Sequence record: OM386654.1
DNA length: 64,000 nt
Reading direction: 5' to 3' (one strand)
Source: Escherichia phage vB_EcoM_ESCO9
Within the stretch, counting starts at the first letter, position 1, and each line of letters opens with the position of its first letter. Both the position numbers and the translations under genes were made by a program. The notes beneath the pieces are model-generated. The model was given only the letters and a program-made list of their open reading frames with translations. It had not been told where the DNA came from and made no database searches. Below, one piece after another: positions 1 to 64,000 of this stretch.

Positions 1-350
1 TCTAAAATACGTTCAGACATAGCTTCAATGATTGCTGATCGTGCTTTCACCTTAGTTTCTGCTTCTTTAATTTTCTTTTCAAGTTCTGCAATGTACTTCA
101 GTAGTGCACTAACAACATCTGGAGTATTTTCTTGATCATCTTGGGAAATTTTTACCAAAGAAGAAGCTGCTCTGCAACGGACTTTAGGTTCTACGTAGCC
201 AAAAGTCATATTTTCAGAAGAAGATTGTTGTGAAAACCAGTGTTTGTTCGAAAACACAGGTTCATCTTCAAACCAGAACACATCTCCAGTGATATCACGA
301 GCCATGAAATTTGCATTGTCTGGGACTTCGTAACGATGACCTTCAAACAT
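1..350 (-). CDS. hypothetical protein, partial (C-terminus beyond window start)
   Basis: Open minus-strand frame to the window edge; candidate ATG at 350 with AAAGAG RBS. Confidence 0.4.
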   Translation of the reverse strand, partial: MFEGHRYEVPDNANFMARDITGDVFWFEDEPVFSNKHWFSQQSSSENMTFGYVEPKVRCRAASSLVKISQDDQENTPDVVSALLKYIAELEKKIKEAETKVKARSAIIEAMSERIL

Positions 351-361
351 AATCTCTTTCA

Positions 362-946
362 TTACACATCCTCCATTTGGAACATCTCTTTGTGGTTAGA
401 ATAGATCTGTTTGAAAATCTTGTCAAGACGTTCATATGATTCTTTATGCTCTTGTTTCCATCCTTGATTTCGGATTTTATCTGCCAGATCATAAACCTCG
501 CATAAAACTTTGGCAAAATTGGTATTATCTATAGCACAAGCCTCAAAACCCTGAACTAAACCCTCTACATCGTACCACGTATAGTCAGAGTTACTAGGAG
601 GCTTTCCTGCATCGGCTAAACGTTGCCTTACCCATTCAATACGTTTTTCATTCAAATGGCACTTACCTTCTCTGCACTCTTGTTCTAATTCTTCTTTAGA
701 TTCGTTGAATGGGTGAAGGACAGGAAGTTCTGCTTTTTGCAATTGCTCCAGGTATTCACCTACAATGCGCATAGCTTCACTGTGTGTACACTTTCTGCCT
801 GTGTGCCAATAACGGAAGATACTTTCCGTTAAACAGATATTTTTACTAAACATCGCATTGTCTTTAACATTCGATCTAGTAACCCAGTCTATATAATATA
901 CGTAAAACTGCAATAATTCATAACTGCTTGGTATAATTTTACTCAT
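362..946 (-). CDS. hypothetical protein; paralog of 1570..1938
   Basis: 194 aa ORF; AAGGAGAGG RBS; shares LLQFY...HPFN...HLN..R..WV motifs with 1570..1938. Confidence 0.6.
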   Translation of the reverse strand: MSKIIPSSYELLQFYVYYIDWVTRSNVKDNAMFSKNICLTESIFRYWHTGRKCTHSEAMRIVGEYLEQLQKAELPVLHPFNESKEELEQECREGKCHLNEKRIEWVRQRLADAGKPPSNSDYTWYDVEGLVQGFEACAIDNTNFAKVLCEVYDLADKIRNQGWKQEHKESYERLDKIFKQIYSNHKEMFQMEDV

Positions 947-955
947 GACCTCTCC

Positions 956-1123
956 TTAATTGTGAAAAATGTTATCGATCAGTATGACTAGTAGTACGAG
1001 GATAGAAGGGAGCAGGAATAGAAATCTTAACATTATGTGATGCGTGTGAGAAGCGGCTTTAGCTCCAGCCGCCAATAAGCCTACTAATCCTACAATAAAG
1101 AGCAGTTGTTCAGGGACACCCAT
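956..1123 (-). CDS. small hydrophobic membrane protein (55 aa), approximate
   Basis: ORF below track cutoff; start overlaps stop of upstream gene (TAATATG); hydrophobic. Confidence 0.3.
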   Translation of the reverse strand: MGVPEQLLFIVGLVGLLAAGAKAASHTHHIMLRFLFLLPSILVLLVILIDNIFHN

Positions 1124-1124
1124 A

Positions 1125-1349
1125 TTATGGAACACTTGGATACTCCGTAAGTTTGGCTAACAGTTGAATATGTGGACACGTGAATTGTTGTCCTGGATAG
1201 CGTGAGCTAATATCATCCAGTAAAGCAATCACAGCATTGTGCAATGCTTCGTAATCTTCATAATACACCATTTCTCCATTAGGATCTTCAACAATATCGC
1301 AGTGACAAGCGTGAGCAGTACACGCATCCCATTCCAGACGTTTTACCAT
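1125..1349 (-). CDS. hypothetical protein, Cys/His-rich
   Basis: 74 aa ORF packed in minus-strand operon. Confidence 0.5.
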   Translation of the reverse strand: MVKRLEWDACTAHACHCDIVEDPNGEMVYYEDYEALHNAVIALLDDISSRYPGQQFTCPHIQLLAKLTEYPSVP

Positions 1350-1358
1350 AAATTCTCC

Positions 1359-1577
1359 TTACTCATACGTTTGATATGATACATAACGATTGCAATCAAG
1401 TGCGAGAAACTTTTCAGCATCTCTTTGATGCTTGAACACAATACACTGTTCTTTTTTAGCTGCACTTTCACGAGCTTCTCTTGCCATATACTCACCTAAA
1501 CGAACGATACCAGAGAATAACACGTATGCAAGAATAAGACAAACAGTGATTGCACAGAAAGTTTTAAACTTAACCAT
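1359..1577 (-). CDS. small membrane protein
   Basis: Internal ATG at 1577 preceded by GGAGAAA RBS; hydrophobic N-terminus. Confidence 0.5.
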   Translation of the reverse strand: MVKFKTFCAITVCLILAYVLFSGIVRLGEYMAREARESAAKKEQCIVFKHQRDAEKFLALDCNRYVSYQTYE

Positions 1578-1938
1578 TGTATTTCTCCATATCACGAATA
1601 CGATCAATCACCCATTGTACACGTTCTTTATTAAGGTGTGCAATGCCTAGCTCTGTTTCCGTAAAGTAGTGCGAGAAATCCGTATTAAACGGATGTAAAT
1701 GGTTCAAACCCGCTTTCTTAAATTGTTCCTTCATTTCCTCTCGTACAGAGGATTGGAGCTTTGATACATTCTCAACATCTTTTATCCAAGCAATGTTGTA
1801 TAAGAAGTCTACAAGACACGTGCAAAGACCATAATGCTTTTTGCTAAAGTTTGTATCTTCTTGTTCCAACCACCACTCATAAAATTGTAGCAAATAGGGG
1901 CTGCTTTTCATGTTACACACTTTATTATTCTCTTGCAT
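1570..1938 (-). CDS. hypothetical protein; paralog of 362..946
   Basis: 122 aa ORF; AAGGAG RBS 7 nt upstream. Confidence 0.6.
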   Translation of the reverse strand: MQENNKVCNMKSSPYLLQFYEWWLEQEDTNFSKKHYGLCTCLVDFLYNIAWIKDVENVSKLQSSVREEMKEQFKKAGLNHLHPFNTDFSHYFTETELGIAHLNKERVQWVIDRIRDMEKYNG

Positions 1939-1947
1939 GGCTGCTCC

Positions 1948-2247
1948 TTAATGCCAATCTACGATCACTGAATCTACAAAACCCTCTTTGGTGTTTAAAG
2001 CATACACCTTACTAAGTCCACGCTCTCGTAGTGCTTCCATAGCAAGATCAATCAAATCAACTTGGCGTTTCCTTGCTTGTTCATTTGTCGGATAGTCATC
2101 CAAACCGAAAACAGATGGTTTAAATGCTTTGGAGTATTTGCCAGTCTTAGCCTTATCATAACAGTCCTGAATAATTTCATCAATAGGAAACCACAAACCT
2201 TCCCCGCTTTGCTTTGCAATACAACGCAGTTTTTCTGTAACAGTCAT
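1948..2247 (-). CDS. hypothetical protein
   Basis: 99 aa ORF; AAGGAGAGG RBS. Confidence 0.6.
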   Translation of the reverse strand: MTVTEKLRCIAKQSGEGLWFPIDEIIQDCYDKAKTGKYSKAFKPSVFGLDDYPTNEQARKRQVDLIDLAMEALRERGLSKVYALNTKEGFVDSVIVDWH

Positions 2248-2456
2248 TCTTCCTCTCCTTTCAATTTACACTCAAAGATACCATTCTTAATGTTATCTGT
2301 CAAATAAAGGCTATCTTCTATCTCTTCTTTTGTATACACATAAGCCTCCTTTTCCACGTCTGTCAGACCTTGCATCGGAGCTAGTAGCCACCAGCCCCGC
2401 CAGTCAAACATAGGAGACTTATCAGATACACGAAGAATGTATCTATCATTACACAT
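2244..2456 (-). CDS. hypothetical protein
   Basis: ATG at 2456 coupled to stop of upstream gene; track start at 2465 is TTG. Confidence 0.45.
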   Translation of the reverse strand: MCNDRYILRVSDKSPMFDWRGWWLLAPMQGLTDVEKEAYVYTKEEIEDSLYLTDNIKNGIFECKLKGEEE

Positions 2457-2457
2457 A

Positions 2458-2910
2458 TTATACAATGTTCACATGAACATCTGCAACACCAATAAGAGAA
2501 TATACTTCAACTACACTCTGTGTACGATCCAGCTTGTAACGTTTTGCCTCTTTTTCAACTTCCTCACGGGAGATGGTTTCCATGATTGGAACTCCATCCA
2601 CTACAAGCAGGTATTTCTCTTCATGCTTACTTTTTGGTGCTTCTTCTAATACTTCTACAAAGTATTCAAACTCACTTTTTGCAAGCAACGTGTAACACTG
2701 AAGAAAGTCTCCTTCATTTTGAGCGATAATTTCTTGTTCTCCTGCTAAGGATTGCAAAGCAGTGACACCATACCAGTCATCCACATCTAATACACGAAAA
2801 TAGGAATCACCTAAGAAAGAAGCAATCCTGCTATTGCACTCAGACACATTAGCAAACTTACGGATATAAGATGGGTTTTTAAAACGATACACTTTACCAA
2901 TTTCAAACAT
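2458..2910 (-). CDS. hypothetical protein
   Basis: 150 aa ORF; AAGGAG RBS. Confidence 0.6.
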   Translation of the reverse strand: MFEIGKVYRFKNPSYIRKFANVSECNSRIASFLGDSYFRVLDVDDWYGVTALQSLAGEQEIIAQNEGDFLQCYTLLAKSEFEYFVEVLEEAPKSKHEEKYLLVVDGVPIMETISREEVEKEAKRYKLDRTQSVVEVYSLIGVADVHVNIV

Positions 2911-2921
2911 TACACAACTCC

Positions 2922-3098
2922 TTATTGTTCAAGAGTAAAAGGAATGATCTCACCATAGCTGTATTGCATGGCATTCACTTCTGCTTCTGCACGTTGTGCT
3001 AGTTCTAATGTTGCACAGATTTTATAAGGTACAGTGCTGCATTGGCTCCAGCCTGGGGTATTCTTTGTTACTAAGTACACAGTAGTTTCTTTATTCAT
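2922..3098 (-). CDS. small hypothetical protein (58 aa), approximate
   Basis: ORF below track cutoff; AGGAGAGG RBS. Confidence 0.3.
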   Translation of the reverse strand: MNKETTVYLVTKNTPGWSQCSTVPYKICATLELAQRAEAEVNAMQYSYGEIIPFTLEQ

Positions 3099-3552
3099 AA
3101 CTTTCCTCTCCTAGTTCATCATACCATTTCAAAGCGTCTTTTGGAAGCATACCAAAATCTTCTTTCAGTTCTTTTTCAATCTCTTCTTTCATTTCATTCA
3201 ACACTTGCAGTTGGCGTATTTTCTTCCGTAACAAAGTTTCCCGCTCATTGTTGCTTGGTGTTACTTCATTTGCTGCCATCATCACATATCCGGTCGGGGA
3301 GCAAGGAAGATAATCATCAATATTTTCTAAAGCATAACGAAAATTGGAATCCAAGAAGTTTACATGCACTTGATCACATCCAAACAACTTGGCACGAAAT
3401 ACTTCATAACGAGTTTCAGATAAGATATGTCGCACACAGACAATACCTACATCATTTTGCACTGCACAGGTTACATCCAACAAACTTGAGTGTTCTTTGA
3501 CATAATCTGCAACACATTGCACATGTGCTTCCAGTATAGATAGTTGTCTCAT
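3091..3552 (-). CDS. hypothetical protein (first gene of left operon)
   Basis: 153 aa ORF; GGGGAGG RBS. Confidence 0.6.
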   Translation of the reverse strand: MRQLSILEAHVQCVADYVKEHSSLLDVTCAVQNDVGIVCVRHILSETRYEVFRAKLFGCDQVHVNFLDSNFRYALENIDDYLPCSPTGYVMMAANEVTPSNNERETLLRKKIRQLQVLNEMKEEIEKELKEDFGMLPKDALKWYDELGEESYE

Positions 3553-3961
3553 TTTCTACCTCCCCATAATGCTAACATTTTATTGAAAAATGGAAACGCG
3601 TCGTGCGCGGTATGCAAACCACTATACAGACATTTTTATTCAATGCAAGCATTATTTGCATCTTCGATTCTGTCTTTCACCCACTGCAATAATGGAGGAA
3701 TTAGTATAGGTATTCCCTATCAATTATTCTATATATACCTATTATTTTTAACACACCCCTTTGTACATAATATAGACAAATAAATATCTATGCCACAAAA
3801 ATTTTCCGGTATACCCGATTTATTTCGACACACCCCCTTTTCATAAGCGTAAAGTCAATAATATCAATAACTTGCCGCAAAATACTGCTCGCTTGCGAGA
3901 GGTGCTTAACGCGATTTTCAGCGCCCCCGATTTCTGCCGACCGTCCCCCTCAAATATCAAT

Positions 3962-3980
3962 GAGAATTATTATCATTTGC
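3962..3980. promoter_or_regulatory. Fur-box-like site
   Basis: gagaattattatcatttgc versus Fur consensus GATAATGATAATCATTATC (about 14 of 19). Confidence 0.35.
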
Positions 3981-4156
3981 ATTATCATTCAATGACTTAT
4001 AAGACTTTTGATTATTTTCTGAGCAAGAAAGGCACTACTCACAACAAAACAGATAAATTCTAAGTAAATCAATGGCTTGGCATTTCTAAACATCTATATA
4101 CACCTTGCCAAATGAAATGATCCTGCGTGAAATAGTGCTACCCGTGGAAGATAGCT

Positions 4157-4175
4157 GATAATGATTATCATTTGC
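4157..4175. promoter_or_regulatory. Fur-box-like site (best match)
   Basis: gataatgattatcatttgc matches Fur consensus at 16 of 19 positions. Confidence 0.5.
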
Positions 4176-4512
4176 ATATTTTCTATACTATAAAACACCC
4201 TAAAAATCAAGATAATTCTAATTTATTGCGCTTTTAAGAAAGTAGGCTCAACAAATGATAGGCTATATGGGGGGCAATAGTATGAAAAACCATCTATTCA
4301 TATATAAATAATTTTGCGCAATAGTGTTAATATTTTTCTTGACAAGAAAGATTTCTTTGTGTTCACATAGCGCCCCCTGGAAGGTGGCGCATTATGATCA
4401 TCAGCATCATTATTCACGATGTTTATTATTGTATAGCTTATTATTTAGCTTATATTATAGCCAATGTTCTAAACATTAGCTAATAATAACGCACCGCAAC
4501 AATGTAAGGGAT

Positions 4513-4556
4513 ACAATATACAATTGTATATTGTTGCGCTTGCAGTTGTTGCAAGC
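4513..4556. repeat. two adjacent perfect palindromes
   Basis: acaatatacaattgtatattgt (22 bp perfect inverted repeat) followed by gcttgca-gttgt-tgcaagc. Confidence 0.6.
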
Positions 4557-4695
4557 TACATAAGCACAAATAATGACTATCGGTGATGGTTATTATGTGG
4601 GGTGTGTAGTTGCGTTATTATTAGCCGCCTATGTGTCCGGCATAGGCTGCTAATGATACGCTTGCGAATTATATTTCTTGTTATAGTTATTGTAT

Positions 4696-5050
4696 GGAAT
4701 GATTACCACATGAAATGGTTACTGTATGCAATGATTACTGTATGAAATGATTATCTAAGTAATAGATAGGAAGGTAAAGATTAGACCATAAATAGATAGG
4801 ATGTGAATTATTTAGTAATGTTACTAACAATTTAATAGTTACTTTGTGCAACAATTCGATAGATTATAATTGTAGTTTTAAGGGTTAGATAGATTATATT
4901 TAGCTTAGTAATGATTTATATTAGTTATTATTGTTTAATACAATGTTATCAATGAGATAGTAACAGTAAGTTATAAATAAAGGTGAGATAATTAGTTTTA
5001 ATTTAGTTAGATAACTTATTATTTTATAGGTTAGATGGTCTTAAGTTAAG
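4696..5050. repeat. AT-rich iteron-like short direct repeats
   Basis: Repeated words aatgattac, tgtatg(a/c)aat, aatagatagg, ggttagat(a/g)g. Confidence 0.45.
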
Positions 5051-5122
5051 AATGATTCTCATTATTGCATTATGCAATTTATTGCATAAATAATCAGCTA
5101 TAAATAAGAATGATTATCATTT
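5051..5122. promoter_or_regulatory. Fur-box-like sites plus palindrome
   Basis: gaatgattctcattattgc and agaatgattatcattt; palindrome ttgcattatgcaa between them. Confidence 0.4.
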
Positions 5123-5320
5123 AAGAGGAAAGACAAGAAAAAGGCTGTTTTTGCCAGGTAATTACATGAAGAAATTAAAAATAAGCGGTCTAAAACACGT
5201 TGTAAGCGCCTTATGATCTTCATGGTATGGTTGTTCATCTGCTCCTTGATTAGCTCGATACCGCGATCTATTCACTTTTTTCGGTGAACGTTTTTGATAG
5301 GTAAAAGCTATCATCTTTAT

Positions 5321-5353
5321 TTAGGTAAAAAGAAAGGGCGCAATAAGCGCCCT
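5321..5353 (-). terminator. intrinsic terminator after gene 5369..5752
   Basis: Stem agggcgc/gcgccct followed by T-run on the minus strand. Confidence 0.55.
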
Positions 5354-5368
5354 TGTTTGAAATGTTAT

Positions 5369-5752
5369 TTACTGATAAGCTGGATCGTTTGTTATATCAA
5401 TCCAATGAGATAAATTAATTTTATTTTTTGCTTTCATTTTCTCGATCAAACGTTCGGCTAATGTTTCTGAACGAATATAAACATGCTCGCTAAAATCTTG
5501 CCCCGTTTCTTCGTCGATCATTTCTCTATATTCAACCTTGCCGATAAACGCATGATTCAGCGCATAAGTTTTACCCGTGTACCAGTTATGTAAATGGATC
5601 TCGCATTTATAATCATCGCTATACCCTTCGGTTGTTCTAACTTCAACCAAGTCACCTTTAAACACTGATAAGCACCACATAGGATCACGATCTACAGCGC
5701 CGTTAAAATCTTTACCGTTTACAGTAGCCGCCAGGTTGATGATATTGCTCAT
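5369..5752 (-). CDS. hypothetical early protein
   Basis: 127 aa ORF; GAGG RBS. Confidence 0.6.
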   Translation of the reverse strand: MSNIINLAATVNGKDFNGAVDRDPMWCLSVFKGDLVEVRTTEGYSDDYKCEIHLHNWYTGKTYALNHAFIGKVEYREMIDEETGQDFSEHVYIRSETLAERLIEKMKAKNKINLSHWIDITNDPAYQ

Positions 5753-5827
5753 GGTGATTCCTCGTTTACCGTTTAAAATGATTTGCCCTACACGATAACT
5801 ATAAGTTAACAGAGGCTATAAAGCAAG

Positions 5828-6058
5828 TTATTTTTCAAAAAATTTTTCTACTGTGATATTCTTCCCAGTGGGATTAGCTACTTTCAAAATTTTATCATGT
5901 ACTGGACGCCCAAAAGAATAAGATCCGTATACAGTAAACCAATAATCACCGTCAGGCTGTACTATCACCGCTGCATAGGGTACGCCTTTTTCGTTATTGC
6001 TGACAGAATAGATCACATTGCCGTTAATAGCTTCAGCGCGTTTAATTTGTTCGATCAT
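5828..6058 (-). CDS. hypothetical early protein
   Basis: 76 aa ORF downstream of promoter-hairpin cassette. Confidence 0.55.
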   Translation of the reverse strand: MIEQIKRAEAINGNVIYSVSNNEKGVPYAAVIVQPDGDYWFTVYGSYSFGRPVHDKILKVANPTGKNITVEKFFEK

Positions 6059-6075
6059 GATATGATTCCTATATT

Positions 6076-6137
6076 GAGCGGGAAACCACTTCCCGCCTTA
6101 CGTGATACATCTTAGTATAAGGGCGATCCGGTGTCAA
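6076..6137 (-). promoter_or_regulatory. early promoter plus leader stem-loop cassette
   Basis: Minus strand: TTGACA, 17 nt, TAAGAT, then hairpin GGCGGGAAGTGGTTTCCCGC. Confidence 0.6.
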
Positions 6138-6481
6138 TAGGTAGGATTGTAAATATTTGATAGTTTATTCCTTTGATGTTTTGTTGTTTGATAGGTATTA
6201 GCTATTAATATATAGCGGGATCTTCCGGTGATTATCTTCCCCTGTCCCCAGGTGCCGCCCGTTCCATAATAATAATCAAAAGCAGGATAAAAGGCAAGAT
6301 AAAAAGCAAATTATTTCCTATGTGCTTTAAACGCTCTAGATAGCTTTATAACAGCTTTTTCATCCTGGTAAGGTGATTAATCATTCCTACCTTGTTTAAG
6401 CGGTTACAGTCGGTTTTAGATGGTTTTACGCCACCTTTACGCCTATTCTTTACGTGTCGCTTCCATTGTGAAAAAGAATAC

Positions 6482-6513
6482 AAAAAAGGGCGCTTAGTGC
6501 GCCCCTTTCTTTT
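6482..6513. terminator. bidirectional terminator-like hairpin
   Basis: aaaaaa-gggcgc-ttagt-gcgccc-ctttctttt. Confidence 0.5.
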
Positions 6514-6521
6514 ACCGTGTA

Positions 6522-6911
6522 TTAATATTCGTTATAATACATCGCTAACTTTTCATCAAAAGCCGATTGACGATCTGCATACTCCCAGAACATTTCCTGA
6601 TCCTGTTGTTCGTCATCATCCATCATATTAAATTGCGCAACCTCCTGGTAAGTGATCGCCATATTATAACGATAGGTGATCTCTTCTGCGATGTTTTCCG
6701 GTAAAGATGATTCTACACTGTCTAACAGCATATTTAACATCATTTCAGCCGCTTTTTCATCATTATCAAAGCAGTAAGCAGACCATGCCGCATGATGTTT
6801 ATTTTTCATCTTTGCAATCAAGCCATTGACTAAAAAAGGCGCTACGTTGTTAACGATACCCTGTAAAGATTGGAATTTTTCAACGTTAGAAACAGAAACC
6901 AGGTTGCGCAT
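6522..6911 (-). CDS. hypothetical early protein
   Basis: Start moved to internal ATG at 6911; track start at 6947 lies inside the leader hairpin. Confidence 0.5.
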   Translation of the reverse strand: MRNLVSVSNVEKFQSLQGIVNNVAPFLVNGLIAKMKNKHHAAWSAYCFDNDEKAAEMMLNMLLDSVESSLPENIAEEITYRYNMAITYQEVAQFNMMDDDEQQDQEMFWEYADRQSAFDEKLAMYYNEY

Positions 6912-6934
6912 AGTATTTACCTTTTTGATTACCT

Positions 6935-6993
6935 GGCGGGAAACCATTTCCCGCCTACGTGGTAAATAATAACATATTGGGGATCGGTGTCAA
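6935..6993 (-). promoter_or_regulatory. early promoter plus leader stem-loop cassette
   Basis: TTGACA, 16 nt, TATTAT, hairpin GGCGGGAAATGGTTTCCCGCC. Confidence 0.6.
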
Positions 6994-6999
6994 TACTTT

Positions 7000-7386
7000 T
7001 TATTCAATATAAATCAAATTATCTTCACCAATGTAAGCATGCACCGATGGCATTAATTTAGCTGCATTTGTTAGGCGGTTGGCGGTGTTAGTAGTGTATA
7101 TTTCAGGGCGATCCCAAAAGCCTACGCCGTGACCGTTACGGGTAAAATGTAAATCATTCCCGATCTGGTTTGCTGTAGCGCCGTCGCTCATTGCCTCAGA
7201 GATAGCAGCATCATTGGCATCACAATAAGCCGCTACGTCATGAATGATCCGCTGATGGGCTTGATCTGAAAAATCATAATCGTCTAAGTTATCAATAAAA
7301 TAGCCTTCATGATCCCTGGCCGATTCAGCAAAAATAAAGGCTTCTTTATAACCGTTGATGATTTCAATAATGATTTCAGTTTTCAT
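7000..7386 (-). CDS. hypothetical early protein
   Basis: 128 aa ORF. Confidence 0.6.
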   Translation of the reverse strand: MKTEIIIEIINGYKEAFIFAESARDHEGYFIDNLDDYDFSDQAHQRIIHDVAAYCDANDAAISEAMSDGATANQIGNDLHFTRNGHGVGFWDRPEIYTTNTANRLTNAAKLMPSVHAYIGEDNLIYIE

Positions 7387-7598
7387 GCTGTACGCTCGAC
7401 AATAATAATGGTTTGCGGTATCTCGTTTTCTACTACTAACAAGGCTTTTTTCTGCGTGATAGATATTTTAACACGTTGTAAAGTAGCGGTAAAATCTTTC
7501 ATTTCATTATGCGCGGATTTAGTGCAATGCCAGATCTCAGGTTTACCTATTTGCAAGCCGCGTAAAAATTCTGTTTTACCTGTCTTATTCGTGATCAT
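7383..7598 (-). CDS. hypothetical early protein
   Basis: ATG at 7598 with AAGGTG RBS; track start at 7616 is TTG. Confidence 0.45.
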   Translation of the reverse strand: MITNKTGKTEFLRGLQIGKPEIWHCTKSAHNEMKDFTATLQRVKISITQKKALLVVENEIPQTIIIVERTA

Positions 7599-7608
7599 TT
7601 GATTCACC

Positions 7609-7713
7609 TTATCCAATACCGTGGGAAGATAGGATCATGTTAGCCATAGTTGCAACCAATCCAACCGATAACGCCAGGCCAACTATTACAACCGTGAAAA
7701 TTTTCTCTAACAT
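7609..7713 (-). CDS. small single-TM peptide (34 aa), approximate
   Basis: MLEKIFTVVIVGLALSVGLVATMANMILSSHGIG; GAGGGTAG RBS. Confidence 0.3.
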   Translation of the reverse strand: MLEKIFTVVIVGLALSVGLVATMANMILSSHGIG

Positions 7714-7794
7714 GATTCTACCCTCATTAATGGGCGTTGCCTTATTGCCCCGCCCTATGTCGTACACTTTACCAGATAACCGCGTATTGTCAAA

Positions 7795-7989
7795 CTATTT
7801 TTTATAAGGGATCAGTAAACTTCTTGCTACCGCTTCACGTAAACCTTCCCTTTTTATCAGGTCTATTGTTGCAGGGTGGCAAGTAAAAGCCTTTGACCAT
7901 TTTTGATCACCTGGTTTACGGGCGAAAATGTAAACTTCTCCGTCGATTTCATCCCAACGAGTATTGCTTGTTAGTTTTTTAAGCGCCAT
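7795..7989 (-). CDS. hypothetical early protein
   Basis: Start moved to ATG at 7989; longer ORF runs into leader hairpin. Confidence 0.5.
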   Translation of the reverse strand: MALKKLTSNTRWDEIDGEVYIFARKPGDQKWSKAFTCHPATIDLIKREGLREAVARSLLIPYKK

Positions 7990-8010
7990 GCTGATTTCTC
8001 TTTTAGTTGT

Positions 8011-8068
8011 GAGCGGCACTATTGCCGCCCTACGAAATACATTCTACCCGATTTATAATTGTTGTCAA
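8011..8068 (-). promoter_or_regulatory. early promoter plus leader stem-loop cassette
   Basis: TTGACA, 16 nt, TAGAAT, hairpin GGGCGGCAATAGTGCCGCTC. Confidence 0.6.
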
Positions 8069-8069
8069 A

Positions 8070-8339
8070 CTATTTTTTCAAGCTCGACCAGTCAAAACAC
8101 GGGGCGATCTCGTTAAAACTTGTACCCTGTAAAGCACATAATTTTTTAGCAATAGCCGCCGTAACCTGGCGTTGTACGCGCGGATCTGCTACTGATTGGA
8201 GAAAATAGGCGGTTTTATATGTGATCATGCTTTCGCCTGTTTCCTTGTTAACGTGGTGCACGGTTTTAGCCTTATCATCTTTTACCAGGGTGTAACCGGA
8301 TTCAATGGCCTTGATTGCAACGTCCAAAGATATTTTCAT
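8070..8339 (-). CDS. hypothetical early protein
   Basis: 89 aa ORF; AAAGAGGTAAATC RBS. Confidence 0.6.
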   Translation of the reverse strand: MKISLDVAIKAIESGYTLVKDDKAKTVHHVNKETGESMITYKTAYFLQSVADPRVQRQVTAAIAKKLCALQGTSFNEIAPCFDWSSLKK

Positions 8340-8358
8340 GATTTACCTCTTTATTGAC

Positions 8359-8379
8359 GGCGGGGAATACTCCCCCGCC
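8359..8379 (-). promoter_or_regulatory. leader stem-loop with no own promoter
   Basis: ggcggggaatactcccccgcc about 19 nt upstream of start codon; upstream gene ends immediately before it. Confidence 0.5.
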
Positions 8380-8386
8380 TTATTAA

Positions 8387-8557
8387 TTACTCTTCATCGT
8401 CGCCGTTATAGTATTCAATGCCGTTTTCATCGGTTACAGTAATGTTAACGCCACCGATAGCAACACGATCACGGGCAAACGTCATGGCTTCATTTAAATC
8501 TTCAGACCAAAAAATATTGTGACCTTTGCGCGATACATAAAACATAGTTGGGATCAT
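8387..8557 (-). CDS. small hypothetical protein (56 aa), approximate
   Basis: ORF below track cutoff; AGAAGAGAAA RBS; sits downstream of cassette 8579..8640. Confidence 0.35.
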   Translation of the reverse strand: MIPTMFYVSRKGHNIFWSEDLNEAMTFARDRVAIGGVNITVTDENGIEYYNGDDEE

Positions 8558-8578
8558 GATTTGTTTCTCTTCTGTTGT

Positions 8579-8640
8579 GAGCGGGAAACCATTTCCCGCC
8601 CTATGTGATAAACTTTACTACGTTGTTTGCCTAGTGTCAA
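8579..8640 (-). promoter_or_regulatory. early promoter plus leader stem-loop cassette
   Basis: TTGACA, 17 nt, TAAAGT, hairpin GGGCGGGAAATGGTTTCCCGCTC. Confidence 0.6.
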
Positions 8641-8641
8641 A

Positions 8642-8926
8642 TTATTTTTTAATGTTTTGCCCTACAAAATTGATCACTTCCTTAAGCTGTTTCTCAGTCA
8701 TGATCGTGCCTGGTAATTCTTCTTTGATTTCTTCCGGTAGATAGATATTACCGCGCCAGGTTAATAAACAACCGTTTTGATCTTCGCAGATAGAATAAGA
8801 GAAGATCCACTCATTATCATTCTCAAGCTCCCAAAAGCACAAAAAATCTTCTTTCCCTAAATTTTCAACGGTTAAACATAATCCGCGACGTGCTGCATAG
8901 TTGGAAAGTGCTTTTGTGATCTTCAT
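8642..8926 (-). CDS. hypothetical early protein
   Basis: 94 aa ORF. Confidence 0.6.
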   Translation of the reverse strand: MKITKALSNYAARRGLCLTVENLGKEDFLCFWELENDNEWIFSYSICEDQNGCLLTWRGNIYLPEEIKEELPGTIMTEKQLKEVINFVGQNIKK

Positions 8927-8945
8927 AGCTTATCTCTTCTGTTAA

Positions 8946-9008
8946 GGCGGGGAAACCATTTCCCCGCTCTATGAGATACAATATACTATCTGTTAGGTGT
9001 GCTGTCAA
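8946..9008 (-). promoter_or_regulatory. early promoter plus leader stem-loop cassette
   Basis: TTGACA, 17 nt, TATATT, hairpin GCGGGGAAATGGTTTCCCCGCC. Confidence 0.6.
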
Positions 9009-9332
9009 TCAATAATCTTTAAGATTTTCTACATTTACAAAAGTGCGTTTATTTTCTAAGTTTTCGCCGTACCATTGCCCCATGTTGATTTCTGCGGTGC
9101 GCAACCAGGACATGCCGCGTTGTATCTTTTTACTTGCAATCTCGATCCGGCTTTTGCATAGTGCTTTCGCTTGCAATGTAAAAACACTATTGCCCTGTAA
9201 TGCTTCCAGGTCATCATGTGCAAGGCGATACTCTTTAAAGCCTGATTCTATCATTTCAATAGCATCAAGTAAACGCGCGCGATGATAGAAAAAATCAGAG
9301 TTATCCAAATAAACACCGATCACAGATTTCAT
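9009..9332 (-). CDS. hypothetical early protein
   Basis: Start moved to ATG at 9332 (MKSVIGVY...) with AAAAGGGTAAAATT RBS. Confidence 0.5.
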   Translation of the reverse strand: MKSVIGVYLDNSDFFYHRARLLDAIEMIESGFKEYRLAHDDLEALQGNSVFTLQAKALCKSRIEIASKKIQRGMSWLRTAEINMGQWYGENLENKRTFVNVENLKDY

Positions 9333-9432
9333 AATTTTACCCTTTTGTTTGCGGCCTTTGCCGTTTTCAAGATATAGTTTAAAGCATAACAAAAAATTGT
9401 CAAGCCTTTAAAGCGTACAACTATAAAACCTA

Positions 9433-9552
9433 TTAAAACACAATGTATAACAACATGGCTATAGTAGCAATACAACATAAAGCCATGCTTGTTTTCCTTC
9501 CTTCCTCGTATGCTGGATTTATTACGCTATATTGTACGGGAATAATTTTCAT
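9433..9552 (-). CDS. small hydrophobic peptide (39 aa), approximate
   Basis: MKIIPVQYSVINPAYEEGRKTSMALCCIATIAMLLYIVF; AAGGAAACAGC RBS. Confidence 0.3.
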   Translation of the reverse strand: MKIIPVQYSVINPAYEEGRKTSMALCCIATIAMLLYIVF

Positions 9553-9561
9553 GCTGTTTCC

Positions 9562-9657
9562 TTAATGTCTTAAAACGTGGTTTACAATAGAAACAAGCAT
9601 ACAGAAGAAAAAAGATCCTGTCAATAAGATACCGAAAAATAAATGTAAATAGGGCAT
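9562..9657 (-). CDS. small hydrophobic peptide (31 aa), approximate
   Basis: MPYLHLFFGILLTGSFFFCMLVSIVNHVLRH; AAGGAG RBS. Confidence 0.3.
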   Translation of the reverse strand: MPYLHLFFGILLTGSFFFCMLVSIVNHVLRH

Positions 9658-9661
9658 GGTT

Positions 9662-9964
9662 TTACTCCTTAAAAAAATCATTGACAATTAAACTGATAAC
9701 GCCCAGCACCAGATCACCAGGTAGTGCCGCGCTTTCGTTGTTGCTTGTTTGCACTTCCTCACTAGTACCAGCACGATAGATTGCATGGTAAGCAATAGTA
9801 TAATAACCTTTCGTTATTTCTTTAAGATTAATGATTAGCACGTTATTTGTTTCATCTTGAAACAATTTAGCGGTGATAGTATTGTTTTCTTTTACACTAT
9901 CGACTTTTATTGATGGATCATTTACACCAGAAAAAAGAAAAAACGTTTTAGCTATGCCGTTCAT
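9662..9964 (-). CDS. hypothetical early protein
   Basis: 100 aa ORF; AAGGAG RBS. Confidence 0.55.
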   Translation of the reverse strand: MNGIAKTFFLFSGVNDPSIKVDSVKENNTITAKLFQDETNNVLIINLKEITKGYYTIAYHAIYRAGTSEEVQTSNNESAALPGDLVLGVISLIVNDFFKE

Positions 9965-10011
9965 GTAGTTCTCCTTTGTTGTGTGTATCTTATAACGTGC
10001 TTTCTATGTTG

Positions 10012-10413
10012 TCAATCTTTTATCTCGGTGCATTTTGCTAGGGTATACGTTGCAAGTGCTGACACTAGTTTTTCATTGCTACGATCTGCGGCTGTACTGT
10101 GTACTTTTTGAATACTTTTTAACCACGGCGTAAAATTTTGAGTAGTCAGCACACTGGTAATAATTTCACATGGCACATCTTCATTTAAGCCGTTAACAAT
10201 AGATTTATCTATTTTTGCCGTTAGTTGTGTAACAGCACCATAAGCGATCATGTGTGAATCCTCCATGATTTCATCGGGGATCGCATTATTAATAAGCATG
10301 ACGTTTTCCATTGCATCAACGGCGCTTAATTCTGCTACTGTGGAGGATATCGCCGCGCTAGATGTTCCAACCATGCCAAAAGAGATTAAACCAGCGATCA
10401 ATAATTTTTTCAT
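10012..10413 (-). CDS. secreted protein with N-terminal signal peptide
   Basis: MKKLLIAGLISFGMVGTSSAA signal-peptide-like N-terminus; GAGG RBS. Confidence 0.55.
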   Translation of the reverse strand: MKKLLIAGLISFGMVGTSSAAISSTVAELSAVDAMENVMLINNAIPDEIMEDSHMIAYGAVTQLTAKIDKSIVNGLNEDVPCEIITSVLTTQNFTPWLKSIQKVHSTAADRSNEKLVSALATYTLAKCTEIKD

Positions 10414-10421
10414 TTCTTGCC

Positions 10422-10604
10422 TCATATATGTTTTATTGAGATTATATTGTCACTATATACAACGTTTTTCAACGTGTCAATAAAAATCTTATTGCCTTCA
10501 ATCCCCAGGATCACGCCGCTAGTTATGAAGCCATATTGATCACGATATCGGGCGCATAACCTTTGCCCCTGGGCTAGTGCCTTGCTTATTTCGTCTAATT
10601 TCAT
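10422..10604 (-). CDS. hypothetical early protein
   Basis: 60 aa ORF; AGGAG RBS. Confidence 0.5.
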   Translation of the reverse strand: MKLDEISKALAQGQRLCARYRDQYGFITSGVILGIEGNKIFIDTLKNVVYSDNIISIKHI

Positions 10605-10696
10605 TTTTAAAGCTCCTGTAAAGCCGTCTAACGTTGATTTATAGGCTTATCCTGGCGTTACCATTGCCTATGGGTAACAAGCCTCTATATAAGCTA

Positions 10697-10724
10697 AAAG
10701 GGCGCTTATTGCGCCCTTTTTTGT
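10697..10724. terminator. bidirectional terminator-like hairpin
   Basis: aaagggcgc-ttatt-gcgccc-ttttttg. Confidence 0.5.
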
Positions 10725-10876
10725 TATTCGTTCCAGTATCTTTTTGTGCTGCGATCTCTCTTTGTTTTGTTCCGCTTGTCGCCTTTTTTGGTGATCTCTT
10801 CGTTCCAATCTTTACGCGCCTTGCTGCGGTTGAATTTTTCGATCTGCTGTGATGCGTTCATGTTTCTTCCTCTTAA

Positions 10877-11236
10877 TTACGCCACGTTATGCTGTTTTGC
10901 CAGGATTACGATCATGCTTGCAATATATAACCAATAATTTTCCCGCTCACGGGTAACGGTTGTTTCTTTGCTTGTTTCTTTTATGTACTTCCATTCAATT
11001 AATAAATGATCAATCTCGTTATAATCAAAGGCGATGTTAATGTCTGACGGTAAACCTTGTAACCATGAGGCTATCGCCTTGATCACGTTATAATTGTAAC
11101 GTTTTTGATTATCGGGATACCAGTATTCAGAGTTAAAACGGCGCATCAGTTCGGTGATCTTTTCTTTTTCGGTTGTAGTACCATCAAAAGAAATAGCCGA
11201 CACAATGTAAGTTTTAATTGCTTTTACTGATTTCAT
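10877..11236 (-). CDS. hypothetical early protein
   Basis: 119 aa ORF downstream of cassette. Confidence 0.6.
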   Translation of the reverse strand: MKSVKAIKTYIVSAISFDGTTTEKEKITELMRRFNSEYWYPDNQKRYNYNVIKAIASWLQGLPSDINIAFDYNEIDHLLIEWKYIKETSKETTVTRERENYWLYIASMIVILAKQHNVA

Positions 11237-11256
11237 GATCTTATCTCTTTATTGAT

Positions 11257-11315
11257 GGCGGGAAACCATTTCCCGCCGTTGTTGTTACTTTACTTATAAA
11301 TGATGCTACTGTCAA
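11257..11315 (-). promoter_or_regulatory. early promoter plus leader stem-loop cassette
   Basis: TTGACA, 17 nt, TAAAGT, hairpin GGCGGGAAATGGTTTCCCGCC. Confidence 0.6.
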
Positions 11316-11322
11316 GCGGATT

Positions 11323-11493
11323 TTATTTATTTTTTAGCGTTAACGTTCCCAGCTTATCAGCGTGACGCAGACCAGGGAAGATCCATTTACCTGATTCATC
11401 TTTTACCGGGGCTTTAAGCGTAGCGCCCAGGTTGGCGGCGTTAACTTTACGTGCAACGTTGCGAGCGGCTTCACGGGTAGCGAAAGTGATCAT
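11323..11493 (-). CDS. hypothetical early protein (56 aa)
   Basis: Start moved to ATG at 11493 with AAGAGGAAA RBS. Confidence 0.45.
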   Translation of the reverse strand: MITFATREAARNVARKVNAANLGATLKAPVKDESGKWIFPGLRHADKLGTLTLKNK

Positions 11494-11516
11494 GATGTTT
11501 CCTCTTCTCTTTGTTA

Positions 11517-11577
11517 GGCGGTGGGCTATTCCACCGCCTTGATGAATACAGTTTACTTTATTTTTGCAGTATTGCAA
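11517..11577 (-). promoter_or_regulatory. leader stem-loop with variant -35
   Basis: Hairpin ggcggtgggctattccaccgcc (compensatory stem changes); TTGCAA in place of TTGACA. Confidence 0.45.
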
Positions 11578-11583
11578 GCGGTT

Positions 11584-11799
11584 TTATGAAATAAATGTCA
11601 AAGTAAAATCATAATCTTTTGACAGTTTATATTGCACCTTGTTACCGTATATGTCACCTTTACGTAAAGATCCACGGATACCGATAACATCCTTCACGTC
11701 TTTTAAATTTTTCACGCCTGTAATGTCTTTGTTGAAATACTCGTCATCTGAAAATAAAACTTGACTTGCATTTTTTAACAGTGTGCGGATATTAGCCAT
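11584..11799 (-). CDS. hypothetical early protein (71 aa)
   Basis: Start moved to ATG at 11799. Confidence 0.45.
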   Translation of the reverse strand: MANIRTLLKNASQVLFSDDEYFNKDITGVKNLKDVKDVIGIRGSLRKGDIYGNKVQYKLSKDYDFTLTFIS

Positions 11800-11820
11800 C
11801 TTGATAATCTCTCTCACTAG

Positions 11821-11878
11821 GAGCGGCACTATTGCCGCCCTATGCATTACATTTTACTGATTTTAGTTATCTTGTCAA
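11821..11878 (-). promoter_or_regulatory. early promoter plus leader stem-loop cassette
   Basis: TTGACA, 16 nt, TAAAAT, hairpin GGGCGGCAATAGTGCCGCTC. Confidence 0.6.
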
Positions 11879-11886
11879 TATTATTT

Positions 11887-12114
11887 TTAGTTTAATTGAT
11901 CCAGGCACAACAAGCGATCAACATTTAGATCGGTTAGGCTAATCGTTGGCACCTGGTAGGATTCGATGTACTCAACGCTCGACCATTGCCCAAAGTTAGC
12001 GACCGCCCAGCTATTCAAGGAGGAGTGAAGATCATCCCCTTTCTTCTCTGTGATAACTGCTACTACCTGGGAGCTTCCAACCGTACCGGATACGCGAACA
12101 ATAACGATAGCCAT
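11887..12114 (-). CDS. hypothetical early protein
   Basis: 75 aa ORF; AAAGAAAGG RBS. Confidence 0.5.
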   Translation of the reverse strand: MAIVIVRVSGTVGSSQVVAVITEKKGDDLHSSLNSWAVANFGQWSSVEYIESYQVPTISLTDLNVDRLLCLDQLN

Positions 12115-12136
12115 AATGATAACCTTTCTTTGATTT

Positions 12137-12196
12137 GGCGGGAAACCATTTCCCGCCCTATGTGATAAACTATACCAGAATTTTAAACAGTGTCAA
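12137..12196 (-). promoter_or_regulatory. early promoter plus leader stem-loop cassette
   Basis: TTGACA, 16 nt, TATAGT, hairpin GGGCGGGAAATGGTTTCCCGCC. Confidence 0.6.
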
Positions 12197-12291
12197 ATTA
12201 TTTTCTATTTCTTCCGTAATAGCCTAACTTATGATCTAAGCTAAAACGTTTTGTGAGATAGGTCGAACGATGTTTCATTTTTATACCTCCT

Positions 12292-12531
12292 TTACATTCC
12301 AACCATAGCGGCACGGATCGCGGTTTTACTGAACTTGAATCCGTCTGGCGTTTTATCTTGATCCATACTTTCAAGAAATAACATCATATCCCGCGCTGCG
12401 TCATTCTTATTGGTGTTAGCTGCGATAAATTCACGCGCAAGATTATAAAAACCTTCATCGTTGTTGATCCAAAGGCTTACATTCCAATGAGTTTTGTTTT
12501 TGTGACCTAAGAACATTTTAGATTTAGCCAT
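12292..12531 (-). CDS. hypothetical early protein
   Basis: 79 aa ORF; AAAGAGATTAACATC RBS. Confidence 0.55.
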   Translation of the reverse strand: MAKSKMFLGHKNKTHWNVSLWINNDEGFYNLAREFIAANTNKNDAARDMMLFLESMDQDKTPDGFKFSKTAIRAAMVGM

Positions 12532-12555
12532 GATGTTAATCTCTTTTTCAGTGAG

Positions 12556-12614
12556 GCGGGAACTATTCCCGCTCTCGATATAAGTATTATATGCTTTTTA
12601 TTCGTGCTGTCAAT
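12556..12614 (-). promoter_or_regulatory. early promoter plus leader stem-loop cassette
   Basis: TTGACA, 16 nt, TATAAT (perfect -10), hairpin gcgggaa-cta-ttcccgc. Confidence 0.65.
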
Positions 12615-12619
12615 GCTTT

Positions 12620-12985
12620 TTATAAATCTTTTTTACGTTTAACATCGCTTGCATGACTGTATACAGCGATCCCATTATCACGGCAAAAACGGGAAAGGTA
12701 TGCATAATTTGAAAACTCTTTACCTTCCATATTAATAACCTTGCTAAATTCTTCCAGGGCGACGGTATCAAAATGATCCCCATAACCATATTGAAACGGA
12801 ACGTTAACGACTTCAATCAGTTTACCGCCGATCTCAACGTCAACCATCAAAGAGAAATAAGTATTACCATAAGACTTTTGAAACCAGCGACGGGCGCTAA
12901 TATGTACCGCTTCAATGCTGGATAGTTCAATTTTAGCAGTGTTAGCCAGGGTAGCATAAGCAGAAACATTGATATTTTTAGCCAT
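12620..12985 (-). CDS. hypothetical early protein
   Basis: 121 aa ORF; AAAAGAGATTAAAG RBS. Confidence 0.6.
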   Translation of the reverse strand: MAKNINVSAYATLANTAKIELSSIEAVHISARRWFQKSYGNTYFSLMVDVEIGGKLIEVVNVPFQYGYGDHFDTVALEEFSKVINMEGKEFSNYAYLSRFCRDNGIAVYSHASDVKRKKDL

Positions 12986-13080
12986 AGTCTTTAATCTCTT
13001 TTGATTAGTTAGGAGTATTCCCGATAAAAGTTATTATGCTTGTACTATCGTTCGTTGTCAATAGCACAAGACTAAAACTT

Positions 13081-13260
13081 TTAACGATAATCATCATATG
13101 CTTTATTGACCTGGCGAATATAGCATTCAAAAGCTAGATCAATAGATTTATATTCACGGATATAATCACCATAGGAAACCACATACATTTCTATAGCTTC
13201 CTCATATGCCAGGATGATAGAATCTAAACCTACGATCTCAGTCTTTGCAATAATAGCCAT
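13081..13260 (-). CDS. small hypothetical protein (59 aa), approximate
   Basis: ORF below track cutoff; AAGGA RBS. Confidence 0.3.
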   Translation of the reverse strand: MAIIAKTEIVGLDSIILAYEEAIEMYVVSYGDYIREYKSIDLAFECYIRQVNKAYDDYR

Positions 13261-13408
13261 GCTTTTATTCCTTAGTCATGTTTCAATCTATATAAGCATT
13301 ATAGCTTACTGATTTCAGGTGTCAAGTGATTTTTTTTATTTCACCTTATGGGGCGTTGCCCCGCTTTATGTGGTACATATTACGGGGCTTGTTCGCATAT
13401 GTCAAGCC

Positions 13409-13963
13409 TTACACAAGACAATTTTCATAATTTTTTAGGGCTTGTCTTTTTTCCTCTTCCGTCGGCATGTATGGCTGGATCTCTTCCTCTTCCAGGGTAG
13501 GCATGATTTCTTCCTCTTCCTCCTGGTCGTCCTGGTCTTCCTCTTGCGCTACTGCAACAAGTTTATTGATCTTCTCCTGGGCTTTAATCAATTTTGCATC
13601 TAGCACCATTTTAGCGGTGTTGTATACCGTCCATGCCATGCGTTTTTCTTCGTATGCTTTATCTAGTGCGGCTAATTTAGCGGGATATTCTTCTAACACC
13701 TTAAAAGCCGGATCAATGCTGTATAAGGGATTATTTTTAGCGTCATCGCTTGGATCTGCGGCGCTTGCAATGTCAGCGTTACCATTTGCCAGCCAACCAG
13801 GGCGAACAGATCGCGCCTTTGTGTTGCCGTTGCTCTTTGCCGCTCGATTTCCTATCTGCTCCCCGCTATACCCTACCATGTGATCGATCATGTCATCTGG
13901 TATTATGCGCGGATCATTAGCGTCATGCTTTACCCAGGACTGGATCACATACTCACGCCCCAT
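13409..13963 (-). CDS. hypothetical early protein with strongly acidic C-terminal region
   Basis: 184 aa ORF; EEDQDDQEEEEE tract. Confidence 0.6.
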   Translation of the reverse strand: MGREYVIQSWVKHDANDPRIIPDDMIDHMVGYSGEQIGNRAAKSNGNTKARSVRPGWLANGNADIASAADPSDDAKNNPLYSIDPAFKVLEEYPAKLAALDKAYEEKRMAWTVYNTAKMVLDAKLIKAQEKINKLVAVAQEEDQDDQEEEEEIMPTLEEEEIQPYMPTEEEKRQALKNYENCLV

Positions 13964-13964
13964 G

Positions 13965-14225
13965 CTAATTTGCCTCTTCTGTTAGTAGTTTACATACCTT
14001 AAACATGCTTGCCGCGTCTTTTGACGGTAGCCAGCCTATGCGATACACTCCCGGATCTGGATTAGTTATATCAGTCAGTTGCGCGTTGCGATGATTAAAA
14101 ATAGTGTAACCGCCGCCAGCACGGGGATAAACATTATCTTTAAACCTGATAGCGTATCTCGCCAGGTTGAACGTTGCAGCATGTTCAAAAGCGATCACAT
14201 TATCAAAAACTTTTAGAAAAAACAA
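13965..14225 (-). CDS. hypothetical early protein
   Basis: 86 aa ORF. Confidence 0.55.
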   Translation of the reverse strand: MFFLKVFDNVIAFEHAATFNLARYAIRFKDNVYPRAGGGYTIFNHRNAQLTDITNPDPGVYRIGWLPSKDAASMFKVCKLLTEEAN

Positions 14226-14227
14226 GA

Positions 14228-14374
14228 TTATCCTCCCCAGCGTTTAAAGCCCGTTGCACGGTTGTTTTTTAGCTCTCGTTTTAGTCTCTTGCAACGGTTT
14301 ACAAGTGCAAACCGTGCCGGAGTCGTAACAGTAGCGCCGTTTTTGGTGTGAATACTCATTACATATTGTTTCAT
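14228..14374 (-). CDS. small basic protein (48 aa), approximate
   Basis: ORF below track cutoff; K/R-rich; AGGA RBS. Confidence 0.3.
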   Translation of the reverse strand: MKQYVMSIHTKNGATVTTPARFALVNRCKRLKRELKNNRATGFKRWGG

Positions 14375-14393
14375 AAAGTTTTATCCTATGTAA

Positions 14394-14446
14394 GCGGGAA
14401 CTATTCCCGCTTTAAGATAGCTTATCAGGTTTTAGTGCAATGTCAA
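14394..14446 (-). promoter_or_regulatory. early promoter plus leader stem-loop cassette
   Basis: TTGACA, 16 nt, TAAGCT, hairpin GCGGGAATAGTTCCCGC. Confidence 0.55.
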
Positions 14447-14452
14447 CCGTTT

Positions 14453-14815
14453 TTATTCGTAAATTTTACCGCTTTCTACCCATACCATAACACGGCGCAT
14501 GTTATCCCATGCATCTTGTCGCAGATTTAAGGCATGCAATTCTTCGGTTGTGCTCATACCTGGTACGGGCTTGCTATATGTTACAAAGAGATCGCCAGCA
14601 TATTCATAAGCCAGGGTAAGATCACATTGAATCATCTTTTTAAGCATAGCATTAAGCATCATATTAGCGGCATGTTGATCACGTTTTAGCGGTAGCGTTG
14701 CGATCTGTGAGCGATAGCTTTCGATCCGTGCATCCACTGCATCACGTGGAAGATTTTTCACGTCGTCGCGGAAAGATACCAGGTTTAACATGATAGTATT
14801 GATTTGCTTGCTCAT
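14453..14815 (-). CDS. hypothetical early protein
   Basis: 120 aa ORF. Confidence 0.6.
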   Translation of the reverse strand: MSKQINTIMLNLVSFRDDVKNLPRDAVDARIESYRSQIATLPLKRDQHAANMMLNAMLKKMIQCDLTLAYEYAGDLFVTYSKPVPGMSTTEELHALNLRQDAWDNMRRVMVWVESGKIYE

Positions 14816-14840
14816 TGTGTTACCCTTTCTTTGATGGCCT

Positions 14841-14901
14841 GGCGGGAAACCATTTCCCCGCCTTATGTGGTATATATTACCAAATTATTTTTCAGTGTCA
14901 A
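14841..14901 (-). promoter_or_regulatory. early promoter plus leader stem-loop cassette
   Basis: TTGACA, 16 nt, TAATAT, hairpin GGCGGGGAAATGGTTTCCCGCC. Confidence 0.6.
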
Positions 14902-14904
14902 GCC

Positions 14905-15177
14905 TTAAAGCAAAAACGCTACATCTTGCGCTTTTAGTGTAGTATCAACCATTTTCGGGCTTTTATAATCAACAAAGCGCGCGGTTTTTTCAATAACGAA
15001 GCCGAGATAATCTTGTTTATTGAAATTACATTCTTTTTTAAATGTTTCCCGTGCCACGGTGATCGCTGCATCCAGGGATAAACGCCCATCAATATTGATG
15101 TTAGCGAAAGATCCGCCACCGCGCATAGGTTTACCAGTGATGCCCATTACGATCATTGATGCGCTATATGATGCCAT
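14905..15177 (-). CDS. hypothetical early protein
   Basis: 90 aa ORF. Confidence 0.55.
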   Translation of the reverse strand: MASYSASMIVMGITGKPMRGGGSFANINIDGRLSLDAAITVARETFKKECNFNKQDYLGFVIEKTARFVDYKSPKMVDTTLKAQDVAFLL

Positions 15178-15199
15178 GATTATTTCTCTCTTCTGTTAT

Positions 15200-15257
15200 G
15201 AGCGGCACTATTGCCGCCCTATGTGATACATCTTATCAGATTAAAAAACGTTGTCAA
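15200..15257 (-). promoter_or_regulatory. early promoter plus leader stem-loop cassette
   Basis: TTGACA, 16 nt, TAAGAT, hairpin GGGCGGCAATAGTGCCGCT. Confidence 0.6.
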
Positions 15258-15632
15258 GAATATTTTTAAAAAATAATAACCGCAACTACAATCCAAAATG
15301 GAACGGCAAGAATGATAGCGTTAATCGTTCCAACCGTCAAGCTGTTTTCTTTCTTGATCATCGTTATCAACCTTTTATAAGTAATGTTATTGTGACGGTG
15401 GATTATGGAGATCCTCACCTTTGCCCGTCCTACATTGCGCCCTCCTTTTGTTTATTGTCGTTGTGCCTCGCCCCCTCGACAAGATGAATAATACGCTACC
15501 AGGTGAGGAACGTCAACCCCTTTTTTAATCTTTTTTTCATTTCTTTTTTTTTTTGCTTGCTATCTATAAAGGAAAGGGCTATTATCTTTCTACCGCGCCA
15601 ACCAGGGCGCACATCAAAGAAAGGGCGATACC

Positions 15633-15899
15633 ATGACAAATACTACTCTACACCTCATGCACTCATTAGGCTGGCAAGGCGGCACGGTGCACCAGGTAGC
15701 AAGCGCAACGGGCTTAAAGGTTGAAACCGTTCTCAACCTGGGCGATCATAAGGTGGAAGAAATAGATCATTTTGATCCGTTCGCCAATGGTTATCTATGG
15801 GCTTGCAGTGGCGGCGGGGAAAGCAAGATACCACCAGGGGCGCGGGGCGATATGTATTTTTGGTTAGGTGTCCTATCCTGGCAAGAAAACAAAAAGTAA
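15633..15899 (+). CDS. hypothetical protein (uncertain)
   Basis: 88 aa plus-strand ORF in a locally GC-rich patch; weak AAAGGG RBS. Confidence 0.3.
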   Translation: MTNTTLHLMHSLGWQGGTVHQVASATGLKVETVLNLGDHKVEEIDHFDPFANGYLWACSGGGESKIPPGARGDMYFWLGVLSWQENKK

Positions 15900-15901
15900 T
15901 A

Positions 15902-15930
15902 TTGACAAGCCCAGGGATCGGGCTTATACT
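15902..15930 (+). promoter_or_regulatory. near-consensus sigma70-type promoter with no obvious downstream ORF
   Basis: TTGACA, 17 nt, TATACT. Confidence 0.5.
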
Positions 15931-16160
15931 GTTTTACATACAGAAGAGGAAACGCCACCCCCACGGCGTAAAGGCGGGGCTAACATACCAGGGGGCACTG
16001 GTTGGAAGGTTGATCGCCGGTAGCTCGTCTAAAATAAATTTGTAAAGAAATGTAAAGATAAAAATAATCGCTTGCTTTTGTTGTTGGTTATGCTATTCTT
16101 ATTGTATGGCGAGGGGACACGGGAGCGCGAGACAAACACCGCCCCTGCGCGTTATTCTCT

Positions 16161-16275
16161 AAATGAGAAAATTCTCATTTGCTAATGATTCTCATTCTCT
16201 TACTGAGAATGATTATCACTTACATAGTTAAATGATAATGATTCTCATTTACAAACGAAAATGATTCTCATTAAC
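16161..16275. promoter_or_regulatory. cluster of about five Fur-box-like sites
   Basis: aaatgagaaaattctcattt palindrome, gagaatgattatcacttac, aaatgataatgattctcattt, aaaatgattctcattaac. Confidence 0.5.
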
Positions 16276-16289
16276 ACACCTATAAAAAC

Positions 16290-16500
16290 ACGAAATTGAA
16301 CTTTTCATTTTTGATTTTTCTACGGAAAAAGGCAAAAAAACTTTAAATAAACTGGGGAATTTTTAAAAAATTGAAGTTTTCATTTTCAAAATCTGGATAG
16401 AAATACATACAAAAACTTTAAATAATTTTGACCAAACTTGAACTTTTCATTTTCAAAATTTGTACCCAAAAATCTGTAAAAACTTTAAATAATTTTGTAC
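16290..16500. repeat. three tandem ~67 bp direct repeats
   Basis: Each unit has TTGAAcTTTTCATTTTcaaaat ... aaaaactttaaataatttt. Confidence 0.6.
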
Positions 16501-16711
16501 TTTTTATAAAAATGATTTTACTGTTCTGTTATAAGTAGTAGTTAAGAGATAGTATGTCTTTTAAAGATCAGATACCATAGTCAAACAAACAAATTAAATA
16601 CTTTATTAACAGAGTACAGAATAATATTTACTCTGGATATATTATTCAGAGGGTGGATTTCCGTACATGAAACCCACACCCCTTTTTATAAAAATAAAAA
16701 TTTTCAAAATA

Positions 16712-17263
16712 TCAGGAAATATCAGATTGTGCTTTTAGATAAACAGCAAGGTCTGTATGCCATTTTCCTAAAAGATTTTGTCCTTTCCAACAGTCCTTAT
16801 TTTCCACGTCACGATCCCACATTCCCATTTTGATACCATAAATAGAATCATAAGGGCTTGCCTCTACGAACTCCTTATCTGCGTAAGCGATAAGTTTATT
16901 TTTGAGATCTTCATTTTGTGTGTATTTAAGATACAAACCACGCTTGACAATCTTCTCCCGTAAAGAAGTCCAAGTAGCTTCATCGTAATCTTTAACTAAT
17001 CTACCTAGTCGCTTATAATATGCTTGTTCTTTTTCTCCTGTATATCTTAGATCTCCGGTTAAAATAGAAGATGCAATACTGTAATCATAAAACAAACATG
17101 CTTTTCTCCACATCATATATTGTTCCACACAAGTAAATTCAACAGAACTTGTAATAGAATTATTATACTTGGGTGCTAAAGGTTCAATAAAAGATGATAG
17201 ATACCAGTTGCTAAATTCATCTTTTGCTGAAAAGAAGAACACATACTTATCAGTAATCCGCAT
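16712..17263 (-). CDS. NADAR-domain protein (YbiA-like)
   Basis: FFFSAKDEFSNWYLSSF ... EQYMMWRKACLF ... EASPYDSIYGIKMG ... KGQNLLGKWHTDL resemble E. coli YbiA motifs. Confidence 0.75.
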   Translation of the reverse strand: MRITDKYVFFFSAKDEFSNWYLSSFIEPLAPKYNNSITSSVEFTCVEQYMMWRKACLFYDYSIASSILTGDLRYTGEKEQAYYKRLGRLVKDYDEATWTSLREKIVKRGLYLKYTQNEDLKNKLIAYADKEFVEASPYDSIYGIKMGMWDRDVENKDCWKGQNLLGKWHTDLAVYLKAQSDIS

Positions 17264-18253
17264 TTACACCTCCTTATTGTATACTAACTTGCCACCATAT
17301 TGTGTAATAATTTTTTGAAGATTTTCCAAATCAGAAACACTTACTGTTTCTGTATGACCGTCTTTCAACTCTCTTGCTGTTAAAATACCAGTTTTTAATT
17401 TTTTCTTTATAGCTCTTTCAGCAGCCTTACACTGTTTCACTGTGCTAAAATCATATAAACAAATACGTTCCATAAAAAACAGATTACGGCTATTTTGAAT
17501 GTTTAATCGCCTATCACTATCTTTAGCTATACCAAACTTAAGAGCAACTATAATATTATCATCCTTAACAATATTAATATATAACTGCTGCTGACTATGA
17601 CCAGCACACATAGGACAACCTCGACCGAGGCTTAATAAATTATGAGCACTCCCTATCTGCTCACCATGCACAAGACAAAGATATTTAAACTTACCTATAG
17701 AAGAGGGTTTGGTAATCCAATCTACCCAGACATACCCTTTCCCTTCTACTTCCTTTTTTACCCTATAGGTGATCTGGTCTTCTGTATACCGATAGTTCCC
17801 ACAACGACACGGAATATACCCTCGTTTAAGGTTATCTCCTTCAGAGTAAAATTTACCATCACAAACACCTGCTTGAACATATTCATCATGAGAGCAAACA
17901 GGACATTCAACCATCCAGATAATATTCCTACATCCTTTACCCCGTGTTCCTGTGTTAGTGAAGATAGTGCCTTCCTTAAATTCCCCTGTAGAAAAGAAAT
18001 CTGCAATATGTTGATCGTCGGACATTGTTTGTGACTTCCTTATATTCTTCCTCCTACATTGTGGACAACCGCTACCACATTTAAAACTGTTAATACTTGT
18101 AGTATCCCATTTATAACCACAATGGCACAACAAATCAAGTTTTGTGTGGACCCCTTTCCATTGTCCCGTCCATCCTAAGATTTGGATTTGCTTACTCTCT
18201 GCTATTGGTATACACTCTTCTTTATATTGTTCCCATGATTTTGGTGCTGCCAT
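17264..18253 (-). CDS. Cys-rich zinc-ribbon protein with T5orf172/GIY-YIG-like C-terminal region
   Basis: Four CxxC-type pairs; C-terminal LYINIV...KFGIAKDSDRRL; stop abuts NADAR start. Confidence 0.45.
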   Translation of the reverse strand: MAAPKSWEQYKEECIPIAESKQIQILGWTGQWKGVHTKLDLLCHCGYKWDTTSINSFKCGSGCPQCRRKNIRKSQTMSDDQHIADFFSTGEFKEGTIFTNTGTRGKGCRNIIWMVECPVCSHDEYVQAGVCDGKFYSEGDNLKRGYIPCRCGNYRYTEDQITYRVKKEVEGKGYVWVDWITKPSSIGKFKYLCLVHGEQIGSAHNLLSLGRGCPMCAGHSQQQLYINIVKDDNIIVALKFGIAKDSDRRLNIQNSRNLFFMERICLYDFSTVKQCKAAERAIKKKLKTGILTARELKDGHTETVSVSDLENLQKIITQYGGKLVYNKEV

Positions 18254-18289
18254 CTACTACTCCTCTTATTAAATCTGGCATTAATGCAA

Positions 18290-18315
18290 GAAAACCCGCC
18301 GAAGCGGGTTTTTAT
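18290..18315. terminator. terminator-like hairpin after AAA ATPase gene
   Basis: acccgc-cgaa-gcgggt flanked by A-run and T-run. Confidence 0.5.
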
Positions 18316-18327
18316 TTGCTGGCTTAC

Positions 18328-19455
18328 TTAAAACACACTTGCCAAAGTTGCACCATTGGTGATAGTTGGTTCCAGAACAATACGGAAAGAATCTTCTGGA
18401 TCATCACTAAACACAACGATTTTACCGCCTGTGATAAGATCTGCTTTCATTTTTGTCGCATTCAATGGAATTCGAGCATCGCCTTCATCATCAAAAACCA
18501 CGTAAGAGCTATTAGCAAGGGCTTCTTTAGAATCTGCATCACTTGGAGATGACAAGTACACGTCTAGTGTGCACGAGCCACCTAAAAAGATTGCAGGTGT
18601 AAAGTTATGCCAACTAGATACCCAGCTAACTTTCTGAAGTTTCCCATTAATAACAACACTGCTGATATCCCATTTATTACCACCACCTAAAGAAACGCCC
18701 ATCATAGAGATGCATTCTTTAAAGGATAAATCAGGGTAGAAATTAAGTTCTTCTACTATACCTTGGATCACATCAAAGGACAACTCTAAACTTACATCCC
18801 AAAGTCTTTGGAAATTATCAAAGTGTGCTTTGTTATCCAGGTTTTTATCTAAATAGTCAATCATAGTTTCTAGTGAGATTTTATCATAATTAAAATTATA
18901 AAACACACGACTAGGACGATTTAAAAAGAATTCAGAGATAAAACCACTGTTTTTAGTCAGAATAAACAGTTTATTACCACTGCCAGTACCATCTAACAAA
19001 GTGAGAAGTGCTTCTTGATCTTGTTTCTTCTCATACACTTTATCAAACTCGTCAAAAATAATCACTGCTTTGTCTGTGATCTTGCTAATAAGTTCAATGA
19101 AATTAGCATCGCTGTAGGCTTGAGTAACCATAATAGTTGGAATACCTTCTTCTACAAGGTCACGACTAATGAGTTTGGCTAACATAGTTTTACCACTGCC
19201 CTTAGTGCCTGTCAGGAGCAAACCTGTATTTTTACCTTGTGCACTCCGGCGATGGAATGTACGAATAACGTGATTTGCTCGTTTTTCTGTTTCACCATAC
19301 AGAACATCCGGTACACCTGTTAGATTACCACGGCTTAAAAAGTAATTGCCAAGGGGATCACGACTAACAGTATAGAATCCAGGTGGAAGATAGTTAGATT
19401 CCACGCCCATATCTTTATTTACACTTACAATATCACCATAAATCGTGTATTTCAT
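18328..19455 (-). CDS. AAA-family ATPase; paralog of 33435..34595
   Basis: Walker A GTKGSGKT, Walker B IIFDEFDK, LFILTKN...RPSR region. Confidence 0.7.
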   Translation of the reverse strand: MKYTIYGDIVSVNKDMGVESNYLPPGFYTVSRDPLGNYFLSRGNLTGVPDVLYGETEKRANHVIRTFHRRSAQGKNTGLLLTGTKGSGKTMLAKLISRDLVEEGIPTIMVTQAYSDANFIELISKITDKAVIIFDEFDKVYEKKQDQEALLTLLDGTGSGNKLFILTKNSGFISEFFLNRPSRVFYNFNYDKISLETMIDYLDKNLDNKAHFDNFQRLWDVSLELSFDVIQGIVEELNFYPDLSFKECISMMGVSLGGGNKWDISSVVINGKLQKVSWVSSWHNFTPAIFLGGSCTLDVYLSSPSDADSKEALANSSYVVFDDEGDARIPLNATKMKADLITGGKIVVFSDDPEDSFRIVLEPTITNGATLASVF

Positions 19456-19467
19456 TTTAAACCCCTT

Positions 19468-19905
19468 TTATCTTTGTTGAGATGAACGAATTAAATCAGC
19501 AGCAAATTCAATCAGATACACTTTTGGTGCAATAATAATTTTTAGCCAATCGAAATTCGAAAAGAAAATAACAAATCCTAAAAAGAAAAAGAAAGCACAG
19601 ACAACAAGACCAACAATAGGCAAAGCAGATACCTCACCATAGCGATCTCGTGACCACAGACATTCTTTATCTTTAATTGCTTTTATGAGGTTCCGCACAA
19701 CAATAAAAGTAATAAACATAAAGCAAATACTAAAAAGTTGCCATAAACCTGCGGATACTGCTTTCCACATTAATAATTGATGAATTACTTCTGGAATTTG
19801 TTGTTTTCCAAACTCTACAACATCACTCATTGTTTGAATAGTGACGTTAACCATGTTCAGAAGTACATCAGTTGCTTTATCTGCGATTGCGTTTGTTTTA
19901 CTCAT
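19468..19905 (-). CDS. membrane protein
   Basis: 145 aa with hydrophobic helices. Confidence 0.6.
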   Translation of the reverse strand: MSKTNAIADKATDVLLNMVNVTIQTMSDVVEFGKQQIPEVIHQLLMWKAVSAGLWQLFSICFMFITFIVVRNLIKAIKDKECLWSRDRYGEVSALPIVGLVVCAFFFFLGFVIFFSNFDWLKIIIAPKVYLIEFAADLIRSSQQR

Positions 19906-19919
19906 TCTTTATTCCTCAC

Positions 19920-20093
19920 TTACCTTTTAAGGAAACCAATCATAATGAAGAACCACATCCAGGCAGGAGAGATAATAAAGCCAAAGAAACCGCAAATAAC
20001 CGCTTTCTTAATCTCTTCCAGACAACCCACCAGGAAAAGAACGAGTGAGACTACAATCCAGATAGCCATAAATACTGTAACAAAGAAACTCAT
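19920..20093 (-). CDS. small membrane protein (57 aa), approximate
   Basis: ORF below track cutoff; GGAGAAAGG RBS; two hydrophobic segments. Confidence 0.3.
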   Translation of the reverse strand: MSFFVTVFMAIWIVVSLVLFLVGCLEEIKKAVICGFFGFIISPAWMWFFIMIGFLKR

Positions 20094-20113
20094 ACCTTTC
20101 TCCCGTCTGTATT

Positions 20114-20365
20114 TTAAAATTCAACCACTACTTTGTCGAGGTGCTCTGCTTCAACTTGATCTAATGTTAACACCTCAACTAAACCCTTGTCAATACCTAA
20201 TTTAATAACATCAACATATTGTCCAAACAGATCCTGAATAGATATCTTGTGTTCGACAACAACCACTACTTCATTCCCTTTTGTGAATTCTCTCCATACA
20301 CGTCCACATTTGAAAATAAAGTCTGCTTCGTCTTCTGTTATCATTTTAGGTTTGATGCTTAACAT
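20114..20365 (-). CDS. hypothetical protein
   Basis: 83 aa ORF. Confidence 0.5.
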   Translation of the reverse strand: MLSIKPKMITEDEADFIFKCGRVWREFTKGNEVVVVVEHKISIQDLFGQYVDVIKLGIDKGLVEVLTLDQVEAEHLDKVVVEF

Positions 20366-20916
20366 TATAAAACTCCGTATTCCGGCTCAAAATCATATTT
20401 TTCACAAATCATGTCCCAGCGTTCGTTGCCGAAGCTGCGACCACAAATTGCATCGTAAGCATAATGCTCTGCTAACCATTTTACAACAGTGTCTACATCG
20501 TTATCAAGTGGTAATCTGAATTCTTTGCCGTATCGCATACGAAGAACAAATTCATCCCCTTCTTCAAACAAGTGCATATGGCTTTTTGCATAAGAAGCAA
20601 GGTTGAAAAAAGATACCTTTTCCCAGCATTCTTTTTCCACTGCAATTCCGTGATCAACAACTAAAGTACCGATAACGCGATACATAATAGGACTAAACAG
20701 TGCGCTTGGGCTAGGCTGCTCTTCAACTATAGACCAACCTGTCCCCTGCCAAATTTCATTTTTGAACCATTGTTGCATGTCATTCCCTTTTTCATCTACA
20801 ATGGATCGGTTACGCATTTCAAACCATTCTCCTTCGCAAAAGTATTTATGTTTAACGCGTTTGCCTTTTAACATTGCTTCTTTGGCTTCTATCCAAGTCA
20901 GATCGGTGTTTTGCAT
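20365..20916 (-). CDS. hypothetical protein
   Basis: Start moved to ATG at 20916 with GAGGAG RBS 8 nt upstream. Confidence 0.55.
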   Translation of the reverse strand: MQNTDLTWIEAKEAMLKGKRVKHKYFCEGEWFEMRNRSIVDEKGNDMQQWFKNEIWQGTGWSIVEEQPSPSALFSPIMYRVIGTLVVDHGIAVEKECWEKVSFFNLASYAKSHMHLFEEGDEFVLRMRYGKEFRLPLDNDVDTVVKWLAEHYAYDAICGRSFGNERWDMICEKYDFEPEYGVL

Positions 20917-21035
20917 TCGTTTATCTCCTCTCATTTGTGTATGCATTAAGATTAGCACAATAAAACAGTATGTCAATACTTGATCTGAAATTAATTTCTG
21001 GTACTCTGTGTGTATCGTAACAAAAGAGGTTAGAT

Positions 21036-21326
21036 ATGAACATCACACTAGCAACTAAGAATATTACAGAAACTTTTGATGGTTTTGGCATTATTATTGC
21101 TGTTCATGGGCATAACGAAAAATGGTTAGCCTCTTTTGAAGAGGACAAAGAACGCAATGTACGTTTGAATGCACCAATCAAAGTTTTACACCAGGTAGGT
21201 GAGAATAAGAAACAATGGAGATCATACAAAGAGTGGAACATTACGAACGAGTTAATACACAAACTTGACAAAGTGATAGACATGTTCGACAATGCACCCA
21301 TCGGTACAAAACGTGTCTTAATGTGA
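21036..21326 (+). CDS. hypothetical protein
   Basis: 96 aa; AAGAGG RBS; first gene of plus-strand block. Confidence 0.55.
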   Translation: MNITLATKNITETFDGFGIIIAVHGHNEKWLASFEEDKERNVRLNAPIKVLHQVGENKKQWRSYKEWNITNELIHKLDKVIDMFDNAPIGTKRVLM

Positions 21327-21338
21327 GAGGAGAACAAA

Positions 21339-21623
21339 ATGTACTATTCACAAGACGAAGCAGCAAACATTAAACTGGCAGTTGGCGATCTTATTGTGTC
21401 ACCTAACTACCATTGGGATAACACAGATTTGGTTGAAGTAGTAACTCATGTTGGGTTTGAGGGTGTTGTGCTCTACACACTGGGTGGAGGTGTTGTTGGG
21501 GAAATGGAACGTTATACAACAACGAAGAAACTGGTAAGCTCTTATCGCATGTTTTTACACCAAGGCTCGGAAGAGTATACAGCTTTCTTGTTGAAATTAG
21601 ACGCAGATCGGGAGAAGGCATGA
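21339..21623 (+). CDS. hypothetical protein
   Basis: 94 aa; GAGAGGAG RBS. Confidence 0.55.
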   Translation: MYYSQDEAANIKLAVGDLIVSPNYHWDNTDLVEVVTHVGFEGVVLYTLGGGVVGEMERYTTTKKLVSSYRMFLHQGSEEYTAFLLKLDADREKA

Positions 21624-21976
21624 TGAAAATTGTACACGATGAAATTCAATTTGAAGAGAGTGATCTTCTTGATCTAGATGTGACACTAAGTAAACTGATC
21701 TACAATGCACTTTCTACATATCGTGCAAAAGTGATAGCCACAAACAATGTTAAAATTCCTAGTGGGTTACTTCGTCGGATGTACCCACACGCTAAAGGTG
21801 ACTATCTACCTTATATGGAAGAACGAGCAGCAGAACACTGGCTAGAAATTCTTGAAAAAATGGAGTCCTCTTTTAAGGATTCAACTCCACCAGAAGAAGT
21901 TAATGAAAAACAGCGGCAAGATCGTTTAGAAGGTCGCATTTTGTTTGCTAAGTATTTCCATAATCTGTGGATGTAA
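21620..21976 (+). CDS. hypothetical protein
   Basis: 118 aa; ATGA start-stop overlap. Confidence 0.55.
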   Translation: MMKIVHDEIQFEESDLLDLDVTLSKLIYNALSTYRAKVIATNNVKIPSGLLRRMYPHAKGDYLPYMEERAAEHWLEILEKMESSFKDSTPPEEVNEKQRQDRLEGRILFAKYFHNLWM

Positions 21977-21988
21977 CAAGGAGTAAAC

Positions 21989-22144
21989 ATGGTTATCTAC
22001 AAAAATAAGTTCACTGGCTGTCTGCGTAAATTTATTGACAAAAAAGGGTATGTTTCTGTTGACAATGGTGTTACGTGGGTGCAAAATGGCACTTCAGAAC
22101 AACTGATCAAGGCTTTACCTTACTATGAGGAGTTTACAAAATGA
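21989..22144 (+). CDS. small hypothetical protein (51 aa)
   Basis: AAGGAG RBS; stop overlaps next start. Confidence 0.35.
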   Translation: MVIYKNKFTGCLRKFIDKKGYVSVDNGVTWVQNGTSEQLIKALPYYEEFTK

Positions 22145-22341
22145 CAGGATGGGTAAAAGTAGAAGATCCATACGATATTCCACTAGGTGAGTATGTGGTG
22201 GTAATGGAAGATGGTGAAAAAGGGTATTGTGAAGTGCATAAAAGTATGTCTGGTAAGATTATTGTGGTGAACCATCATTTTCACTTTGATTACCCTCCTA
22301 TTGTGGCATATATGCCTTTACCTAAATATGAAGGGGATTAA
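22141..22341 (+). CDS. hypothetical protein
   Basis: 66 aa; GAGGAG RBS. Confidence 0.5.
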   Translation: MTGWVKVEDPYDIPLGEYVVVMEDGEKGYCEVHKSMSGKIIVVNHHFHFDYPPIVAYMPLPKYEGD

Positions 22342-22488
22342 ATGTTATTCTTTAAACTTAATATTGCTTTTTGTTTGTTTGCAAACATTGCATTCTGGGT
22401 ACTAGGTAGTGTAAAATTAGGCTACTTCTTTATTGTACTACAAGCTATTTGTTTAGCTGGTCAAATAATCACTAAGGGGCGAGTATGA
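22342..22488 (+). CDS. small membrane peptide (48 aa)
   Basis: AAGGGGA RBS; hydrophobic; ATGA overlap with next gene. Confidence 0.35.
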   Translation: MLFFKLNIAFCLFANIAFWVLGSVKLGYFFIVLQAICLAGQIITKGRV

Positions 22489-22913
22489 CACAACAAATTC
22501 AAGACAAGTTTAATGAACTCTATCCAGCAAGCGAAAGCGGCACTCATAACGTGCGTAAATCGCTCTATAACGTCTTTAAAGCAGGATGGGAGGCTTGCCT
22601 TCAGGCTCAAGAAAAACCAGTGTCAGGGACGCGTAACGGCTTTTATATCCCGATTGTTGAAAGTGAGGAAGGATGGGGTAGCAAACATGATGGTTATATG
22701 GTAGGATTCACCATAGAAGATCTTGAAGAACGCCGTAAAGTCTTTGAGGCAGCTAATACAGAAAAGTATGGCTACTATTATGAACGACCTGTTCGTTACA
22801 TTCCTGTTGTGCTTAGTCCTAAAGCTGTTGAAACAATGTCTGCAACAGAAAAAGAAAGGACTCGCCATTGTGTATGGTTTGATGATATTGACGACTTTCG
22901 ATTTGGAGACTAA
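22485..22913 (+). CDS. hypothetical protein
   Basis: 142 aa. Confidence 0.6.
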   Translation: MTQQIQDKFNELYPASESGTHNVRKSLYNVFKAGWEACLQAQEKPVSGTRNGFYIPIVESEEGWGSKHDGYMVGFTIEDLEERRKVFEAANTEKYGYYYERPVRYIPVVLSPKAVETMSATEKERTRHCVWFDDIDDFRFGD

Positions 22914-22916
22914 TTT

Positions 22917-23189
22917 ATGAAAAATAAACACCCTTACTATCAACTATTGCATGTACTGCGCCGATTGCGCAATAAGCAGATTGAAGATTTCCGTCACTTC
23001 AAGCGTGATCGTGTGAATCGTCAATGGATGGATCATCGTTTCTTCTCTTTAACTGTACGTAAGTTCCGTGAAGAGATTAAGAAGACAGACCAGGTAATTG
23101 CAGGTGCTAAACGTGCAATCTCTATGTCAAAAATCACAGGTGTAAATCATATGTACGACTTCAAAACAGACTCTGTTGTACCTATGTAA
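22917..23189 (+). CDS. hypothetical protein
   Basis: 90 aa. Confidence 0.55.
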   Translation: MKNKHPYYQLLHVLRRLRNKQIEDFRHFKRDRVNRQWMDHRFFSLTVRKFREEIKKTDQVIAGAKRAISMSKITGVNHMYDFKTDSVVPM

Positions 23190-23353
23190 AAGTATTTTGT
23201 AAAGTTTTGTGGAGAGTATTGACTTTTTCAGAAAAACATGCTACCCTAAACCTGAAAGGTGACGAGCGAAGCGAGTTAGTATTCTCTATAGATATTGTTC
23301 CTGTCACTCATGGAGGGGCAGGAACAGAGTGTATTACTGTATAGGAGAATACT

Positions 23354-23620
23354 ATGGATGTTACTACACTAAGGTTTATACTTCTCTTCTTACTTATAGT
23401 TATAGGATTAATTGTTATACCCTATCTATACGTCTACATGTTATCTCGTAAGTATGGTTATGATCGTATACCATTTTACTATTTAATACCTGTCTTAGTT
23501 ATCTATCTATTTCTCTTTTGTAGATATTGCCCTGAATTAGTTCCTGAACATTGGAAGTTAGAACCTGTTGAAGTTTACCATTGTGAATGGAAGACAGAGT
23601 ACAGATCTAACAGTAATTAG
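23354..23620 (+). CDS. membrane protein
   Basis: 88 aa; two hydrophobic helices; AGGAGAATACT RBS. Confidence 0.55.
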   Translation: MDVTTLRFILLFLLIVIGLIVIPYLYVYMLSRKYGYDRIPFYYLIPVLVIYLFLFCRYCPELVPEHWKLEPVEVYHCEWKTEYRSNSN

Positions 23621-23623
23621 TTA

Positions 23624-23652
23624 TTGACTCTATCTACTAAATAATCTAGACT
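23624..23652 (+). promoter_or_regulatory. sigma70-type promoter
   Basis: TTGACT, 17 nt, TAGACT. Confidence 0.45.
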
Positions 23653-23680
23653 CTATGTAAAATTTACTAAGGAGACTACT

Positions 23681-23845
23681 ATGCAAAACATTTCTATCAC
23701 TAAAACAAAAAGGTCTGTACCTAAACTTACTCACTCTACATATCCTGTTATCATCCGTAAAGGAAAAGAATGGATTAAAGATGATCATGGTGGTTATGTA
23801 GAAGTGTCAAAGCTGAAAGAAGCAGAAGTTAACTTTGTACGCTAA
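23681..23845 (+). CDS. small hypothetical protein (54 aa)
   Basis: AAGGAG RBS. Confidence 0.35.
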   Translation: MQNISITKTKRSVPKLTHSTYPVIIRKGKEWIKDDHGGYVEVSKLKEAEVNFVR

Positions 23846-23855
23846 GGAGTAGACT

Positions 23856-24137
23856 ATGACTGAAGAGTTTAAGCAATGGTTTGATAAAAACTTTCCACCA
23901 CATATGTGGCCTAACGAAGAAGAACGTCAAGAAGTGATGATCTACACTTGGCTTGCCTGGCGGGATGGTATCCGTAGCAAAGAAGCCCAGGAAGAGGAAC
24001 CTATTGCTTACATCTTTAAACATCCAGCAGGTAAGTTGTTTTGGGCTTTAACAGATGAAAGTAATAAAGATCATGATGATGTTATTCCTGTGTATGCCAA
24101 GGACAATGTAAAGGATCAATCAGATGACAATGTATAG
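23856..24137 (+). CDS. hypothetical protein
   Basis: 93 aa; AAGGAG RBS. Confidence 0.55.
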   Translation: MTEEFKQWFDKNFPPHMWPNEEERQEVMIYTWLAWRDGIRSKEAQEEEPIAYIFKHPAGKLFWALTDESNKDHDDVIPVYAKDNVKDQSDDNV

Positions 24138-24606
24138 CATATGGGGTAGAATGGGCGAAGACCATGATTACTATTGCTTGAAAAGTAATGTTGAACAGGA
24201 AGATGTTGATAAAATTATAAAGCACTACCTGAAAACATGGCGTGAAGTGGAGTTTAGAGAGTTTGCTATCCTCCATAGTCAAGAAGGAGAAAAGGAGATA
24301 GACATGAGTACACTAACTAAAGCAGTACAAACGCATAAAGAATATGAGGAAGCAGTTAAAGATGAAGTAAACCCTACTTCACTGACCTTCGAAAACCTTA
24401 CCCCTTTGTTTTGGTCATACGATGGTAATGAAATTCTTACACATGATACACCAGAGGCTGTTAAAAATTGGGAAGGTTGTTGTAATTCCTATGAGGTATT
24501 ATATGTCGTAGAAGAAGATGATACGTACATTATGTTCCGCATAGATAACGGCTGTGGTGATCAATGGGATATTGTTCTTTCTAAACATTTACAATTGGGT
24601 GGTTAA
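24124..24606 (+). CDS. hypothetical protein
   Basis: 160 aa. Confidence 0.6.
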   Translation: MTMYSIWGRMGEDHDYYCLKSNVEQEDVDKIIKHYLKTWREVEFREFAILHSQEGEKEIDMSTLTKAVQTHKEYEEAVKDEVNPTSLTFENLTPLFWSYDGNEILTHDTPEAVKNWEGCCNSYEVLYVVEEDDTYIMFRIDNGCGDQWDIVLSKHLQLGG

Positions 24607-24607
24607 A

Positions 24608-24970
24608 ATGCTAAAGTACCTGATGATCACTTGGTTATGTTTACTTTCATTTGCGGGACATGCAACAGAGGGTTTTAAACTTGGTGCTGACGGTACTAAA
24701 TTCTTTACATATTGGGGTGGGAAAGCCTTATACCAAGAAGAAAAGAATAGCATAGAGTGTACGGTTAGTAAGAAGATTAAATCAGTAGATCAATATGGGG
24801 ATGCCTATACTGGTGTAGGTTTTAACTGTGGAAAAGATTTATTTCTATTTGTTAAGAAGTATTTAGATGTTAACCTTGTATTGCTTATTGTTGTAGATCC
24901 TGCTAAGTTTGAAGAGCGTAAAGCATATCGTGCAGATATGTTCCTAGAATATGATGATAAGGAGAAATAA
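24608..24970 (+). CDS. secreted protein with signal peptide
   Basis: MLKYLMITWLCLLSFAGHA signal-like N-terminus; start moved from 24554. Confidence 0.5.
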   Translation: MLKYLMITWLCLLSFAGHATEGFKLGADGTKFFTYWGGKALYQEEKNSIECTVSKKIKSVDQYGDAYTGVGFNCGKDLFLFVKKYLDVNLVLLIVVDPAKFEERKAYRADMFLEYDDKEK

Positions 24971-25321
24971 ATGCTTGATGTAACTATTAATGGTGTTAAA
25001 TATATTCCTTATGTAGAGAAAAGCAATCCTGATGCCTTGGATGTTATGTTTGAGGATTCAGATCTTGGTACTGTCACTGTACGGGAATATTTCCGACAAC
25101 TACTCTCTACGTTATGGAGAGAAGAAGAGTGTTTTAATGGTAAACGTCCATTTGGTAACTCATGCTGGCAATTTGATATGATCCGCGCCTTAATTGAGGC
25201 AGGGTATATTGAAGGTACAGTTGTGTACGATGAAGATGGATATCCAGAAGAGACTGACTACGACAGTAAAGAAGCTAATAAATTTATACAGGGCTTGATT
25301 GCACAGATGTGTTTGGGTTAA
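24971..25321 (+). CDS. hypothetical protein
   Basis: 116 aa. Confidence 0.55.
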   Translation: MLDVTINGVKYIPYVEKSNPDALDVMFEDSDLGTVTVREYFRQLLSTLWREEECFNGKRPFGNSCWQFDMIRALIEAGYIEGTVVYDEDGYPEETDYDSKEANKFIQGLIAQMCLG

Positions 25322-25322
25322 T

Positions 25323-25709
25323 ATGAAAGTATTAAATTTTTACCACTTAGGTAAAGTAATACCTGAAGGTGCAGTTTACATTGGCAGAGCTATGCCTCAT
25401 ATGGGGTTAAAAGCCTCAAAGTTTGCAAATCCTTTTAAGTTAAAGGATGATGAACCACGAGGGTCAACTATACAAAGATATAAAGAGTGGTTGTGGGAAC
25501 AAATTCGTTGTGGTAAAATCACTCTTGAGGATTTGTTAGAATTAGAAGGGAAAGACTTAGTTTGCTTCTGCGCACCTCAACCTTGTCATGGTGATGTGTT
25601 GGTAGCAGCGGTTGCTTGGGCTAGAGCAGAGTGGGATAAAAGGCATCCTACTTACACAGATGATTATTGGATTTGGGAGGATATTTATGAAGACTACACA
25701 AGAAATTAA
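25323..25709 (+). CDS. DUF4326-like protein
   Basis: VYIGR...NPF...Y..WL...L..L.GK.L.C.C.P..CHGDVL pattern; start moved to ATG at 25323. Confidence 0.5.
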   Translation: MKVLNFYHLGKVIPEGAVYIGRAMPHMGLKASKFANPFKLKDDEPRGSTIQRYKEWLWEQIRCGKITLEDLLELEGKDLVCFCAPQPCHGDVLVAAVAWARAEWDKRHPTYTDDYWIWEDIYEDYTRN

Positions 25710-26052
25710 CGTATTTGATCTGTCAGGTTTAGATATGGAAAAAGCAACCCTGTATCATCACGATAAAGATAACATTACGTACATCTACATCGGAGCAGAT
25801 AAATATAACATTCCTGAAAACTCCCTAGCGGTAATGAAGGAAGGGGATATGCCTTTGCAAGAGAAGATGATTGGTTTTTCCTTTCGTCAAGATGTTAAGA
25901 TGGATGGTGTTATTGCTGTCTTCCAGGTGGACGAGTTTTATATGGTTACTTTTGTCACACCAAATTTCACCAATATCAATGGGGAAGAGGCAGCAAACGA
26001 TGTTATTGTTCTAACGTTGGGTAATGCCTTAAAAGATTTAGAAAACGTTTAA
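25687..26052 (+). CDS. hypothetical protein
   Basis: Start moved to ATG at 25687 with GGAGG RBS. Confidence 0.5.
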   Translation: MKTTQEINVFDLSGLDMEKATLYHHDKDNITYIYIGADKYNIPENSLAVMKEGDMPLQEKMIGFSFRQDVKMDGVIAVFQVDEFYMVTFVTPNFTNINGEEAANDVIVLTLGNALKDLENV

Positions 26053-26073
26053 CAAACCAATAAGGAAAATATA

Positions 26074-26589
26074 ATGTTTTTTGATGCTCAATCTCCACTT
26101 GTTGACTCTGTAAGCAGGGCGGTAATATATCCAGACTTTGATGAAAGAGAAATATGGCTTAAGGAACACCACTATGATCCAGAAAATGTCAACTGGTGCA
26201 ATCTGGATGTTGGTAAGTATCCGCGAGATAAGGGCATCTTGAAATATTATGCTTGCTATACGGTGGATAACATCTATGAATACTACGTGTTTCGTAGTTT
26301 GATTATCCATCTAAATAAATTGGGTGCTCTAACAGGAGATTCTCAATTTACTCTAGGCCACTATAAACCATTTAAGAAAGGTGGAGAGCACTTTCCAAGC
26401 AATTGGATTATACAAACATTAAAAGATAATTCTCGTGCTAGTGATGTTATCCCAGACAAAAAAGAAAAGTGGACATGGCATGAGCAAATGGAGTATATTA
26501 TACAACATATGCCACAACGTGTATTGTATGAGGAAAAGTTGGTCAACCGTTGTGCCGAGTTAATACAGATTGTTAAAGGGTTTTACTAG
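26074..26589 (+). CDS. hypothetical protein
   Basis: 171 aa; AAGGAAA RBS. Confidence 0.6.
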   Translation: MFFDAQSPLVDSVSRAVIYPDFDEREIWLKEHHYDPENVNWCNLDVGKYPRDKGILKYYACYTVDNIYEYYVFRSLIIHLNKLGALTGDSQFTLGHYKPFKKGGEHFPSNWIIQTLKDNSRASDVIPDKKEKWTWHEQMEYIIQHMPQRVLYEEKLVNRCAELIQIVKGFY

Positions 26590-26597
26590 GGGGAAAT

Positions 26598-27074
26598 ATG
26601 TCTAAACGTTTTGGTCGTAATCAAAAAAGAAAGTTAAGTGCTCAACTAGCAGCTTTGCAAAAAGAGGTTAACACTTTACAAAAAAGTGTTTGTGAACTTA
26701 AGGAACAAAACCAACTTGAAAAAGAGTGTATCCAGCTTACACAGGAAGTTATTGGTGAGTATTTTCCTTCACTAGTTCCTAAGAAGGTGGCTCTTAGGGA
26801 AAATCTACCTTTTACCTTGTCCTTAATGCAAGCAAATGATAGATTCCAAACTGAAACTGATGATTTGATGTTTGCAATGCATCAATTACATGGTTTAGAA
26901 TATACAGCACAAGTGGATAAACTTCGTAACATGTTATATGTGCGGGTAGAAACACCTAAAGGTGAGACAGTAGCTTTTAATTATAATTTCCAACAGCTAC
27001 CTGATCATATTATTGAACAAATTTTAAAACGAGATTTTGTTCCTATGCTTGTTAAACAAATTAAGAGAGGTTGA
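26598..27074 (+). CDS. hypothetical protein (coiled-coil N-terminus)
   Basis: 158 aa. Confidence 0.6.
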   Translation: MSKRFGRNQKRKLSAQLAALQKEVNTLQKSVCELKEQNQLEKECIQLTQEVIGEYFPSLVPKKVALRENLPFTLSLMQANDRFQTETDDLMFAMHQLHGLEYTAQVDKLRNMLYVRVETPKGETVAFNYNFQQLPDHIIEQILKRDFVPMLVKQIKRG

Positions 27075-27075
27075 A

Positions 27076-28812
27076 ATGGCTAAGAAAGAGTTGAGCTTCA
27101 CTCCGACAGAAGAGCAAACAGCTATTAAGGAGGCTTTTCCAGATCATCGCTTTTTAACTATCCAAGCTAAATCTGGATCAGGTAAAACGTCAACACTTTA
27201 TTTGCTGGCTAACAGTACAGAAGATCGCATTCTTTACTTAGCTTTCAATAAAAGCATGGCAGAAGAAGCACGGCGTAAGATGCCACCAAATGTAGAATGC
27301 CGTACATTGCATTCCATTTGCTATCAATTCCTGGATCATCGCTTACGTGCAAAACTGTCACGACCAGAAGGACAATATGTTAACGTTGCAGGTACAGGTA
27401 GCGAGATAGCAAAGAAATTTAAGATTAATAATCTTATTGATAAACGAGGGAAAACACTTTTAACTCGTGCTATGATTGGTTTAATGATCAAGCAAACAGT
27501 AGGTAAGTTTGAATTTTCGGATGATCCTTTTATCAGCCGTAAACATTTTCCTAGTGTACATCTTGCAGATATTAAAAGAAAAGGTATTAACGAACACAAA
27601 CTAATTACAGAAGTAGTTAAGTATGCAAAACAATTGTGGCGAGAGCGCATTGATCCTAATACAGATACTTTGATGACGCATGACACCTATGTAAAATTGT
27701 TTGAATTATCAGGTGCTGATCTTGGTTATGACATTATTTTTGGGGATGAATTCCAGGATGTTAACCCTGCATTCTTGTCTATTCTGCGAAATGCTAAATC
27801 TGCAAAACAAGTAGTAGTGGTCGGGGACGAATATCAGAGCATCTACCAGTTCCGTGGAAGCCAAAATATGATGAAGGAAACCTCTACATATGGGGCAGAG
27901 CTTCCATTAACTGCTTGCTTCCGTTTTGGCCCCAAAGTGGCAAACATTGCCAATATGATTTTAAGCGATAAAGAACCTTTGCGTCATCCTTTGGTTGGTA
28001 AAGGCTTTGATACTGTAGTAGGTAGCTACAAATCAGATGTTGTAGACTATACAAAACCTTACACTATCATCTTTCGCAAGAATTTAACCTTGCTTATGGA
28101 GGCAATGGATCGTATTGCAGATGGGGAAGAAATTATTATTAACGTAGATACCAGGGATTTTATCTCTATGGTAGATAGTGTTAATGCTCTTCGGAGAGGA
28201 GATATTGAGAAAGTAAAACATGAAACTGTATTACCTTACGCAGACTGGAATGAATTTGTTGAGTGTGCAGAGGCTGATCCAGATGCTAAACGCTTGTTAA
28301 ACATCGTAGTTTCTGGTAAGGCGAACACTATAGCACATACACTTAGAACGCATAGAAATTCTCCTACAGCAAAAGTCACACTGACTACAGCACACAAGTC
28401 TAAAGGTTTGGAGTGGGATCAGGTTATTGTTGCTAATGATTTTCCTTCCAACTATGATAAAAAGACTGGTGAATGGGTAGGACTGGAAGAGGCAGAGCGA
28501 AACCTACTGTATGTAGCGCATACCCGTTGTGTTAAATGCTTACAATGGAACACAACCGTACAGGAGATTATAGATATCAACCGTGTTGCAACAGAGAAAG
28601 TACCAACAAGCACCACTTTACCGATCAATGGTATTAAACTTGGTGTATTTGGCGCTGGCACATCTCGAAAAACTGTAGAAAAATTTGTTGCAGATTCTTT
28701 TGATGGTAACTATAATCATGCACAAGCATATGAGAGTTGGCTAGAGGAAGGTGAAGGTGATTTCTTAGGTGAAATAAATCTTTTACCAGACATAAATAAA
28801 CTGGTAAACTAA
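27076..28812 (+). CDS. SF1 DNA helicase, UvrD/PcrA-like
   Basis: Walker A SGSGKT; IIFGDEFQD; VVVVGDEYQSIYQFRG; TAHKSKGLEWDQVIV. Confidence 0.8.
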   Translation: MAKKELSFTPTEEQTAIKEAFPDHRFLTIQAKSGSGKTSTLYLLANSTEDRILYLAFNKSMAEEARRKMPPNVECRTLHSICYQFLDHRLRAKLSRPEGQYVNVAGTGSEIAKKFKINNLIDKRGKTLLTRAMIGLMIKQTVGKFEFSDDPFISRKHFPSVHLADIKRKGINEHKLITEVVKYAKQLWRERIDPNTDTLMTHDTYVKLFELSGADLGYDIIFGDEFQDVNPAFLSILRNAKSAKQVVVVGDEYQSIYQFRGSQNMMKETSTYGAELPLTACFRFGPKVANIANMILSDKEPLRHPLVGKGFDTVVGSYKSDVVDYTKPYTIIFRKNLTLLMEAMDRIADGEEIIINVDTRDFISMVDSVNALRRGDIEKVKHETVLPYADWNEFVECAEADPDAKRLLNIVVSGKANTIAHTLRTHRNSPTAKVTLTTAHKSKGLEWDQVIVANDFPSNYDKKTGEWVGLEEAERNLLYVAHTRCVKCLQWNTTVQEIIDINRVATEKVPTSTTLPINGIKLGVFGAGTSRKTVEKFVADSFDGNYNHAQAYESWLEEGEGDFLGEINLLPDINKLVN

Positions 28813-28822
28813 GGGGGTTAAA

Positions 28823-29074
28823 GTGGCAGGGTATCATTTGAAGGAGATTAGCAAAGAGGAATATGGTTCTGTTGCTAAGATTCAAGAAGAGCTTTATGAA
28901 CTTCAAGATGCTATTGATCAAGATTGCAAGCTGATGCAACTTATTGAGTTATCAGATATTGTAGGCGCTGTTGAAGGTGTTCTTGAACAGTATTTTCCTG
29001 ATATGACGCTTCAAGATTTGATCACTATGTCAAACATTACTAAACGTGCATTCCGCAATGGAGGTCGATCATGA
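28823..29074 (+). CDS. hypothetical protein, possibly MazG-like all-alpha NTP pyrophosphatase (weak)
   Basis: 83 aa; E..EL.DAI...L.ELSDIVGA pattern; GTG start. Confidence 0.3.
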   Translation: MAGYHLKEISKEEYGSVAKIQEELYELQDAIDQDCKLMQLIELSDIVGAVEGVLEQYFPDMTLQDLITMSNITKRAFRNGGRS

Positions 29075-29643
29075 ATGTTGCAGTAATAGCTCAAGCTATT
29101 GATTACTATGGTCGATTTGCACAAATGTTAGAAGTTCCATATCTCGTGGATGCTGATATACTGGCGTACACACTACCAGAAAATAAAGAGGATCGCCCAT
29201 TAGGGCATCCTAACGGTAAATACTATGTAGCTAGTGCAGAACAATCTTTCCTGCAAATGGAGAAGGATGGTTTTGAATTTGCAGCAGGTAATCCGTATAT
29301 GGCACTAACGCCATGTTACCGTACAGAAGAAAATTTAGATGATACCCATTTTAATATTTTCTTGAAATTGGAGTTGATTGAGTTCTACCCTGGTGCTACA
29401 ATTGAAGAGTATGCTAACGCTATGCGCTGTTTCTTCTCTACTTATTATGGAGTTAAAACATATTTAGTACCCACTAATATTGGGGTTGACGTAGAGGATG
29501 AATATGGTTTAGAATTAGGTTCATTCGGTATGAGGGAGTCTCCAAACGGTCATCCTTATATCTATGCAACAGGTGTTGCGGAGCCTAGGGCTTCACTGGC
29601 AATAAACCGTGTTGTAAATAACATTCAAAGCATTAGCAAATAA
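29071..29643 (+). CDS. hypothetical protein
   Basis: 190 aa. Confidence 0.6.
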   Translation: MNVAVIAQAIDYYGRFAQMLEVPYLVDADILAYTLPENKEDRPLGHPNGKYYVASAEQSFLQMEKDGFEFAAGNPYMALTPCYRTEENLDDTHFNIFLKLELIEFYPGATIEEYANAMRCFFSTYYGVKTYLVPTNIGVDVEDEYGLELGSFGMRESPNGHPYIYATGVAEPRASLAINRVVNNIQSISK

Positions 29644-29655
29644 GAGGAGAATAGA

Positions 29656-30090
29656 ATGTCTATTGTGACACAAATGAAAGCAGATCGTATCTTAGCACGT
29701 ACAACCGACAAGGGTGCTTTTGCTTTGTTAACTAATATTATTGGTGAGTTTGACCTTGCTCGTACTCAAAAGGCAAATCTGAACAAATCAGAAGATGATA
29801 TTATGATTAACATTGTTAAGATTGGTATTGCACACGCTAAAGAGGAACTAGACTCGCTTAAGAAAGTTAATGCTTCCATTAGCAAATGTGAGCGAGCTAT
29901 GCGTGATATCACCACTCTGGAAAAATATTTACCAGAAATGCTATCTGAAGATGACCTTCGAGCGATTGCTGAAGAATTTGCCTTGACAGGCAAGAAAATG
30001 CCAGATATGATGAAACACCTTAAAGCAGAGTATCCTAATCAATATGATGGAAAACTTGCTTCTACCATTGCCAAAGAAATTTTAAACTAA
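29656..30090 (+). CDS. GatB/YqeY-domain protein
   Basis: C-terminal LEKYLPEMLSEDDLRAIAEEF...DGKLASTIAKEILN resembles YqeY. Confidence 0.65.
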   Translation: MSIVTQMKADRILARTTDKGAFALLTNIIGEFDLARTQKANLNKSEDDIMINIVKIGIAHAKEELDSLKKVNASISKCERAMRDITTLEKYLPEMLSEDDLRAIAEEFALTGKKMPDMMKHLKAEYPNQYDGKLASTIAKEILN

Positions 30091-30107
30091 TTTAGAAGGA
30101 GAACATA

Positions 30108-31058
30108 ATGATTGCATTTTACGCTAATAAACTGGAAGTTAAAAAAGCAGCAGAAGAGATGGGTATCCTGCATATTCTTAATGAAGCAATTCACAAAAGT
30201 TTTGGTTACACATCTGAAGCAGAAATCAATGATCTGATTCATAGTGTTAATGACTTGTTCTTCTATCCTAACTTCCTACAGCAATTAGATGGTTGTGGAT
30301 TTGAATATATGGAACTTCACCCTGAATACACATTTATGGAAGTAACACCTGAAGGTTTTCTGGAGATTATTCGTACTGAATATCTTGCCAACGAGGATAA
30401 AGAAATGGATATGGTTGCAAAAGTACAACTGACTGTGCATAATACGTGTTTCCTGGATACTAGTGCAACGGAAGAAGATATTAGTTATCTGCTTTCCGTT
30501 TGTAATCCGCATTGTCCACAACCACATTGGAAAGATGCAGACCATTATCTAACATATTCAACTGAAGAAAACATTACTTTCTTCGATGAAAACAGTGGTA
30601 TTAATGGTGCACATAAGAATTCTCCATATAGGAAAGATCGGTTTGTAGTTGATGTAAAAACATTTACTAAACTGTTTGAGGAGTATTATTCAAAAAATGA
30701 AAGTAAGACTGAATCTTCACCAAAACCACGTTTTCGCCGACCGCGTAAACCTGTGCCTACTCGTTCTGTAAGTTATGTTCGTATCATTTACACTACGCAG
30801 CAGGTATATACTCTTAAGAACGTAAGCACTCTTACTGTACAAGAAGATGTAATTAATATTGTGCGTAATAATGTTATTACAGAGGGTATTGAGGAAAAGA
30901 TTATGTCTGTTATCGATCCTAAACTTGTTATGGCAATCATTATTAATGAACCAAAAGGTGTAACAACATTGTTCCGAAATATTCATGGCACTTGGGAAAC
31001 TCAAGTTGACGGTTTGACTTCTGACGGTTGTACACGTATTACCAAAAACCTTGACTAA
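30108..31058 (+). CDS. hypothetical protein
   Basis: 316 aa; AAGGAG RBS. Confidence 0.6.
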   Translation: MIAFYANKLEVKKAAEEMGILHILNEAIHKSFGYTSEAEINDLIHSVNDLFFYPNFLQQLDGCGFEYMELHPEYTFMEVTPEGFLEIIRTEYLANEDKEMDMVAKVQLTVHNTCFLDTSATEEDISYLLSVCNPHCPQPHWKDADHYLTYSTEENITFFDENSGINGAHKNSPYRKDRFVVDVKTFTKLFEEYYSKNESKTESSPKPRFRRPRKPVPTRSVSYVRIIYTTQQVYTLKNVSTLTVQEDVINIVRNNVITEGIEEKIMSVIDPKLVMAIIINEPKGVTTLFRNIHGTWETQVDGLTSDGCTRITKNLD

Positions 31059-31105
31059 GATCAAGGACAATCTTACGAAAAAGATTTAAAATAAAGATCC
31101 ACCCT

Positions 31106-31134
31106 AAAGCCAGCTTAATGCTGGCTTTTATTTT
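31106..31134 (+). terminator. intrinsic terminator
   Basis: aaagccagc-ttaat-gctggcttt then tatttt. Confidence 0.6.
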
Positions 31135-31147
31135 CCACGGAGGATTA

Positions 31148-32947
31148 ATGACCCAAAAACTATATGAGGATGTAATCGGATTCCTCGAACAAACATCCGA
31201 AGAATTTACTCGTGAAAATGCAAACAAACCTGCAATGATTGTTAATACTCACCGAGATTTACTAGCAGGTATCCTAAGCAAGCACATGGCAATGACCCAT
31301 ATTTTACCTGAAGATTTAGCAGAATGGCATAAAAGTGGGTATGGTCACATCCACGATTTAGATTATTTACTCTCACCTTTAACTAATTGTTGCCTGGTAA
31401 ATTACCAAGATATGCTTGAGAACGGTTTCCGTATTGGTAATGCACATATTGAAAAACCAAAATCTATCGGTGTAGCGACTACTGTCCTAACTCAAATTAT
31501 TCAAGCAGTAGCTTCTAGCCAATATGGTGGACAAACTTGTGCACATGTTGATACTGGGCTTAGTCAATACGTTAAAGCAAGTTTTAATAAAATATATGCT
31601 GATGTTGGCGATTATGATATTGCTATGCGTATGGTAGATAAACAGGTCTATGATGCAATGCAAACTTTAATCTACCAGGTGAACACTCTAATGAGTGTAA
31701 ATGGTCAGTCACCTTTTATAACAATTAGTTTAGGTTTGGATACCTCTGCTTTTGGTAGAATGATCACTAAAAACTACCTAATGGTGCACAAACAAGGGTT
31801 GGGAAAAGATAGGGTAACTCCTGTGTTTCCTAAAGTTATCTTCTTCTTGGAAGATGGTGTTAACATGAAAGCTGGCGATCCAAATTATGATTTGAAGCAA
31901 CTGGCAATGGAGTGTTGTGCTGAACGCATTTATCCTGATTTTATCTCTGTACCTTTAAACAAAGAAGTTACAGGATCTTCAGATGGTCGCGTCACAAGCA
32001 TGGGTTGCCGTAGCTTCTTGTCATACTATGCAACAGAGCAAGGTGAAAAATATGATGGTCGTTTCAACTTAGGCGTAGTTTCTTTAAACTTACCTATCAT
32101 TGCAGCAGAGTCCCGTGAAAAGGGCATCTTATTTACTGAACTGTTGGAACAACATATGGAGATGGCGTATAAGGCACATATGCTACGTGTTAACCGTATT
32201 AGACATACCAAAGCATCTCAAAACCCTACATTGTTTATGGAAGGGGCTTTAGCTCGACTAGAAGCTAATGAAGAGATTGGTAAACTATTCGAAGGTGGTT
32301 ATGCCTCTATTAGTATCGGTTATGTAGGTTTAGCAGAAGCTATGGAGATTTTATACCCAGGTAACACCAATCCAAAAGCAATGGGTAAAAACATCCTTCA
32401 ATATATGAAGGATATCTGTGGCACATTTAAAGAACGTTCTGGTTTAGCTTTTAGTTTGTATGGAACACCAGCAGAATCCTTGTGCTATAAATTTGCCAAA
32501 GCATTAAATGATCGCTATCCTGGTTCTATTGATCGTGACTACTTGACAAACTCTTTCCATCAACCTGTGTGGATGCACACTACCCCGTTCCAAAAGTGGG
32601 ATTATGAGGAAGGTTTTGCACAAATCAGTAATGGTGGGAACATAGGCTATGTAGAAACACCAAACCTTAAAAATAACTTGCAAGCACTGGAAACCCTTGT
32701 AGATTATGCCTACAACAAAATTCCTTATTTTGGCGTGAACCAACCTGTAGATCAGTGTTTCAAATGTGGTTTTCATGGTGAATTTAAGGCAACAGCTAAA
32801 GGCTTCGAGTGTCCAATTTGTGGCAATCATGAGGAAGAATCTATATCTGTAATCAGAAGAGTGTCAGGATACCTGTCTGCCCCTAACTCTCGCCCTTATA
32901 ATAAAGGTAAAATGCAAGAGGTATTAGAAAGGGAGAAACATTTTTGA
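31148..32947 (+). CDS. nrdD: anaerobic ribonucleoside-triphosphate reductase (class III)
   Basis: C-terminal glycyl-radical RVSGYL motif and Zn ribbon CFKCG...CPICG; start moved to ATG 31148 after GGAGG. Confidence 0.9.
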   Translation: MTQKLYEDVIGFLEQTSEEFTRENANKPAMIVNTHRDLLAGILSKHMAMTHILPEDLAEWHKSGYGHIHDLDYLLSPLTNCCLVNYQDMLENGFRIGNAHIEKPKSIGVATTVLTQIIQAVASSQYGGQTCAHVDTGLSQYVKASFNKIYADVGDYDIAMRMVDKQVYDAMQTLIYQVNTLMSVNGQSPFITISLGLDTSAFGRMITKNYLMVHKQGLGKDRVTPVFPKVIFFLEDGVNMKAGDPNYDLKQLAMECCAERIYPDFISVPLNKEVTGSSDGRVTSMGCRSFLSYYATEQGEKYDGRFNLGVVSLNLPIIAAESREKGILFTELLEQHMEMAYKAHMLRVNRIRHTKASQNPTLFMEGALARLEANEEIGKLFEGGYASISIGYVGLAEAMEILYPGNTNPKAMGKNILQYMKDICGTFKERSGLAFSLYGTPAESLCYKFAKALNDRYPGSIDRDYLTNSFHQPVWMHTTPFQKWDYEEGFAQISNGGNIGYVETPNLKNNLQALETLVDYAYNKIPYFGVNQPVDQCFKCGFHGEFKATAKGFECPICGNHEEESISVIRRVSGYLSAPNSRPYNKGKMQEVLEREKHF

Positions 32948-33414
32948 ATTACGCCGGATATGAACCTGTTGACATGCTCAACGGTGATGGTGTAAGATGC
33001 TCTTTGTGGGTGAGCGGTTGTAGCCACGGTTGCCGTGGCTGCTTTAACCAGAAAGCCTGGTCGTATAACTACGGACAAGAGTTCACTACTGAAACATTAG
33101 ATCTTATCTTGAAAGATTTATCTCGACCTTTCATTAAAGGATTAACAGTTTTAGGTGGTGAACCTCTTGACAAAGAGAACATTGACACTGTAGAGTATGT
33201 TCTTGAGAAGGTAAGAGATTGTTTTGGAAACAAAAAAGATATTGTCTTATATACAGGATATCTTTTTGAAGAAATTCCAGAAAAAATTAAAAAACTGGTT
33301 GACATAGTGATAGATGGTAAGTATGATATGAATCAACCAACAACGAAACGTTATAGAGGCTCAGATAATCAACGAATGTGGGTTAAGAAAGACAACATTT
33401 GGGAATCTGACTAA
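32944..33414 (+). CDS. nrdG: anaerobic RNR activating protein (radical SAM)
   Basis: CSHGCRGC radical-SAM cluster motif; TTG start overlapping nrdD stop. Confidence 0.85.
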   Translation: MNYAGYEPVDMLNGDGVRCSLWVSGCSHGCRGCFNQKAWSYNYGQEFTTETLDLILKDLSRPFIKGLTVLGGEPLDKENIDTVEYVLEKVRDCFGNKKDIVLYTGYLFEEIPEKIKKLVDIVIDGKYDMNQPTTKRYRGSDNQRMWVKKDNIWESD

Positions 33415-33434
33415 ATTAAATAGAGGAGAAAACT

Positions 33435-34595
33435 ATGTTTACAGTATTCGGCAATCAAATCTTTCTGCGTCAGAAATCTGGTACAGATATTGAAGAAATT
33501 CCAGCAGGAACTTTTGGTGTAGGTGTTACTCAAAGTGGTGAGTTCTTCCTGTATCCTAAAAACGATATGGAAGTCCCTTCAGTAACATACGGTGATACTG
33601 ATGATAAATCAGAACGTATTATCAAAACGTTCCTTAGCCGCAAAGGTAAAAACACAGGTGTTCTCCTTGAAGGTACGAAAGGTAGCGGTAAAACTTTGCA
33701 AGCTAAAATGCTGTCTTCTGCTCTTCGTGAAATGGGTATTCCTACTATTTCTATCGGTAGTGCTTTTAATGGTGAAGGCTTTATCAATTTTATGTCTAAA
33801 ATCACACAACCTGTGATGATTATGATCGATGAATTTGATAAACTGTATGCTGAAAAAGATGCACAAGATGGTTTGCTTACCCTGCTGGATGGTGTTGGTG
33901 GCTACGACAAACTGTTTGTATTGACTAAAAATGATGGTTATGTATCAGAATTTTTGCGTAATCGTCCTAGCCGTATTTTCTACAGTTTTAGCTATAAGAA
34001 ACTACCTAAAGCTACTATGGATGATTATCTGGCTAAAAATCTGGAGAACAAAGCCTTCTTACCAGATTTTGAAACGCTTTATAATCTCTCCGTGGATTTG
34101 AACTTTGATATTGTTCAGTCATTAGTAGAAGAACTTAACCGTTACCCTAATGACAAATTCTCTGATGCACTTGCATTGATGGGTATCAGTATTACTGAAC
34201 ACCGCTATGCTGCAAAAGAGGTTAAACTTCTGAAAGTTAACGGTGTAGATCGTACAGGAGATGTTTCGTCAGATACCGATATTGACGGTATGACAGCACA
34301 AGGTTTGTTTAGCGGTAATCGTTATGTTGTAGCTGTAGACCATAAACTAGGTGAAGAGCATCTTCCTGAAATGGAAGGGATTGTTACCGTAGAAGATAAA
34401 GATGAAGAAGGTGATTACTACTGGGGTGTAGACCGTATCTTGCTAACGTATGATGAAAAACACATTCGTACAATGGGTGGTGACGGCTATCACTTTATGT
34501 TCACCGATGATAAAGGTAACAACATTGAAGTTGTTATTAAAAACAAAGAACGTAAAAACTACACAGAGTATGTGTTTGGTGGTCGTTCTTACTAA
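33435..34595 (+). CDS. AAA-family ATPase; paralog of 18328..19455
   Basis: GTKGSGKT, IMIDEFDK, LFVLTKN...RPSR; roughly half of aligned residues shared with the paralog. Confidence 0.7.
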   Translation: MFTVFGNQIFLRQKSGTDIEEIPAGTFGVGVTQSGEFFLYPKNDMEVPSVTYGDTDDKSERIIKTFLSRKGKNTGVLLEGTKGSGKTLQAKMLSSALREMGIPTISIGSAFNGEGFINFMSKITQPVMIMIDEFDKLYAEKDAQDGLLTLLDGVGGYDKLFVLTKNDGYVSEFLRNRPSRIFYSFSYKKLPKATMDDYLAKNLENKAFLPDFETLYNLSVDLNFDIVQSLVEELNRYPNDKFSDALALMGISITEHRYAAKEVKLLKVNGVDRTGDVSSDTDIDGMTAQGLFSGNRYVVAVDHKLGEEHLPEMEGIVTVEDKDEEGDYYWGVDRILLTYDEKHIRTMGGDGYHFMFTDDKGNNIEVVIKNKERKNYTEYVFGGRSY

Positions 34596-34603
34596 GTGAT
34601 AAA

Positions 34604-34628
34604 AGGAGGCGAAAGCCTCCTTTATTTA
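34604..34628 (+). terminator. intrinsic terminator
   Basis: aggaggc-gaaa-gcctcct then ttatttat (GNRA loop). Confidence 0.6.
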
Positions 34629-34641
34629 TATGGAGGGTATT

Positions 34642-34833
34642 ATGGATCATTATTTTGTTTTTAAAGATAAAGTTGATACCGCAGGTGGTCACGTTGCTAA
34701 AAATGATCGTGACATTAAAGAAGTATTAGGAGATCTGATTAACATTTTAGAACAAAAAGAGTTGCTTTTAGATAAGGATATTGCTAGACTTCTTGGTGTG
34801 GGGATAAGTGACATACAAAGATTACCATTCTAA
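34642..34833 (+). CDS. small hypothetical protein
   Basis: GGAGGG RBS before ATG 34642. Confidence 0.4.
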   Translation: MDHYFVFKDKVDTAGGHVAKNDRDIKEVLGDLINILEQKELLLDKDIARLLGVGISDIQRLPF

Positions 34834-34845
34834 AGGGGGAAGAAA

Positions 34846-34998
34846 ATGCTTACAGATGATGAATATAAAGCTATCCAAGAAAAACTAACGGAGCTTGAAA
34901 TTCTTGCTGTCAATATTAAAGATCAATCACATGCTGGAAAGTTACTACATCAAGAGATCAATAAAATTAAGCAGATGATATTCTTTTGGACGGAGGAT
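34846..34998 (+). CDS. small hypothetical protein (50 aa)
   Basis: ORF below track cutoff; GGGGGAAGAAA RBS. Confidence 0.3.
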
Positions 34999-35003
34999 TA
35001 AAA

Positions 35004-35660
35004 ATGACTGTTAAGCATATTTCTTTTGATGTATGGAATACTCTTATTACTGCTAATCCTTTGTATGCAGAAGAACGCAACAAGGTTATTGCCGAGTATG
35101 CCTCTTGTTCTGAGGCAGAAGCAGCTACTGTTTATAAAGAGGTAAAAACTCTCTTAGATTTAAAAGCAGAAAAAGGCATTTGTGGAACGTCTAAGGATGC
35201 TTGGGTAACACTTTCTACTCGTTTGAACATTGATCTTGACAAAGTGGATGGGTTAAAAAGAGATTGTTTGGCAATGTTTATAAAACATCCTCCAACATTG
35301 AATCCTGAACTTTGCAAGAAGTTGGAAGAGCTAAGTTCAACCTACTCTTTGAGTATTAAGAGCAATACTAATTTTGTACCAGGTAGTTTCTTAGCTGTAT
35401 ATTCTGGTTTAACAAAATTACCATTCGACTTTATGCATTTTTCTGACGAGTTTTGCTTGTGTAAACCAGATCCTAGGTTTTTTAAACTCTCTTTTGATGA
35501 AATGGTGACGTTTGATCTCGCACCAGAGGAGATTTTACACGTTGGAGATAGTTTGATTTATGATGGAAAAGCTGTTGACATAGGGATGAAGTTCTGTCAT
35601 ATTATTAATCCAGAAGACTTGTTGGCTAAACTTAAAAAAGAGGAACTTATTAATGCGTAA
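35004..35660 (+). CDS. HAD-superfamily hydrolase
   Basis: Motif I FDVWNTL, motif II SIKSNTN, motif III KPDPRFF, motif IV HVGDSLIYD. Confidence 0.75.
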   Translation: MTVKHISFDVWNTLITANPLYAEERNKVIAEYASCSEAEAATVYKEVKTLLDLKAEKGICGTSKDAWVTLSTRLNIDLDKVDGLKRDCLAMFIKHPPTLNPELCKKLEELSSTYSLSIKSNTNFVPGSFLAVYSGLTKLPFDFMHFSDEFCLCKPDPRFFKLSFDEMVTFDLAPEEILHVGDSLIYDGKAVDIGMKFCHIINPEDLLAKLKKEELINA

Positions 35661-36510
35661 TCAAATTCAACATTTTGCTAATACTTTTACTAACCTGAAG
35701 GAAGCAAAATTTAACATTGCAGATTATTCCAAACTAAAGTTTGGTAGTAACCAGGCAGCAAAAAGAATGGGGCGCATTCTGGCTGAAAGTTTCTTTTCTA
35801 AGTATGAAGAACGACTGGTAAATGAAAGTTTTGTTGTTATTCCATCTCCATATAACTATGTGAAAAATGCAGCTACAGTGTTATCTGAACATTTTGTAGA
35901 TCACCTCAACTACCTAATCTCTATCAAAGGTGGTAAACCAGTGGAGTGGGATATCGTTCATCGTAAAGTGAGCTATATCAATGATTATGGATTTCTTAGC
36001 AAAGAAGATCGTAAGGCTTTGATCGATGGTGACACTTTCTCTATCAATCGTGATTTCTGGGGTAATAAAACTCTGATTTTCATTGATGATGTTAATATTA
36101 CAGGAACGCACGAAGAAAAACTTATTGAAATTTTAGACAAAGAAGGTGTTGAAAACGATACGTTTTTCCTGTACTTTGCAAAGTATGAAGGTACAGAAGC
36201 CAACACCGAAGCTGCACTTAACTTCAACTATATCAATAACCTGGCAGCTTTTATTAAGATGATTAAGCAAGAAACTGATGCTAAATGTTTGGTTCGTCCT
36301 ATTAAGTATCTAATGAGTCAAAGCGAAGTTGATTTTAAAATTGCACTTTCACAGCTTCCTTTGTATTATGTAGAACAACTGTTCTTTGGTTGCCTTGCAG
36401 AAGGCTACAATAACATTGAAAAATATAAAGAGAACTTTGATTTTCTACGTCAATTTTTTGAAAGCAACATTATCAATAAATCTAATGTTAAAGGGGATTA
36501 TTATGTCTAA
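35653..36510 (+). CDS. phosphoribosyltransferase-like protein (type I PRTase motif)
   Basis: PRPP-binding-like TLIFIDDVNITGTHEE; overlaps HAD gene stop. Confidence 0.55.
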   Translation: MRNQIQHFANTFTNLKEAKFNIADYSKLKFGSNQAAKRMGRILAESFFSKYEERLVNESFVVIPSPYNYVKNAATVLSEHFVDHLNYLISIKGGKPVEWDIVHRKVSYINDYGFLSKEDRKALIDGDTFSINRDFWGNKTLIFIDDVNITGTHEEKLIEILDKEGVENDTFFLYFAKYEGTEANTEAALNFNYINNLAAFIKMIKQETDAKCLVRPIKYLMSQSEVDFKIALSQLPLYYVEQLFFGCLAEGYNNIEKYKENFDFLRQFFESNIINKSNVKGDYYV

Positions 36511-37219
36511 TAAAGTAATGACTTTCGGAGATCCTATCACCAATATTACAGAAAAAGATTTTGGGCGTGTAGCAACAGATAAAGATGGTGTCTTAAGAAT
36601 TCGTGTACAAGGTATTACAGCACAGGATGAATATGCTGTGTATGTTTCAGGTCTTAACTATATTGATGATCGCATTACACAAAACTTTGCACTGATCGGT
36701 GGTGTAGAGAAAATGTACTGGGAAGATGAAATTGTAACAAGTTATCCAGCAGGTATCATTGAGGTATACGGTGATCTTTTAGCAGCAGCCGAGAGAGGCG
36801 ATATAGACGCTATAGCACACTGCTGTAACTGTTTTTGCACTATGGGTAGTGGTATTGCACCAAAAATTAAAAGTAAGTGGCCTGGGGCGTTTAAAGCAGA
36901 CTGTGCCACTAAACGTGGTGATTATAAAAAATTAGGTACGTTTACCAAGTATACAGAAAACAATTTGACAATTTATAATTTATATGGACAATATGGTTAT
37001 AGTCGTCGTGAGGAAGGCAAGCGTGACCTGAATTATGAAGCTATCTATAATGCGTTAGATAGTATGGGAGACGATGTTGTATCTTCAGGCGGTAAAATTG
37101 TAGGTTTACCAATGCTTGGTTGTGGTTTGGCTGGAGGTTCTTGGAATATTGTAAAACTTATGATCGAAGAAACTCTAGTAAACAAAGGTTTAAATGTAAT
37201 TGTTTACAAACTGAAATAA
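36503..37219 (+). CDS. macro-domain protein, TARG1/OARD1-like
   Basis: IDAIAHCCNCFCTMGSGIAPKIK and LPMLGCGLAGGSWNIVKLMIEE...VIVYKL resemble human TARG1 LAHCISEDCRMGAGIA / MPRIGCGLDRLQW; about 95 aa N-terminal extension. Confidence 0.75.
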   Translation: MSNKVMTFGDPITNITEKDFGRVATDKDGVLRIRVQGITAQDEYAVYVSGLNYIDDRITQNFALIGGVEKMYWEDEIVTSYPAGIIEVYGDLLAAAERGDIDAIAHCCNCFCTMGSGIAPKIKSKWPGAFKADCATKRGDYKKLGTFTKYTENNLTIYNLYGQYGYSRREEGKRDLNYEAIYNALDSMGDDVVSSGGKIVGLPMLGCGLAGGSWNIVKLMIEETLVNKGLNVIVYKLK

Positions 37220-37228
37220 GGAGAAAGT

Positions 37229-37435
37229 ATGGCAGGTGTTTTAGCAGTATTAGGTTGTTTTATTGTTGTGTTCTTGATTGTGTTAATCCCTAGTTGGCTA
37301 CTGCTTTTAGCATACAATTATATGATTGACATTATCGGCTTAGACTGGCATCATGTTCCTGTAACGTTTTGGAGTGTAGTCTGTGTGACGTTCATTCTTG
37401 CGGTACTCCGTGGTATCTTTCAATCTAACAAATAA
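37229..37435 (+). CDS. small membrane protein
   Basis: 68 aa, two TM helices; AAGGAG RBS. Confidence 0.5.
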   Translation: MAGVLAVLGCFIVVFLIVLIPSWLLLLAYNYMIDIIGLDWHHVPVTFWSVVCVTFILAVLRGIFQSNK

Positions 37436-37449
37436 GAGAGGATCTTTAT

Positions 37450-37698
37450 ATGCGTAAAGTAAATGTTGAAGTGCTTGAAAAATTTATAAACACCCGTGAT
37501 TGTACTATCGGCAAGGTTTACGAGGCTATTCTCATTGAAGATGGGGATGAAGTTCCTGCCCCGTATCATGCCTTTAACGGTCAGGTTAGCAAAGTGGAAG
37601 GTGGTCTTGCTATTTGCTTTATTGATGATGTAGGTGATGCTGTAGCTTTCCCTATCATTAACAAAGAAGATAAACTTAAAATTACAGAACTGAACTAG
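37450..37698 (+). CDS. hypothetical protein
   Basis: 82 aa; AGAGAGG RBS. Confidence 0.5.
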   Translation: MRKVNVEVLEKFINTRDCTIGKVYEAILIEDGDEVPAPYHAFNGQVSKVEGGLAICFIDDVGDAVAFPIINKEDKLKITELN

Positions 37699-37757
37699 TT
37701 GACTTTCTTTAAAAACAGTTTATAGTATAAGATATAGAGCGGAGGATTGTCCTCCGC
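37699..37757 (+). promoter_or_regulatory. promoter plus leader stem-loop upstream of TerC gene
   Basis: TTGACT, 17-18 nt, TAGTAT, then hairpin gcggagga-ttgt-cctccgc, then AAGAGGAG RBS. Confidence 0.5.
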
Positions 37758-37775
37758 ATTAAAGAGGAGATAAGA

Positions 37776-38753
37776 ATGCAACTGGGTTTCCCAATTATTG
37801 ATGTGGTTGTTTTAGTGGGTATTTTAGTGTTGTCGATTTGTATTGATTTCTTTGGCCACAGAGAAAACAAAGAAATTTCATTTAAATCTGCAATTGGTTG
37901 GTCAATTTTTTGGATTGGGGTATCATTAGCCTACTATGGTTTTGTATACTTCCAGCACGGTGCTGATTTTGCGAGCTTGTTCTTGAGTGGGTATGTGTTG
38001 GAGAAATCTCTTTCTGTAGATAACTTAGTAGTATTTGTGGCAGTATTCGCAAGTTTTGGTATTAAAAGCACACACTTGCAACACAAGATTCTACTTTGGG
38101 GTATTGCAGGTGCGATTGTCTTCCGAGGTGTGTTTGTAGCAGTAGGCACTTACTTGTTGAGTTTGGGTTGGTATGTTAATATCTTCTTCGGTGCTGTCAT
38201 CCTTTTCTGTGCGGCTAAAATGGTATTCGCTGGAGATAATGATGCAGAAGTTGATTACTCTAAACACTGGGCTACTCGCATTGTTCGTAAGCTGTTCCCT
38301 GTATCTGATCAGATGGATGGTGAGAAGTTCTTCACAATCAAAAATGGTGTTCGTGTAGCAACTCCGGCTCTGGTTTGTGTGTTTGTAATGGAAATGGTTG
38401 ACGTAATCTTTGCAGTAGACTCTGTTCCAGCAGTAATTGCAGTGACACAAGAACCTCTGCTGGTGTTCTCTTCGATGCTCTGTGCAATCTTAGGTTTACG
38501 TGCTCTGTTCTTTGTTCTTAGTGTTGCACTGAAGTATTTGGTTCATCTGGAGAAAGCAGTTATCGTAGTCCTGGTATTTGTGGGTGTAAAACTGATGTAT
38601 CATCCGTTTGCAGAAACTCTGCACGCAAAAGTGAGTTTCCTGCCAGCACACATTGATCCGACGATCAGTATGTATATTGTGTTAGGTACTCTTGGGTTGG
38701 GTGTTATTGCAAGTTTAATCTTCCCTGAAAAAGAAGACCAGACTGTTGCTTAA
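37776..38753 (+). CDS. TerC-family integral membrane protein
   Basis: Multi-pass membrane protein with YVLEKSLSVDNLVVF signature. Confidence 0.8.
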   Translation: MQLGFPIIDVVVLVGILVLSICIDFFGHRENKEISFKSAIGWSIFWIGVSLAYYGFVYFQHGADFASLFLSGYVLEKSLSVDNLVVFVAVFASFGIKSTHLQHKILLWGIAGAIVFRGVFVAVGTYLLSLGWYVNIFFGAVILFCAAKMVFAGDNDAEVDYSKHWATRIVRKLFPVSDQMDGEKFFTIKNGVRVATPALVCVFVMEMVDVIFAVDSVPAVIAVTQEPLLVFSSMLCAILGLRALFFVLSVALKYLVHLEKAVIVVLVFVGVKLMYHPFAETLHAKVSFLPAHIDPTISMYIVLGTLGLGVIASLIFPEKEDQTVA

Positions 38754-38759
38754 TTCATT

Positions 38760-38782
38760 AAGCCCCTTCGGGGGCTTTGTTG
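38760..38782 (+). terminator. intrinsic terminator
   Basis: agcccc-ttcg-ggggct then ttgtt (UUCG loop). Confidence 0.6.
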
Positions 38783-38792
38783 AGGTGATCTG

Positions 38793-38999
38793 ATGGTAGT
38801 TTTACGTGTTCTTTGGATTCTGTTTGAAAATATTTGTTTTGCTTTAGGGTTATTTTGTTTGATTTTTATCTTGACAACATACATTGATAACCATACAATT
38901 ACTATCAACAGGAACGGAGAACAGATGTATTGTTTCTCTAGGGATTTTAAAAATTGTGTTGAGACTTTAAATGAGAGGGTTACAAATGAAAAACATTAA
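38793..38999 (+). CDS. small membrane protein
   Basis: 68 aa hydrophobic N-terminus. Confidence 0.4.
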   Translation: MVVLRVLWILFENICFALGLFCLIFILTTYIDNHTITINRNGEQMYCFSRDFKNCVETLNERVTNEKH

Positions 39000-39576
39000 A
39001 TCTTTTATTGTTGCAGTTGTTTTAGGTAGTGCATTGCTGGTAGGTTGTGATGATTCTGAAAATGTACAAAATCAACGTTACCAACAAACACCAAATCAGA
39101 TGGTAGATGAACAATATGTAAATCAGCCTGCACCTCAAGTTGTTCAAGCAGCACCTGCACAACCTTCAACAGTTGTTGTGCAAGGAGGCGGCAGTGGTTC
39201 TTCTGGTGTAGGTGAGTTTGCTACAGGTATGCTTCTTGGTCATATGTTGAGTGGTAATAGTGGCGGTGGTGGTTATAGAGATGGTGGTAGCAGCACAACA
39301 ATTATTAATAACAACGCTGCTCCTACAACTAACAGTAAAGCATATACAACACAAAAGCATAGTTTTTATGATAAACAAGGAAATACATATACAACCACTA
39401 AACAAAACACAATTAAGCAGCAAAGTGTACAAACGTATTCACGCCCATCAACAACAAAAGTGAATAGTGATTACTCTGCTCGTAAGTCTTACTCAAGCCC
39501 TATTAGCTCTTATAGTAAGTCTTCGAAAAGTTATTCTTCGTCGAAACGTAGTTTTAGTAGCTCACGTCGTCGTTAA
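38986..39576 (+). CDS. lipoprotein with Gly-rich and Ser/Tyr/Lys-rich low-complexity regions
   Basis: Signal peptide with lipobox LLVGC; GGGSGSSGVG...GNSGGGG; C-terminal SYSKSSKSYSSSKRSFSSSRRR. Confidence 0.6.
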   Translation: MKNIKSFIVAVVLGSALLVGCDDSENVQNQRYQQTPNQMVDEQYVNQPAPQVVQAAPAQPSTVVVQGGGSGSSGVGEFATGMLLGHMLSGNSGGGGYRDGGSSTTIINNNAAPTTNSKAYTTQKHSFYDKQGNTYTTTKQNTIKQQSVQTYSRPSTTKVNSDYSARKSYSSPISSYSKSSKSYSSSKRSFSSSRRR

Positions 39577-39611
39577 TAATTTAATACAGATTAAATAAGA
39601 AGGAGAAACAG

Positions 39612-40463
39612 ATGAAACTAGAAGTTGGTAAAGTATATCGCCTGGAAGGTTGGATCTTTAATCAAGAAATCCTTGAGAAGAATAAAGATGGTTTTGAGTT
39701 TGTTGGTACTACCAAGGAAAGTATGCACGATGACGAATACTGTAAATTCGTTGGTAAAAATACAGGTCAAGAACAATTTTGCTTTAAGAGCGCAATCGGG
39801 GACTATGCTTCTGTAATGCCAACACCAGAAAAGACTTCGAAGCAATATACTGTCTTTGGTGTAAAACTTGAAGAACTTGTAGAACACCCACGTTTTGAAG
39901 AGTTCAAGGTTGCTGCAATGCGCAAGCATTCTGAAATTAAAATACATAATTTGTTTGATTTAGAAGATCGGTTTGATATCTTTATGTATGATCGCAGGGA
40001 AAAGCATTTTGATGCAACGACTTCAAAATTTGCTGCAACAGAGGATATTAAAATCCTTGATGTTGATACCTTTCTTGAGAGTGTATCGTTTGTATTCATT
40101 CCTAAATACAAAAAACGTAGTGATCATAAACGTGTGAAAGGAACTCCTCGTAAGAAACGTACTGTAAACAAAGCAACTTTGCACTTCACTTCTGGTGATA
40201 AATATACTCTCAAAGGGTTTGAAAGTGTTTTATATGATGCTGGAACAGGTAATATCAAGTTTATCATTAAGGCAACCTACAAAGGTACGGTATTGCACGA
40301 AGAGGCTGTTACACTACCTGTATTCGATATCTCTCGTGTTGAGGTACGGGGTGTTAAAGAGTCCTTCGATCTGGATTTCTTAACTACTAATGCTACTGGT
40401 TATGTTAATCTGGAAGCAGATGGAGCATTTATTACTACAAATTATTTAGATATGTTTGTTTAA
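39612..40463 (+). CDS. hypothetical protein
   Basis: 283 aa; AAGGAG RBS. Confidence 0.6.
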   Translation: MKLEVGKVYRLEGWIFNQEILEKNKDGFEFVGTTKESMHDDEYCKFVGKNTGQEQFCFKSAIGDYASVMPTPEKTSKQYTVFGVKLEELVEHPRFEEFKVAAMRKHSEIKIHNLFDLEDRFDIFMYDRREKHFDATTSKFAATEDIKILDVDTFLESVSFVFIPKYKKRSDHKRVKGTPRKKRTVNKATLHFTSGDKYTLKGFESVLYDAGTGNIKFIIKATYKGTVLHEEAVTLPVFDISRVEVRGVKESFDLDFLTTNATGYVNLEADGAFITTNYLDMFV

Positions 40464-40531
40464 TACTTAATTTGTGTTATGATGGTGGTACAGAGGTATC
40501 ACCATCTACTAAAGAATATGGAGGAAATTGA

Positions 40532-41635
40532 ATGTCCAGTCCTTTTATCAGTGCCGTAAAAAGCAAACCGTCTGAAATGAGTGTATTCACGGCAACAACA
40601 GAAAAAAGTAAGTCTTTGTTTGCTCCAAGTGCTATGGATGCAAGCCCTGTATATGCCCCTGCTGTTGCACGACCTGTACAAATGCTGCCTCCAATGTCTC
40701 GTGAAGAGATTGAACAGGTTGGTGCTGATGCAGGACTTACTCTTCGTAACCTTAATGCTGAAGTGCTTAAACACCAGCGTTCATCTCAGGGAGATGAAAT
40801 GAGTGAACGTTTAACTGCACTTATTAAGCAAGCAAAGCAACTTGATCCTAACTCTATTAAACAATCTAAAGGCTTAGGTAAACTAGTTAAGAAAGTATTA
40901 GGTATGAAAGAAGATTTGTTTGGTGAATTTGACACCATCAATAATCGTATTGAAGGTTTGGTAAAGACACTACAAACAGACTTGAAAAAAGAAGAAGATT
41001 CTTTACGATATCTGCAACGTTTAGAAGAGGCTATTGCAAAATATGCTCTTAGCTTAAACAGGGATATAGAGCTTCTAACAGCTACTTATGAAAAAGAAGA
41101 AGTTCGCCTTAATACACTACCTGAAAATGAAGTAGAAGAGCGTCAACGTACTCGTGACACTATGGATCTGCTTGAAATTCGTATTGCAGATCTGAAAGCC
41201 TTACGTTTACTGTGCGTTCAGATGGGGCCACGTGTACAAAGTATGCAGAAAGTATCTGCAAGTTTGATGCGATCAGCCCGTAATATTGTGAATAATGTTA
41301 TTCCTGCTTACTCTGCAAACTTTTCTATGTATATTGAAAGTCTACGCCAGAAGAAAGCAGCCGATACGCAGAACAATGTACTGAATGAATTTAATGCTGC
41401 TATTGCAATGGGTAGTGATCTGGCTGCACAAAACCAGATTGAAGCTACACAACTTGCTAATCGTCAAGTATTGGATATTGAAACATTGCGTCGTGATCAA
41501 GAAAACTTAGTTAAAATGTTGGAAGAAACTAACCGAATCAACACTGAAGCCCGTGCTGCTCGTATTGATTACATTCAAGAAGTGCAATCTCTTGAAGATG
41601 GTATGATTCAAACTGTTAAACGTGGTCTACTTTAA
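40532..41635 (+). CDS. TelA-like (toxic anion resistance) protein candidate
   Basis: 367 aa, largely helical/coiled-coil; size and LDPNSIKQSKGLGKL region fit my recollection of TelA. Confidence 0.45.
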   Translation: MSSPFISAVKSKPSEMSVFTATTEKSKSLFAPSAMDASPVYAPAVARPVQMLPPMSREEIEQVGADAGLTLRNLNAEVLKHQRSSQGDEMSERLTALIKQAKQLDPNSIKQSKGLGKLVKKVLGMKEDLFGEFDTINNRIEGLVKTLQTDLKKEEDSLRYLQRLEEAIAKYALSLNRDIELLTATYEKEEVRLNTLPENEVEERQRTRDTMDLLEIRIADLKALRLLCVQMGPRVQSMQKVSASLMRSARNIVNNVIPAYSANFSMYIESLRQKKAADTQNNVLNEFNAAIAMGSDLAAQNQIEATQLANRQVLDIETLRRDQENLVKMLEETNRINTEARAARIDYIQEVQSLEDGMIQTVKRGLL

Positions 41636-41648
41636 GGAGAAATATATT

Positions 41649-41855
41649 ATGAATATTAAAATTTACAAACTGTCTGGTTCTATGATTGCTGTTCAGTATG
41701 ACAATGAAGATCGTTATGTTCTCCTCCAGGATGCTTGGTTAGATGATCCTAATGTATTCACTGTCCTGCGAGAACTACGTTCTGTCTATACCTATTCTTC
41801 TAAAGATGGTTTTGACAATTCAACGATGGAATTGGTAAAAGAGGAGAATGTGTAA
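41649..41855 (+). CDS. hypothetical protein
   Basis: Start moved to ATG 41649 with AAGGAG RBS. Confidence 0.5.
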   Translation: MNIKIYKLSGSMIAVQYDNEDRYVLLQDAWLDDPNVFTVLRELRSVYTYSSKDGFDNSTMELVKEENV

Positions 41856-42055
41856 TGAGTAAAGATATTCACTTAACTCGTGAAGAATTGCAAACCATTA
41901 TGGAAGATGCTTTCATTGATGGTTGGAAACAAGGTCAAGAATCAGATTGGTATGATGCCGAAGATTTTTTGTATTATCATATGACTGCACCTGTAGACGA
42001 GCAAACACACTCTGAAACAACTTTGGCTTTAATTGATCTTAAGGCTGGTGTATAA
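41855..42055 (+). CDS. hypothetical protein
   Basis: 66 aa; shares EL..I...AF..GWK.G motif with C-terminus of next ORF. Confidence 0.5.
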   Translation: MSKDIHLTREELQTIMEDAFIDGWKQGQESDWYDAEDFLYYHMTAPVDEQTHSETTLALIDLKAGV

Positions 42056-42618
42056 TGGGGTGTTTTAGTTTCTTGTGCAAAGAGTCTGGTAATGCTGCTC
42101 TTTCTACCTCTTTCGATGGCTCTCCTTGCTACCTATTTCTTTTGAAAGGTGGTAAGGTTGTCGAAGAGATGTATGGGAATTATGATAGCTATGGTAGTGT
42201 TTTCTCTAACGAAGAAGATAAACATGGCAATCGTAAAAGATTTAAGTGGTCTATGCCTTGGGAAGAAGTTTGTAATTTGATGTTCTCTTCCGATCTTGGA
42301 GATGGGATTGCTCTAGTATTAGAAGAGCACTTTACAGGCGAGATCCCAACAGAAAGATCTGAAGAAGACCCTAACCAGGGTTGGGGTGATGGGGAAGAAG
42401 ATCCAGATTGCTTCTTCAGCACTGAAAATAATAAATTTAAACGTGTTGACAATCCTTACCACAAAGTGCATAATACTTGCATTGAGACAGAAGAAGACTC
42501 AAAGCTAGAAATTGAAGATGATTTAGTTGTAACTATCTCTTTAAACGAGTTGCAAAAAATCACTAGAGAGGCTTTCTATTTAGGTTGGAAAGTAGGTAAA
42601 GGAGGAGATAGTGCTTAA
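42055..42618 (+). CDS. hypothetical acidic protein
   Basis: 187 aa. Confidence 0.55.
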   Translation: MGCFSFLCKESGNAALSTSFDGSPCYLFLLKGGKVVEEMYGNYDSYGSVFSNEEDKHGNRKRFKWSMPWEEVCNLMFSSDLGDGIALVLEEHFTGEIPTERSEEDPNQGWGDGEEDPDCFFSTENNKFKRVDNPYHKVHNTCIETEEDSKLEIEDDLVVTISLNELQKITREAFYLGWKVGKGGDSA

Positions 42619-42880
42619 ATTTAATATCAAAGACGACAAATCAGATGAACCTAAATGTTTTGGAGAACTTGACGTAGGTGATACATTTGTATATTATGTT
42701 GCCTATCAAGATTCTGGTTTAGATACATTCAGAAATTTAGTGTTTATTAAGGTTAATACAAACCAAGCAATGTGTCTGAACGGTTCGCAAAGAGGTCAAC
42801 TTAGCTGTATTTCGTATGATACAGAAATGGTAGAAGTGGATTTAGAAGTTACTAACATTACACTCAGAAAGGAGAAATAA
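42611..42880 (+). CDS. hypothetical protein
   Basis: 89 aa; GTG start after AAAGGAGGAG. Confidence 0.5.
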   Translation: MLKFNIKDDKSDEPKCFGELDVGDTFVYYVAYQDSGLDTFRNLVFIKVNTNQAMCLNGSQRGQLSCISYDTEMVEVDLEVTNITLRKEK

Positions 42881-42881
42881 T

Positions 42882-43676
42882 ATGTCCAATAAAATCAGTC
42901 TTAAAAAACGTCAAGAAACTCTTACCGTATCTCTGCGTAAGAAAAAGATTAACGATGTTGTTCTTCGTGTCGGTAGTGCCTTAGATATTTCGGGTAGTAT
43001 GTGTGAGCTGTATCGTGATGGCACTGTTAGTGATTTTGTAGGTAAACTGCTGCCGTTTGGTATGAAGTTTGATGATAATGCACAGATTGACATGTGGGCT
43101 TTCAATAGTTCTTCTTTTGAACTGCCTCCTGCAACGGCTGATGTATATGATGATTATGTCGGCTCTTGTATGTCTAATGTTTGCATCAATGGTGGTACAG
43201 CTTATGCCCCAGTAATGCAAGAGATCTATGATACATACTTCGGTAGTGTACCTATGAAAAATATTACACGCGAAGTCGTTGAGTATGAAGAAGTTCCGGC
43301 TAAGGGTTTCCTTGCTAAACTAACTGGTAAAAAAGAACGTGTAGAAGTTACACGTACTGTTGTAGAACAGGTTGTAGATACTGATGCACAAGTTGATCGT
43401 ACTCCTGCAATGATTTTCTTCCAAACTGACGGGGAGAACATGGATACTTCAGCAGTACGTAGTTTGCTGAACAAACACCGCAACACTCCTGTTTACTGGT
43501 TTATGGTTGGTGTAGGCAATGCAAACTTTAAATTCCTGAAAGACTTGGCAAAAGAATACGATAATGTTGATTTTATCGGTATTGCAGATTTGTCCTTGTC
43601 TGACGAAGAACTTTACGATAAACTGCTATCCGAAGAGTTTGGTGAGTGGGTTAAAAAATTTGGAGCAAAAGCGTAA
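42882..43676 (+). CDS. vWA-domain protein, TerY-like
   Basis: MIDAS-like motifs DISGSM, GGTAYAPV, FFQTDGENMD; N-terminus ISLKK...VSL resembles TerD N-termini. Confidence 0.65.
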   Translation: MSNKISLKKRQETLTVSLRKKKINDVVLRVGSALDISGSMCELYRDGTVSDFVGKLLPFGMKFDDNAQIDMWAFNSSSFELPPATADVYDDYVGSCMSNVCINGGTAYAPVMQEIYDTYFGSVPMKNITREVVEYEEVPAKGFLAKLTGKKERVEVTRTVVEQVVDTDAQVDRTPAMIFFQTDGENMDTSAVRSLLNKHRNTPVYWFMVGVGNANFKFLKDLAKEYDNVDFIGIADLSLSDEELYDKLLSEEFGEWVKKFGAKA

Positions 43677-43683
43677 AAAACGC

Positions 43684-43711
43684 TTGACTTTGTAGAAAAG
43701 ATTAGTAAAAT
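43684..43711 (+). promoter_or_regulatory. sigma70-type promoter upstream of TerD gene
   Basis: TTGACT, 16 nt, TAAAAT. Confidence 0.55.
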
Positions 43712-43748
43712 AGACAACGTAAATTAACAACAAAGGAGATAATAAATT

Positions 43749-44345
43749 ATGACTCAGAAAATTTCCCTGAAAAAAGGTTCTAGCGAAAAAGTTTCTCTGA
43801 AAAAGATTGCACCAGCACTGAAACGCATTCGTCTGGAATTCTCTTGGAAATCTAACGAAAAACTGGATCTGGATGTTAGTGCTCTGATTTGCCGACACAA
43901 TGCATCTGGTCTGCCGGAACTGTTGTCTCCTCGCCACCTGGTGTGCTACGCGCAGAAATTTGATCCTGAACGTTCTACTTTTGCAGGTGAAGATGTTCGT
44001 GATGGTGTAGGACAGATGGAGCAGATTGATGTTACACTGGATAATATCTCTGCTGAAGCACAGGAAATTGCATTCGTAATTACTATTGATGACGAAACGG
44101 GTAAGAAACGCCTTGGTCACGCTACCGAAGGTTTCCTTAAAATCTTCGATGATGAACGTAATGTTGAACTGCTGGATTTTGACTTCTTGGCTCCAGAACT
44201 TGCAGGTAATACCATTTGCCACGTTGCCTCCCTGGTGCGGGAAGATAGCGAATGGAAACTGAAAGCATATGGTGTAGGTAAAGCTGGACTTGACATTTAT
44301 GATGTAGTTAAAGCGTTTGGCGCTGGCGACGATTGGTTCGAGTAA
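43749..44345 (+). CDS. TerD-domain protein
   Basis: ISLKKG..VSLKK, DLDVSAL, IAFVITIDD, SEWKLKAYGVG align with E. coli TerD. Confidence 0.85.
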   Translation: MTQKISLKKGSSEKVSLKKIAPALKRIRLEFSWKSNEKLDLDVSALICRHNASGLPELLSPRHLVCYAQKFDPERSTFAGEDVRDGVGQMEQIDVTLDNISAEAQEIAFVITIDDETGKKRLGHATEGFLKIFDDERNVELLDFDFLAPELAGNTICHVASLVREDSEWKLKAYGVGKAGLDIYDVVKAFGAGDDWFE

Positions 44346-44353
44346 TAAATCAT

Positions 44354-44377
44354 AGCGCCCTTCGGGGCGCATATTTT
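44354..44377 (+). terminator. intrinsic terminator
   Basis: gcgccc-ttcg-gggcgc then atatttt. Confidence 0.6.
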
Positions 44378-44397
44378 AAATAGAAGAGGAGAAAACA

Positions 44398-45000
44398 ATG
44401 GGTATTACTTTAGAAGGTCAAAAACTTATTCGTAGCGGTAATTTTCTTGTGGATATTGACAACAATGAAGATTATGCTTTAGAAGTTAGTGATGTACTGT
44501 TTAATGCTTTGCAGTCTGGTTTCAATTTTGAAGTTTATGAAGTAATCCGTGGAACTAAACTCAGAGATACCCTTGGATCAACTAGTGATGTTTATTCGGC
44601 AATCTGGCAATATTTCGGGTTAATGGATGGTAAGACATACCTTACTGATAGTTATTCTGAAGATGTTGTTTATCTTGATATGGAAGAGTTTCGTCGTCTG
44701 TTCAAAAATGAAGAAAATGAAGAAGAGGGTGAACTTTTTGAAGGAATTACTCTCGAAGGTAATGTTGAAATTGTGTATAAAGCAGGAAAAACATTCCACT
44801 TGCGCGAAAACGGTAAAGCAAAAGTTGATTTTGTAAACAAGACAGTAACAACTGAACATAATTATCTTAAAGATGGTCAACCAGCTTTTGAACGTGTAAC
44901 AATTAAATTTAAAGTATTGTCTGCACTAATTACGGATCAAGAACGTATTGATTTTGTAGAAGATGGTGTAGTAACTCATACGAAGGTCTACAACATCTAA
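44398..45000 (+). CDS. hypothetical protein
   Basis: 200 aa; AGAGGAG RBS. Confidence 0.6.
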   Translation: MGITLEGQKLIRSGNFLVDIDNNEDYALEVSDVLFNALQSGFNFEVYEVIRGTKLRDTLGSTSDVYSAIWQYFGLMDGKTYLTDSYSEDVVYLDMEEFRRLFKNEENEEEGELFEGITLEGNVEIVYKAGKTFHLRENGKAKVDFVNKTVTTEHNYLKDGQPAFERVTIKFKVLSALITDQERIDFVEDGVVTHTKVYNI

Positions 45001-45092
45001 CAGGGTGTAAGAGGGGGATAATCCCCCTCAACTTGCAAAACAGCCTCTTCTGTGTTACAATAAAAGTTCGTTTAACAAAATAGGAGGCAAGT

Positions 45093-45602
45093 TTGTCAAT
45101 AAAAACCTTTGTCGCAATTGCGTTACTATCCTTAACTGCTTTTACATTTACACCTGTCGTGGCGCAAGCCGAAGCTGCAAACGTAAAAACTGCTAAAGTA
45201 GTTCACAAGTGTACAAAGCGTGATAGTAAAGAAAATCTATTAGCTTGTGCAATCTATGCAGAAAGTCGTAATCAAGGAAAGCGCGGTATGTCTGCTGTTG
45301 GTAATGTAGTATTAAATAGGGCTAGAGATTCATATTTCCCTGATACTATAAAAGAAGTTTTGTTTCAAAAAGGACAATTCTCTTACACAAAGACATTCAA
45401 CGTTATGGAACGTGATAAGTGGAAGGAAGCTAAGGCTATAGCAGAACGTCTGCTTTATCTCGATACGCATTTTCCAGAATTACGAATTGCATTAGATATT
45501 ACAAAAGGAGCATTATACTTTAAAAAATCTACAATAAGAGCACACTGGGAAAAAGATATGGTTCTAGTGTACCGCTACAAAGAACATCAATTCTATCGCT
45601 AA
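45093..45602 (+). CDS. secreted cell-wall hydrolase, SleB-like (candidate endolysin)
   Basis: Signal peptide; LLACAIYAESRNQGKRGMSAVGNVVLNRARDSYFPDTI; TTG start after GGAGG. Confidence 0.65.
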   Translation: MSIKTFVAIALLSLTAFTFTPVVAQAEAANVKTAKVVHKCTKRDSKENLLACAIYAESRNQGKRGMSAVGNVVLNRARDSYFPDTIKEVLFQKGQFSYTKTFNVMERDKWKEAKAIAERLLYLDTHFPELRIALDITKGALYFKKSTIRAHWEKDMVLVYRYKEHQFYR

Positions 45603-45612
45603 GGAGATATAG

Positions 45613-45891
45613 ATGAAAGATGGCGTTATCGTTGCAAGTTATCTTGTTATTGGTCTTACAGAAGAGGATGTACATTACATTAGGAAACATTTAGAACAGT
45701 TTGCAATGATGTTCATCGAAGACGAAGACAATATGGATGTTTATTCAATTGAAATGATCAATGATAACGTCTATCCTTGTATAGCTTTACGAGTCGATGA
45801 AGATGTTTGGGAACGTTTTTCACGTAGTCACGATAATGTTGAATGTTCTATGGTTATGTCACAAAACAACATACTGGGAGTGTTACACTGA
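45613..45891 (+). CDS. hypothetical protein
   Basis: 92 aa. Confidence 0.5.
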   Translation: MKDGVIVASYLVIGLTEEDVHYIRKHLEQFAMMFIEDEDNMDVYSIEMINDNVYPCIALRVDEDVWERFSRSHDNVECSMVMSQNNILGVLH

Positions 45892-46121
45892 TGGCTGATG
45901 TTATTGAGGTTAACTTTAAAACAAAAAAGAAAGTTGATAAGTATACAATCTTAAAAAATATTTGCGTTGTGTGCTTCAATTCTGTAATATATGACTCACG
46001 TAAGGGCGAAAATGAAAATGAACCTTACATCCAGATTTCTAAAGGTAAAGGGCAGTGTATCTGCAAAAACTGTGCTGTAGCAATTAAGGAGGTTGTAGAT
46101 GAAAACCATTGGGATCAATGA
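45891..46121 (+). CDS. hypothetical protein with CxxC pairs
   Basis: Start moved to ATG 45891 (TGATG overlap). Confidence 0.45.
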   Translation: MADVIEVNFKTKKKVDKYTILKNICVVCFNSVIYDSRKGENENEPYIQISKGKGQCICKNCAVAIKEVVDENHWDQ

Positions 46122-46293
46122 TACTGGTGAAGTTGTAAAATCTTGGGATGATCTTAGTGGTATCCCTACAGATAAGCTGATTAAACTGCGTGATGTTTGT
46201 CGTGATCATCTTAATGAAACATATAAAGAGTATATGGAAGCACGAGATCACAGTTTAGCTATCCAAATGGAACTCGCAAAACGTAATCAATAG
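46099..46293 (+). CDS. hypothetical protein
   Basis: 64 aa; AAGGAGG RBS. Confidence 0.45.
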   Translation: MKTIGINDTGEVVKSWDDLSGIPTDKLIKLRDVCRDHLNETYKEYMEARDHSLAIQMELAKRNQ

Positions 46294-46350
46294 GTAAAAC
46301 CATTTGGACTTTTTAGTCTAAAAATGCTAAAGTAATAATACGGAGGGAGT

Positions 46351-46914
46351 ATGATATTTCACATAACTCCCTATCTTTCTGGAGATATTGGAAAAGGTAT
46401 CAATGACACAATAAGTGTCTTACCAGAAGATAGTTGGATTTGCCTAAGAGACATTGATACAATGTTTCTTCTTCCAGAACAACCTGCTTGGCTGGAATCA
46501 ATTGTCCGTTCAAATCCTGATTTTGATGTTCTTGGTGCATCTTGTAACAGATTGGGATCAACATATCAATTATTTAATAATGAAAGAAGTGAAGATCCGA
46601 ATATATTACACCACATTGAGATTGCAAAAAGAGCACATCTAGAATGGGGAAACTCAATAGAGGAAGTACCTACAGATGCTATCTTAGCAGGATTCTTTCT
46701 TCTCTTTCGTAAGAGTCTGTGGAATGAAATTCCTTTTGAGGAAAGATCAATACAGTTTGATATAATTTTCTCTAAAGCATTGCACGCTAACAATAAAAGG
46801 CTAGGTTTACTACGTGGGTTATATTTATTTCACACATACCGTTTAGGTAATGATGATCCTAGAAAAGCTGTTTCACACCTTTTACATTGTCAAGACATGA
46901 ATAAAATTATTTAA
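46351..46914 (+). CDS. possible GT-A-like glycosyltransferase (weak)
   Basis: DxD-like LRDIDTMF; position in glycosyltransferase cluster. Confidence 0.35.
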   Translation: MIFHITPYLSGDIGKGINDTISVLPEDSWICLRDIDTMFLLPEQPAWLESIVRSNPDFDVLGASCNRLGSTYQLFNNERSEDPNILHHIEIAKRAHLEWGNSIEEVPTDAILAGFFLLFRKSLWNEIPFEERSIQFDIIFSKALHANNKRLGLLRGLYLFHTYRLGNDDPRKAVSHLLHCQDMNKII

Positions 46915-46923
46915 GGAGTTATT

Positions 46924-47610
46924 TTGGAAAATACAAAAATTGGTGTTGGTGTTATTACTGTAGGTAAGCGTCCTCTTAAAGATTATCTTGTGACTGATCC
47001 TAGTGCTACTTTTGTTGTACAGTATGATCGGGAACGAAAAGGTGTTGCATATGCTCGTAATGAACTGATGAAAAAGTTTTATGATGAAGGATATGATTAC
47101 TGGTTTATTTTTGATGATGATTGCTATCCTGTTGTTCAAGGTTGGGAAACATATTTTGTAAAACAGGCGAAGGAAAATGGTTGGGATTTCTTTGGTATGC
47201 CTGAATACTTTAAAGATAAAGTAAAAGGTATTGAAGGGGAAGTGGTTATTTGGGAGCTAGGAATGTGCCAGTTTGGTATGTATTCCCGTGCAGTTATTGA
47301 GAAAGCTGGCTATTTCCGCTCATACACCCACGGCTATGGGTATGAAGATGCAGAGTGGATTCATCGCGTCCCACTGGCAGGTTTGAACCGAGGTATTCAA
47401 GGCGTACCATGTCCTATTCGAATTATGGCGTTTATCCATCCTGATGATGTATTTGGAGACAATCCTTTACCTTTTGCGAATCTGTCAAAAGAAGAGAAAG
47501 AACAGGGGATTGGTGTAAACTGGGAACAATATAAACAATCCCTGGAGGATCTTCGCAATGGTAAAACTTTTATCTCTTATGAGGAGGCTCAAAAATATGG
47601 TAAATCCTAA
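46924..47610 (+). CDS. GT-A fold glycosyltransferase (family-2-like)
   Basis: WFIFDDDCYP DxD motif and GYGYEDAEW..R. Confidence 0.6.
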   Translation: MENTKIGVGVITVGKRPLKDYLVTDPSATFVVQYDRERKGVAYARNELMKKFYDEGYDYWFIFDDDCYPVVQGWETYFVKQAKENGWDFFGMPEYFKDKVKGIEGEVVIWELGMCQFGMYSRAVIEKAGYFRSYTHGYGYEDAEWIHRVPLAGLNRGIQGVPCPIRIMAFIHPDDVFGDNPLPFANLSKEEKEQGIGVNWEQYKQSLEDLRNGKTFISYEEAQKYGKS

Positions 47611-48571
47611 TACTCCTGTACTTAAGTGTGATAATAAGTTAGGCAGTGGTTGTGATTACCATCGTATTGTAATGCCATTTGCTGGAAATACGTTTAAACC
47701 TAAGAAAGACGTTTTAGTTTTTAATAGAGTGTATTCTCGTGGATCAGACGAAGTTAAACGCCTGAAGGCACAAGGTGTTAAGATTATTGTTGATTTAGAT
47801 GATTTTTATTCGCTTAATCCTGAACATTATATGGCTGGCGTATTTACTAATCACTCAAAGACTATTGTAGAGATGATTAAGTTAGCAGATGTGGTTACTG
47901 TAACAACAGAATACCTAGCTTACAAAATTCGTCATTTAAATCGTAATGTTGTCGTTATTAGAAACGCACTACCTTACGACGAAGGTCAATTTACTTTGAC
48001 AAAAGACCGTTATTCTGACACGCCTATTATTTGGGCGGGAGGAGCAAGCCATGAACCTGATTTATCTCTTGTAGCTAATACATTTGATGATACGCTATTG
48101 ACAATTGCAGGGTATGAAGTGTATCCTTCTGCACCTGTTGGAAATAATAGTCAGTATCTAACTACTGCGGAGTGGGTTAAAGTAAAACGTAAAATTCCAA
48201 ATGCACAGTATAAACCAGCTATTAAAAATTTAGGTGAGTATATGTCTGTGTATGACGGTCACAGTATTGCAATTGCTCCTCTGGTAGATAATGACTTCAA
48301 CAACTGTAAAAGCAATTTGAAGATTTTGGAAGCAGGTGCAAAGGGTCTTCCTATTATCTGTTCTCCTGTGCTGCCGTACTTCAATCCGGTAGATGCAAAG
48401 GCTGTTATCTATGCAGACTCTAAAGCATCTTGGCATTATAAAGTTGTCAAGCTAATGAGGAACCCTAGATACACAGAAGATCGTGGTATGATGCTTGCAG
48501 AACACGTTCGTCTTAATTATAATCTTGCAGATGCTAATGAACTGCGTCGTCAAGTTATTGAAAGTCTTTAA
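47597..48571 (+). CDS. GT-B fold glycosyltransferase; paralog of 48583..49527
   Basis: C-terminal KSNLKILEAGAKGLPIICSP; start moved to ATG 47597 after GAGGAGG. Confidence 0.6.
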   Translation: MVNPNTPVLKCDNKLGSGCDYHRIVMPFAGNTFKPKKDVLVFNRVYSRGSDEVKRLKAQGVKIIVDLDDFYSLNPEHYMAGVFTNHSKTIVEMIKLADVVTVTTEYLAYKIRHLNRNVVVIRNALPYDEGQFTLTKDRYSDTPIIWAGGASHEPDLSLVANTFDDTLLTIAGYEVYPSAPVGNNSQYLTTAEWVKVKRKIPNAQYKPAIKNLGEYMSVYDGHSIAIAPLVDNDFNNCKSNLKILEAGAKGLPIICSPVLPYFNPVDAKAVIYADSKASWHYKVVKLMRNPRYTEDRGMMLAEHVRLNYNLADANELRRQVIESL

Positions 48572-48582
48572 TAAGGAGCTAT

Positions 48583-49527
48583 ATGCCTAATATTATTCTT
48601 GACACACGCGGAAATGAAAAGTATAGTGTATGTGATTTTCATAGAATCATTTTGCCATATAAACGCAAACTGACCATTAATCCTAAGCATAATATTTTTG
48701 TGTTCAATGGAGTACCAACACGTGGAAAGCCAGGTTTCCTGGCTCTTAAACAACTTGGGTTTAAATTGGTAATGGATCTGGATGATTCTTTAATTATTCC
48801 TGAAGGGCATATGCTTGAAGGATTATTTGAAAATCAAATCCGAGATGACCTAAAATGGTTCCTTGAAAGAAGTGATCTTGTAACTACAACAACTCCGGCA
48901 TTAAAGGTTGAATTAAGCCAATACAATGATAATGTACATATTGTGCCTAACGGACTACCTTTTGATGAAGGACAGTTTGTTCTTACTAAAGATCGTTATT
49001 CTAAAAGTCCACTGGTTTGGGCGGGAAGTGAAACACATAAACATGATTTAGCAATTCTTCCTGATTTTGGTAAAGATTTAACTTTATGTGGATTTCGTAG
49101 AGATCACGAAGAGTTAAGTAGTGCTCAATGGTTGCAAATTAAAGAAAATATTCAACCAGATTGTGTTTATGAAGGTATTCGTCCTTATGAGTGTTATATG
49201 GAAGCATACGATGGTCATCAAATCTCCATAGCTCCATTAGTAAATAATCATTTTAATAATGCCAAAAGTAATTTAAAAATTCTTGAAGCTGGTGCTAAAG
49301 GTTTGCCACTCGTTTGTTCGCCACGAGAGAACTATTATACTGAAGAATTTAAAGATCTAATCTTCTTTGCTGATTCAGTTAAAGAGTGGAAAGATATTGT
49401 AGAATACTTAATCGAATCCCCTGATGTTTGTATTGAGAAAGGATTGGCTCTTGCTAAGTATGTAAGAGATAACTACAATATTGATGATTTAAATGAAACC
49501 CGCAGACTGCTTATCGAGGATTTATAA
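48583..49527 (+). CDS. GT-B fold glycosyltransferase; paralog of 47597..48571
   Basis: KSNLKILEAGAKGLPLVCSP; shared DGH.I.IAPLV.N.FNN.KSNLKILEAGAKGLP block. Confidence 0.6.
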   Translation: MPNIILDTRGNEKYSVCDFHRIILPYKRKLTINPKHNIFVFNGVPTRGKPGFLALKQLGFKLVMDLDDSLIIPEGHMLEGLFENQIRDDLKWFLERSDLVTTTTPALKVELSQYNDNVHIVPNGLPFDEGQFVLTKDRYSKSPLVWAGSETHKHDLAILPDFGKDLTLCGFRRDHEELSSAQWLQIKENIQPDCVYEGIRPYECYMEAYDGHQISIAPLVNNHFNNAKSNLKILEAGAKGLPLVCSPRENYYTEEFKDLIFFADSVKEWKDIVEYLIESPDVCIEKGLALAKYVRDNYNIDDLNETRRLLIEDL

Positions 49528-49796
49528 TGCACACTTTTGATTTTGAGTATAAACAAGATAATAAAGAACCTATTATTGTTGAAGTAGATTACTATTATGA
49601 AGAACCTAACCCTTTCTCACGAGAAAGTGATTGGGATTATTATGGTGGTCTTATTGTTGATGGTATTAGGTTTTATTCTGGTACAAAAGACCTTTTTGAT
49701 ATAGATATTTCCCCATCGGAAATTGTTTACCAATTTAAGAAACATATGGAAGATTTGGAAATGCAATATATTATGGAGACAAACGAATCATTTTAG
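49527..49796 (+). CDS. hypothetical protein
   Basis: 89 aa. Confidence 0.5.
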   Translation: MHTFDFEYKQDNKEPIIVEVDYYYEEPNPFSRESDWDYYGGLIVDGIRFYSGTKDLFDIDISPSEIVYQFKKHMEDLEMQYIMETNESF

Positions 49797-49808
49797 TAGG
49801 AGAATCCT

Positions 49809-51581
49809 GTGTCTTATGTTGTAAATAAATATGGGTATAACATTGATCTAAGTCAAGAAGGACATACTGGGTGTCCTCGTTGTATGAAAGGAGGGCGTGA
49901 TCGATCACAAAACAATTTGATGGTATATGGCTTAGATGCCGATGAAGACCATCGAGGCGCACATTGTTTTTCTTGTGGCTTTACTATCCCTGATCAAAAA
50001 TGGTTAAATGCACACGGCGAAGAAATTGAAGAGGAGGATATCTTGGGTAGTGAGTTTAATCCAGAAGTACATGATAAACTAAAAGCCAGCACTGGAACTA
50101 ATCCAAAAGGTTATCGCGGTATTCGTGAAGATATCTCTAAGCCTTTCGGTGTACGTTATATGTACGATGAAGCTACTGGCGAAGTAATTTCAACACTATA
50201 CCCTACAACTAAAGATTACAATATTGCTGGGTATAAACAACGTATCGATCCAAAAGATTTCTCACATCCTATCGGTGAAACAGGAAAGGATTGTGATCTT
50301 TTTGGGGAGTTTAAATATCGTAACCACAGCGGTACTATTCTAATCGTTGGTGGTGAACACGATATGCTGGCTGCAACACAGATGCTAAAAGATTATAACA
50401 AGGGTGGTAAATATCCTGTTCCTGCTGTAGTATCTGGTACTTGTGGCGAAACATCTCTGCATAAGCAGCTTCAACATCGTTATAAATTCTTAGATCAATT
50501 TAAAAAGATTGTTCTATGTATGGATAATGATGAAGCTGGACGTGCAGCAGTTGAGAAATGTGTTAAAATCTTACCACGTAATAAAGTTTACGTGATGGAA
50601 CTAACGGATGTTAAAGATCCTAACCAGGCACTAGTAGAAGGAAAAATTGATCATTTTATTGATCGCTTTTTCAAAGCTAAACTGTACACACCTGCTGGTG
50701 TTTACGCTTCTAACGTACTATATGAAGCAGCCTTGGAATGCCTGGAAGCTAAAATGATCACCCTTCCTCCATTCATGCGTGTTGCTTCGAATATGTTAGG
50801 TGGAGGCTTGGTAGAAGAAGAAATTACTGTTATACTTGCAAAAACAAGTATCGGTAAGACACTGTTGGTTAACGAGATTACGAAACACATTATTCTTGCA
50901 CACCCAGAACATACTCTTGGTATTTTATCTTTGGAGGCAACGTATAAGAAGTATTCTCGTAACTTACTGTCTTCATTCTTGCATATCCCTCTTCACCGTA
51001 AAACGAAAGAAGAGAAGGAAAAGATTTTAAAAGATAATGAAGAAAAGATTCGTGATTTTTACGAACGAGAAGATGGAACACCACGTTTCTATGTTTGTGA
51101 TGATCGTGGAGCTAACGTAGATGTGATTAAAGAGAAGGTTCTGGAAATGATTATTTATTTCGGAGTAACCATTCTTGTTATCGACCCTTATTCTGACTTG
51201 CTTTCTGGTATGGACGTGTCACAACAAGAGGAACTTGCGACGTGGCTGAAACGCATTATGAAAGAGTATGCAATAACCATTGTTGTAATTTCACACGTTA
51301 AAAAGTCTTCTAACAATAGTAATGAACATATTGTAGAAGATGATGCAATGGGTAGTAGCTTCCTTGCTAAAGGTGCTGGTATCACAATTGCGCTGGAGCG
51401 TGATAAACAAGCTGAAGATCCTATGGAACGTAACCGCACATATTGCTACATTCTAAAGAACCGTGAGTTCTCAGAGACTGGTGCAGCAGGTAGTTTCTTC
51501 TATGAGATTAAAACAGCTACACTTCACGATTACGATCAATACACAAGTAACCCAGAGAATATTCCTGATGGTTCTTATTAA
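49809..51581 (+). CDS. bifunctional DNA primase-helicase (T7 gp4-like)
   Basis: N-terminal Zn finger CPRC...CFSCGF; TOPRIM-like VGGEHD / DNDEAG; Walker A AKTSIGKT; Walker B LVIDPYSD. Confidence 0.85.
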   Translation: MSYVVNKYGYNIDLSQEGHTGCPRCMKGGRDRSQNNLMVYGLDADEDHRGAHCFSCGFTIPDQKWLNAHGEEIEEEDILGSEFNPEVHDKLKASTGTNPKGYRGIREDISKPFGVRYMYDEATGEVISTLYPTTKDYNIAGYKQRIDPKDFSHPIGETGKDCDLFGEFKYRNHSGTILIVGGEHDMLAATQMLKDYNKGGKYPVPAVVSGTCGETSLHKQLQHRYKFLDQFKKIVLCMDNDEAGRAAVEKCVKILPRNKVYVMELTDVKDPNQALVEGKIDHFIDRFFKAKLYTPAGVYASNVLYEAALECLEAKMITLPPFMRVASNMLGGGLVEEEITVILAKTSIGKTLLVNEITKHIILAHPEHTLGILSLEATYKKYSRNLLSSFLHIPLHRKTKEEKEKILKDNEEKIRDFYEREDGTPRFYVCDDRGANVDVIKEKVLEMIIYFGVTILVIDPYSDLLSGMDVSQQEELATWLKRIMKEYAITIVVISHVKKSSNNSNEHIVEDDAMGSSFLAKGAGITIALERDKQAEDPMERNRTYCYILKNREFSETGAAGSFFYEIKTATLHDYDQYTSNPENIPDGSY

Positions 51582-51591
51582 GGAGAGAAAT

Positions 51592-51987
51592 ATGAAAGAC
51601 AACGAAAATATCCTTTATGGGGTATCCCCTTCTGCGTTAGGGTATGATTATACGAAAACTGTTGCTAAGTTTAAATTTCAAGATGGATCGGAGTTAGAAC
51701 CATACGGTTATGCTTATGGTGAACATTTGTGGTTTGAGGATGGTTGCCTATACCTTCTCATTCAAACTACCAGTGGTTTTGTGGGAGAGCTTGTAGATCG
51801 TATGCTGAAAAATGTTAGTGATAAAGTTGTTCTTGATATCGCTAGTAAGGATGAAAACATTAATAACATTGTTTCCACTTTTAATGGTTTGACAGGCACT
51901 GTTAAAATTGAACGTGTAGGCTTGAGAAATACCAATGGTGTCCCTAATTGCCTTATTAAAGTACAACTAAGTGCTGACAATAAATAA
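51592..51987 (+). CDS. hypothetical protein
   Basis: Start moved to ATG 51592 after AAGGAGAG. Confidence 0.5.
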   Translation: MKDNENILYGVSPSALGYDYTKTVAKFKFQDGSELEPYGYAYGEHLWFEDGCLYLLIQTTSGFVGELVDRMLKNVSDKVVLDIASKDENINNIVSTFNGLTGTVKIERVGLRNTNGVPNCLIKVQLSADNK

Positions 51988-51991
51988 CAAG

Positions 51992-52010
51992 AAGGGGCGA
52001 AAGCCCCTTT
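51992..52010 (+). terminator. terminator-like hairpin (weak U-tract)
   Basis: aggggc-gaaa-gcccct then tt. Confidence 0.4.
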
Positions 52011-52077
52011 ACAAAACAATTAATTTGTGGTACAGTATTAACAAATTAAGACTTTAGAAATATTTTAAGGAGGGAGA

Positions 52078-54657
52078 ATGGGAGCTTTTACTTTCGACAT
52101 TGAAAGTAACAACTTGCTTAATGACGAAAGTGTAGATTACTTGGCAAGTCCATATCGTTTAAAAGATAGTTTTGCAATGCACTGTATTGTGTGCGAAAGT
52201 CATGATACTGGAGAGATTATTGCTTTCCATGATGGTGATAAATATCTTTTCGATGGTCGTCCGTATATTGAGACTGACGGAAAGTATGAATACCGACTGG
52301 AGGAATATGAGCATTTAGAATATACCCATTTCCCTCTTAAAGATTTTCCTGATTTTGTAAATGGAACAGGTAAATTTAAAGGTAATTCAAACTATAAAAT
52401 TACCAAAGTAGTTGGACATAACATCATTAACTTTGACTTACTGGCAATTAAATTATTTTTTAAACTCAACTACAGTATTAAGTACAATACTTGGGGTAAT
52501 AGTAACATTGAAATTTGTGATACTATGATCTTAAGTAAGACACTAAACCCTGATCGCTTCGGTGGTCATAGTCTGGCAGAGTTATCTAAGAAAGCTGGAG
52601 GGGATGTTAAAATTGATTTTAGAAAAAACATCCCTGAAACTGAAAGATTTAAAACATTTGCAGCAGATATGCTGTATTACTGTATTTACGATAACAAAGC
52701 TAACACCGCAGTGTTCCGTTATTTGATGGAAGAGTGGGGTGATTATAATAAGTGGTCTGAACCATTTAACTTAGAACAACGTGTAGCTGATATTATTACA
52801 CGTCAAGAGCACCGTGGCTTTGCTTTCAATATGAAGCAAGCAGAAGATAATATTCGTGATCTGGATGCTCGAATGGAAGCATGTCGTTTAGAGGCAGAAC
52901 CTGTGCTACCTCCTAAACCTGCTACTAAAGGTTATTTGAAATCATTCATTCCACCTAAACTACAGTTTAAAAAGAATGGTGAACCTTCAAGTAACATGAT
53001 AAAGTTTGCAGAGAAACATTCTGGTGAACTTGTACAAAAAGAAGATGGTTGGTGGTTATTTGCATTAGGTAAAGAGTTTAAACTGCCTATTCCAGCAGAA
53101 GAACCTATTTGTGATCCTACAGTACCTGCTACTTTAGACGACACTACACATATTAAAAATTGGTTAGTTGGTTTAGGTTGGAGTCCATCTGAATATAAAG
53201 ATAAAGATATCACTCTTAAATCTGGCACTAAGATTAAGAAAGATGAAGCACAAATGGAGAAAGCTATTCGTGACTATGTTGATCAAACATTAGCATCTAA
53301 CTTCTGCCAGGATAGATGTGATCATCTGGAGTGCACACCAGAAACTTTGGAATGGAAACTAAGAGATCGTATTGCTAAAGCTAAAGGTCGTGGTGTTAAG
53401 GTGCTTACTAACCCTTCCTTTACAAAAGGGCAAGAGAAGGATATTTGTCCTAACTTGGAAGCACTAGGTGAAAAGTTTCCTTATGCTACGCAGATTGTGC
53501 AGTATCTTACGTATAAACATCGTAGAAACTCTATTCTAGGCGGTGGTGCTGATTGGGAAGAGGATGAAGAGGATTACGATAAAGGTTATCTGGCGGCAGT
53601 AAGGGCTGATGGTCGTATACCGACTCCTGCTGCAACGTGTGATGCAGCTACGTCTCGTATGAAACATAGGTTAGTAGCAAATATCCCACGTGTAACATCT
53701 CTGTACGGATATGAAATGCGTAACTTATTTGGTGTAGAAGTTCCAAAATACTTCCAAATTGGTTATGACTTTGATTCTCTTGAGGCAAAAATAGAATCAC
53801 ACTACTGTTGGCGGTACGAGCAGGAACCACATGAATATTGTAATGCTCTATTATTGGAAAAACCTAATGATGTTCATACAATGATGGCTCGACGTATTTC
53901 TGACACTATTGGTCGTAAGTTTGAACGAAGCCCTGCTAAATCTGTTAAGTATGGTATTACTTATGGTGCTCAAGCTGCAAAAGTAGCAAAAACTATAGGT
54001 AGTGATATGTATACAGGACAGCTTGTATACGATGCTTTCTGGGAAGCTGCAAAACCTCTTGCGCTTCTTAAAGAACGTCTGCATGATTTTTGGGTTAAAA
54101 CAGGTAAGAAATACATTCTTGGTATTGATGGTAGGAAAGTACCTACACGATCTGCACACGCAATACTTAACTCTCTGTTCCAGAGTGGTGGTGTTATTTG
54201 TGCAAAAAGAGCAATGGTTATCTACGACGATCTTATCGAAGAAGAAGGATTAGCTGTTGACTTTTTTGTTGATGACTGGAAAAATAAGTCATTCGTTCAA
54301 CAAATGATTGCATATCACGATGAAGCACAGCTTGAAGTAACTCGTGATCTGGTGCATTTTAAATGGTTCTCTAAAGAATCTTTAGGTTGGACTCAAGTTG
54401 ATGATCCAGAAGAACAAAAGAAAATTGATAAAGAATGTTTGGATAAGGTTAATGCCTGGAAAGAAGAGGAAGAGAAACGTACTGGCAAGATTTGGGCTAA
54501 CGTACATGAATCTCCGAAAGGTGGTTGGTTTACAGCCTACAGTCGTGCTGGAGAATTAGCATCTATCGCTGTTAATAAAGCTGGTGAGTATTACAATCTT
54601 AATGTACCTCTCACTGCTGGTTACGATGTTGGTAGTTCATGGTCAACTTGTCACTGA
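52078..54657 (+). CDS. family A DNA polymerase with 3'-5' exonuclease domain
   Basis: Exo I FDIES; motif A-like GYDFDSLEAKI; motif B RSPAKSVKYGITYG; motif C YHDEAQLEV. Confidence 0.9.
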   Translation: MGAFTFDIESNNLLNDESVDYLASPYRLKDSFAMHCIVCESHDTGEIIAFHDGDKYLFDGRPYIETDGKYEYRLEEYEHLEYTHFPLKDFPDFVNGTGKFKGNSNYKITKVVGHNIINFDLLAIKLFFKLNYSIKYNTWGNSNIEICDTMILSKTLNPDRFGGHSLAELSKKAGGDVKIDFRKNIPETERFKTFAADMLYYCIYDNKANTAVFRYLMEEWGDYNKWSEPFNLEQRVADIITRQEHRGFAFNMKQAEDNIRDLDARMEACRLEAEPVLPPKPATKGYLKSFIPPKLQFKKNGEPSSNMIKFAEKHSGELVQKEDGWWLFALGKEFKLPIPAEEPICDPTVPATLDDTTHIKNWLVGLGWSPSEYKDKDITLKSGTKIKKDEAQMEKAIRDYVDQTLASNFCQDRCDHLECTPETLEWKLRDRIAKAKGRGVKVLTNPSFTKGQEKDICPNLEALGEKFPYATQIVQYLTYKHRRNSILGGGADWEEDEEDYDKGYLAAVRADGRIPTPAATCDAATSRMKHRLVANIPRVTSLYGYEMRNLFGVEVPKYFQIGYDFDSLEAKIESHYCWRYEQEPHEYCNALLLEKPNDVHTMMARRISDTIGRKFERSPAKSVKYGITYGAQAAKVAKTIGSDMYTGQLVYDAFWEAAKPLALLKERLHDFWVKTGKKYILGIDGRKVPTRSAHAILNSLFQSGGVICAKRAMVIYDDLIEEEGLAVDFFVDDWKNKSFVQQMIAYHDEAQLEVTRDLVHFKWFSKESLGWTQVDDPEEQKKIDKECLDKVNAWKEEEEKRTGKIWANVHESPKGGWFTAYSRAGELASIAVNKAGEYYNLNVPLTAGYDVGSSWSTCH

Positions 54658-54684
54658 CATCTCTTTGATTTTAAAGGAGTTTTT

Positions 54685-55281
54685 ATGCTTACCGTATATG
54701 GTGAAGGTATTAATGATTTGGAAGGCGAGAGTACGCTACCTGGTAGTAAGAAACTAACGCCGCATTATATGAAATGGATGGCTATGTTGGGGAGGTGTTA
54801 CTCCCCTTGTCAACAAGAACGTGATCCTTGTTATAATGGGGTGACGGTTTGTGAAGAATGGAAACTGTTCTCCAATTTCTACTCTTGGTTGCAAACTTGG
54901 GATAACTGGGAAAACTTAGAACTTGATAAAGATATTATAGGAGGGAGAGTTTACTCTCCCGATACCTGTCTTTTAGTAACAGGAGATCTTAACAAGTTCT
55001 TAGCTTATAGAGTAAGTAAAAGATCTCATGGGACTATGGTAGGATGTAGTTACGAAAAAGATCGTAAAAAGTATAAAGCCCATATTCAACGTGATGGACG
55101 TGTTATAACACTGGGACGTTTTAATACTGAAATTGAAGCGCATCTTTGTTGGTTGAAGGCTAAGGCAGAACAGCTTACAAAATTCTTTGAAACTGAAGAT
55201 GAAAGAGTTGTTCCACATCTTAAAGCACTATATAATGAAATGCTTGAGCATGTAGAACAACACAAAGAGTGGACACGATAG
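54685..55281 (+). CDS. HNH-family homing endonuclease with AP2-like DNA-binding domain
   Basis: Y..W..M..RC N-terminal pattern; C-terminal YKAHIQRDGRVITLGRFNTEIEAHLCW AP2-like. Confidence 0.55.
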   Translation: MLTVYGEGINDLEGESTLPGSKKLTPHYMKWMAMLGRCYSPCQQERDPCYNGVTVCEEWKLFSNFYSWLQTWDNWENLELDKDIIGGRVYSPDTCLLVTGDLNKFLAYRVSKRSHGTMVGCSYEKDRKKYKAHIQRDGRVITLGRFNTEIEAHLCWLKAKAEQLTKFFETEDERVVPHLKALYNEMLEHVEQHKEWTR

Positions 55282-55289
55282 GAGAAAAT

Positions 55290-55883
55290 ATGAATATTGA
55301 AGATCAAAAAGTACGAGCTTTAGAAGTATTACGTATGTGCCAACTGGTAGATCCGTTTGCAATTGTAGCTGGCGGCGCTGTACGTGACTGGCGATTAGAG
55401 AAACCTGCGCAAGATATTGACATTTACTTGCGTATGCCTAACCACAATACACTCGTGCTAGTAGAGAAGTTTTTGATGTTGGGTGTTGGTGCACGTAATG
55501 TTAAACAACTTACTAAGCAAACAGAACACACTTATGCCGAACTACCACATTTGAAATGGGTATTTGAAGCATACTATAAAGACCTTAAGTTTAACTTTAT
55601 GATCATGGAAGAAGGTGTACGCAGTGAAATCGTATGGAACTTTGATGTAGCTATTTGCCTGTGTTACTGGGATGGTCAAAATTATGTATATCATCCAGAT
55701 TTTGAATTTGCACTGAAAACTAATATTTGTACTATTAATCACCGCTACACAGGTAAAGAAGCACACGTCCGTAAAATGGCAGAACGTTTCCCTATGTTCC
55801 GCTTTGTAAAAGACGTTTTCATTCCCAAAGAACCAGAAGTACGTACACTGGATTCATTTAACAACGAAGAATTTAAGATTTAA
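55290..55883 (+). CDS. nucleotidyltransferase, CCA-adding-enzyme head-domain-like
   Basis: VAGGAVRDWRLEKPAQDIDIY resembles GGAVRD...DxD motif. Confidence 0.5.
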   Translation: MNIEDQKVRALEVLRMCQLVDPFAIVAGGAVRDWRLEKPAQDIDIYLRMPNHNTLVLVEKFLMLGVGARNVKQLTKQTEHTYAELPHLKWVFEAYYKDLKFNFMIMEEGVRSEIVWNFDVAICLCYWDGQNYVYHPDFEFALKTNICTINHRYTGKEAHVRKMAERFPMFRFVKDVFIPKEPEVRTLDSFNNEEFKI

Positions 55884-55926
55884 GTGTTGACAAACATTAT
55901 AATTATGTGTTATTATTAGGACTTGA

Positions 55927-56325
55927 ATGACAGATAATCGTTCTAAAATCTTAGTCGAGACGTTCTACAGTAGAGAAACTAATCGTCTTGAGCTAACTAA
56001 AAAAGATGTTGAACCTCAAGATAATACCTTTTTTATTCAAATACTATGTCTCTTTGGTGGATACAATCGTTTAACAGTGAGAGTAGAAAACAAAGAGATA
56101 TCTGAAACCACTATCACAAAACGTGAACTAATGCTACTACAGGATACAATACGAGATGTTTTGGATAATCCTGGAAAAGCAAAAGTAATTAACCTTGGTG
56201 GAGAAAAGATACAAATCCTCCATTTCGAAAGTGGTGAAATAGGATTTGGTATTGGTCTTGGTAAATACCTGTTGGAAGAAACTGACGCTACTCTTTTACG
56301 AGAGTTTTGTGTTAAAGTAATGTAA
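55927..56325 (+). CDS. hypothetical protein
   Basis: 132 aa. Confidence 0.5.
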   Translation: MTDNRSKILVETFYSRETNRLELTKKDVEPQDNTFFIQILCLFGGYNRLTVRVENKEISETTITKRELMLLQDTIRDVLDNPGKAKVINLGGEKIQILHFESGEIGFGIGLGKYLLEETDATLLREFCVKVM

Positions 56326-56341
56326 TTATAGAGGAGAATTT

Positions 56342-57289
56342 ATGCCAGTAATTAATTCTGAAATCGATCGTCGTACTAAAAAAGAAGCATTCTGGGCTGA
56401 AGGTATCGTTGAATATGTCAAACTAGATAAGTTTGATGAAATGAAAGTCTCTTATATTAAGGTTGCAGGTCAGCCAGATAAGAAAATTGAATCAACTCAC
56501 AAAGCATCCCTGCTTATTAAAGAGAAAGGTGCTGGTGCTGATGATAAAGGTGTTTGGGTTAGCCTAGGTGAAGTTAAACTGCACCCAGAACATGAAAACC
56601 TGCAAGTTAAAGATGGTGATAAGTGGATTACTATCGAAAAAGGTGTAGAAGTAACTATGGATGTTAAACCTTCCGAATGGAATGGCAAAACATACTACAA
56701 CTCCTCTAAAGGTAAAATCACTGTTCTTTCAACAGAAGGTGTTCAGCAAGCACAATCTTCTTCAAAAGGTGGAAATAAGCCATCTAATAACGAAGGTAGC
56801 AAGCCTAACTACAAAAAACGTGATACCGTAGGGATTGAAACAGGACACGCTGTAAACGGCGCTCTGGAGCTTCTACGTGCTGGTGTGAAAGGTGATGCTT
56901 TCGACTTGGCTGGTGTGGTACAATCTGCAACTGTTAATCTGAAAGCAGAAATTGCTAAAGATCGTGGCGTTGATGTGACTGACTATGATCTTGGTGCTTC
57001 AGTTGGACACGCAATTCTTAACGCTTGTCGTGATCATACAGGTAAAACTGTAACGGCAGAAGAGATTATTGAAGCTGCTCGTGAAGTTCTTGCTTTGTCT
57101 GATAAAGTAGCTGCTGCTATCCGTGGAATGTCTACCCCAGTACAAGAAGTTAAGAAAGAAACTAAAAAAGTAGAGAAAAAAGAGCCAGCACCGAAAGAAC
57201 CAGAACCTGTTGTTCAAGATTTCGATGATGATATCCCATTTGCTCCTATTGGTTTGCAGTATGGTCGAAATTTCCTGCACTGTTTCTAA
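56342..57289 (+). CDS. putative ssDNA-binding protein (SSB-like acidic tail motif)
   Basis: DFDDDIPF motif near C-terminus; position between replication genes. Confidence 0.4.
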   Translation: MPVINSEIDRRTKKEAFWAEGIVEYVKLDKFDEMKVSYIKVAGQPDKKIESTHKASLLIKEKGAGADDKGVWVSLGEVKLHPEHENLQVKDGDKWITIEKGVEVTMDVKPSEWNGKTYYNSSKGKITVLSTEGVQQAQSSSKGGNKPSNNEGSKPNYKKRDTVGIETGHAVNGALELLRAGVKGDAFDLAGVVQSATVNLKAEIAKDRGVDVTDYDLGASVGHAILNACRDHTGKTVTAEEIIEAAREVLALSDKVAAAIRGMSTPVQEVKKETKKVEKKEPAPKEPEPVVQDFDDDIPFAPIGLQYGRNFLHCF

Positions 57290-57311
57290 TAGTTAAATAT
57301 TGTGTGAATAT

Positions 57312-57337
57312 AAGGAGCCTAACGGCTCCTTTTCTTT
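57312..57337 (+). terminator. intrinsic terminator
   Basis: aggagcc-taac-ggctcct then tttcttt. Confidence 0.6.
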
Positions 57338-57349
57338 GAAGGAGATATA

Positions 57350-58081
57350 ATGAGCGAATTTGTAAACAACACCGCATTAAACTACCTGCAAACCCTCGAA
57401 AGCAATAGTGTAGATTTGATTCTTACTGACCCACCATATGCTATTTCTCGTGACACAAATTTTCAGTCTGGAGAGCCTACTGGAAAAGATACGGATAGAT
57501 TCCGTGTATCTTACAACTTCGGTGATTGGGATGTTGTAGATATTCCTTACTTTAAAGAAGTATTCAAAGAAGCCTACAGGGTGCTTAGAAAAGGTGGTAC
57601 TTGCATAGTTTGGTATGATATCTGGAAGATCCAGGAACTACGTGAAATCCTTGAACCGCTTGGTTTTCGTATGTTCCGTACCATCGAATGGATTAAAACA
57701 AACCCTGTACCCATCAACAGTGGTGTTAACTACCTTAGTAACGCTAAAGAGATGGCTATTGTTTGTGTTAAAGGTTCGAAACCAACCTTCAATGCTTCCT
57801 ACCATAAGGGTGTGTTTGAGTATCCTATCTATCAAGGAGCAGATCGTTTTCATCCAACACAAAAACACTTGACTTTGTTTTGTGACCTTATTAATATACA
57901 CACCAACGAAGGAGATGTAGTCTTAGACTTCTTCTCTGGAAGTGCAACAACACAAGTTGCGGCACTTTTAACAGGTAGAGAATACTTAGGCTGTGAAGCC
58001 GATGTAAATATTTTTAAGCAAGCGGAGGAACGACTAAATGAGTACACTGAACAGCAAAATCACCCTGAAAGCACTGATTAA
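57350..58081 (+). CDS. DNA methyltransferase (N6-adenine or N4-cytosine, DPPY type)
   Basis: LILTDPPYAI motif IV precedes AdoMet motif VLDFFSGSATT. Confidence 0.8.
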   Translation: MSEFVNNTALNYLQTLESNSVDLILTDPPYAISRDTNFQSGEPTGKDTDRFRVSYNFGDWDVVDIPYFKEVFKEAYRVLRKGGTCIVWYDIWKIQELREILEPLGFRMFRTIEWIKTNPVPINSGVNYLSNAKEMAIVCVKGSKPTFNASYHKGVFEYPIYQGADRFHPTQKHLTLFCDLINIHTNEGDVVLDFFSGSATTQVAALLTGREYLGCEADVNIFKQAEERLNEYTEQQNHPESTD

Positions 58082-58469
58082 CAATGGTATGAACCTGGAC
58101 TCTGGTCTGTCTCCAAAGATTTCTATGGCACGACTGGAACAAGTTACTGGTCTTCGTCAAGTAAGTAATGGCGGTAAGATTATTCGTGATGACGCTGTAC
58201 CTTTTAATAAGTTTCAGATTGAACGTCATTACGATCCTGTAACTGCAAGCCTCACTGGTGTAACTTTCTCAGGTTATCGTACTGCCGGATACCAGCGTAA
58301 AGTTGTAGCTGAACGTATTAAGAGTCGCAAACAGAAAATTGCGACATTGAAGAAACTGGTAGAGAAAGATGTTTCAGAACTTCTTAACCTGTATGAAACT
58401 CTTGAGACAAAAGGTGAAGATCATAAACTCTTCTCTAAAGAAGATGTAAGCGTAATTTTCACTGATTAA
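58038..58469 (+). CDS. hypothetical protein
   Basis: GGAGG RBS 9 nt before ATG 58038; overlaps methyltransferase 3' end by 44 nt in another frame. Confidence 0.5.
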   Translation: MSTLNSKITLKALINNGMNLDSGLSPKISMARLEQVTGLRQVSNGGKIIRDDAVPFNKFQIERHYDPVTASLTGVTFSGYRTAGYQRKVVAERIKSRKQKIATLKKLVEKDVSELLNLYETLETKGEDHKLFSKEDVSVIFTD

Positions 58470-58475
58470 GATAAA

Positions 58476-58506
58476 AGAAAAGGAGCCTAATGGCTCCTTT
58501 TTGTTT
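58476..58506. terminator. bidirectional terminator between convergent genes
   Basis: aaaggagcc-taat-ggctccttttt, T-rich on both strands. Confidence 0.65.
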
Positions 58507-60391
58507 ATGTAACATTGACTGTAAATCTGACAAGAGGTGATAACACGTCATTATCAGCATCATAGTGTGCAACATCAAACACTGTTGTACCTGCTGCAAA
58601 TCCATATTGTTCAACCTGATCTGCATAAGTAAATGTGTAAGTGTTAGTATCCAGGGTTTGTTCTGTAAGAATTGCTGCTGTGAGGACGTTTACATTTCGG
58701 AAGTAATGTTTAGTATATCCTGCTGGTTCCCAAGAGACAATTGCATCTTGGTTAGCTTGTCTTACAGCGGCTCCTCCTGTTGGAACAGACATATCAACCC
58801 AAACAGGTGACGCTGATGTTAAGTCTGTACCGTCTGCTGCCGATTTAGCAAGTTTTGTAGCTGCTGTTTGATATACAGAAGAAATATAATGGATACGACC
58901 ATCAATACCTTCTTCATAAACATAACCACTGTAACGTTCAGCACCATCTACCCAAGAACCAATTATAACATCATCACGTGCTGTAGAGATGGTTCTTTGT
59001 ACATTTCTGTACTTCTGCCAATCCACACCATTAACTTCTACACCATATAAATAAGAACGTCCTAGGATCTGCCAAACAATTTTTGCTTGAGAAGCAGGAA
59101 CTATTGTACGCATCTTATCAAAGATAGCTATCGTAGCATCATGGTAACGTGTAGTGTTACTGTACCTACCTGCAACAGTCGAAGATGCTGATACAGCATC
59201 ATTTTCACCTTGTCCCCAAATAATTGCTTTAACCTTACTTGCATAAGGTGTGACTTTAGTGATAAAGTTAGTTAAGCATGGCCCATCTGCTGTGTTATCC
59301 AGATCATACCAGTAGTTGTCTGGTGTTCCTGTTCCGGCTTTATCATCTGCATATTTATCTGCTGCTGATGATCCAGAAGCTGCATTTAACGGAAGAACTT
59401 CAGCATTTGCTAAACCACGTTGCGTAGCATATGCATTACGGGCTGTTGTGCTACTCATTGCTGCTTTATTTGCACCAGATAGTTCTGTAAAGTGTGCATT
59501 TACGTTATCTTGTCCAGCAAAGACAATAACTTCTTTAATGAATGAATCATCTGTAGCTATTGAGCTATTAAAGATAACGGCTGCTGCTTTGGTGCTCTTA
59601 ACGCTAATTTTAAGGTATGTTGGAGCAAACCCATAAAGAGGAATAGAGTCAGAGATATCAAAGTAGGCGTAAGTATTTGTGGTTGTTGTAGTCCACTGGA
59701 CACTATTATCACTTAAATCTAATACTTCTACAGTATAAGTATCACCATCTAGCGGATCAGTTACATCCCAAGCAACACGAACGTCTCCATAACTGTTTGC
59801 CACGGCTGTTACATTAGAAATAACAGGAATAGCATTAACACCTAAATAAGAACTATCAGAGGCCACAACTGTTCCTTGATACGTTGCAGTACAACCTATA
59901 CGGCAATTACCATCTTTAAGAGCAGTTATTAATCCTGTAGGGCTTACAGTAGCTACTTCTGGATCTGTTGTGGTGTACGTAATTACCATGTCTGGAAGAT
60001 CTTTAGCACCTTCTGGACTGATTGTAGCAACCAACTGTTGAGTAGTGCCTACATCCATAGCTGATAGACTTTCAGTGTACACGCTTAATTCTGAAGCATA
60101 ACCACCAGATTGATCAGTTAAGACAGCACCTAAATTATTTTTAGCTGTCATTATTGCATCAAAACCACCTTCGGCAACAAACTCCATCATACCACTATTA
60201 TCTATAACCATTTTGGTATTATCTGAAGATGAAAAAGCTATATCAAATAACGCACCATCTTCCGGTGAAACTGTGTATGTCAGTTGCTTTTTACTACCAA
60301 CTATTGCAATACCAATAGAGGAAGTGGTTATAGATGTAGCTGTTACTACTGAAGCTGATGTTGTTGACATAAATAAAGGAATAGGATACAT
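58505..60391 (-). CDS. tail fibre / receptor-binding protein with Ig-like domains and SASA-type carbohydrate esterase domain
   Basis: BIG2-like TVSPTGLITALKDGNCRIGCTA; esterase-like VFAGQDN and IIWGQGEND. Confidence 0.6.
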   Translation of the reverse strand: MYPIPLFMSTTSASVVTATSITTSSIGIAIVGSKKQLTYTVSPEDGALFDIAFSSSDNTKMVIDNSGMMEFVAEGGFDAIMTAKNNLGAVLTDQSGGYASELSVYTESLSAMDVGTTQQLVATISPEGAKDLPDMVITYTTTDPEVATVSPTGLITALKDGNCRIGCTATYQGTVVASDSSYLGVNAIPVISNVTAVANSYGDVRVAWDVTDPLDGDTYTVEVLDLSDNSVQWTTTTTNTYAYFDISDSIPLYGFAPTYLKISVKSTKAAAVIFNSSIATDDSFIKEVIVFAGQDNVNAHFTELSGANKAAMSSTTARNAYATQRGLANAEVLPLNAASGSSAADKYADDKAGTGTPDNYWYDLDNTADGPCLTNFITKVTPYASKVKAIIWGQGENDAVSASSTVAGRYSNTTRYHDATIAIFDKMRTIVPASQAKIVWQILGRSYLYGVEVNGVDWQKYRNVQRTISTARDDVIIGSWVDGAERYSGYVYEEGIDGRIHYISSVYQTAATKLAKSAADGTDLTSASPVWVDMSVPTGGAAVRQANQDAIVSWEPAGYTKHYFRNVNVLTAAILTEQTLDTNTYTFTYADQVEQYGFAAGTTVFDVAHYDADNDVLSPLVRFTVNVT

Positions 60392-60400
60392 TTAATCTCC

Positions 60401-60428
60401 TTAAATAATAAGCCCCCGAAGGGGCTTT
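60401..60428 (-). terminator. terminator-like hairpin between tail genes
   Basis: Minus strand: aaagcccc-ttcg-ggggctt then attattt; followed by AAGGAG RBS. Confidence 0.5.
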
Positions 60429-60430
60429 GA

Positions 60431-62392
60431 TTATGTGCGTTTAGCAACAATAGCATCTACGTAATCGCCAACACCACAATATGTTAGTTGTAGTATTGTT
60501 ACTCCGTTAGGATCTGTATTAATATCACTAGAACCAATTACTTTGTAAGATGGATCTAAAGTAACAGTACGACCTCCAGTGGCATCTTGGATAAGATAAA
60601 CTATTGCAGAGAATGGTTTAGGTTTTGTGCTATCTTCGACACCAGGCCATGCTTTTATAGTAGAGTTACCAGTAAGATTCAACACATTCATGTTATGTGT
60701 TCCTGGAGGTGTCCAGTCACCTGTAACAGAGTTGTTGGTGTATGCTGTAACCTCTATAAAATTAGTTGTTACTTTTGTTGGAACTATATCTTGACCATCT
60801 ACAGAACTAGTGAGTTCTTCCCATGCTCCATCTTTACGAGCATAGATCTTACCGTCACTAGGTGCATCTGTGATGCTAGGCAGTGTACCTTGAGAAGTCC
60901 AGGCAGTTGCAGATGTTTTTAAGAACACCTCACCAGTGGAGATATTAAAGGCATAATCACCTTGTTTACCATCACTAGAAATTGGATCTGTTGTTTTAAC
61001 AATCCAAGTTGCACCGTCTGTACCGTTAGTACCAGCGTCACCTTTTTCACCCTTATCACCTTTCAAACTACCCATATCTACATATTCAGCAGTTTGAGTT
61101 TGTTCATCATAGGTGTAAATGTAAAGATGACCTGTATCTTCCGTCAGATAAGCATCACCGTAATTGGCTGTAGGAGGAAGTGCACTTGCAGACGCAACGT
61201 GTCCTTTTGCAGTGATTGGAGTACCAGCTAAACGACCAACATTTGTCCACTGTGTGGCTCCTTGCAACCAAACCCAAAGTTCATTATTGATCAGATAACC
61301 ATCACCATCTTCTCCAGTTTGTGGTAGTTCAGAAGTGTCAGTCAGAATATCAATAATTGTCAACCCTGCACCAGTTGGCCCCGTCAAGCCTTGTATACCC
61401 TGCTCACCTTGATCACCCTTGTCTCCCTTATCACCTTTTTCTCCTTTCAGAGAGGCAATATATTCATCAATAGTACCAACGTTACCAGCATTTAACCAGA
61501 CTTGATAAGCAGAATCACCAGTGTTACCCTTATCTCCTTTGTCGCCTTTATCTCCTTTTGGCCCCACTATAGCGCCCATATTGATCCATTCTACACCGTT
61601 TGACACGTATAGATATGTACCAATACTCCATGCTTGAGATGTGTTTCCAGGAGATGCAGAAGGAAGATCTGAAACAGAATTAGCTGCACCTTGGTAATCA
61701 AAACCATTAGCATTATTACCTGGTACACCTTGTGGCCCCTCTGGGCCAGGTTCCCCTTTATCACCTTTAATTGAAGCAAGATAATCTAGTTCTGTACCTT
61801 CATTTCCTGCTGCAAGCCATACTTCATAAGCAGATTTACCTTCTGGCCCCTGTGAGTTTACTTTTCTCCAAGCAGTGCCATCCCAAGCATACATATTCTC
61901 GCCTACAATCCATGCGTCACCTGCATTGTTTCCAGTTGTAGGTAATTGGTTGGTATTAGACAGCGTTCCTAATAGCTTTAATGGAGCACCTGGATCGCCT
62001 TTTAAAGAAGCCAACCACTCTGCCTCAGTACCTTGGAAACCATTGTCTACGGCAATCTGGTAAGCTGATTTACCAGCTTCTGGAATGGACTCTCTAAGAT
62101 CTTCAATTTCAGCTTCAATAGCATCTAATTCTGATTCTATTTGAGCAATGTCATCTGCATTACCCACATTTTTCCAAGCTGTATCTGAAATCCCTCCAGT
62201 AGATGTAGGAGTAGAGTTAGCAGGTACAACTTTAGGTAGAGAACCTTTCCACTGATAGTAGTTACCGTCAGTTTCAAAGAGCAATGCTTCACGAGCATCT
62301 CTTAAGGTAAAACCACTTGCAAAACTTCTACGCTTTCTATAGCGAGACTCTACCATGTCTGCAATGGCACTATTTGGACGTGTTAAAATCAC
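60431..62392 (-). CDS. tail fibre protein with collagen-like Gly-X-Y tracts and tandem fibre repeats
   Basis: GDKGDKGDKGNTGD, KGEKGDKGDKGDQGEQG; three repeats of SAYQ..W...G..GTE..YLASLKG; GTG start. Confidence 0.8.
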   Translation of the reverse strand: MILTRPNSAIADMVESRYRKRRSFASGFTLRDAREALLFETDGNYYQWKGSLPKVVPANSTPTSTGGISDTAWKNVGNADDIAQIESELDAIEAEIEDLRESIPEAGKSAYQIAVDNGFQGTEAEWLASLKGDPGAPLKLLGTLSNTNQLPTTGNNAGDAWIVGENMYAWDGTAWRKVNSQGPEGKSAYEVWLAAGNEGTELDYLASIKGDKGEPGPEGPQGVPGNNANGFDYQGAANSVSDLPSASPGNTSQAWSIGTYLYVSNGVEWINMGAIVGPKGDKGDKGDKGNTGDSAYQVWLNAGNVGTIDEYIASLKGEKGDKGDKGDQGEQGIQGLTGPTGAGLTIIDILTDTSELPQTGEDGDGYLINNELWVWLQGATQWTNVGRLAGTPITAKGHVASASALPPTANYGDAYLTEDTGHLYIYTYDEQTQTAEYVDMGSLKGDKGEKGDAGTNGTDGATWIVKTTDPISSDGKQGDYAFNISTGEVFLKTSATAWTSQGTLPSITDAPSDGKIYARKDGAWEELTSSVDGQDIVPTKVTTNFIEVTAYTNNSVTGDWTPPGTHNMNVLNLTGNSTIKAWPGVEDSTKPKPFSAIVYLIQDATGGRTVTLDPSYKVIGSSDINTDPNGVTILQLTYCGVGDYVDAIVAKRT

Positions 62393-62408
62393 TTTACTAC
62401 TCCTTTTA

Positions 62409-62429
62409 TAAAGGGGCTTTCGCCCCTTT
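62409..62429. terminator. hairpin, terminator-like
   Basis: aggggc-tttc-gcccct flanked by A and T runs. Confidence 0.4.
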
Positions 62430-62433
62430 TTAA

Positions 62434-63963
62434 TTAAGCATTATTGACAGTAACAAAAGTAACAGGGTTCAGAGCTTTAATTTGTGTATTCTCTGCTGTA
62501 GGTGTTACAATTGGATCTGCAATATCTATTGTGTACAAACTATTTGTCACATATGTAGCACGTGCTATAGTTGTCACAAGATCGCCGCCATTTGCACCTG
62601 CACCTGGAATAACAATCTTAGTACCTGCTGCTTTAGCGTAGCCATTACTAGCCCAGTTTAAAGCATTAGACTGTAGATAGGTTTGACCTGTAACAGTTGC
62701 TTTTATTTTCTCGTTGGCACTAAAGAAAGCACCACCTACTGTAACAACATGTTTTTTACCGCTTGCACAATGAATAACTGTTCCAGTAGGGAATTCACGC
62801 CCACCTGGGAATTCATCATAAGCTGTAAAATATTGTTCAGAGATAGTAGTTAAAACTGGCCCACGATGACCTGTTCCATCAACAGCAGTTGGAACACCAA
62901 AGTTATTTCCAACCTGATCGCAACGATCCGTGTAGATTTTAGCAAAAGAAACTGTTGTTTCATCTCCGCTAAGTGCTGTACATCCTACCCACTTCATATA
63001 CGTGAATTGGCTGCGAGTATAGAAACCGCCACCACTTCCTTCTCCGCTTCCGTGTTGACCAATAAAGTCAATACTACGGCAACGAATATTATTAAAGGTA
63101 GAGCTAGATGGTAGCCCACGCCATTTAAAAACATTACAATTGATATTACTAACAATTGTAGAGTTTTCCCAGTCATCTGATCCAGATGTTGCAATCTCAA
63201 TTGAAGATTCTGGAATATCCAAATTCTTAATTGTAAAGTTAATTGGTGGCCCCGCATATCTTCCACTGTTAACACCCCAGTCAATAAAGACCATGCGTGT
63301 TGAAACAGACGGATCATTAAGCAGATAACCAGTTAAACCATCAACTTCAAAATCTTGGCATCCGTATAATGCAACACCACAAGTAGTTAAACCTGTACCT
63401 GTTGAAACTGCTGTGTTAGGATAAACTTCATTATCACGTATTGTGAAGTTTTTACCCATTTCAACGTGTAAACATTGACGGCAATTGTAAACCCTATTCC
63501 CAACGATACTGAAATTACGTACATATTGTGAATCAGGAACATCAACACCATATGGGCCACTACCTGCTACACCAATACCAATACCCCAGTTTGCACCTTG
63601 TCCAGAAGCATCTACGTTAGCAATGTGGTTATTCTCGATAATCAAACCTTCAGTGTAGTGTTTTTGAACTACGTTAAGTTCAATAGCATCACCTTTAATA
63701 TCGTGAATATAGTTGTTAGAGTAACGCCCGTAGGTCATTACTTCTCCAGTACCTTGTTGCAGGATCGCATATTTACAACCATACATTTCGTTGTAACTGA
63801 AGTCCAACGTACCTTCACTTGTCATTGCTTGCATTAAGAATGCTGCTGTAGATGTTGCGTTGGAGAAGATATTACGATAGAATCGGCAATCGCCACCTAA
63901 CATCTTAACATAACATTTTTCAAAGCGAACGTTTTCCATCCAACAGGACACAGTAGAAATCAT
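62434..63963 (-). CDS. tailspike / depolymerase-like protein with parallel beta-helix repeats
   Basis: Repeats IENNHIANV, VGNRVYN, IRDNEVY; frame stays open upstream to the window end so the true N-terminus may lie beyond 64000. Confidence 0.6.
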   Translation of the reverse strand: MISTVSCWMENVRFEKCYVKMLGGDCRFYRNIFSNATSTAAFLMQAMTSEGTLDFSYNEMYGCKYAILQQGTGEVMTYGRYSNNYIHDIKGDAIELNVVQKHYTEGLIIENNHIANVDASGQGANWGIGIGVAGSGPYGVDVPDSQYVRNFSIVGNRVYNCRQCLHVEMGKNFTIRDNEVYPNTAVSTGTGLTTCGVALYGCQDFEVDGLTGYLLNDPSVSTRMVFIDWGVNSGRYAGPPINFTIKNLDIPESSIEIATSGSDDWENSTIVSNINCNVFKWRGLPSSSTFNNIRCRSIDFIGQHGSGEGSGGGFYTRSQFTYMKWVGCTALSGDETTVSFAKIYTDRCDQVGNNFGVPTAVDGTGHRGPVLTTISEQYFTAYDEFPGGREFPTGTVIHCASGKKHVVTVGGAFFSANEKIKATVTGQTYLQSNALNWASNGYAKAAGTKIVIPGAGANGGDLVTTIARATYVTNSLYTIDIADPIVTPTAENTQIKALNPVTFVTVNNA

Positions 63964-64000
63964 TGTTCCACCGTTACCAGTGAATGTACCACCATACCAA

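Follow-up and report, generated by a model that had tools for sequence, protein, structure and literature searches.

Iyer et al. 2021 (PMC7824862) described phage Ter systems with a phosphoribosyltransferase (PRTase) and a HAD hydrolase and offered an interpretation of them, with superinfection exclusion proposed for phage Ter clusters, and 'alx-like ter cluster genes' have previously been remarked upon for phages phi92 and vKMB37 (PMC11162368). In T4, the macrodomain protein Tk.4 (AdfM) was shown experimentally to protect the phage from DarTG2 (bioRxiv 10.1101/2025.11.20.689424).

The DNA analysed here, referred to as the window, is a 64,000-nucleotide stretch of Escherichia phage vB_EcoM_ESCO9 (OM386654.1). 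The window is Justusliebigvirus and showed 98.7% identity to phage Paula. Profile searches revealed genes encoding a HAD hydrolase, PRTase_3, a macrodomain protein, TerC, TelA, a vWA protein and TerD, all on the + strand and within 9.4 kb, in a cluster that corresponds to phi92 gp187-gp172. The nrdD and nrdG genes, beside which an earlier note on this DNA had placed the cluster, were immediately upstream of it; a gene for a signal-peptide endolysin was found shortly downstream. The note had also considered such a set unusual in a phage, which did not hold. PRTase, TerC, TelA, vWA and TerD were each present, within high-identity bands, in 131-132 of ~133 Stephanstirmvirinae records (reference count: primase/helicase, 133 records), an equivalent block was found in every sequenced Justusliebigvirus and Phapecoctavirus, and BASEL phage records already carry annotations for PRTase, macrodomain and HAD. 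The block is core and vertically inherited in phi92-like (Stephanstirmvirinae) coliphages and, with PMC11162368 and PMC7824862 having appeared earlier, it is already published and neither unusual nor new. The clustering goes beyond chance: these families recur as a group, though in changing order, across several independent lineages of phages and bacteria. The features of the region are as follows.

34602..34623, + strand: terminator-like hairpin, 9-bp stem and T-rich tail, 3′ of the AAA-ATPase gene
35004..35660, + strand: HAD-superfamily hydrolase (Pfam Hydrolase, 26.3 bits against a gathering score of 26.4, borderline)
35653..36510, + strand: PRTase_3, ComF-like type I phosphoribosyltransferase (PF15610, 143 bits, 1.5e-41)
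36503..37219, + strand: macrodomain protein, TARG1/SCO6735/BT1257 class (PF01661, 31.3 bits against a gathering score of 22, 2.1e-7)
37229..37435, + strand: 68-aa small membrane protein with two hydrophobic segments in its translation; homologue in phAPEC8
37699-37726, + strand: candidate sigma-70-like promoter TTGACT-16-TATAGT, 5′ of TerC
37739-37757, + strand: 8-bp hairpin GCGGAGGAttgTCCTCCGC, between the promoter and the TerC RBS/ATG
37776..38753, + strand: TerC/Alx-family integral membrane protein (PF03741, 133 bits, 1.2e-38)
38793..38999, + strand: 68-aa small membrane protein, weak DUF6693 match; kept in phAPEC8
38986..39576 (alternative start 38971), + strand: predicted lipoprotein, lipobox LLVG-C with Asp at +2; phrog_21570
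39612..40463, + strand: 283-aa ORFan, found only in Justusliebigvirus by profile and homology searches
40532..41635, + strand: TelA-family protein (PF05816, 118.3 bits, 5.1e-34)
42055..42618, + strand: 187-aa phage protein, MGCFSF...DPNQGWG, of a widespread, strongly conserved small family
42882..43676, + strand: vWA protein, TerF-C-terminal type (PF10138, vWA-TerF-like, 134.5 bits, 7.2e-39)
43684..43711, + strand: candidate sigma-70-like promoter TTGACT-16-TAAAAT, 5′ of TerD
43749..44345, + strand: TerD-domain protein (PF02342, 98.2 bits against a gathering score of 25.3, 5.1e-28)
44355..44370, no strand assigned: GC-rich hairpin GCGCCCTTCGGGGCGC, terminator-like on both strands, ending the TerD unit

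The Pfam matches agreed with the earlier note on the identity and position of all seven principal genes, the HAD match being borderline (26.3 against 26.4). Among the components that the Aravind-lab definition of a Ter system names, they provide TerD, TerC, TelA with a TerF-type vWA, and PRTase with HAD. No Pfam match to TerB, ATP-grasp or a TerY, PP2C and kinase triad was obtained in any ORF between 33435 and 45000. Two further proteins, of 283 aa and 200 aa (44398-45000), had been suggested as additional components, for which no Ter linkage was found; only the last ~70 aa of the former resemble phAPEC8 gp055, and the latter has no phAPEC8 counterpart. The 187-aa protein encoded at 42055..42618 is an unrelated passenger in the cluster. 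The hairpin at 34602..34623 is probably the upstream limit of the transcription unit holding HAD, PRTase and macro, and terminators are annotated at the equivalent site in phage Paula.

Alignments showed the HAD protein to be unambiguously homologous to the HADs of other PRTase_3 loci, including those of two Bacteroidota Ter loci (L028 and L029). Its NCBIfam matches were HAD-IA, dehalogenase-type II and REG-2-like. Motif I reads FDVWNTL (D-V-W-N-T), such that the general acid Asp+2 of DxDx[TV] is absent and is Trp in 14/14 aligned homologues, while motifs II (S120), III (K154) and IV (GD182xxxxD187) are intact and invariant among homologues. As the general acid is replaced by Trp, simple phosphatase chemistry is not assured. 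The definition of PF15610, the PRTase family, drew on Ter neighbourhoods. The phosphoribosyltransferase assignment of the earlier note was upheld by the predicted structure (AF2 pLDDT 92), which matched HGPRT, ComF (7p0h) and PyrR with a Foldseek probability of 1.0, and by the PRPP loop DDVxITG[TA]HE, which is invariant among aligned homologues (DDVxITGTHE in the window type). An additional helical domain of ~100 aa makes up the C-terminus. The catalytic residues of both enzymes are invariant over ~30-65% sequence divergence.

Of 24 related loci screened in phages and bacteria, 23 had the HAD gene directly 5′ of the PRTase gene, with overlapping or abutting frames (8 nt of overlap in the window); in L009, the sole exception, a further gene separates the two. 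HAD and PRTase make up a fixed cassette. The pair was found with Ter genes in shuffled order in three metagenomic phages (L007, L008 and L009), and within a classic bacterial Ter locus in L028, a Tannerella MAG (Bacteroidota), which substantiates the link to bacterial Ter systems drawn in the earlier note. L028 encodes three TerD, three VWA (one with TerY_C), PP2C, a kinase, HAD, PRTase_3 and a P-type cation ATPase; L029 encodes two TerD, OmpA-like proteins, HAD, PRTase and TerC. Across at least 6 independent lineages the pair lies beside TerD, TerC, TelA or vWA in differing gene orders, and in each phage group that carries it the genome includes one or more Ter-family genes. Eleven Rhizobiaceae loci have the pair on its own, one of them adjoining repA on pRL10, and in Caulobacter, Rhizobium and Xanthomonas jumbo phages it is 27-165 kb from the Ter genes. 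The Ter link of the pair is therefore frequent but not obligatory.

The Macro match covers residues 106-217 of the 36503..37219 product and is preceded by a genus-specific N-terminal extension of ~85 aa. PDB matches were 5e3b, 2fg1, 4j5q and 5m31, and DarG was the top match in NCBIfam and PADLOC. BLASTP aligned the protein with T4 Tk.4 (AdfM) at E = 1e-15 and 28% identity (28-35% across tk.4-type comparisons), and the phage JSE gene that bears the tk.4 annotation showed 34.7% identity. In an alignment with a TARG1 sequence entered by hand, the TARG1/DarG catalytic Lys was absent, with Gln at K84 and Ala at D125. This disfavours DarG-type chemistry but not AdfM membership, as Tk.4 carries the same catalytic-Lys substitution.

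The TerC protein scored 322.8 bits with TIGR03718 (cut-off 246.4), which places it in the Alx subfamily; its translation contains both signature motifs, EKSLSVDN and DVIFAVDSVPA, and by sequence it belongs to a family of divalent-cation exporters. Rfam searches of its leader returned nothing, whether at the gathering threshold or at E ≤ 5, and a yybP-ykoY Mn2+ riboswitch before TerC was ruled out by this search. The promoter motifs of TerC and TerD and the leader hairpin claimed in the earlier note are present, and a host-type promoter is annotated in phAPEC8 at the position matching that of TerC; the two promoter sites are plausible, but promoter-like matches overall (38) were not enriched over shuffled sequence (30.8 ± 5.5). 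The predicted lipoprotein, whose start at 38986 was set after the start site in phage Paula, shows LLVGC followed by D in its translation, and has a G/S/Q-rich low-complexity body, a basic tail and a phAPEC8 homologue. The vWA protein had been called TerY-like with a TerD-like N-terminus. It is instead of the TerF type (PF10138) with an intact MIDAS motif (DISGS...T...D) in its translation, and its N-terminus holds only a 20-residue motif resembling TerD, MxxKISLKK..VSLxK (BLASTP E = 0.086). A TerY-type vWA was rejected, as generic PF00092 reached 21.4, under the gathering score of 23.8, and TerY_C, PP2C and kinase were absent; the TerD, TerC, TelA, Macro, PRTase and HAD profiles were all recovered. 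TerD matched Klebsiella TerD (PDB 2kxt) at 8.6e-15, and in this alignment its acidic Ca2+ loop was partly degenerate (GED-VRDGVGQME against GDNxTGxGxGDDE), with DxDxS kept.

From these identities, conserved catalytic motifs and linkage patterns we favour, with a probability of about 0.55, three separable units over one pathway: HAD-PRTase, a Ter membrane module and a macro counter-defence gene. The biochemistry and phenotypes that we infer for them are as follows. HAD and PRTase_3 would act as a translationally coupled two-enzyme cassette, in which the PRTase would join PRPP-derived ribose-5-phosphate to some acceptor and the atypical HAD would then process the product, probably by phosphate removal, which would yield the 'nucleoside-like' metabolite that bacterial Ter systems have been proposed to make. 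The second unit would comprise Alx-type TerC, TelA, TerF-type vWA and TerD, with the two small membrane proteins and the lipoprotein, and host-type promoters appear to drive part of it. Most probably this unit resets the infected cell's inner membrane and its balance of divalent cations; the gain could be exclusion of superinfecting phages or colicins, or envelope integrity up to lysis, and the metabolite of the first unit may be its ligand. The macro protein most likely strips DarT2-type ADP-ribose from phage DNA as an independent counter-defence.

If the three-gene operon of the earlier note were a single pathway, HAD, PRTase and macro would together make or break down a small molecule derived from ADP-ribose or a nucleotide, and the Ter proteins would respond to this molecule or transport it. 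Both 8-nt overlaps, HAD/PRTase and PRTase/macro, were real in the window, the macro gene of phAPEC8 is likewise directly 3′ of the PRTase gene, XaC1-like phages have a separate macro gene ~8 kb from the pair, and macrodomains bind ribose-phosphate and ADP-ribose ligands. A single conserved unit was not found, however. Among the loci screened macro adjoins PRTase only in Stephanstirmvirinae, and in L004, L005, L007-L009 and L016-L030 the 10 kb to either side of the pair contained no macro gene. Phage records with the macro family outnumber those with the PRTase ~20-fold (2,972 against ~156), the phAPEC8 protein is a plain 157-aa domain without PRTase overlap, the family member AdfM has a demonstrated unrelated role, and phage genes commonly overlap as a rule. 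We consider one pathway quite unlikely, and a separate counter-defence gene the more likely role for macro on sequence grounds, although translational coupling through the 8-nt overlap makes a functional tie between PRTase and macro possible in this genus. Also very doubtful is that the pair is an autonomous, mobile synthase of a ribosylated signal, with the Ter module holding an 'already alarmed' membrane against rival phages and colicins and, in this genus, the N-terminally extended, translationally coupled macro additionally editing or recycling the metabolite; its non-canonical chemistry would follow from the universal lack of the general-acid Asp, replaced by the invariant Trp, in the HAD.

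The Ter proteins might instead serve metal homeostasis, with TerC(Alx), TerD, TelA and vWA tuning Mn2+/Ca2+ or membrane metalation for phage enzymes or lysis timing and no exclusion of competitors. The Alx-subfamily score of TerC (322.8 bits) is in keeping with this, as are the P-type cation ATPase beside the pair in the Tannerella locus, the adjoining nrdDG and downstream endolysin genes, and the metal homeostasis and Mn2+ export ascribed to TerC/Alx proteins, for example in PMC10197570 and PMC12096827. It is nevertheless unlikely: Rfam searches revealed no riboswitch or other metal-sensing element, the Ca2+ loop of TerD is partly degenerate, the HAD-PRTase partner is left unexplained, and plasmid ter operons are cited in PMC8386662 as conferring phage inhibition and colicin resistance. 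Similarly doubtful is that HAD-PRTase is an autonomous nucleotide-metabolism or counter-defence cassette, such as a PRPP sink or base-analogue detoxifier, merely co-resident with Ter. Its solitary occurrence in Rhizobiaceae, where no other neighbour is conserved on chromosome or plasmid, its scatter relative to Ter genes in jumbo phages and its position in the nucleotide-metabolism region of the window would suit such a cassette, but its place beside Ter genes in at least 6 independent lineages, a Ter-family gene in every pair-carrying phage group, and the origin of the PF15610 definition in Ter neighbourhoods argue against it.

Compared with bacterial Ter loci (terZABCDEF with terWXY; TerY-P triad; Anantharaman, Iyer and Aravind 2012), the phage block shares TerC, TerD, vWA and HAD-PRTase_3 but is without TerB, the TerA/Z/E/F paralogue series, TerY_C, PP2C, kinase and ATP-grasp; only one TerD is present, its Ca2+ loop partly degenerate, and TelA is inside the block. 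Its TerC falls above the curated cut-off in the subfamily of E. coli Alx and Bacillus YkoY-type TerC, but is preceded by a simple promoter and 8-bp hairpin in place of the yybP-ykoY riboswitch. The window macro and T4 Tk.4/AdfM are homologous macrodomains in which Y-x-Q replaces the TARG1/DarG catalytic Lys, with BT1257 and SCO6735 as common best structural relatives; the window protein differs in its extra ~85 aa N-terminal region and its overlap with the PRTase gene. The phage Ter systems of Iyer et al. 2021 (PMC7824862) share PRTase, HAD, TerD, TerC, TelA and TerF-type vWA with the window block, which adds an AdfM-type macro and unrelated passengers. Among the phages named there, the Caulobacter phage PRTase is 38-39% identical to that of the window, and phage ME3 encodes a homologue of its vWA. 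CcrColossus has 27 kb between the pair and TerD, whereas in this 146-kb coliphage the genes form one 9-kb co-directional block. The phAPEC8 block has the same order and 65-81% protein identity. Phage Paula and phi92 showed 98-99% nucleotide identity to the window and identical gene order; there is no substantive difference from phi92-type blocks, and the window represents a further isolate of the same lineage.

The block between 34986 and 44380 is best read as three units rather than one: a HAD–PRTase pair, the Ter genes and a macrodomain. Pfam reproduced every domain call that the earlier note had made from the raw sequence, with the HAD protein marginally under its gathering score. The genes concerned are the following:

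35004–35660, + strand: HAD hydrolase, Pfam 26.3 bits (just below the gathering score of 26.4)
35653–36510, + strand: PRTase_3 (PF15610), Pfam 1.5e-41
36503–37219, + strand: Macro, Pfam 2.1e-7
37776–38753, + strand: TerC, Pfam 1.2e-38
40532–41635, + strand: TelA, Pfam 5.1e-34
42882–43676, + strand: vWA, TerF-like (PF10138), Pfam 7.2e-39
43749–44345, + strand: TerD, Pfam 5.1e-28

The block is preceded at its 5′-end by nrdD, nrdG and an AAA-ATPase gene and followed at its 3′-end by genes for a cell-wall hydrolase, glycosyltransferases, a primase/helicase and a DNA polymerase. TerC belongs to the Alx subfamily (322.8 bits against the NCBIfam curated cut-off of 246.4) and has at its flanks two small membrane proteins and one protein with a lipobox. 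The protein described as a TerY-like vWA with a TerD-like N-terminus is a vWA protein, but of the TerF C-terminal type; in Pfam the generic VWA match was under threshold and no TerY_C domain was found, and the proposed N-terminus amounted to a 20-residue motif common to TerD (E = 0.086). The acidic Ca2+ loop of TerD was degenerate relative to Klebsiella TerD. PADLOC returned no match to its defence-system models for the PRTase, HAD or Ter proteins, the macro protein being the sole match (DarG).

Alignment of this region with Escherichia phage Paula revealed 98.7% identity over its full length; the other Justusliebigvirus records listed showed 98.0–98.6%, and phi92 gp187–gp172 were one-to-one counterparts of the block genes according to the Paula annotation. 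The gene order in phAPEC8 is the same as in the window. High-identity tblastn matches to PRTase, TerD, TelA, TerC and vWA were found in 131–132 phage records each, compared to 133 for the primase/helicase, a core replication gene, which indicates that the block is essentially universal in this subfamily. The G+C content is even throughout and thus gives no sign of recent acquisition. Iyer et al. (PMC7824862) listed the same four functional classes, mentioned smaller tailed phages and proposed competition with superinfecting phages as a role; a Klebsiella phage with a terC, terF-vWA, terD and telA cluster has been reported (PMC8386662), and in GenBank records of BASEL phages the three upstream genes already carry the labels putative HAD, phosphoribosyltransferase and macrodomain. 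As both the cluster and its interpretation were already known, little is added here as discovery; the original observation was accurate and its interpretation partly right, whereas the claim that such a gene set is unusual in a virulent phage is refuted by this literature and by the near-universal presence of the block.

Three further observations were made on these phages. The gene that separates nrdG from the cluster in Justusliebigvirus encodes an AAA-ATPase (33435–34595, + strand; Pfam AAA, 1.2e-6); at this position phAPEC8 has instead a protein of 201 aa for which Pfam gave no match. Five GenBank "Campylobacter phage" records (MG0656xx), labelled Campylobacter jejuni, were 98–100% identical to the coliphage group across the cluster, and these labels likely reflect a mis-assigned host or contamination. 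The TerC of the Phapecoctavirus phages Mt1B1_P17, tuntematon and SKA64 was 95% identical to that of the window, compared to only 71% in other Phapecoctavirus, whereas PRTase, TelA and vWA were uniformly 65–79% identical; TerC therefore appears mosaic, which suggests that terC has recombined between Justusliebigvirus and Phapecoctavirus.

The pair was examined in 24 further PRTase_3-bearing loci (8 from phages or metagenomic phages and 16 from bacterial genome assemblies). In 23 of the 24 the gene directly upstream of PRTase encodes a homologous HAD protein and overlaps or abuts it; in the exception, metagenomic phage L009, HAD and PRTase are separated by one inserted gene. In the window HAD overlaps PRTase by 8 nt, as PRTase does the macro gene. 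The PRPP loop DDVxITG[TA]HE is invariant despite about 30–65% sequence divergence, and the AlphaFold model of PRTase (pLDDT 92) matched the type I PRTases HGPRT, H. pylori ComF and PyrR, with an extra C-terminal helical domain. The structure prediction suggested for 35653–36510 thus recovered the fold; as to the substrate, Foldseek gave the generic type I fold only. In the HAD protein the nucleophilic Asp and the acidic pair of motif IV are intact, as are Ser in motif II and Lys in motif III, and the enzyme is under selection. The Asp+2 general acid of motif I is replaced by Trp (SFD[VLF]W.TL) in all 14 members compared, which were drawn from phages, Rhizobiaceae and Bacteroidota among the HAD genes of the window and loci L002–L029. 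With motifs II–IV intact, this invariant Trp suggests non-standard HAD chemistry, and the protein may not be a conventional phosphomonoesterase. In the XaC1-like jumbo phages a protein of ~530 aa (DUF2828/DUF7788) directly follows the pair, where a Ter gene would be (L003, 14941–16527; L006, 10967–12562).

The pair is genuinely, though not obligatorily, associated with Ter genes, and the association recurs with differing gene orders:

Loci in which the pair occurs with Ter genes
L007, metagenomic phage: TelA, vWA, TerC, HAD, PRTase, TerD, all inside 9 kb
L008, metagenomic phage: vWA, TerD, TerD, with HAD–PRTase 8 kb beyond
L009, metagenomic phage: TerC, vWA, TerD, TerD, TelA, endolysin, HAD, PRTase
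L028, Tannerella MAG contig, 1993–13486: the pair is surrounded by three TerD, three VWA (of which one has TerY_C), a PP2C phosphatase, a protein kinase and a P-type cation ATPase
L029, second Bacteroidota contig: two TerD, OmpA-like proteins and TerC alongside the pair

The Tannerella locus is a textbook bacterial Ter/TerY-P locus, and its inclusion of the pair bears out the suggested link of PRTase and HAD to bacterial Ter loci. Its last genes encode HAD, PRTase_3 and a cation pump of P-type (Cation_ATPase_N/C), which points to divalent-cation flux as belonging to the system. That the linkage is not obligatory follows from the Rhizobiaceae, in which the pair stands alone in 11 distinct loci, and from Caulobacter, Rhizobium and Xanthomonas jumbo phages, in which 27–165 kb separate it from Ter-family genes. 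On Rhizobiaceae pRL10 the pair adjoins repA; no conserved third gene was found beside it across the 11 loci, a Clp-protease-like gene being common only to close Ensifer relatives. L007 also encodes an Acb2/Tad1-hairpin protein (anti-CBASS/Thoeris sponge family; 19368–19592) ~9 kb downstream of its tight Ter and PRTase cluster.

Under the published Ter model (PMC7824862), an acceptor would receive ribose-5-phosphate from PRPP through PRTase, and the product would be processed by HAD. Ligands and metals would be bound by TerD and by vWA, which contains a MIDAS motif; TelA would be a sub-membrane component, and TerC(Alx) would transport cations in the membrane. The most plausible benefit to a virulent phage would be conditioning of the envelope and ion balance, so that rival phages and colicins are kept out or the cell stays intact up to lysis. 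Alternatively, the Ter set may serve a pure metal-homeostasis role, and HAD–PRTase may have an independent metabolic one.

The 283-aa protein (39612–40463), put forward with the 200-aa protein (44398–45000) as a possible further component, is a genus-level ORFan with just two homologue clusters, of which only the last ~70 residues resemble phAPEC8 gp055. It gave no credible alignment (17–23% identity) with the 290–330-aa unknowns beside TerD/TelA in other phages, and the 200-aa protein has no counterpart in phAPEC8, so neither proposal was upheld. The 187-aa protein (42055–42618) belongs to a strongly conserved family (294 homologue clusters) with members in unrelated phage contexts; no fold relative was detected, and it is a passenger. 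In phAPEC8 the block is interleaved with more unrelated genes, for example a SprT-like protease. In the light of these genes the cluster is a conserved scaffold whose filler varies. A Hydrolase_2 (SleB-like) endolysin is encoded immediately 3′ of the Ter block, both in the window (45093–45602, with a signal peptide) and in phAPEC8 (L002, 23535–24056), and adjoins TelA in the unrelated L009 (6940–7431); XaC1-like phages encode a lysozyme ~3 kb from HAD–PRTase. This proximity may hint at a link to lysis control or be a coincidence.

On the 5′ side of TerC are a sigma-70-like promoter (at 37699) and a hairpin of 8 bp (37739–37757), and TerD has a second promoter (at 43684) at its 5′ side and a GC-rich hairpin at its 3′ side. 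The sequence matches and leader hairpin reported earlier are therefore present, but as promoter-like hexamers were not more frequent than in shuffled sequence, both promoters are plausible rather than established. A riboswitch in the TerC leader was ruled out, since Rfam gave no match, whether with the gathering threshold or with E ≤ 5.

Bacteria, plasmids and phages commonly carry Ter systems, which have been linked for decades to tellurite, colicin and phage resistance. As coliphages of this type infect E. coli K-12, are included in the BASEL collection and carry a compact Ter block that is core to their subfamily, they are a tractable model in which the postulated PRTase/HAD metabolite and the membrane effects of TerC, TerD, TelA and vWA could be identified. 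The gain of this re-analysis is a cleaner experimental partition, with HAD–PRTase, the membrane genes of the Ter set and the macrodomain as separate units, and a concrete prediction that the macrodomain counters DarTG2.

The C-terminal 150 residues of the macro protein match the TARG1/SCO6735/BT1257/DarG class. By tblastn this domain was found in T-even, rV5-like, FelixO1-like, Pseudomonas, Vibrio and other phages, 2,972 records altogether; the match took in the N-terminal extension in only 69. This extension of ~85 aa (36503–36760, + strand) has no domain assignment, occurs mostly in Justusliebigvirus and is absent from phAPEC8. The macro gene adjoins PRTase only in Stephanstirmvirinae (the window, phAPEC8 and locus L015), lies ~8 kb from it in XaC1-like phages and was absent from all remaining screened PRTase neighbourhoods. 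Of the proposed HAD–PRTase–macro operon, the overlaps and the HAD–PRTase pair therefore stand, whereas the inclusion of macro in the same conserved unit does not. The phAPEC8 macro protein is a plain 157-aa domain whose gene is free of the PRTase overlap seen in the window. The best-supported reading is that the window macro gene is an independent anti-DarT2 gene. AdfM, the macrodomain encoded by T4 tk.4, is needed for T4 resistance to DarTG2 (2025 preprint, bioRxiv 10.1101/2025.11.20.689424); Tequatrovirus Tk.4 aligned with the window macro protein (E = 1e-15), and both carry Y-x-Q at the position of the TARG1/DarG catalytic lysine.

Follow-up and report, generated by a model that had tools for sequence, protein, structure and literature searches.

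The window analysed here, a 64,000-nucleotide stretch of Escherichia phage vB_EcoM_ESCO9 (OM386654.1), comes from a Justusliebigvirus that is phi92-like (~98% identical). On its plus strand lies an open reading frame in which a small N-terminal domain is fused to a macrodomain. It is the orthologue of Phi92_gp185 and will be called gp185. Its immediate neighbours are a gene for a PRTase_3 protein and a 68-aa membrane ORF; TerC, TelA, vWA-TerF and TerD are located just downstream. Hairpins at 34602-34623 and 37739-37757 bracket the genes for the HAD-family hydrolase, PRTase_3 and gp185. The features needed in the following are:

34986..35660, plus strand: HAD-family hydrolase, the invariant partner of PRTase_3
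35653..36510, plus strand: PRTase_3 (ComF-like phosphoribosyltransferase), 285-aa ORF; PF15610, E=1.5e-41
36491-36497, plus strand: Shine-Dalgarno-like AAGGGGA, 6 nt 5' of the gp185 ATG
36503-36510, plus strand: start/stop overlap ATGTCTAA, ATG 36503-36505 with the PRTase_3 TAA 36508-36510
36503..37219, plus strand: fusion ORF of N-terminal domain and macrodomain (gp185), complete, 238 aa plus stop
36503..36751, plus strand: N-terminal small beta-rich domain, residues 1-83, delimited by AF2 secondary structure and alignments
36752..37216, plus strand: macrodomain, residues 84-238, assigned to the ALC1-like class, SCO6735/Bt_1257 subclass
36827..36829, plus strand: Asn109, codon AAC, counterpart of SCO6735 Asn27
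36989..36991, plus strand: Gln163, codon CAA, at the site of TARG1 Lys84, DarG Lys80 and SCO6735 Gln85; invariant in the phage family
37118..37138, plus strand: phosphate-binding loop G206-C-G208-L-A210-G-G212, where G206 and G208 correspond to SCO6735 G126 and G128
16712..17263, minus strand: NADAR gene, orthologue of AdfN(Bas60)

The first-pass annotation had placed a protein with a macrodomain at 36503-37219, and the reading frame as well as the Pfam, PHROG and TARG1 matches bear this out. PF01661 is matched by residues 106-217 with 31.3 bits (gathering cut-off 22, E=2.1e-7) and phrog_335 by gp185 with E=6.6e-65; human TARG1 aligns with E=3.3e-10 in HMMER and with 30% identity over 158 aa in BLASTP (E=4e-16). 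The gene is 98-99% identical at the nucleotide level in >50 Justusliebigvirus genomes. Existing annotations of Phi92_gp185 read "phosphatase" or "putative macrodomain protein", the former going back to what the A1pp motif was called.

The C-terminal part had further been ascribed to the TARG1/DarG class of macrodomains, and here sequence and predicted structure agree. The AF2 model has a pLDDT of 87.5, with both domains confidently modelled. Its best PDB match in Foldseek is TARG1 (4j5r, E=7e-12, target TM 0.86); the leading matches, TARG1, Bt_1257, TaqDarG and SCO6735, have target TM values of 0.78-0.86. Foldseek yielded 201 PDB matches at E<=1e-3 and, among the matches listed, 50 of 50 are macrodomains. 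The DarG models of NCBIfam and PADLOC also match the macrodomain part at about 1e-13. With the class definition taken from PMC9411070 and assignment by the closest relatives in sequence and structure, TARG1, DarG, SCO6735 and Bt_1257 are closer than the MacroD, PARG and Poa1p types, which identifies the C-terminal part of gp185 as an ALC1-like (TARG1/DarG-class) macrodomain. Within this class, TARG1 or DarG had been named as the nearest kin; by sequence, the SCO6735/Bt_1257 subclass is nearer. The best PDB sequence matches are SCO6735 (5e3b, 3e-15) and Bt_1257 (4e-15), followed by TARG1 (3e-10) and DarG (9e-4); identity is 33% to SCO6735 and 30% to Bt_1257 (E about 1e-20).

The first-pass annotation had tied catalysis to the Lys/Asp pair of TARG1 and DarG. 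Equivalents of these residues are absent. In both HMMER and MAFFT alignments Lys84 and Asp125 of TARG1 are replaced by Gln163 and Ala210, and Gln163 also occupies the position of the catalytic Lys80 of DarG. Yet the Lys/Asp criterion was mis-specified, because SCO6735, an active enzyme, carries this very Gln/Ala pair and depends on its Gln85: the Q85A mutant is inactive, while N27S and G128E strongly lower activity (PMC9411070). In gp185 the SCO6735 counterparts H106, N109, Q163, G165, G206 and G208 are kept. All residues that SCO6735 requires are retained and invariant across about 150 clusters, and the alignment shows G206-C-G208, which has the form of the GxG phosphate-binding loop, to be invariant. 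The counterpart of Asn109 in the AdfM of PhiKZ is the conserved catalytic-site Asn that was mutated in N23A. The mobile loop from Q163 to Y178 comprises 14 residues, as compared to 13 in SCO6735 and 8 each in TARG1 and T4 Tk.4; a loop that exceeds that of TARG1/DarG by about 5 residues marks the SCO6735/Bt_1257 subclass. To deduce inactivity from the missing Lys84/Asp125 is an idea that we reject, since SCO6735 has the same residues and the AdfM of T4 also has a Gln.

Being a member of the family of T4 AdfM, gp185 most likely removes defensive ADP-ribose from phage DNA. Judged from its sequence and by analogy, it is fairly probable that gp185 serves counter-defence against DarT2 as an orphan ADP-ribosyl glycohydrolase of the DarG-like ("AdfM-type") kind. 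Host toxins of the DarT2 type would modify thymidines of single-stranded phage DNA with ADP-ribose and thereby block replication. The macrodomain (residues 84-238) would bind the ADP-ribose and cleave the N-glycosidic link, and thus restore the base. Its catalytic centre would be of the lysine-free SCO6735 type: Gln163, fixed by Asn109, would position the distal ribose, and the G206-x-G208 loop together with the long mobile loop (residues 164-177) would close the site. Undoing the host's ADP-ribosylation of phage DNA had been among the functions initially considered, and by homology to SCO6735 and T4 AdfM/Tk.4 it is the best-supported one; for the degradation of ADP-ribose-based signals, also considered, we found nothing in support.

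SCO6735, the closest relative that has been characterised, cleaves dT-ADPr from DNA and rescues DarT toxicity, and it removes the dT-ADPr made by DarT faster than DarG or TARG1 (PMC9411070). Bt_1257 (PDB 2fg1) and SCO6735 share with gp185 the Gln in place of Lys, the Ala in place of Asp, the His, the Asn, the G-x-G and the long loop; they are, however, cellular single-domain proteins without the N-terminal domain. TARG1 (OARD1), the best structural match, also removes T-ADPr from DNA, but it is eukaryotic, works with the Lys84/Asp125 dyad and has the short loop.

A precedent from phages is Tk.4/AdfM of T4, whose knockout sensitised T4 to DarTG2 (bioRxiv 10.1101/2025.11.20.689424). Like gp185, it is an orphan macrodomain of a lytic coliphage without a DarT partner, belongs to phrog_335, has Gln at the site of TARG1 Lys84 and lacks an equivalent of Asp125. 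In contrast to gp185, with its long loop and its N-terminal domain of 83 aa, T4 Tk.4 is a stand-alone protein of 155 aa in which the loop that follows the Gln is short; it is encoded in the tk/vs region instead of a HAD-PRTase_3/Ter region, and genetic evidence is available for T4 only. A literature search for published DarTG tests on the macrodomains of Justusliebigvirus/Bas60-62 retrieved none. Some observations count against the DarT2 assignment: the identity to T4 AdfM is just 30% (E=9e-18), T4 lacks the long loop, and the N-terminal domain may change the activity of gp185.

PhiKZ AdfM (gp104) strips DarT2 marks in vitro; it has a catalytic Lys (FPTK motif) and is only 24% identical to gp185 (E=2e-3). 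The reaction proposed for gp185, removal of T-ADPr, is that of PhiKZ AdfM and of DarG. With the DarG of DarTG2 systems gp185 further shares the macrodomain class and the predicted fold (TaqDarG 5m3e, Foldseek E=4e-9). DarG, however, has a catalytic Lys, a C-terminal DarT-binding domain and an adjacent darT, none of which is seen in gp185: beside the gene no darT was found, and a PADLOC scan of the upstream genes came out empty. The NCBIfam DarG model NF048014 is matched with 48.9 bits against a cut-off of 250, at model positions 4-147 of 338. That gp185 is the DarG antitoxin of a toxin-antitoxin pair was therefore rejected.

The NADAR protein encoded in the same genome is an orthologue of AdfN(Bas60), an anti-DarTG1 factor proven by experiment that neutralises DarT1 but not DarT2 (PMC11825919), and is likely a functional sibling of the gp185 macrodomain. 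Because the genome carries this orthologue, we read gp185 as the thymidine-specific partner, an orphan DarG-like eraser that would complement the NADAR protein, the eraser of guanosine-linked ADP-ribose from DarT1. T4 likewise pairs its AdfM with the NADAR protein AdfN.

Phi92-like phages infect a broad range of hosts and attract therapeutic interest. If the assignment is true, they are fully equipped against DNA ADP-ribosylation with a kit of two enzymes, in which the NADAR protein covers the guanosine marks of DarT1 and the macrodomain the thymidine marks of DarT2. The pairing as in T4 would then imply that different phage lineages assembled NADAR and macrodomain independently, and the lysine-free SCO6735 catalytic type would reach a second phage group beyond T4. 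The idea of a phage macrodomain as an eraser of DarT marks had been reported before, in 2025-2026, which makes the advance an incremental one.

The physiological substrate of gp185 could differ, because SCO6735-type enzymes also act on Glu/Asp-ADPr protein and U-ADPr RNA. Such marks, Glu/Asp-linked on proteins or uracil-linked on RNA, could be placed by host ADP-ribosyltransferases of defence systems or by competing phages, and gp185 would reverse them instead of those on DNA. Both SCO6735 and TARG1 hydrolyse the protein and RNA derivatives. Moreover, Lys34 and Lys89 position the DNA in SCO6735, where K34E nearly abolishes DNA activity (PMC9411070). In gp185 they are replaced by Ser116 and Ser167, with Arg168/Arg169 adjacent, and a preference for DNA is therefore not assured. 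Yet SCO6735 in competition strongly prefers dT-ADPr DNA over protein and, in one assay set, was inactive on 2'-OH RNA ADPr and 5'-phosphate ADPr. The AdfM proteins of T4 and PhiKZ counter DarT2, whose target is DNA, and in the literature consulted we came across no defence system of E. coli with U-ADPr RNA or Glu-ADPr as its product. We consider a protein or RNA substrate unlikely.

Equally improbable, in our view, is that the macrodomain has as its substrate a soluble derivative of ADP-ribose or some phosphoribosylated metabolite. It might act as an ADPR-1''-phosphate "phosphatase", as an O-acetyl-ADPR deacetylase or on the product of a neighbouring enzyme, and would be one step in a nucleotide or nucleoside-like metabolite pathway of HAD and PRTase_3 (plus MazG) tied to the Ter cluster. 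The idea is fed by the genome setting: gp185 runs in the same direction as HAD and PRTase_3, is closely packed with them and probably shares their transcript, and the Ter genes follow. According to papers that cite Anantharaman 2012, the biosynthetic genes linked to Ter are predicted to make a nucleoside-like metabolite. The order PRTase_3-(N-domain-MazG)-macrodomain is kept across diverged Stephanstirmvirinae-like phages, and TARG1 is also an OAADPr deacetylase according to its PDB names. Some members of the family may serve soluble ADPr or NAD metabolism, as is suggested by the genes around a jumbo-phage homologue (NAMPT, Nudix, SIR2 and PRPP synthase).

The survey of PRTase_3 loci, which was run with an alignment-based query since a single-sequence query reached close relatives only, points the other way. 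HAD stands directly upstream of PRTase_3 in all 19 loci, whereas the macrodomain is present in only 5 of them, all of one lineage, and in 0/14 outside the lineage of the window phage. Conversely, PRTase_3 is nearby in 5 of 80 macrodomain loci; the other 75 are devoid of PRTase_3, HAD and TerC. The T4 AdfM works without any PRTase_3, and the "phosphatase" label derives from a motif name. The link to PRTase_3 is thus lineage-specific synteny; the conserved pair is HAD-PRTase_3, with the macrodomain outside it, and PRTase_3 is probably not a functional partner of gp185. The coupling to the PRTase that had initially been put forward does not point to a shared function. The overlap of the gp185 ATG with the PRTase_3 stop is real, but it tells little about a specific functional link, because such overlaps are common genome-wide (about 17 of 45 gene junctions in an annotated relative), HAD and PRTase_3 included, which share 8 nt (35653 versus 35660).

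Apart from its macrodomain, for which removal of ADP-ribose from DNA remains our preferred function, gp185 has a sole unusual feature, its N-terminal domain. The first-pass annotation was right in separating an unrecognised domain at this end, while its boundary at residue 95 has to be moved to 83/84 according to AF2 and the alignments. A Pfam search with this part matched no family. The domain is rare, restricted to phages and fast-evolving; it occurs in about 35 clusters, and D19, G21, R22, A24, F62, G67 and W73 are invariant in the family. Besides the macrodomain, its partners are a MazG-like pyrophosphatase and a third domain of unknown kind; fusions to MazG-like domains predominate. The architecture with the macrodomain is limited to a single genus and one relative from a metagenome; at 53% identity, P0002 is a diverged relative that has the fused form. 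In the loci L005, L012 and Tr1, the genes for N-domain-MazG proteins sit between PRTase_3 and stand-alone macrodomain genes. Since the N-terminal domain usually heads a MazG-like protein at this very place, the fusion looks like a loss of MazG: in the lineage of the window phage the MazG part would have been lost and the N-terminal domain fused in frame to the macrodomain. A tblastn search of the window found no MazG-like remnant.

Of course, the lost MazG part, the narrow occurrence of the architecture and the missing catalytic Lys and Asp of TARG1 could also mean that the fusion is a decaying, non-catalytic remnant, be it an ADP-ribose binder or an accidental deletion product whose N-terminal domain has no adaptive role; this is very improbable in view of the retained SCO6735-type residues, an ORF that is unbroken in 54 genomes with 96-100% amino acid identity, changes in the N-terminal domain within the genus that are mostly synonymous (though few were counted), the survival of the fused form in P0002 and the confident models of both domains.

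That the N-terminal domain "supplies targeting", as had been suggested, is speculation. The more specific version, a fast-evolving targeting or recognition module that is placed on interchangeable effectors and takes all of them to one shared site or binding partner, is in our opinion doubtful. This target might be ssDNA under replication, a toxin of the host (DarT, for example) or the machinery of Ter and HAD-PRTase_3. If the domain does target, gp185 would differ in mechanism or substrate from stand-alone AdfM or DarG. The domain is a candidate specificity module, and it shows on a small and manageable scale how domains are shuffled between neighbouring genes of anti-defence or nucleotide metabolism.

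The ORF at 36503-37219 (+), the 238-aa orthologue of Phi92_gp185 (here gp185), is real. Its ATG (36503) overlaps the TAA (36508-36510) of the upstream 285-aa ORF, as the first-pass annotation had noted (ATGTCTAA), and a Shine-Dalgarno-like AAGGGGA ends 6 nt 5' of it. Some records start the gene at the ATG at 36485 (244 aa), which lacks such a ribosome-binding site. The region is 97.7-98.8% identical in more than 50 Justusliebigvirus genomes (phi92-like, Stephanstirmvirinae), those of the BASEL phages PaulScherrer, EmilieFrey and JohannJBalmer included. The domain call is thus nothing new: Phi92_gp185 already carries the annotation 'putative phosphatase' or 'putative macrodomain protein'. Four or five 'Campylobacter phage' records (A150, A145, A110a, C3; host C. 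jejuni) are ~97% identical to E. coli Justusliebigvirus genomes and are probably mislabelled or contaminant. The UvrD/Rep helicase of JohannJBalmer (L001, 3140-5914) contains an intein; its orthologue in the window (27037-28812, 591 aa) is short enough to be free of it.

Pfam places the Macro domain at residues 106-217 (E=2.1e-7; 31.3 bits, cut-off 22). An extra N-terminal domain had been proposed, and it exists; its supposed length of 95 residues has to be reduced to ~83, the macrodomain extending from about residue 84. By sequence, the closest solved structures are S. coelicolor SCO6735 (5e3b, 3e-15) and Bacteroides Bt_1257 (4e-15), followed by TARG1 (3e-10) and then DarG (9e-4). BLASTP identities are 33% to SCO6735, 30% each to Bt_1257 and TARG1, and 24% to PhiKZ gp104. 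The AF2 model (pLDDT 87.5) is matched best by TARG1 (target TM 0.86), then by Bt_1257, TaqDarG and SCO6735, with the macrodomains of alphavirus nsP3 and Poa1p further down. The DarG HMMs of NCBIfam and PADLOC recognise the macro part at ~1e-13, the NCBIfam model with 48.9 bits, far under its equivalog cut-off of 250, and over positions 4-147 of 338 only. The original label 'TARG1/DarG-like' is therefore correct at class level, and the nearest subclass is SCO6735/Bt_1257.

The catalytic Lys/Asp pair, for which an alignment to TARG1 and DarG had been proposed, is absent: Gln163 occupies the position of TARG1 Lys84 and Ala210 that of Asp125, both invariant across an alignment of 13 family members. 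To deduce inactivity from this would be wrong, because SCO6735 lacks both equivalents and is active, and gp185 keeps the features of its subclass. On DNA, SCO6735 removes the thymidine-ADP-ribose made by DarT more quickly than DarG or TARG1 do, and it counteracts DarT toxicity in both E. coli and Streptomyces (PMC9411070). Its Gln85 is essential (Q85A is inactive) and is locked in position by Asn27; the subclass is further marked by Gly128 and by a mobile loop that exceeds that of TARG1 by five residues (PMC9411070). Like SCO6735, gp185 retains His106, Asn109, Gln163, Gly165, Gly206 and Gly208, and its loop comprises 14 residues, compared to 13 in SCO6735 and 8 in TARG1. The DNA-positioning Lys34 and Lys89 of SCO6735, however, are replaced by Ser116 and Ser167, with Arg168/Arg169 adjacent. 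We predict an active ADP-ribose-processing macrodomain with much more confidence than its substrate and role; a non-catalytic remnant, as the missing pair might suggest, is very improbable in view of the retained residues.

Phage macrodomains directed against DarT2, called AdfM, have been described. In T4 it is Tk.4: a DarTG2 host is the only one on which transposon insertions in it become depleted, and T4 lacking it is sensitised to this system (bioRxiv 10.1101/2025.11.20.689424). Tk.4 is 30% identical to gp185 (E=9e-18), shares phrog_335 with it and likewise has Gln at the critical position. PhiKZ gp104, also called AdfM, removes DarT2 marks in vitro, yet is a Lys-type, DarG-like macrodomain. 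The window further encodes a NADAR protein:

16712-17263 (-), NADAR protein, 183 aa (PF08719, E=3e-36)

Its gene, labelled 'GTP cyclohydrolase II', 'DNA methyltransferase' or 'hypothetical protein' in several GenBank records, is 97.5-98% identical in nucleotides to that of Bas60-62 ('YbiA-like N-glycosidase'). The product of the latter, AdfN(Bas60), is experimentally validated: it neutralises DarT1 and restores plaquing on DarTG1, and it does not act on the thymidine marks of DarT2 (PMC11825919). Because of this identity, the phage has a proven guanosine-ADPr eraser. For thymidine-ADPr, the gp185 macrodomain is the obvious candidate, which would mirror the T4 pair; our literature search found no direct test of the macrodomain against DarTG in Justusliebigvirus. 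In our view, gp185 is reasonably likely to be an orphan glycohydrolase, DarG-like and with the SCO6735 type of catalysis, that clears phage DNA of thymidine ADP-ribosylation of the DarT2 type; the NADAR protein would act beside it. Reversal of protein or RNA ADP-ribose is unlikely.

A role in soluble-metabolite chemistry, together with the neighbouring HAD and PRTase_3, has to be judged from the gene context. The co-oriented block comprises two small ORFs, HAD, PRTase_3, gp185, a 68-aa membrane ORF and an 82-aa ORF, with terminator-like hairpins at both ends (34602-34623 and 37739-37757). A phage-borne Ter cluster, 37776-44345 (+), adjoins the HAD-PRTase_3 pair:

34986-35660 (+), HAD, after the two small ORFs of the block
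35653-36510 (+), PRTase_3 ('PRTase ComF-like'), 285 aa (Pfam E=1.5e-41)
37776-38753 (+), TerC, downstream of the block
40532-41635 (+), TelA
42882-43676 (+), vWA-TerF-like
43749-44345 (+), TerD

HAD lies directly upstream of PRTase_3 at 19 of 19 PRTase_3 loci, about half of which have Ter genes nearby. A macrodomain is present at 5 of these 19, all from ~150-kb Stephanstirmvirinae-like phages, and the same five are the only ones among the best 80 viral loci with a macro relative that have PRTase_3, HAD or TerC within 5 kb. HAD-PRTase_3 is a conserved functional pair, the macrodomain an independent passenger in this lineage, and joint work on a soluble metabolite seems doubtful. The ATGTCTAA overlap, previously taken to imply translational coupling, reflects compact phage gene packing: HAD and PRTase_3 overlap by 8 nt, the identical length, and many more overlaps occur across the genome. 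Phage Ter clusters have been noted previously, and, according to a secondary citation, a nucleoside-like metabolite is the predicted product of Ter-linked biosynthetic genes. In other large phages (L091, L101, L105, L106), HAD-PRTase_3 is found near TelA, vWA or TerD genes.

On a 368-kb jumbo-phage contig (L007, 3997-16450), a macro homologue of 48% identity (P0047) stands in tandem with a second macrodomain, next to NAMPT, Nudix, SIR2, an NMNAT-like CTP_transf_like protein and PRPP synthase, a setting that points to a role of some members of the family in NAD+/ADP-ribose metabolism or in defence against NAD depletion.

With the AdfM-type system already known (2025-2026) and gp185 annotated as a macrodomain, the novelty is confined to the fused architecture and the way it probably arose, and the finding is therefore of modest interest. 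By tblastn, the N-domain occurs only in Justusliebigvirus and Citrobacter phage Tr1 (separate ORF, 39% identity). A profile search yielded ~35 clusters, and only 24 matches (clusters at 50% identity) turned up when 1.84 billion representatives were scanned in full with an HMM; the domain thus appears to be rare, and restricted to phages. Three different C-terminal partners are attached to it (window 36503-36751; P0121-P0154, P0276-P0292). Most carriers, ~185 aa long, continue after the module with a MazG-like all-alpha pyrophosphatase (phrog_1247, E=7e-23; JGI 'NTP pyrophosphatase'). At L005, L012 and in Tr1, such a gene lies between PRTase_3 and a stand-alone macro gene of ~153 aa; at L015 a stand-alone macro gene directly follows the PRTase. 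Fusion of the module to the macrodomain, after a conserved '[DS]YP' motif, is seen in the window and in a single diverged relative from metagenomic data (P0002, 53% identity; L004); neither fusion contains a MazG segment. The simplest reading of these sequences is that the fusion arose when the MazG part was lost in frame.

Mean pairwise identity is 41% in the N-module and 80% in the attached MazG part, the module being the less conserved in 99.3% of 276 pairs. It evolves much faster than its partner, about twice as fast, which fits a module involved in interaction or specificity as well as plain weak constraint. The third architecture joins the module via a basic linker to a C-terminal domain homologous to the window ORF 30108-31058 (+). 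This 316-aa ORF has neither a Pfam match nor an N-module; its C-terminal part shows homology to that of P0148 and relatives (tblastn E=3e-10), which have this third architecture and the C-terminal motif 'KPRFxKxRQKPPVR...KTDV'. In Tr1 (L003, 5983-6590), the N-module-MazG gene seems to be split into annotated ORFs of 142 and 60 aa, which may reflect a frameshift or a sequencing error in the record; the metagenomic cluster P0121 contains the same protein uninterrupted, with 202 aa.

Follow-up and report, generated by a model that had tools for sequence, protein, structure and literature searches.

A glycosyltransferase cluster of phi92-like coliphages, its probable dTDP-L-rhamnose donor and its candidate acceptors

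Cytoplasmic glycosylation of autotransporter adhesins is established for AIDA-I/Aah and TibA/TibC, and phage tailspikes have a beta-helical architecture in common with autotransporter adhesins. In cluster F mycobacteriophages, phage-encoded glycosyltransferases (GTs) glycosylate capsid proteins (Freeman et al. 2023, as related in PMC11256854), and virion glycosylation in mycobacteriophages has been shown to alter antibody recognition. Here we describe a follow-up of four GT genes in the Justusliebigvirus (phi92-like) coliphage of record OM386654.1, of which a stretch of 64,000 nucleotides (the window) was analyzed. Phi92-like and phAPEC8-like phages are therapy candidates with a broad host range, and this GT module occurs, along with a private rhamnose supply, in over 100 sequenced coliphages.

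An earlier sequence-only reading of the window had placed a four-gene glycosyltransferase cluster upstream of the primase-helicase and DNA polymerase genes. We located four closely packed, strongly conserved ORFs, corresponding to phi92 gp163-166, on the + strand at 46351-49527; they do lie upstream of both replication genes, with an 89-aa ORF between GT4 and the primase-helicase gene. The cluster genes already carry a glycosyltransferase annotation. The features of the region are as follows.

45011..45061, + strand: hairpin (45011-45029) and promoter-like site TTGCAA-N17-TACAAT (45033-45061)
46304..46333, + strand: weak sigma-70-like promoter candidate TTGGAC-N18-TAAAGT, read from sequence, in the 57-bp gap before GT1
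46351..46914, + strand: GT1, 187 aa, minimal GT-A-fold glycosyltransferase, equivalent of phi92 gp166 and VEcB gp194
46924..47610, + strand: GT2, 228 aa, TTG start, GT-A fold of GT2 / Glyco_transf_7C type, 14-nt overlap with GT3
47597..48571, + strand: GT3, GT-B-type, 324 aa from the RefSeq start (337 aa from the upstream first ATG, 47558)
48583..49527, + strand: GT4, 314 aa, GT-B-type, paralog of GT3
49527..49796, + strand: acidic ORF of 89 aa, pI 4.1, start overlapping the GT4 stop, phrog_4240
49809-51581: primase-helicase, downstream of the 89-aa ORF
52078-54657: family-A DNA polymerase, downstream of the primase-helicase

Compared with their Phapecoctavirus orthologs, the four GTs have a pS of 0.69-0.82, where synonymous sites are saturated, and a pN of 0.15-0.24, which is the same regime as for the primase-helicase; this amounts to strong purifying selection and shows all four ORFs to be real genes. 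The pN/pS of the 89-aa ORF also fits purifying selection. This ORF is always found 3′ of a GT-B gene in the lineage, is syntenic in Klebsiella phage KP2025, locus L018 and phAPEC8, and is 47% identical to its KP2025 counterpart. It may be an accessory of the GT module or of the replisome; its membership in the module is uncertain. The hairpin and promoter-like site at 45011..45061 is likely the start of a transcription unit that reaches the primase gene, and this predicted unit includes a SleB-like hydrolase gene, three small ORFs, the four GTs and the primase gene, with no terminator found from 45093 to 51581. The candidate directly upstream of GT1 resembles the TTGACA-N17-TAAAGT sites that precede structural genes and was missed by a consensus promoter scan. 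Approximately 1 kb upstream of the cluster is a Ter module (PRTase_3, HAD, TerD and TerF-vWA), and this Ter-GT synteny is kept in KP2025 and L018.

The proteins themselves are what the sequence-only reading took them for, as judged by their folds, DxD motifs, paralogy and Pfam match. GT1 and GT2, which it had called GT-A-like, have GT-A folds with an invariant DxD and are unrelated to one another; each is modelled as a single Rossmann-like alpha/beta/alpha domain like those of known GT-A enzymes. In the GT1 family D34-x-D36 is invariant across 33 sequences, along with T37, N66-R67, H161-x-Y163-R164 and H176, while the GT2 family (17 sequences) has invariant D64-D65-D66 and E141-D142 within the blocks F63-D64-D65-D66 and Y138-G139-x-E141-D142. 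The GT2-family profile aligns with a Glyco_transf_7C-type phage GT at an hhalign probability of 98.3%, and the matches of a structure search in BFVD were generic GT-A proteins of viruses, often unnamed. Remote homologs of GT2 (about 25% identity, E 1e-5 to 1e-8) are found in ~350 Mycobacterium phages, many of them listed near the right genome end.

The proposed paralogy of GT3 and GT4 is confirmed at 41% identity (E=3e-83). Classifying the GT families with HMMs, as had been suggested, put GT4 at 26.8 bits for Pfam Glyco_trans_1_2, over the gathering score of 25, and GT2 below the threshold for TAGT, as detailed below. GT3 gave sub-threshold matches to Glyco_trans_1_4 and Glyco_trans_1_2 (15.7 and 18.7 bits), both proteins fall into phrog_7162 (GT3 at E=3.9e-149), and their homologs bear PF13524, PF13692, PF13439 and PF00534. 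From these matches and their paralogy, GT3 and GT4 are assigned to the glycosyltransferases of the GT1/GT4-type clan, with a predicted GT-B fold. Invariant residues of the GT4 family (A3) are D67-D68, H152, K228-S229, K232 and E235. A search of the PDB with the GT-B profile gave only a weak match, to a structure of enzyme family GT1 (5i45, E=0.0086), and recovered neither T4 alpha-GT nor beta-GT. GT3 is 66% identical to its KP2025 ortholog and is the paralog kept in Klebsiella relatives; GT4, a lineage-specific duplicate, occurs in Justusliebigvirus, Phapecoctavirus and phiWec179-like phages and is missing in KP2025.

To look for a sugar donor we used the complete genome of VEcB, which is 100% identical to the window across the GT cluster. 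VEcB encodes RmlA, RmlB, RmlC and RmlD, all of which score above the NCBIfam equivalog cutoffs (TIGR01207, 471 vs 360.65; TIGR01181, 440.7 vs 365.1; TIGR01221, 259.7 vs 155.75; TIGR01214, 253.6 vs 224.05).

VEcB record 23261-26522: RmlABCD genes, ~75 kb from the GT cluster and outside the window

The author of the sequence-only reading could not see these genes, given where they are encoded. We assume that the window phage has its own Rml genes, given that RmlC is present in 105 Escherichia-phage records of the lineage. GT1, GT2, GT4 and RmlC occur in essentially one set of phage records (Escherichia 105-106 each), and KP2025, which retains GT1, a GT2-like gene and one GT-B, has of the Rml genes only RmlC and RmlD, the two rhamnose-specific enzymes. 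From RmlABCD and the retention of RmlC/D in KP2025, we infer that dTDP-L-rhamnose is probably the donor for at least one of the GTs. The putative link between the Rml and GT genes is one of co-occurrence within a single viral lineage, and the four GTs match none of the rhamnosyltransferase, LPS and O-antigen families of NCBIfam.

Most phage homologs from outside the lineage belong to sugar-tailoring islands that lie inside or next to head and packaging operons. Cellulophaga phi18:1 has a GT1-like domain within its head module, and in L016 a GT1 homolog lies between terminase and portal/capsid genes along with Glycos_transf_2, a polysaccharide deacetylase and two Methyltransf_24 genes. A GT2 and GT-B pair heads the terS-terL-portal-protease-capsid operon of L010, L013 has a GT-B upstream of terS/terL, and 15 IMG/VR loci have a GT-B 0.4-3.5 kb upstream of terS/terL on the same strand; in a Streptomyces phage a GT-B is found with UDP-Glc dehydrogenase and a methyltransferase immediately before terS. 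Capsid, portal and terminase top the Pfam tally of 142 dereplicated neighbours, and neither Thymidylat_synt nor Tet_JBP is among the 25 families listed in it. The homologs in L012, L014 and L146 are exceptions that are not associated with a structural or packaging module, and the window cluster likewise lies in a replication/nucleotide-metabolism block. Minimal GT-A, Glyco_transf_7C-type GT-A and short GT-B, often with sugar-tailoring enzymes, form a recurring phage module that is widespread in viral metagenomes. Chance proximity is a consideration, as in small phage genomes many genes are only a few kb away from the head module, and DNA-glycosylating clusters may also adjoin structural genes (Pyle et al. 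2023, bioRxiv 10.1101/2023.12.21.572611). In bacteria, genes next to GT-B homologs encode an adhesin of intimin/invasin type (L009) and an autotransporter of pertactin type (L017), which suggests, from these two loci, a protein acceptor.

At somewhat below even probability, we tentatively favour a module that works in the cytoplasm and makes an oligosaccharide with rhamnose in it, the acceptor being a protein and probably one from the periphery of the virion. Four soluble cytoplasmic Leloir-type glycosyltransferases, two inverting-type GT-A and two GT-B, would act with the phage RmlABCD to assemble a short rhamnose-containing oligosaccharide stepwise on a non-DNA acceptor. The first sugar would be put onto a side chain, Ser/Thr or another, by one of the enzymes, and the rest would lengthen the chain; GT1, GT2, one GT-B and RmlC/D would form the conserved core and GT4, the later duplicate, may add or vary one linkage. 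Glycosylation of the virion protein would take place in the cytoplasm, either ahead of assembly or in its course. That the acceptor is a protein, that this protein belongs to the virion, and the order of action are each what we infer to be most likely. Hydropathy predicts all four GTs to be free of TM segments (maximum 19-aa value ≤1.21) and three of the four are acidic (GT1, GT2 and GT4, with GT3 basic at pI 8.6), as would suit a soluble acceptor; neither a flippase nor a priming transferase is annotated in the VEcB genome. Lateral fibers, tailspikes or other virion parts that are peripheral or flexible would be likelier acceptors than the ordered capsid and tail core because of the published cryo-EM of phi92 (2026, PMC13450770), in which capsid, cement, portal, connector, sheath, tube and baseplate were modelled at 3-4.5 Å, no glycan or unexplained density is mentioned on the modelled core proteins, and the fibers are poorly resolved. 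No glycosylated protein is directly evidenced in any phi92-like virion, and among the structural proteins no Ser/Thr-rich acceptor-like tail stands out. Two further points count against a virion protein: the GT1-domain homolog of L146 is in a ThyA-family/hydroxymethylase-like, MazG and RNR context typical of DNA hypermodification, and the cluster itself sits in the replication block and not with the structural genes.

The sequence-only reading had left the substrate open and named virion and host-surface glycosylation as alternatives, which holds, but its preference for DNA hypermodification is disfavoured. In that case the GTs would glycosylate (rhamnosylate) a modified base of the phage DNA for anti-restriction or anti-defence, like T-even phages or MT/TET/GT clusters. 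The position of the cluster directly upstream of the primase-helicase and DNA polymerase was its main sign; this adjacency is not conserved, since most out-of-lineage homologs are located with head and packaging operons and the GT2 homolog of KP2025 is at a different genome site. No base hydroxymethylase had been seen in the window, which is correct, and the search of the whole genome that had been proposed, run on near-identical VEcB, also found none: neither a ThyA-type hydroxymethylase nor a TET/JBP dioxygenase is present in the VEcB annotation or among Pfam/NCBIfam matches of 30 VEcB/window proteins of ~130 aa or more, and the ‘thymidylate synthase’ of VEcB is ThyX. The genome does encode a Dcm-type C5 methyltransferase, a MazG-like pyrophosphohydrolase and this divergent ThyX, and the distant L146 homolog adjoins a dCMP-hydroxymethylase-like ThyA-family gene as well as MazG and RNR, but base-modification genes are missing from most out-of-lineage neighbourhoods. 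GT2 was rejected as a TAGT (PF20691), scoring 22.1 bits against a gathering cutoff of 27.5 over residues 26-79 only, where the positive control T6 ggt (beta-glucosyl-HMC alpha-glucosyltransferase) scores 35.8 bits; the GT2-family profile (A1) against T6 ggt gave an hhalign probability of 0.7%, and 11 of the 17 family members yield just weak TAGT matches (best E=1.5e-4). The lack of T4 alpha-/beta-GT among the solved-structure matches of the GT-B profile and the acidity of three of the GTs also argue against DNA. Rhamnosylation of hydroxymethylated nucleotides has been suggested (Olsen et al. 2020, PMC7552041), yet a rhamnose-containing DNA modification was not found in the searchable literature, and phi92-like phages are reported to be ‘exceptionally susceptible’ to RM systems, their ‘putative dTDP glycosylation machinery’ notwithstanding (Maffei et al. 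2021, PMC8594841), which contradicts DNA protection of the T-even type. We therefore consider glycosylated phage DNA improbable, and a weak TAGT match or replisome proximity is insufficient for calling DNA hypermodification. It is very improbable, though it would give the first rhamnose-bearing DNA base and a new DNA glycosylation route, that phage DNA is rhamnosylated without a ThyA-type hydroxymethylase or TET dioxygenase at a density too low to block the tested RM systems; the acceptor might then be made, e.g., by the divergent ThyX-like enzyme, or the modification be limited to the target sites of one of the orphan phage methyltransferases.

Two other acceptors were weighed against a virion protein. 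Using phage dTDP-rhamnose, the GTs could modify lipid-linked host glycans at the cytoplasmic face of the inner membrane, either LPS core or Und-PP-linked ECA, O-antigen or colanic acid intermediates, and so mask receptors, exclude superinfection or keep progeny off debris. Surface glycans and LPS core are receptors of these phages (PMC8594841), and one record labels a cluster member ‘RfaG glycosyltransferase’ where BASEL records have ‘disaccharide synthase’. A phage supply of dTDP-Rha would free such modification from host serotype, and peripheral membrane GTs do not require a TM segment, with GT3 being basic; GT1, GT2 and GT4, however, are acidic and soluble-looking, and NCBIfam LPS/O-antigen families match none of the four. 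Seroconversion genes usually adjoin integrases or tailspike genes, whereas the homologs in other phages sit in head/packaging operons. Flippase, polymerase, priming transferase and Gtr-type membrane protein are all missing from the annotation, and a virulent phage has little time for surface turnover, making this envelope target unlikely in our view. Gtr-type seroconversion in particular was rejected, as the GTs lack TM segments, no GtrA/GtrB/GtrC-type genes are annotated in VEcB, and the lineage, isolated as plaque-forming virulent phage, is described as lytic. Solubility and a cytoplasmic location would equally suit a non-virion phage or host protein or a small molecule. Examples would be a host factor rhamnosylated in a toxin-like or EarP-like way, a defence protein neutralised by glycosylation, or the nucleoside-like metabolite predicted for the PRTase/HAD genes of the neighbouring Ter module. 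The cluster is predicted to be co-transcribed with early or middle-type genes, the Ter module is nearby with synteny in KP2025 and L018, the adhesin genes beside bacterial GT-B homologs indicate protein acceptors generally, and phi92 core virion proteins are without reported glycan. This third kind of acceptor still seems quite unlikely to us, since three to four different GTs with a dedicated sugar pathway suggest an oligosaccharide and not a single inactivating sugar, no likeness to EarP, Lgt or NleB-type enzymes was detected, and the Ter-GT linkage is confined to one vertically related lineage, the examined out-of-lineage homologs having no Ter genes nearby.

If the acceptor is a virion protein, as we tentatively prefer, virion glycosylation would extend from mycobacteriophages to phages of Gram-negative bacteria, with consequences for immunogenicity, stability, mucus and receptor interactions, and host range.

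Among known systems, the cluster is similar to Che8 gp108-110 in having several soluble phage GTs of GT-A type and no base-modification partner, with a product that in Che8 is on phage structural proteins. The Che8 GT genes are near the right genome end, as are many of the GT2-related Mycobacterium phage homologs. Direct homology to gp108-110, the experimentally implicated GTs, was rejected (BLASTP E of at least 0.5 for all pairs), and GT2 is akin to another Mycobacterium phage GT family. Unlike in Che8, the host is Gram-negative, the cluster is among replication genes, contains GT-B enzymes as well and goes together with a rhamnose pathway; on phi92 virions no glycan has been observed, the cryo-EM study reporting none on core proteins. 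T-even phages (alpha-GT, beta-GT, TAGT) and MT/5mYOX/GT clusters also have GT-A/GT-B genes beside replication genes, and GT2 shares with TAGT a generic R...DDD...ED active-site pattern and a weak match, but the window phage differs in having no hydroxymethylase/TET partner, in failing as TAGT, in its RM sensitivity and in a probable donor, dTDP-rhamnose, not known in DNA modification. Compared with bacterial RmlABCD and GT2-/GT4-family rhamnosyltransferases (Listeria RmlT, O-antigen WbbL-type), the module has no lipid-carrier machinery, and its genes are those of a virulent phage. As in autotransporter adhesin glycosylation, the bacterial homologs of GT3 and GT4 adjoin intimin/invasin- and pertactin-type genes; similarity in sequence to the heptosyltransferase family was not detected.

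The window comes from a phi92-like member of the genus Justusliebigvirus, a myophage. Over positions 46000-50000 it matches the closely related Escherichia phage VEcB at 100% identity, and phi92 and some 50 further isolates at 98-99%; outside this segment the alignment to VEcB shows 92-99% identity, and window positions 32015-64000 are collinear with it. The sequence-only reading had described a cluster of two GT-A-like glycosyltransferases (GTs) with DxD motifs and two paralogous GT-B-like ones, and ORFs were found exactly where it had placed the four genes:

46351-46914, + strand, GT1, 187 aa
46924-47610, + strand, GT2, 228 aa, TTG start
47597-48571, + strand, GT3, 324 aa (337 aa if an upstream ATG at 47558 is used)
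48583-49527, + strand, GT4, 314 aa

These genes are phi92 gp166-163 and are already annotated as glycosyltransferases in RefSeq, the BASEL records naming two of them 'putative glycosyltransferase' and two 'putative disaccharide synthase', and earlier papers have commented on the rhamnose pathway. There is a 14-nt overlap between GT2 and GT3, and the next ORF begins on the stop of GT4. Against Phapecoctavirus orthologs the GT genes have a saturated pS (0.69-0.82) with a low pN (0.15-0.24), as does the primase-helicase gene, and they are therefore functional. The cluster is located within the replication block in the phi92 lineage, and promoters gave no indication of timing, with no distinct late motif found and a sigma-70-like TTGACA-N17-TAnAnT carried by both the structural and the replication units.

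Upstream of the cluster, in a region starting at 45011, a GC-rich hairpin and a promoter-like site (TTGCAA-N17-TACAAT, 45033-45061) precede the gene of a SleB-like cell-wall hydrolase. No terminator was detected from this site to the end of the primase-helicase gene, and the lysis-type gene apparently shares a transcription unit with the GTs and primase. A Ter-type stress-response module, found here in a virulent phage, occupies 33435-44345 (+) and is syntenic in the Klebsiella phage relative KP2025 and in a further locus, L018. The features of this region are:

34986-35660, + strand, HAD hydrolase, Ter module
35653-36510, + strand, ComF-like PRTase_3, Ter module
37776-38753, + strand, TerC-like membrane protein, Ter module
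40532-41635, + strand, TelA-like protein, Ter module
42882-43676, + strand, vWA-TerF, Ter module
43749-44345, + strand, TerD, Ter module
45093-45602, + strand, SleB-like cell-wall hydrolase (Hydrolase_2), TTG start, hydrophobic N-terminus

Comparison with VEcB brought out further differences and matches. An uninterrupted 609-aa ORF (31118-32947, +) has a VEcB counterpart split by an insertion of ~780 bp (at ~32005-32015 in the window) that encodes an HNH/NUMOD homing endonuclease, gp167, within the anaerobic ribonucleotide reductase gene; the gp167 element is mobile DNA that one of these near-identical phages has and the other lacks. Endonuclease-type ORFs lie either side of the DNA polymerase gene (54685-55281, +, and 51592-51987, +), the VEcB equivalents being gp202 (HNH) and gp200 ('endonuclease'), and the KP2025 polymerase is annotated as two CDSs; the flanking ORFs and the split CDS suggest that mobile elements have been moving in and out of this lineage's replisome genes. 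A 183-aa ORF (16712-17263, -) matches VEcB gp135, a NADAR-domain protein (E=5.8e-36), in length and position. NADAR enzymes reverse ADP-ribosylation on DNA, making this ORF a candidate counter-defence gene.

No Pfam or NCBIfam family matched GT1, and an NCBIfam scan of GT1-GT4 and the 89-aa ORF after GT4 returned zero matches. The single Pfam match of GT2 was to the DNA-acting TET-associated glycosyltransferase (TAGT) family, and was sub-threshold. AlphaFold2 models of GT1 and GT2, built on alignments of metagenomic homologs, were confident (pLDDT 93.5 and 89.5, respectively), and the predicted DxD motifs proved invariant across the homolog alignments, as D34-x-D36 in GT1 and as D64-D65-D66, together with YGxED, in GT2; the two sequences are unrelated to one another. 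GT3 and GT4 share 41% identity (E=3e-83) and are paralogs, and since GT4 scores above the Pfam Glyco_trans_1_2 threshold and has homologs with PF13524, PF13692, PF13439 and PF00534, both are assigned from sequence to the GT-B type. All four lack membrane segments; GT3 is basic and GT1, GT2 and GT4 are acidic. PDB profile searches with all three GT families found nothing significant, only a marginal match to b4GalT7 (E=1) and a weak GT1-family match, and many top matches in a BFVD Foldseek search for JGT similarity were nameless.

VEcB encodes RmlA, RmlB, RmlC and RmlD of the dTDP-L-rhamnose pathway, all above NCBIfam equivalog cutoffs, ~75 kb from the GT cluster and beyond the window. GT1, GT2, GT4 and RmlC are found in essentially the same phage records, 105-106 Escherichia phages each. 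KP2025 carries a reduced version of the module: the syntenic site holds GT1 (75% identity) and the ortholog of GT3 (66%), a gene resembling GT2 (35%) has moved to the early region, the only rhamnose genes are RmlC and RmlD, and GT4, RmlA and RmlB are absent. In Enterobacterales, RffH and RffG already supply dTDP-4-keto-6-deoxyglucose for ECA. That KP2025 keeps just the two rhamnose-specific steps therefore points to dTDP-L-rhamnose as the metabolite that the module would need.

For genomic context we treated the homologs outside the lineage as the informative ones. In Cellulophaga phage phi18:1 the GT1 homolog makes up the C-terminal half of a GT with two domains, encoded between portal/head-morphogenesis and prohead protease/capsid genes; beside it in the head module lies gp40 (L006 5868-6335), annotated 'DNA methyltransferase', which matches Methyltransf_24 only and is likelier to methylate sugars or proteins than DNA. 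Another GT1 homolog (L016) sits between terminase and portal/capsid genes, neighboured by a GT2-family GT, a polysaccharide deacetylase and two Methyltransf_24 genes. Adjacent GT2 and GT-B homologs head a terS-terL-portal-MuF-protease-capsid operon in L010, divergent from the replication genes, and in L013 and 15 IMG/VR loci a GT-B gene precedes terL by 0.4-3.5 kb on the same strand. Streptomyces phage KimJongPhill has UDP-glucose dehydrogenase and methyltransferase genes, then a GT-B homolog, then terS, and GT-B and GT1 homologs are side by side in 9 IMG/VR loci. When 142 dereplicated neighbours were tallied by Pfam family, capsid (8), portal (7) and terminase families came out on top, sugar-nucleotide enzymes and sugar methyltransferases were also included, and Thymidylat_synt and Tet_JBP were absent among the 25 families listed. 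This tally has no formal null model and head-gene proximity is partly chance in small genomes; direct embedding in head operons was given more weight, since in 40-kb phages a large share of the genes sit within 6 kb of head genes. Homologs in L012 and L014 lie in large sugar islands after the replication genes, and two bacterial GT-B homologs adjoin adhesin-type genes:

L009 3025-8440, Burkholderia dolosa, GT-B homolog adjoining an intimin/invasin-type autotransporter adhesin gene
L017 100-5501, metagenomic contig, GT-B homolog adjoining a pertactin-type autotransporter gene, with three more GTs

Both may belong to an uncharacterised family of glycosyltransferases that act on adhesins. Together, the contexts fit glycan assembly on proteins, virion proteins especially.

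For these phages, Olsen et al. 2020 (PMC7552041) raised rhamnosylation of hydroxymethylated nucleotides as a speculation, and DNA hypermodification was also the reading favoured from sequence alone. DNA-acting phage GT-A enzymes (TAGT/JGT-like) are defined by Pyle et al. 2023 by an R...DDD...EDY/F signature and a 5mYOX or ThyS partner, and the same authors point out that structural genes can also adjoin DNA-GT clusters. GT2 carries a generic motif of this type too. However, the T6 beta-glucosyl-HMC alpha-glucosyltransferase, used as a positive control, scored 35.8 bits, above the TAGT threshold, and the GT2 profile showed no relationship to it (hhalign probability 0.7%) while giving a 98.3% match to a Glyco_transf_7C-type phage GT; with its low Pfam score, GT2 was rejected as a TAGT member. 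The GT-B profile did not find T4 alpha-GT or beta-GT among solved structures. Pfam/NCBIfam scans of 30 further VEcB or window proteins, including every hypothetical protein of about 158 aa or more, detected no TET/JBP dioxygenase or hydroxymethylase among them. The enzyme annotated in VEcB as 'thymidylate synthase' belongs to the ThyX rather than the ThyA type and is divergent (L001 32430-33401, outside the window; Pfam Thy1 38 bits, TIGR02170 score well under the cutoff); it is extended at the C-terminus by some 150 aa and is 66% identical to its KP2025 counterpart. Several DNA methyltransferases, one of Dcm type, are present in VEcB, and we found no restriction-digest or LC-MS data on phi92-like DNA in the literature. 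Maffei et al. 2021 (PMC8594841) describe phi92-like phages as 'exceptionally susceptible' to RM systems even though they carry 'putative dTDP glycosylation machinery'. What speaks for DNA is a viral contig, L146 (IMGVR_UViG_3300025086_000074, 1589-8987), with hydroxymethylase-like and GT genes, where a 476-aa protein has a GT1-like domain at its C-terminus. Upstream lie genes for a primase-helicase, a ThyA-family protein (35% identity to T6 dCMP hydroxymethylase), a MazG-like protein and RNR, and downstream are GT-D-like and polysaccharide pyruvyl transferase genes. L146 may encode the synthesis of an unusually elaborate DNA glycan, and the GT1-type family can therefore probably serve in DNA pathways when a hydroxymethylase is available. 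Since no base-activating enzyme was detected among the proteins scanned here, we leave DNA glycosylation by these GTs only a slim chance, and the acceptor is quite probably something other than DNA; the earlier reading picked out the right genes and an unlikely substrate.

We propose that the four enzymes would form a cytoplasmic module that assembles a glycan, with GT1, GT2 and one GT-B as its core and GT4 as a lineage-specific duplicate, fed by phage-made dTDP-L-rhamnose and decorating a protein, most plausibly a peripheral virion protein. As a full mechanism this is tentative, at somewhat less than an even chance. Structural proteins showed nothing distinctive in Ser/Thr-rich acceptor-like segments. 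Atomic models at 3-4.5 A were built in the 2026 phi92 cryo-EM study (PMC13450770) for the capsid, cement, portal, connector, sheath, tube and baseplate proteins, and no glycans on them are reported; the lateral fibers are at 7 A or worse. This leaves flexible or peripheral parts, fibers and tailspikes among them, as the remaining candidates if the acceptor is in the virion. Remodelling of host envelope glycans by the module is unlikely, and some other soluble protein or a small molecule as acceptor would be more surprising still. Linkage to the Ter module was down-weighted here because it was observed in a single vertically related lineage.

Capsid glycosylation in cluster F mycobacteriophages, as summarised in PMC11256854, is a precedent for a virion acceptor, though gp108-110 of mycobacteriophage Che8, the GTs implicated there, were rejected as homologs of the window GTs with no similarity found. 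The acceptor is easily testable, and if it is a virion protein, virion glycosylation would be extended from these systems to phages of Gram-negative bacteria.
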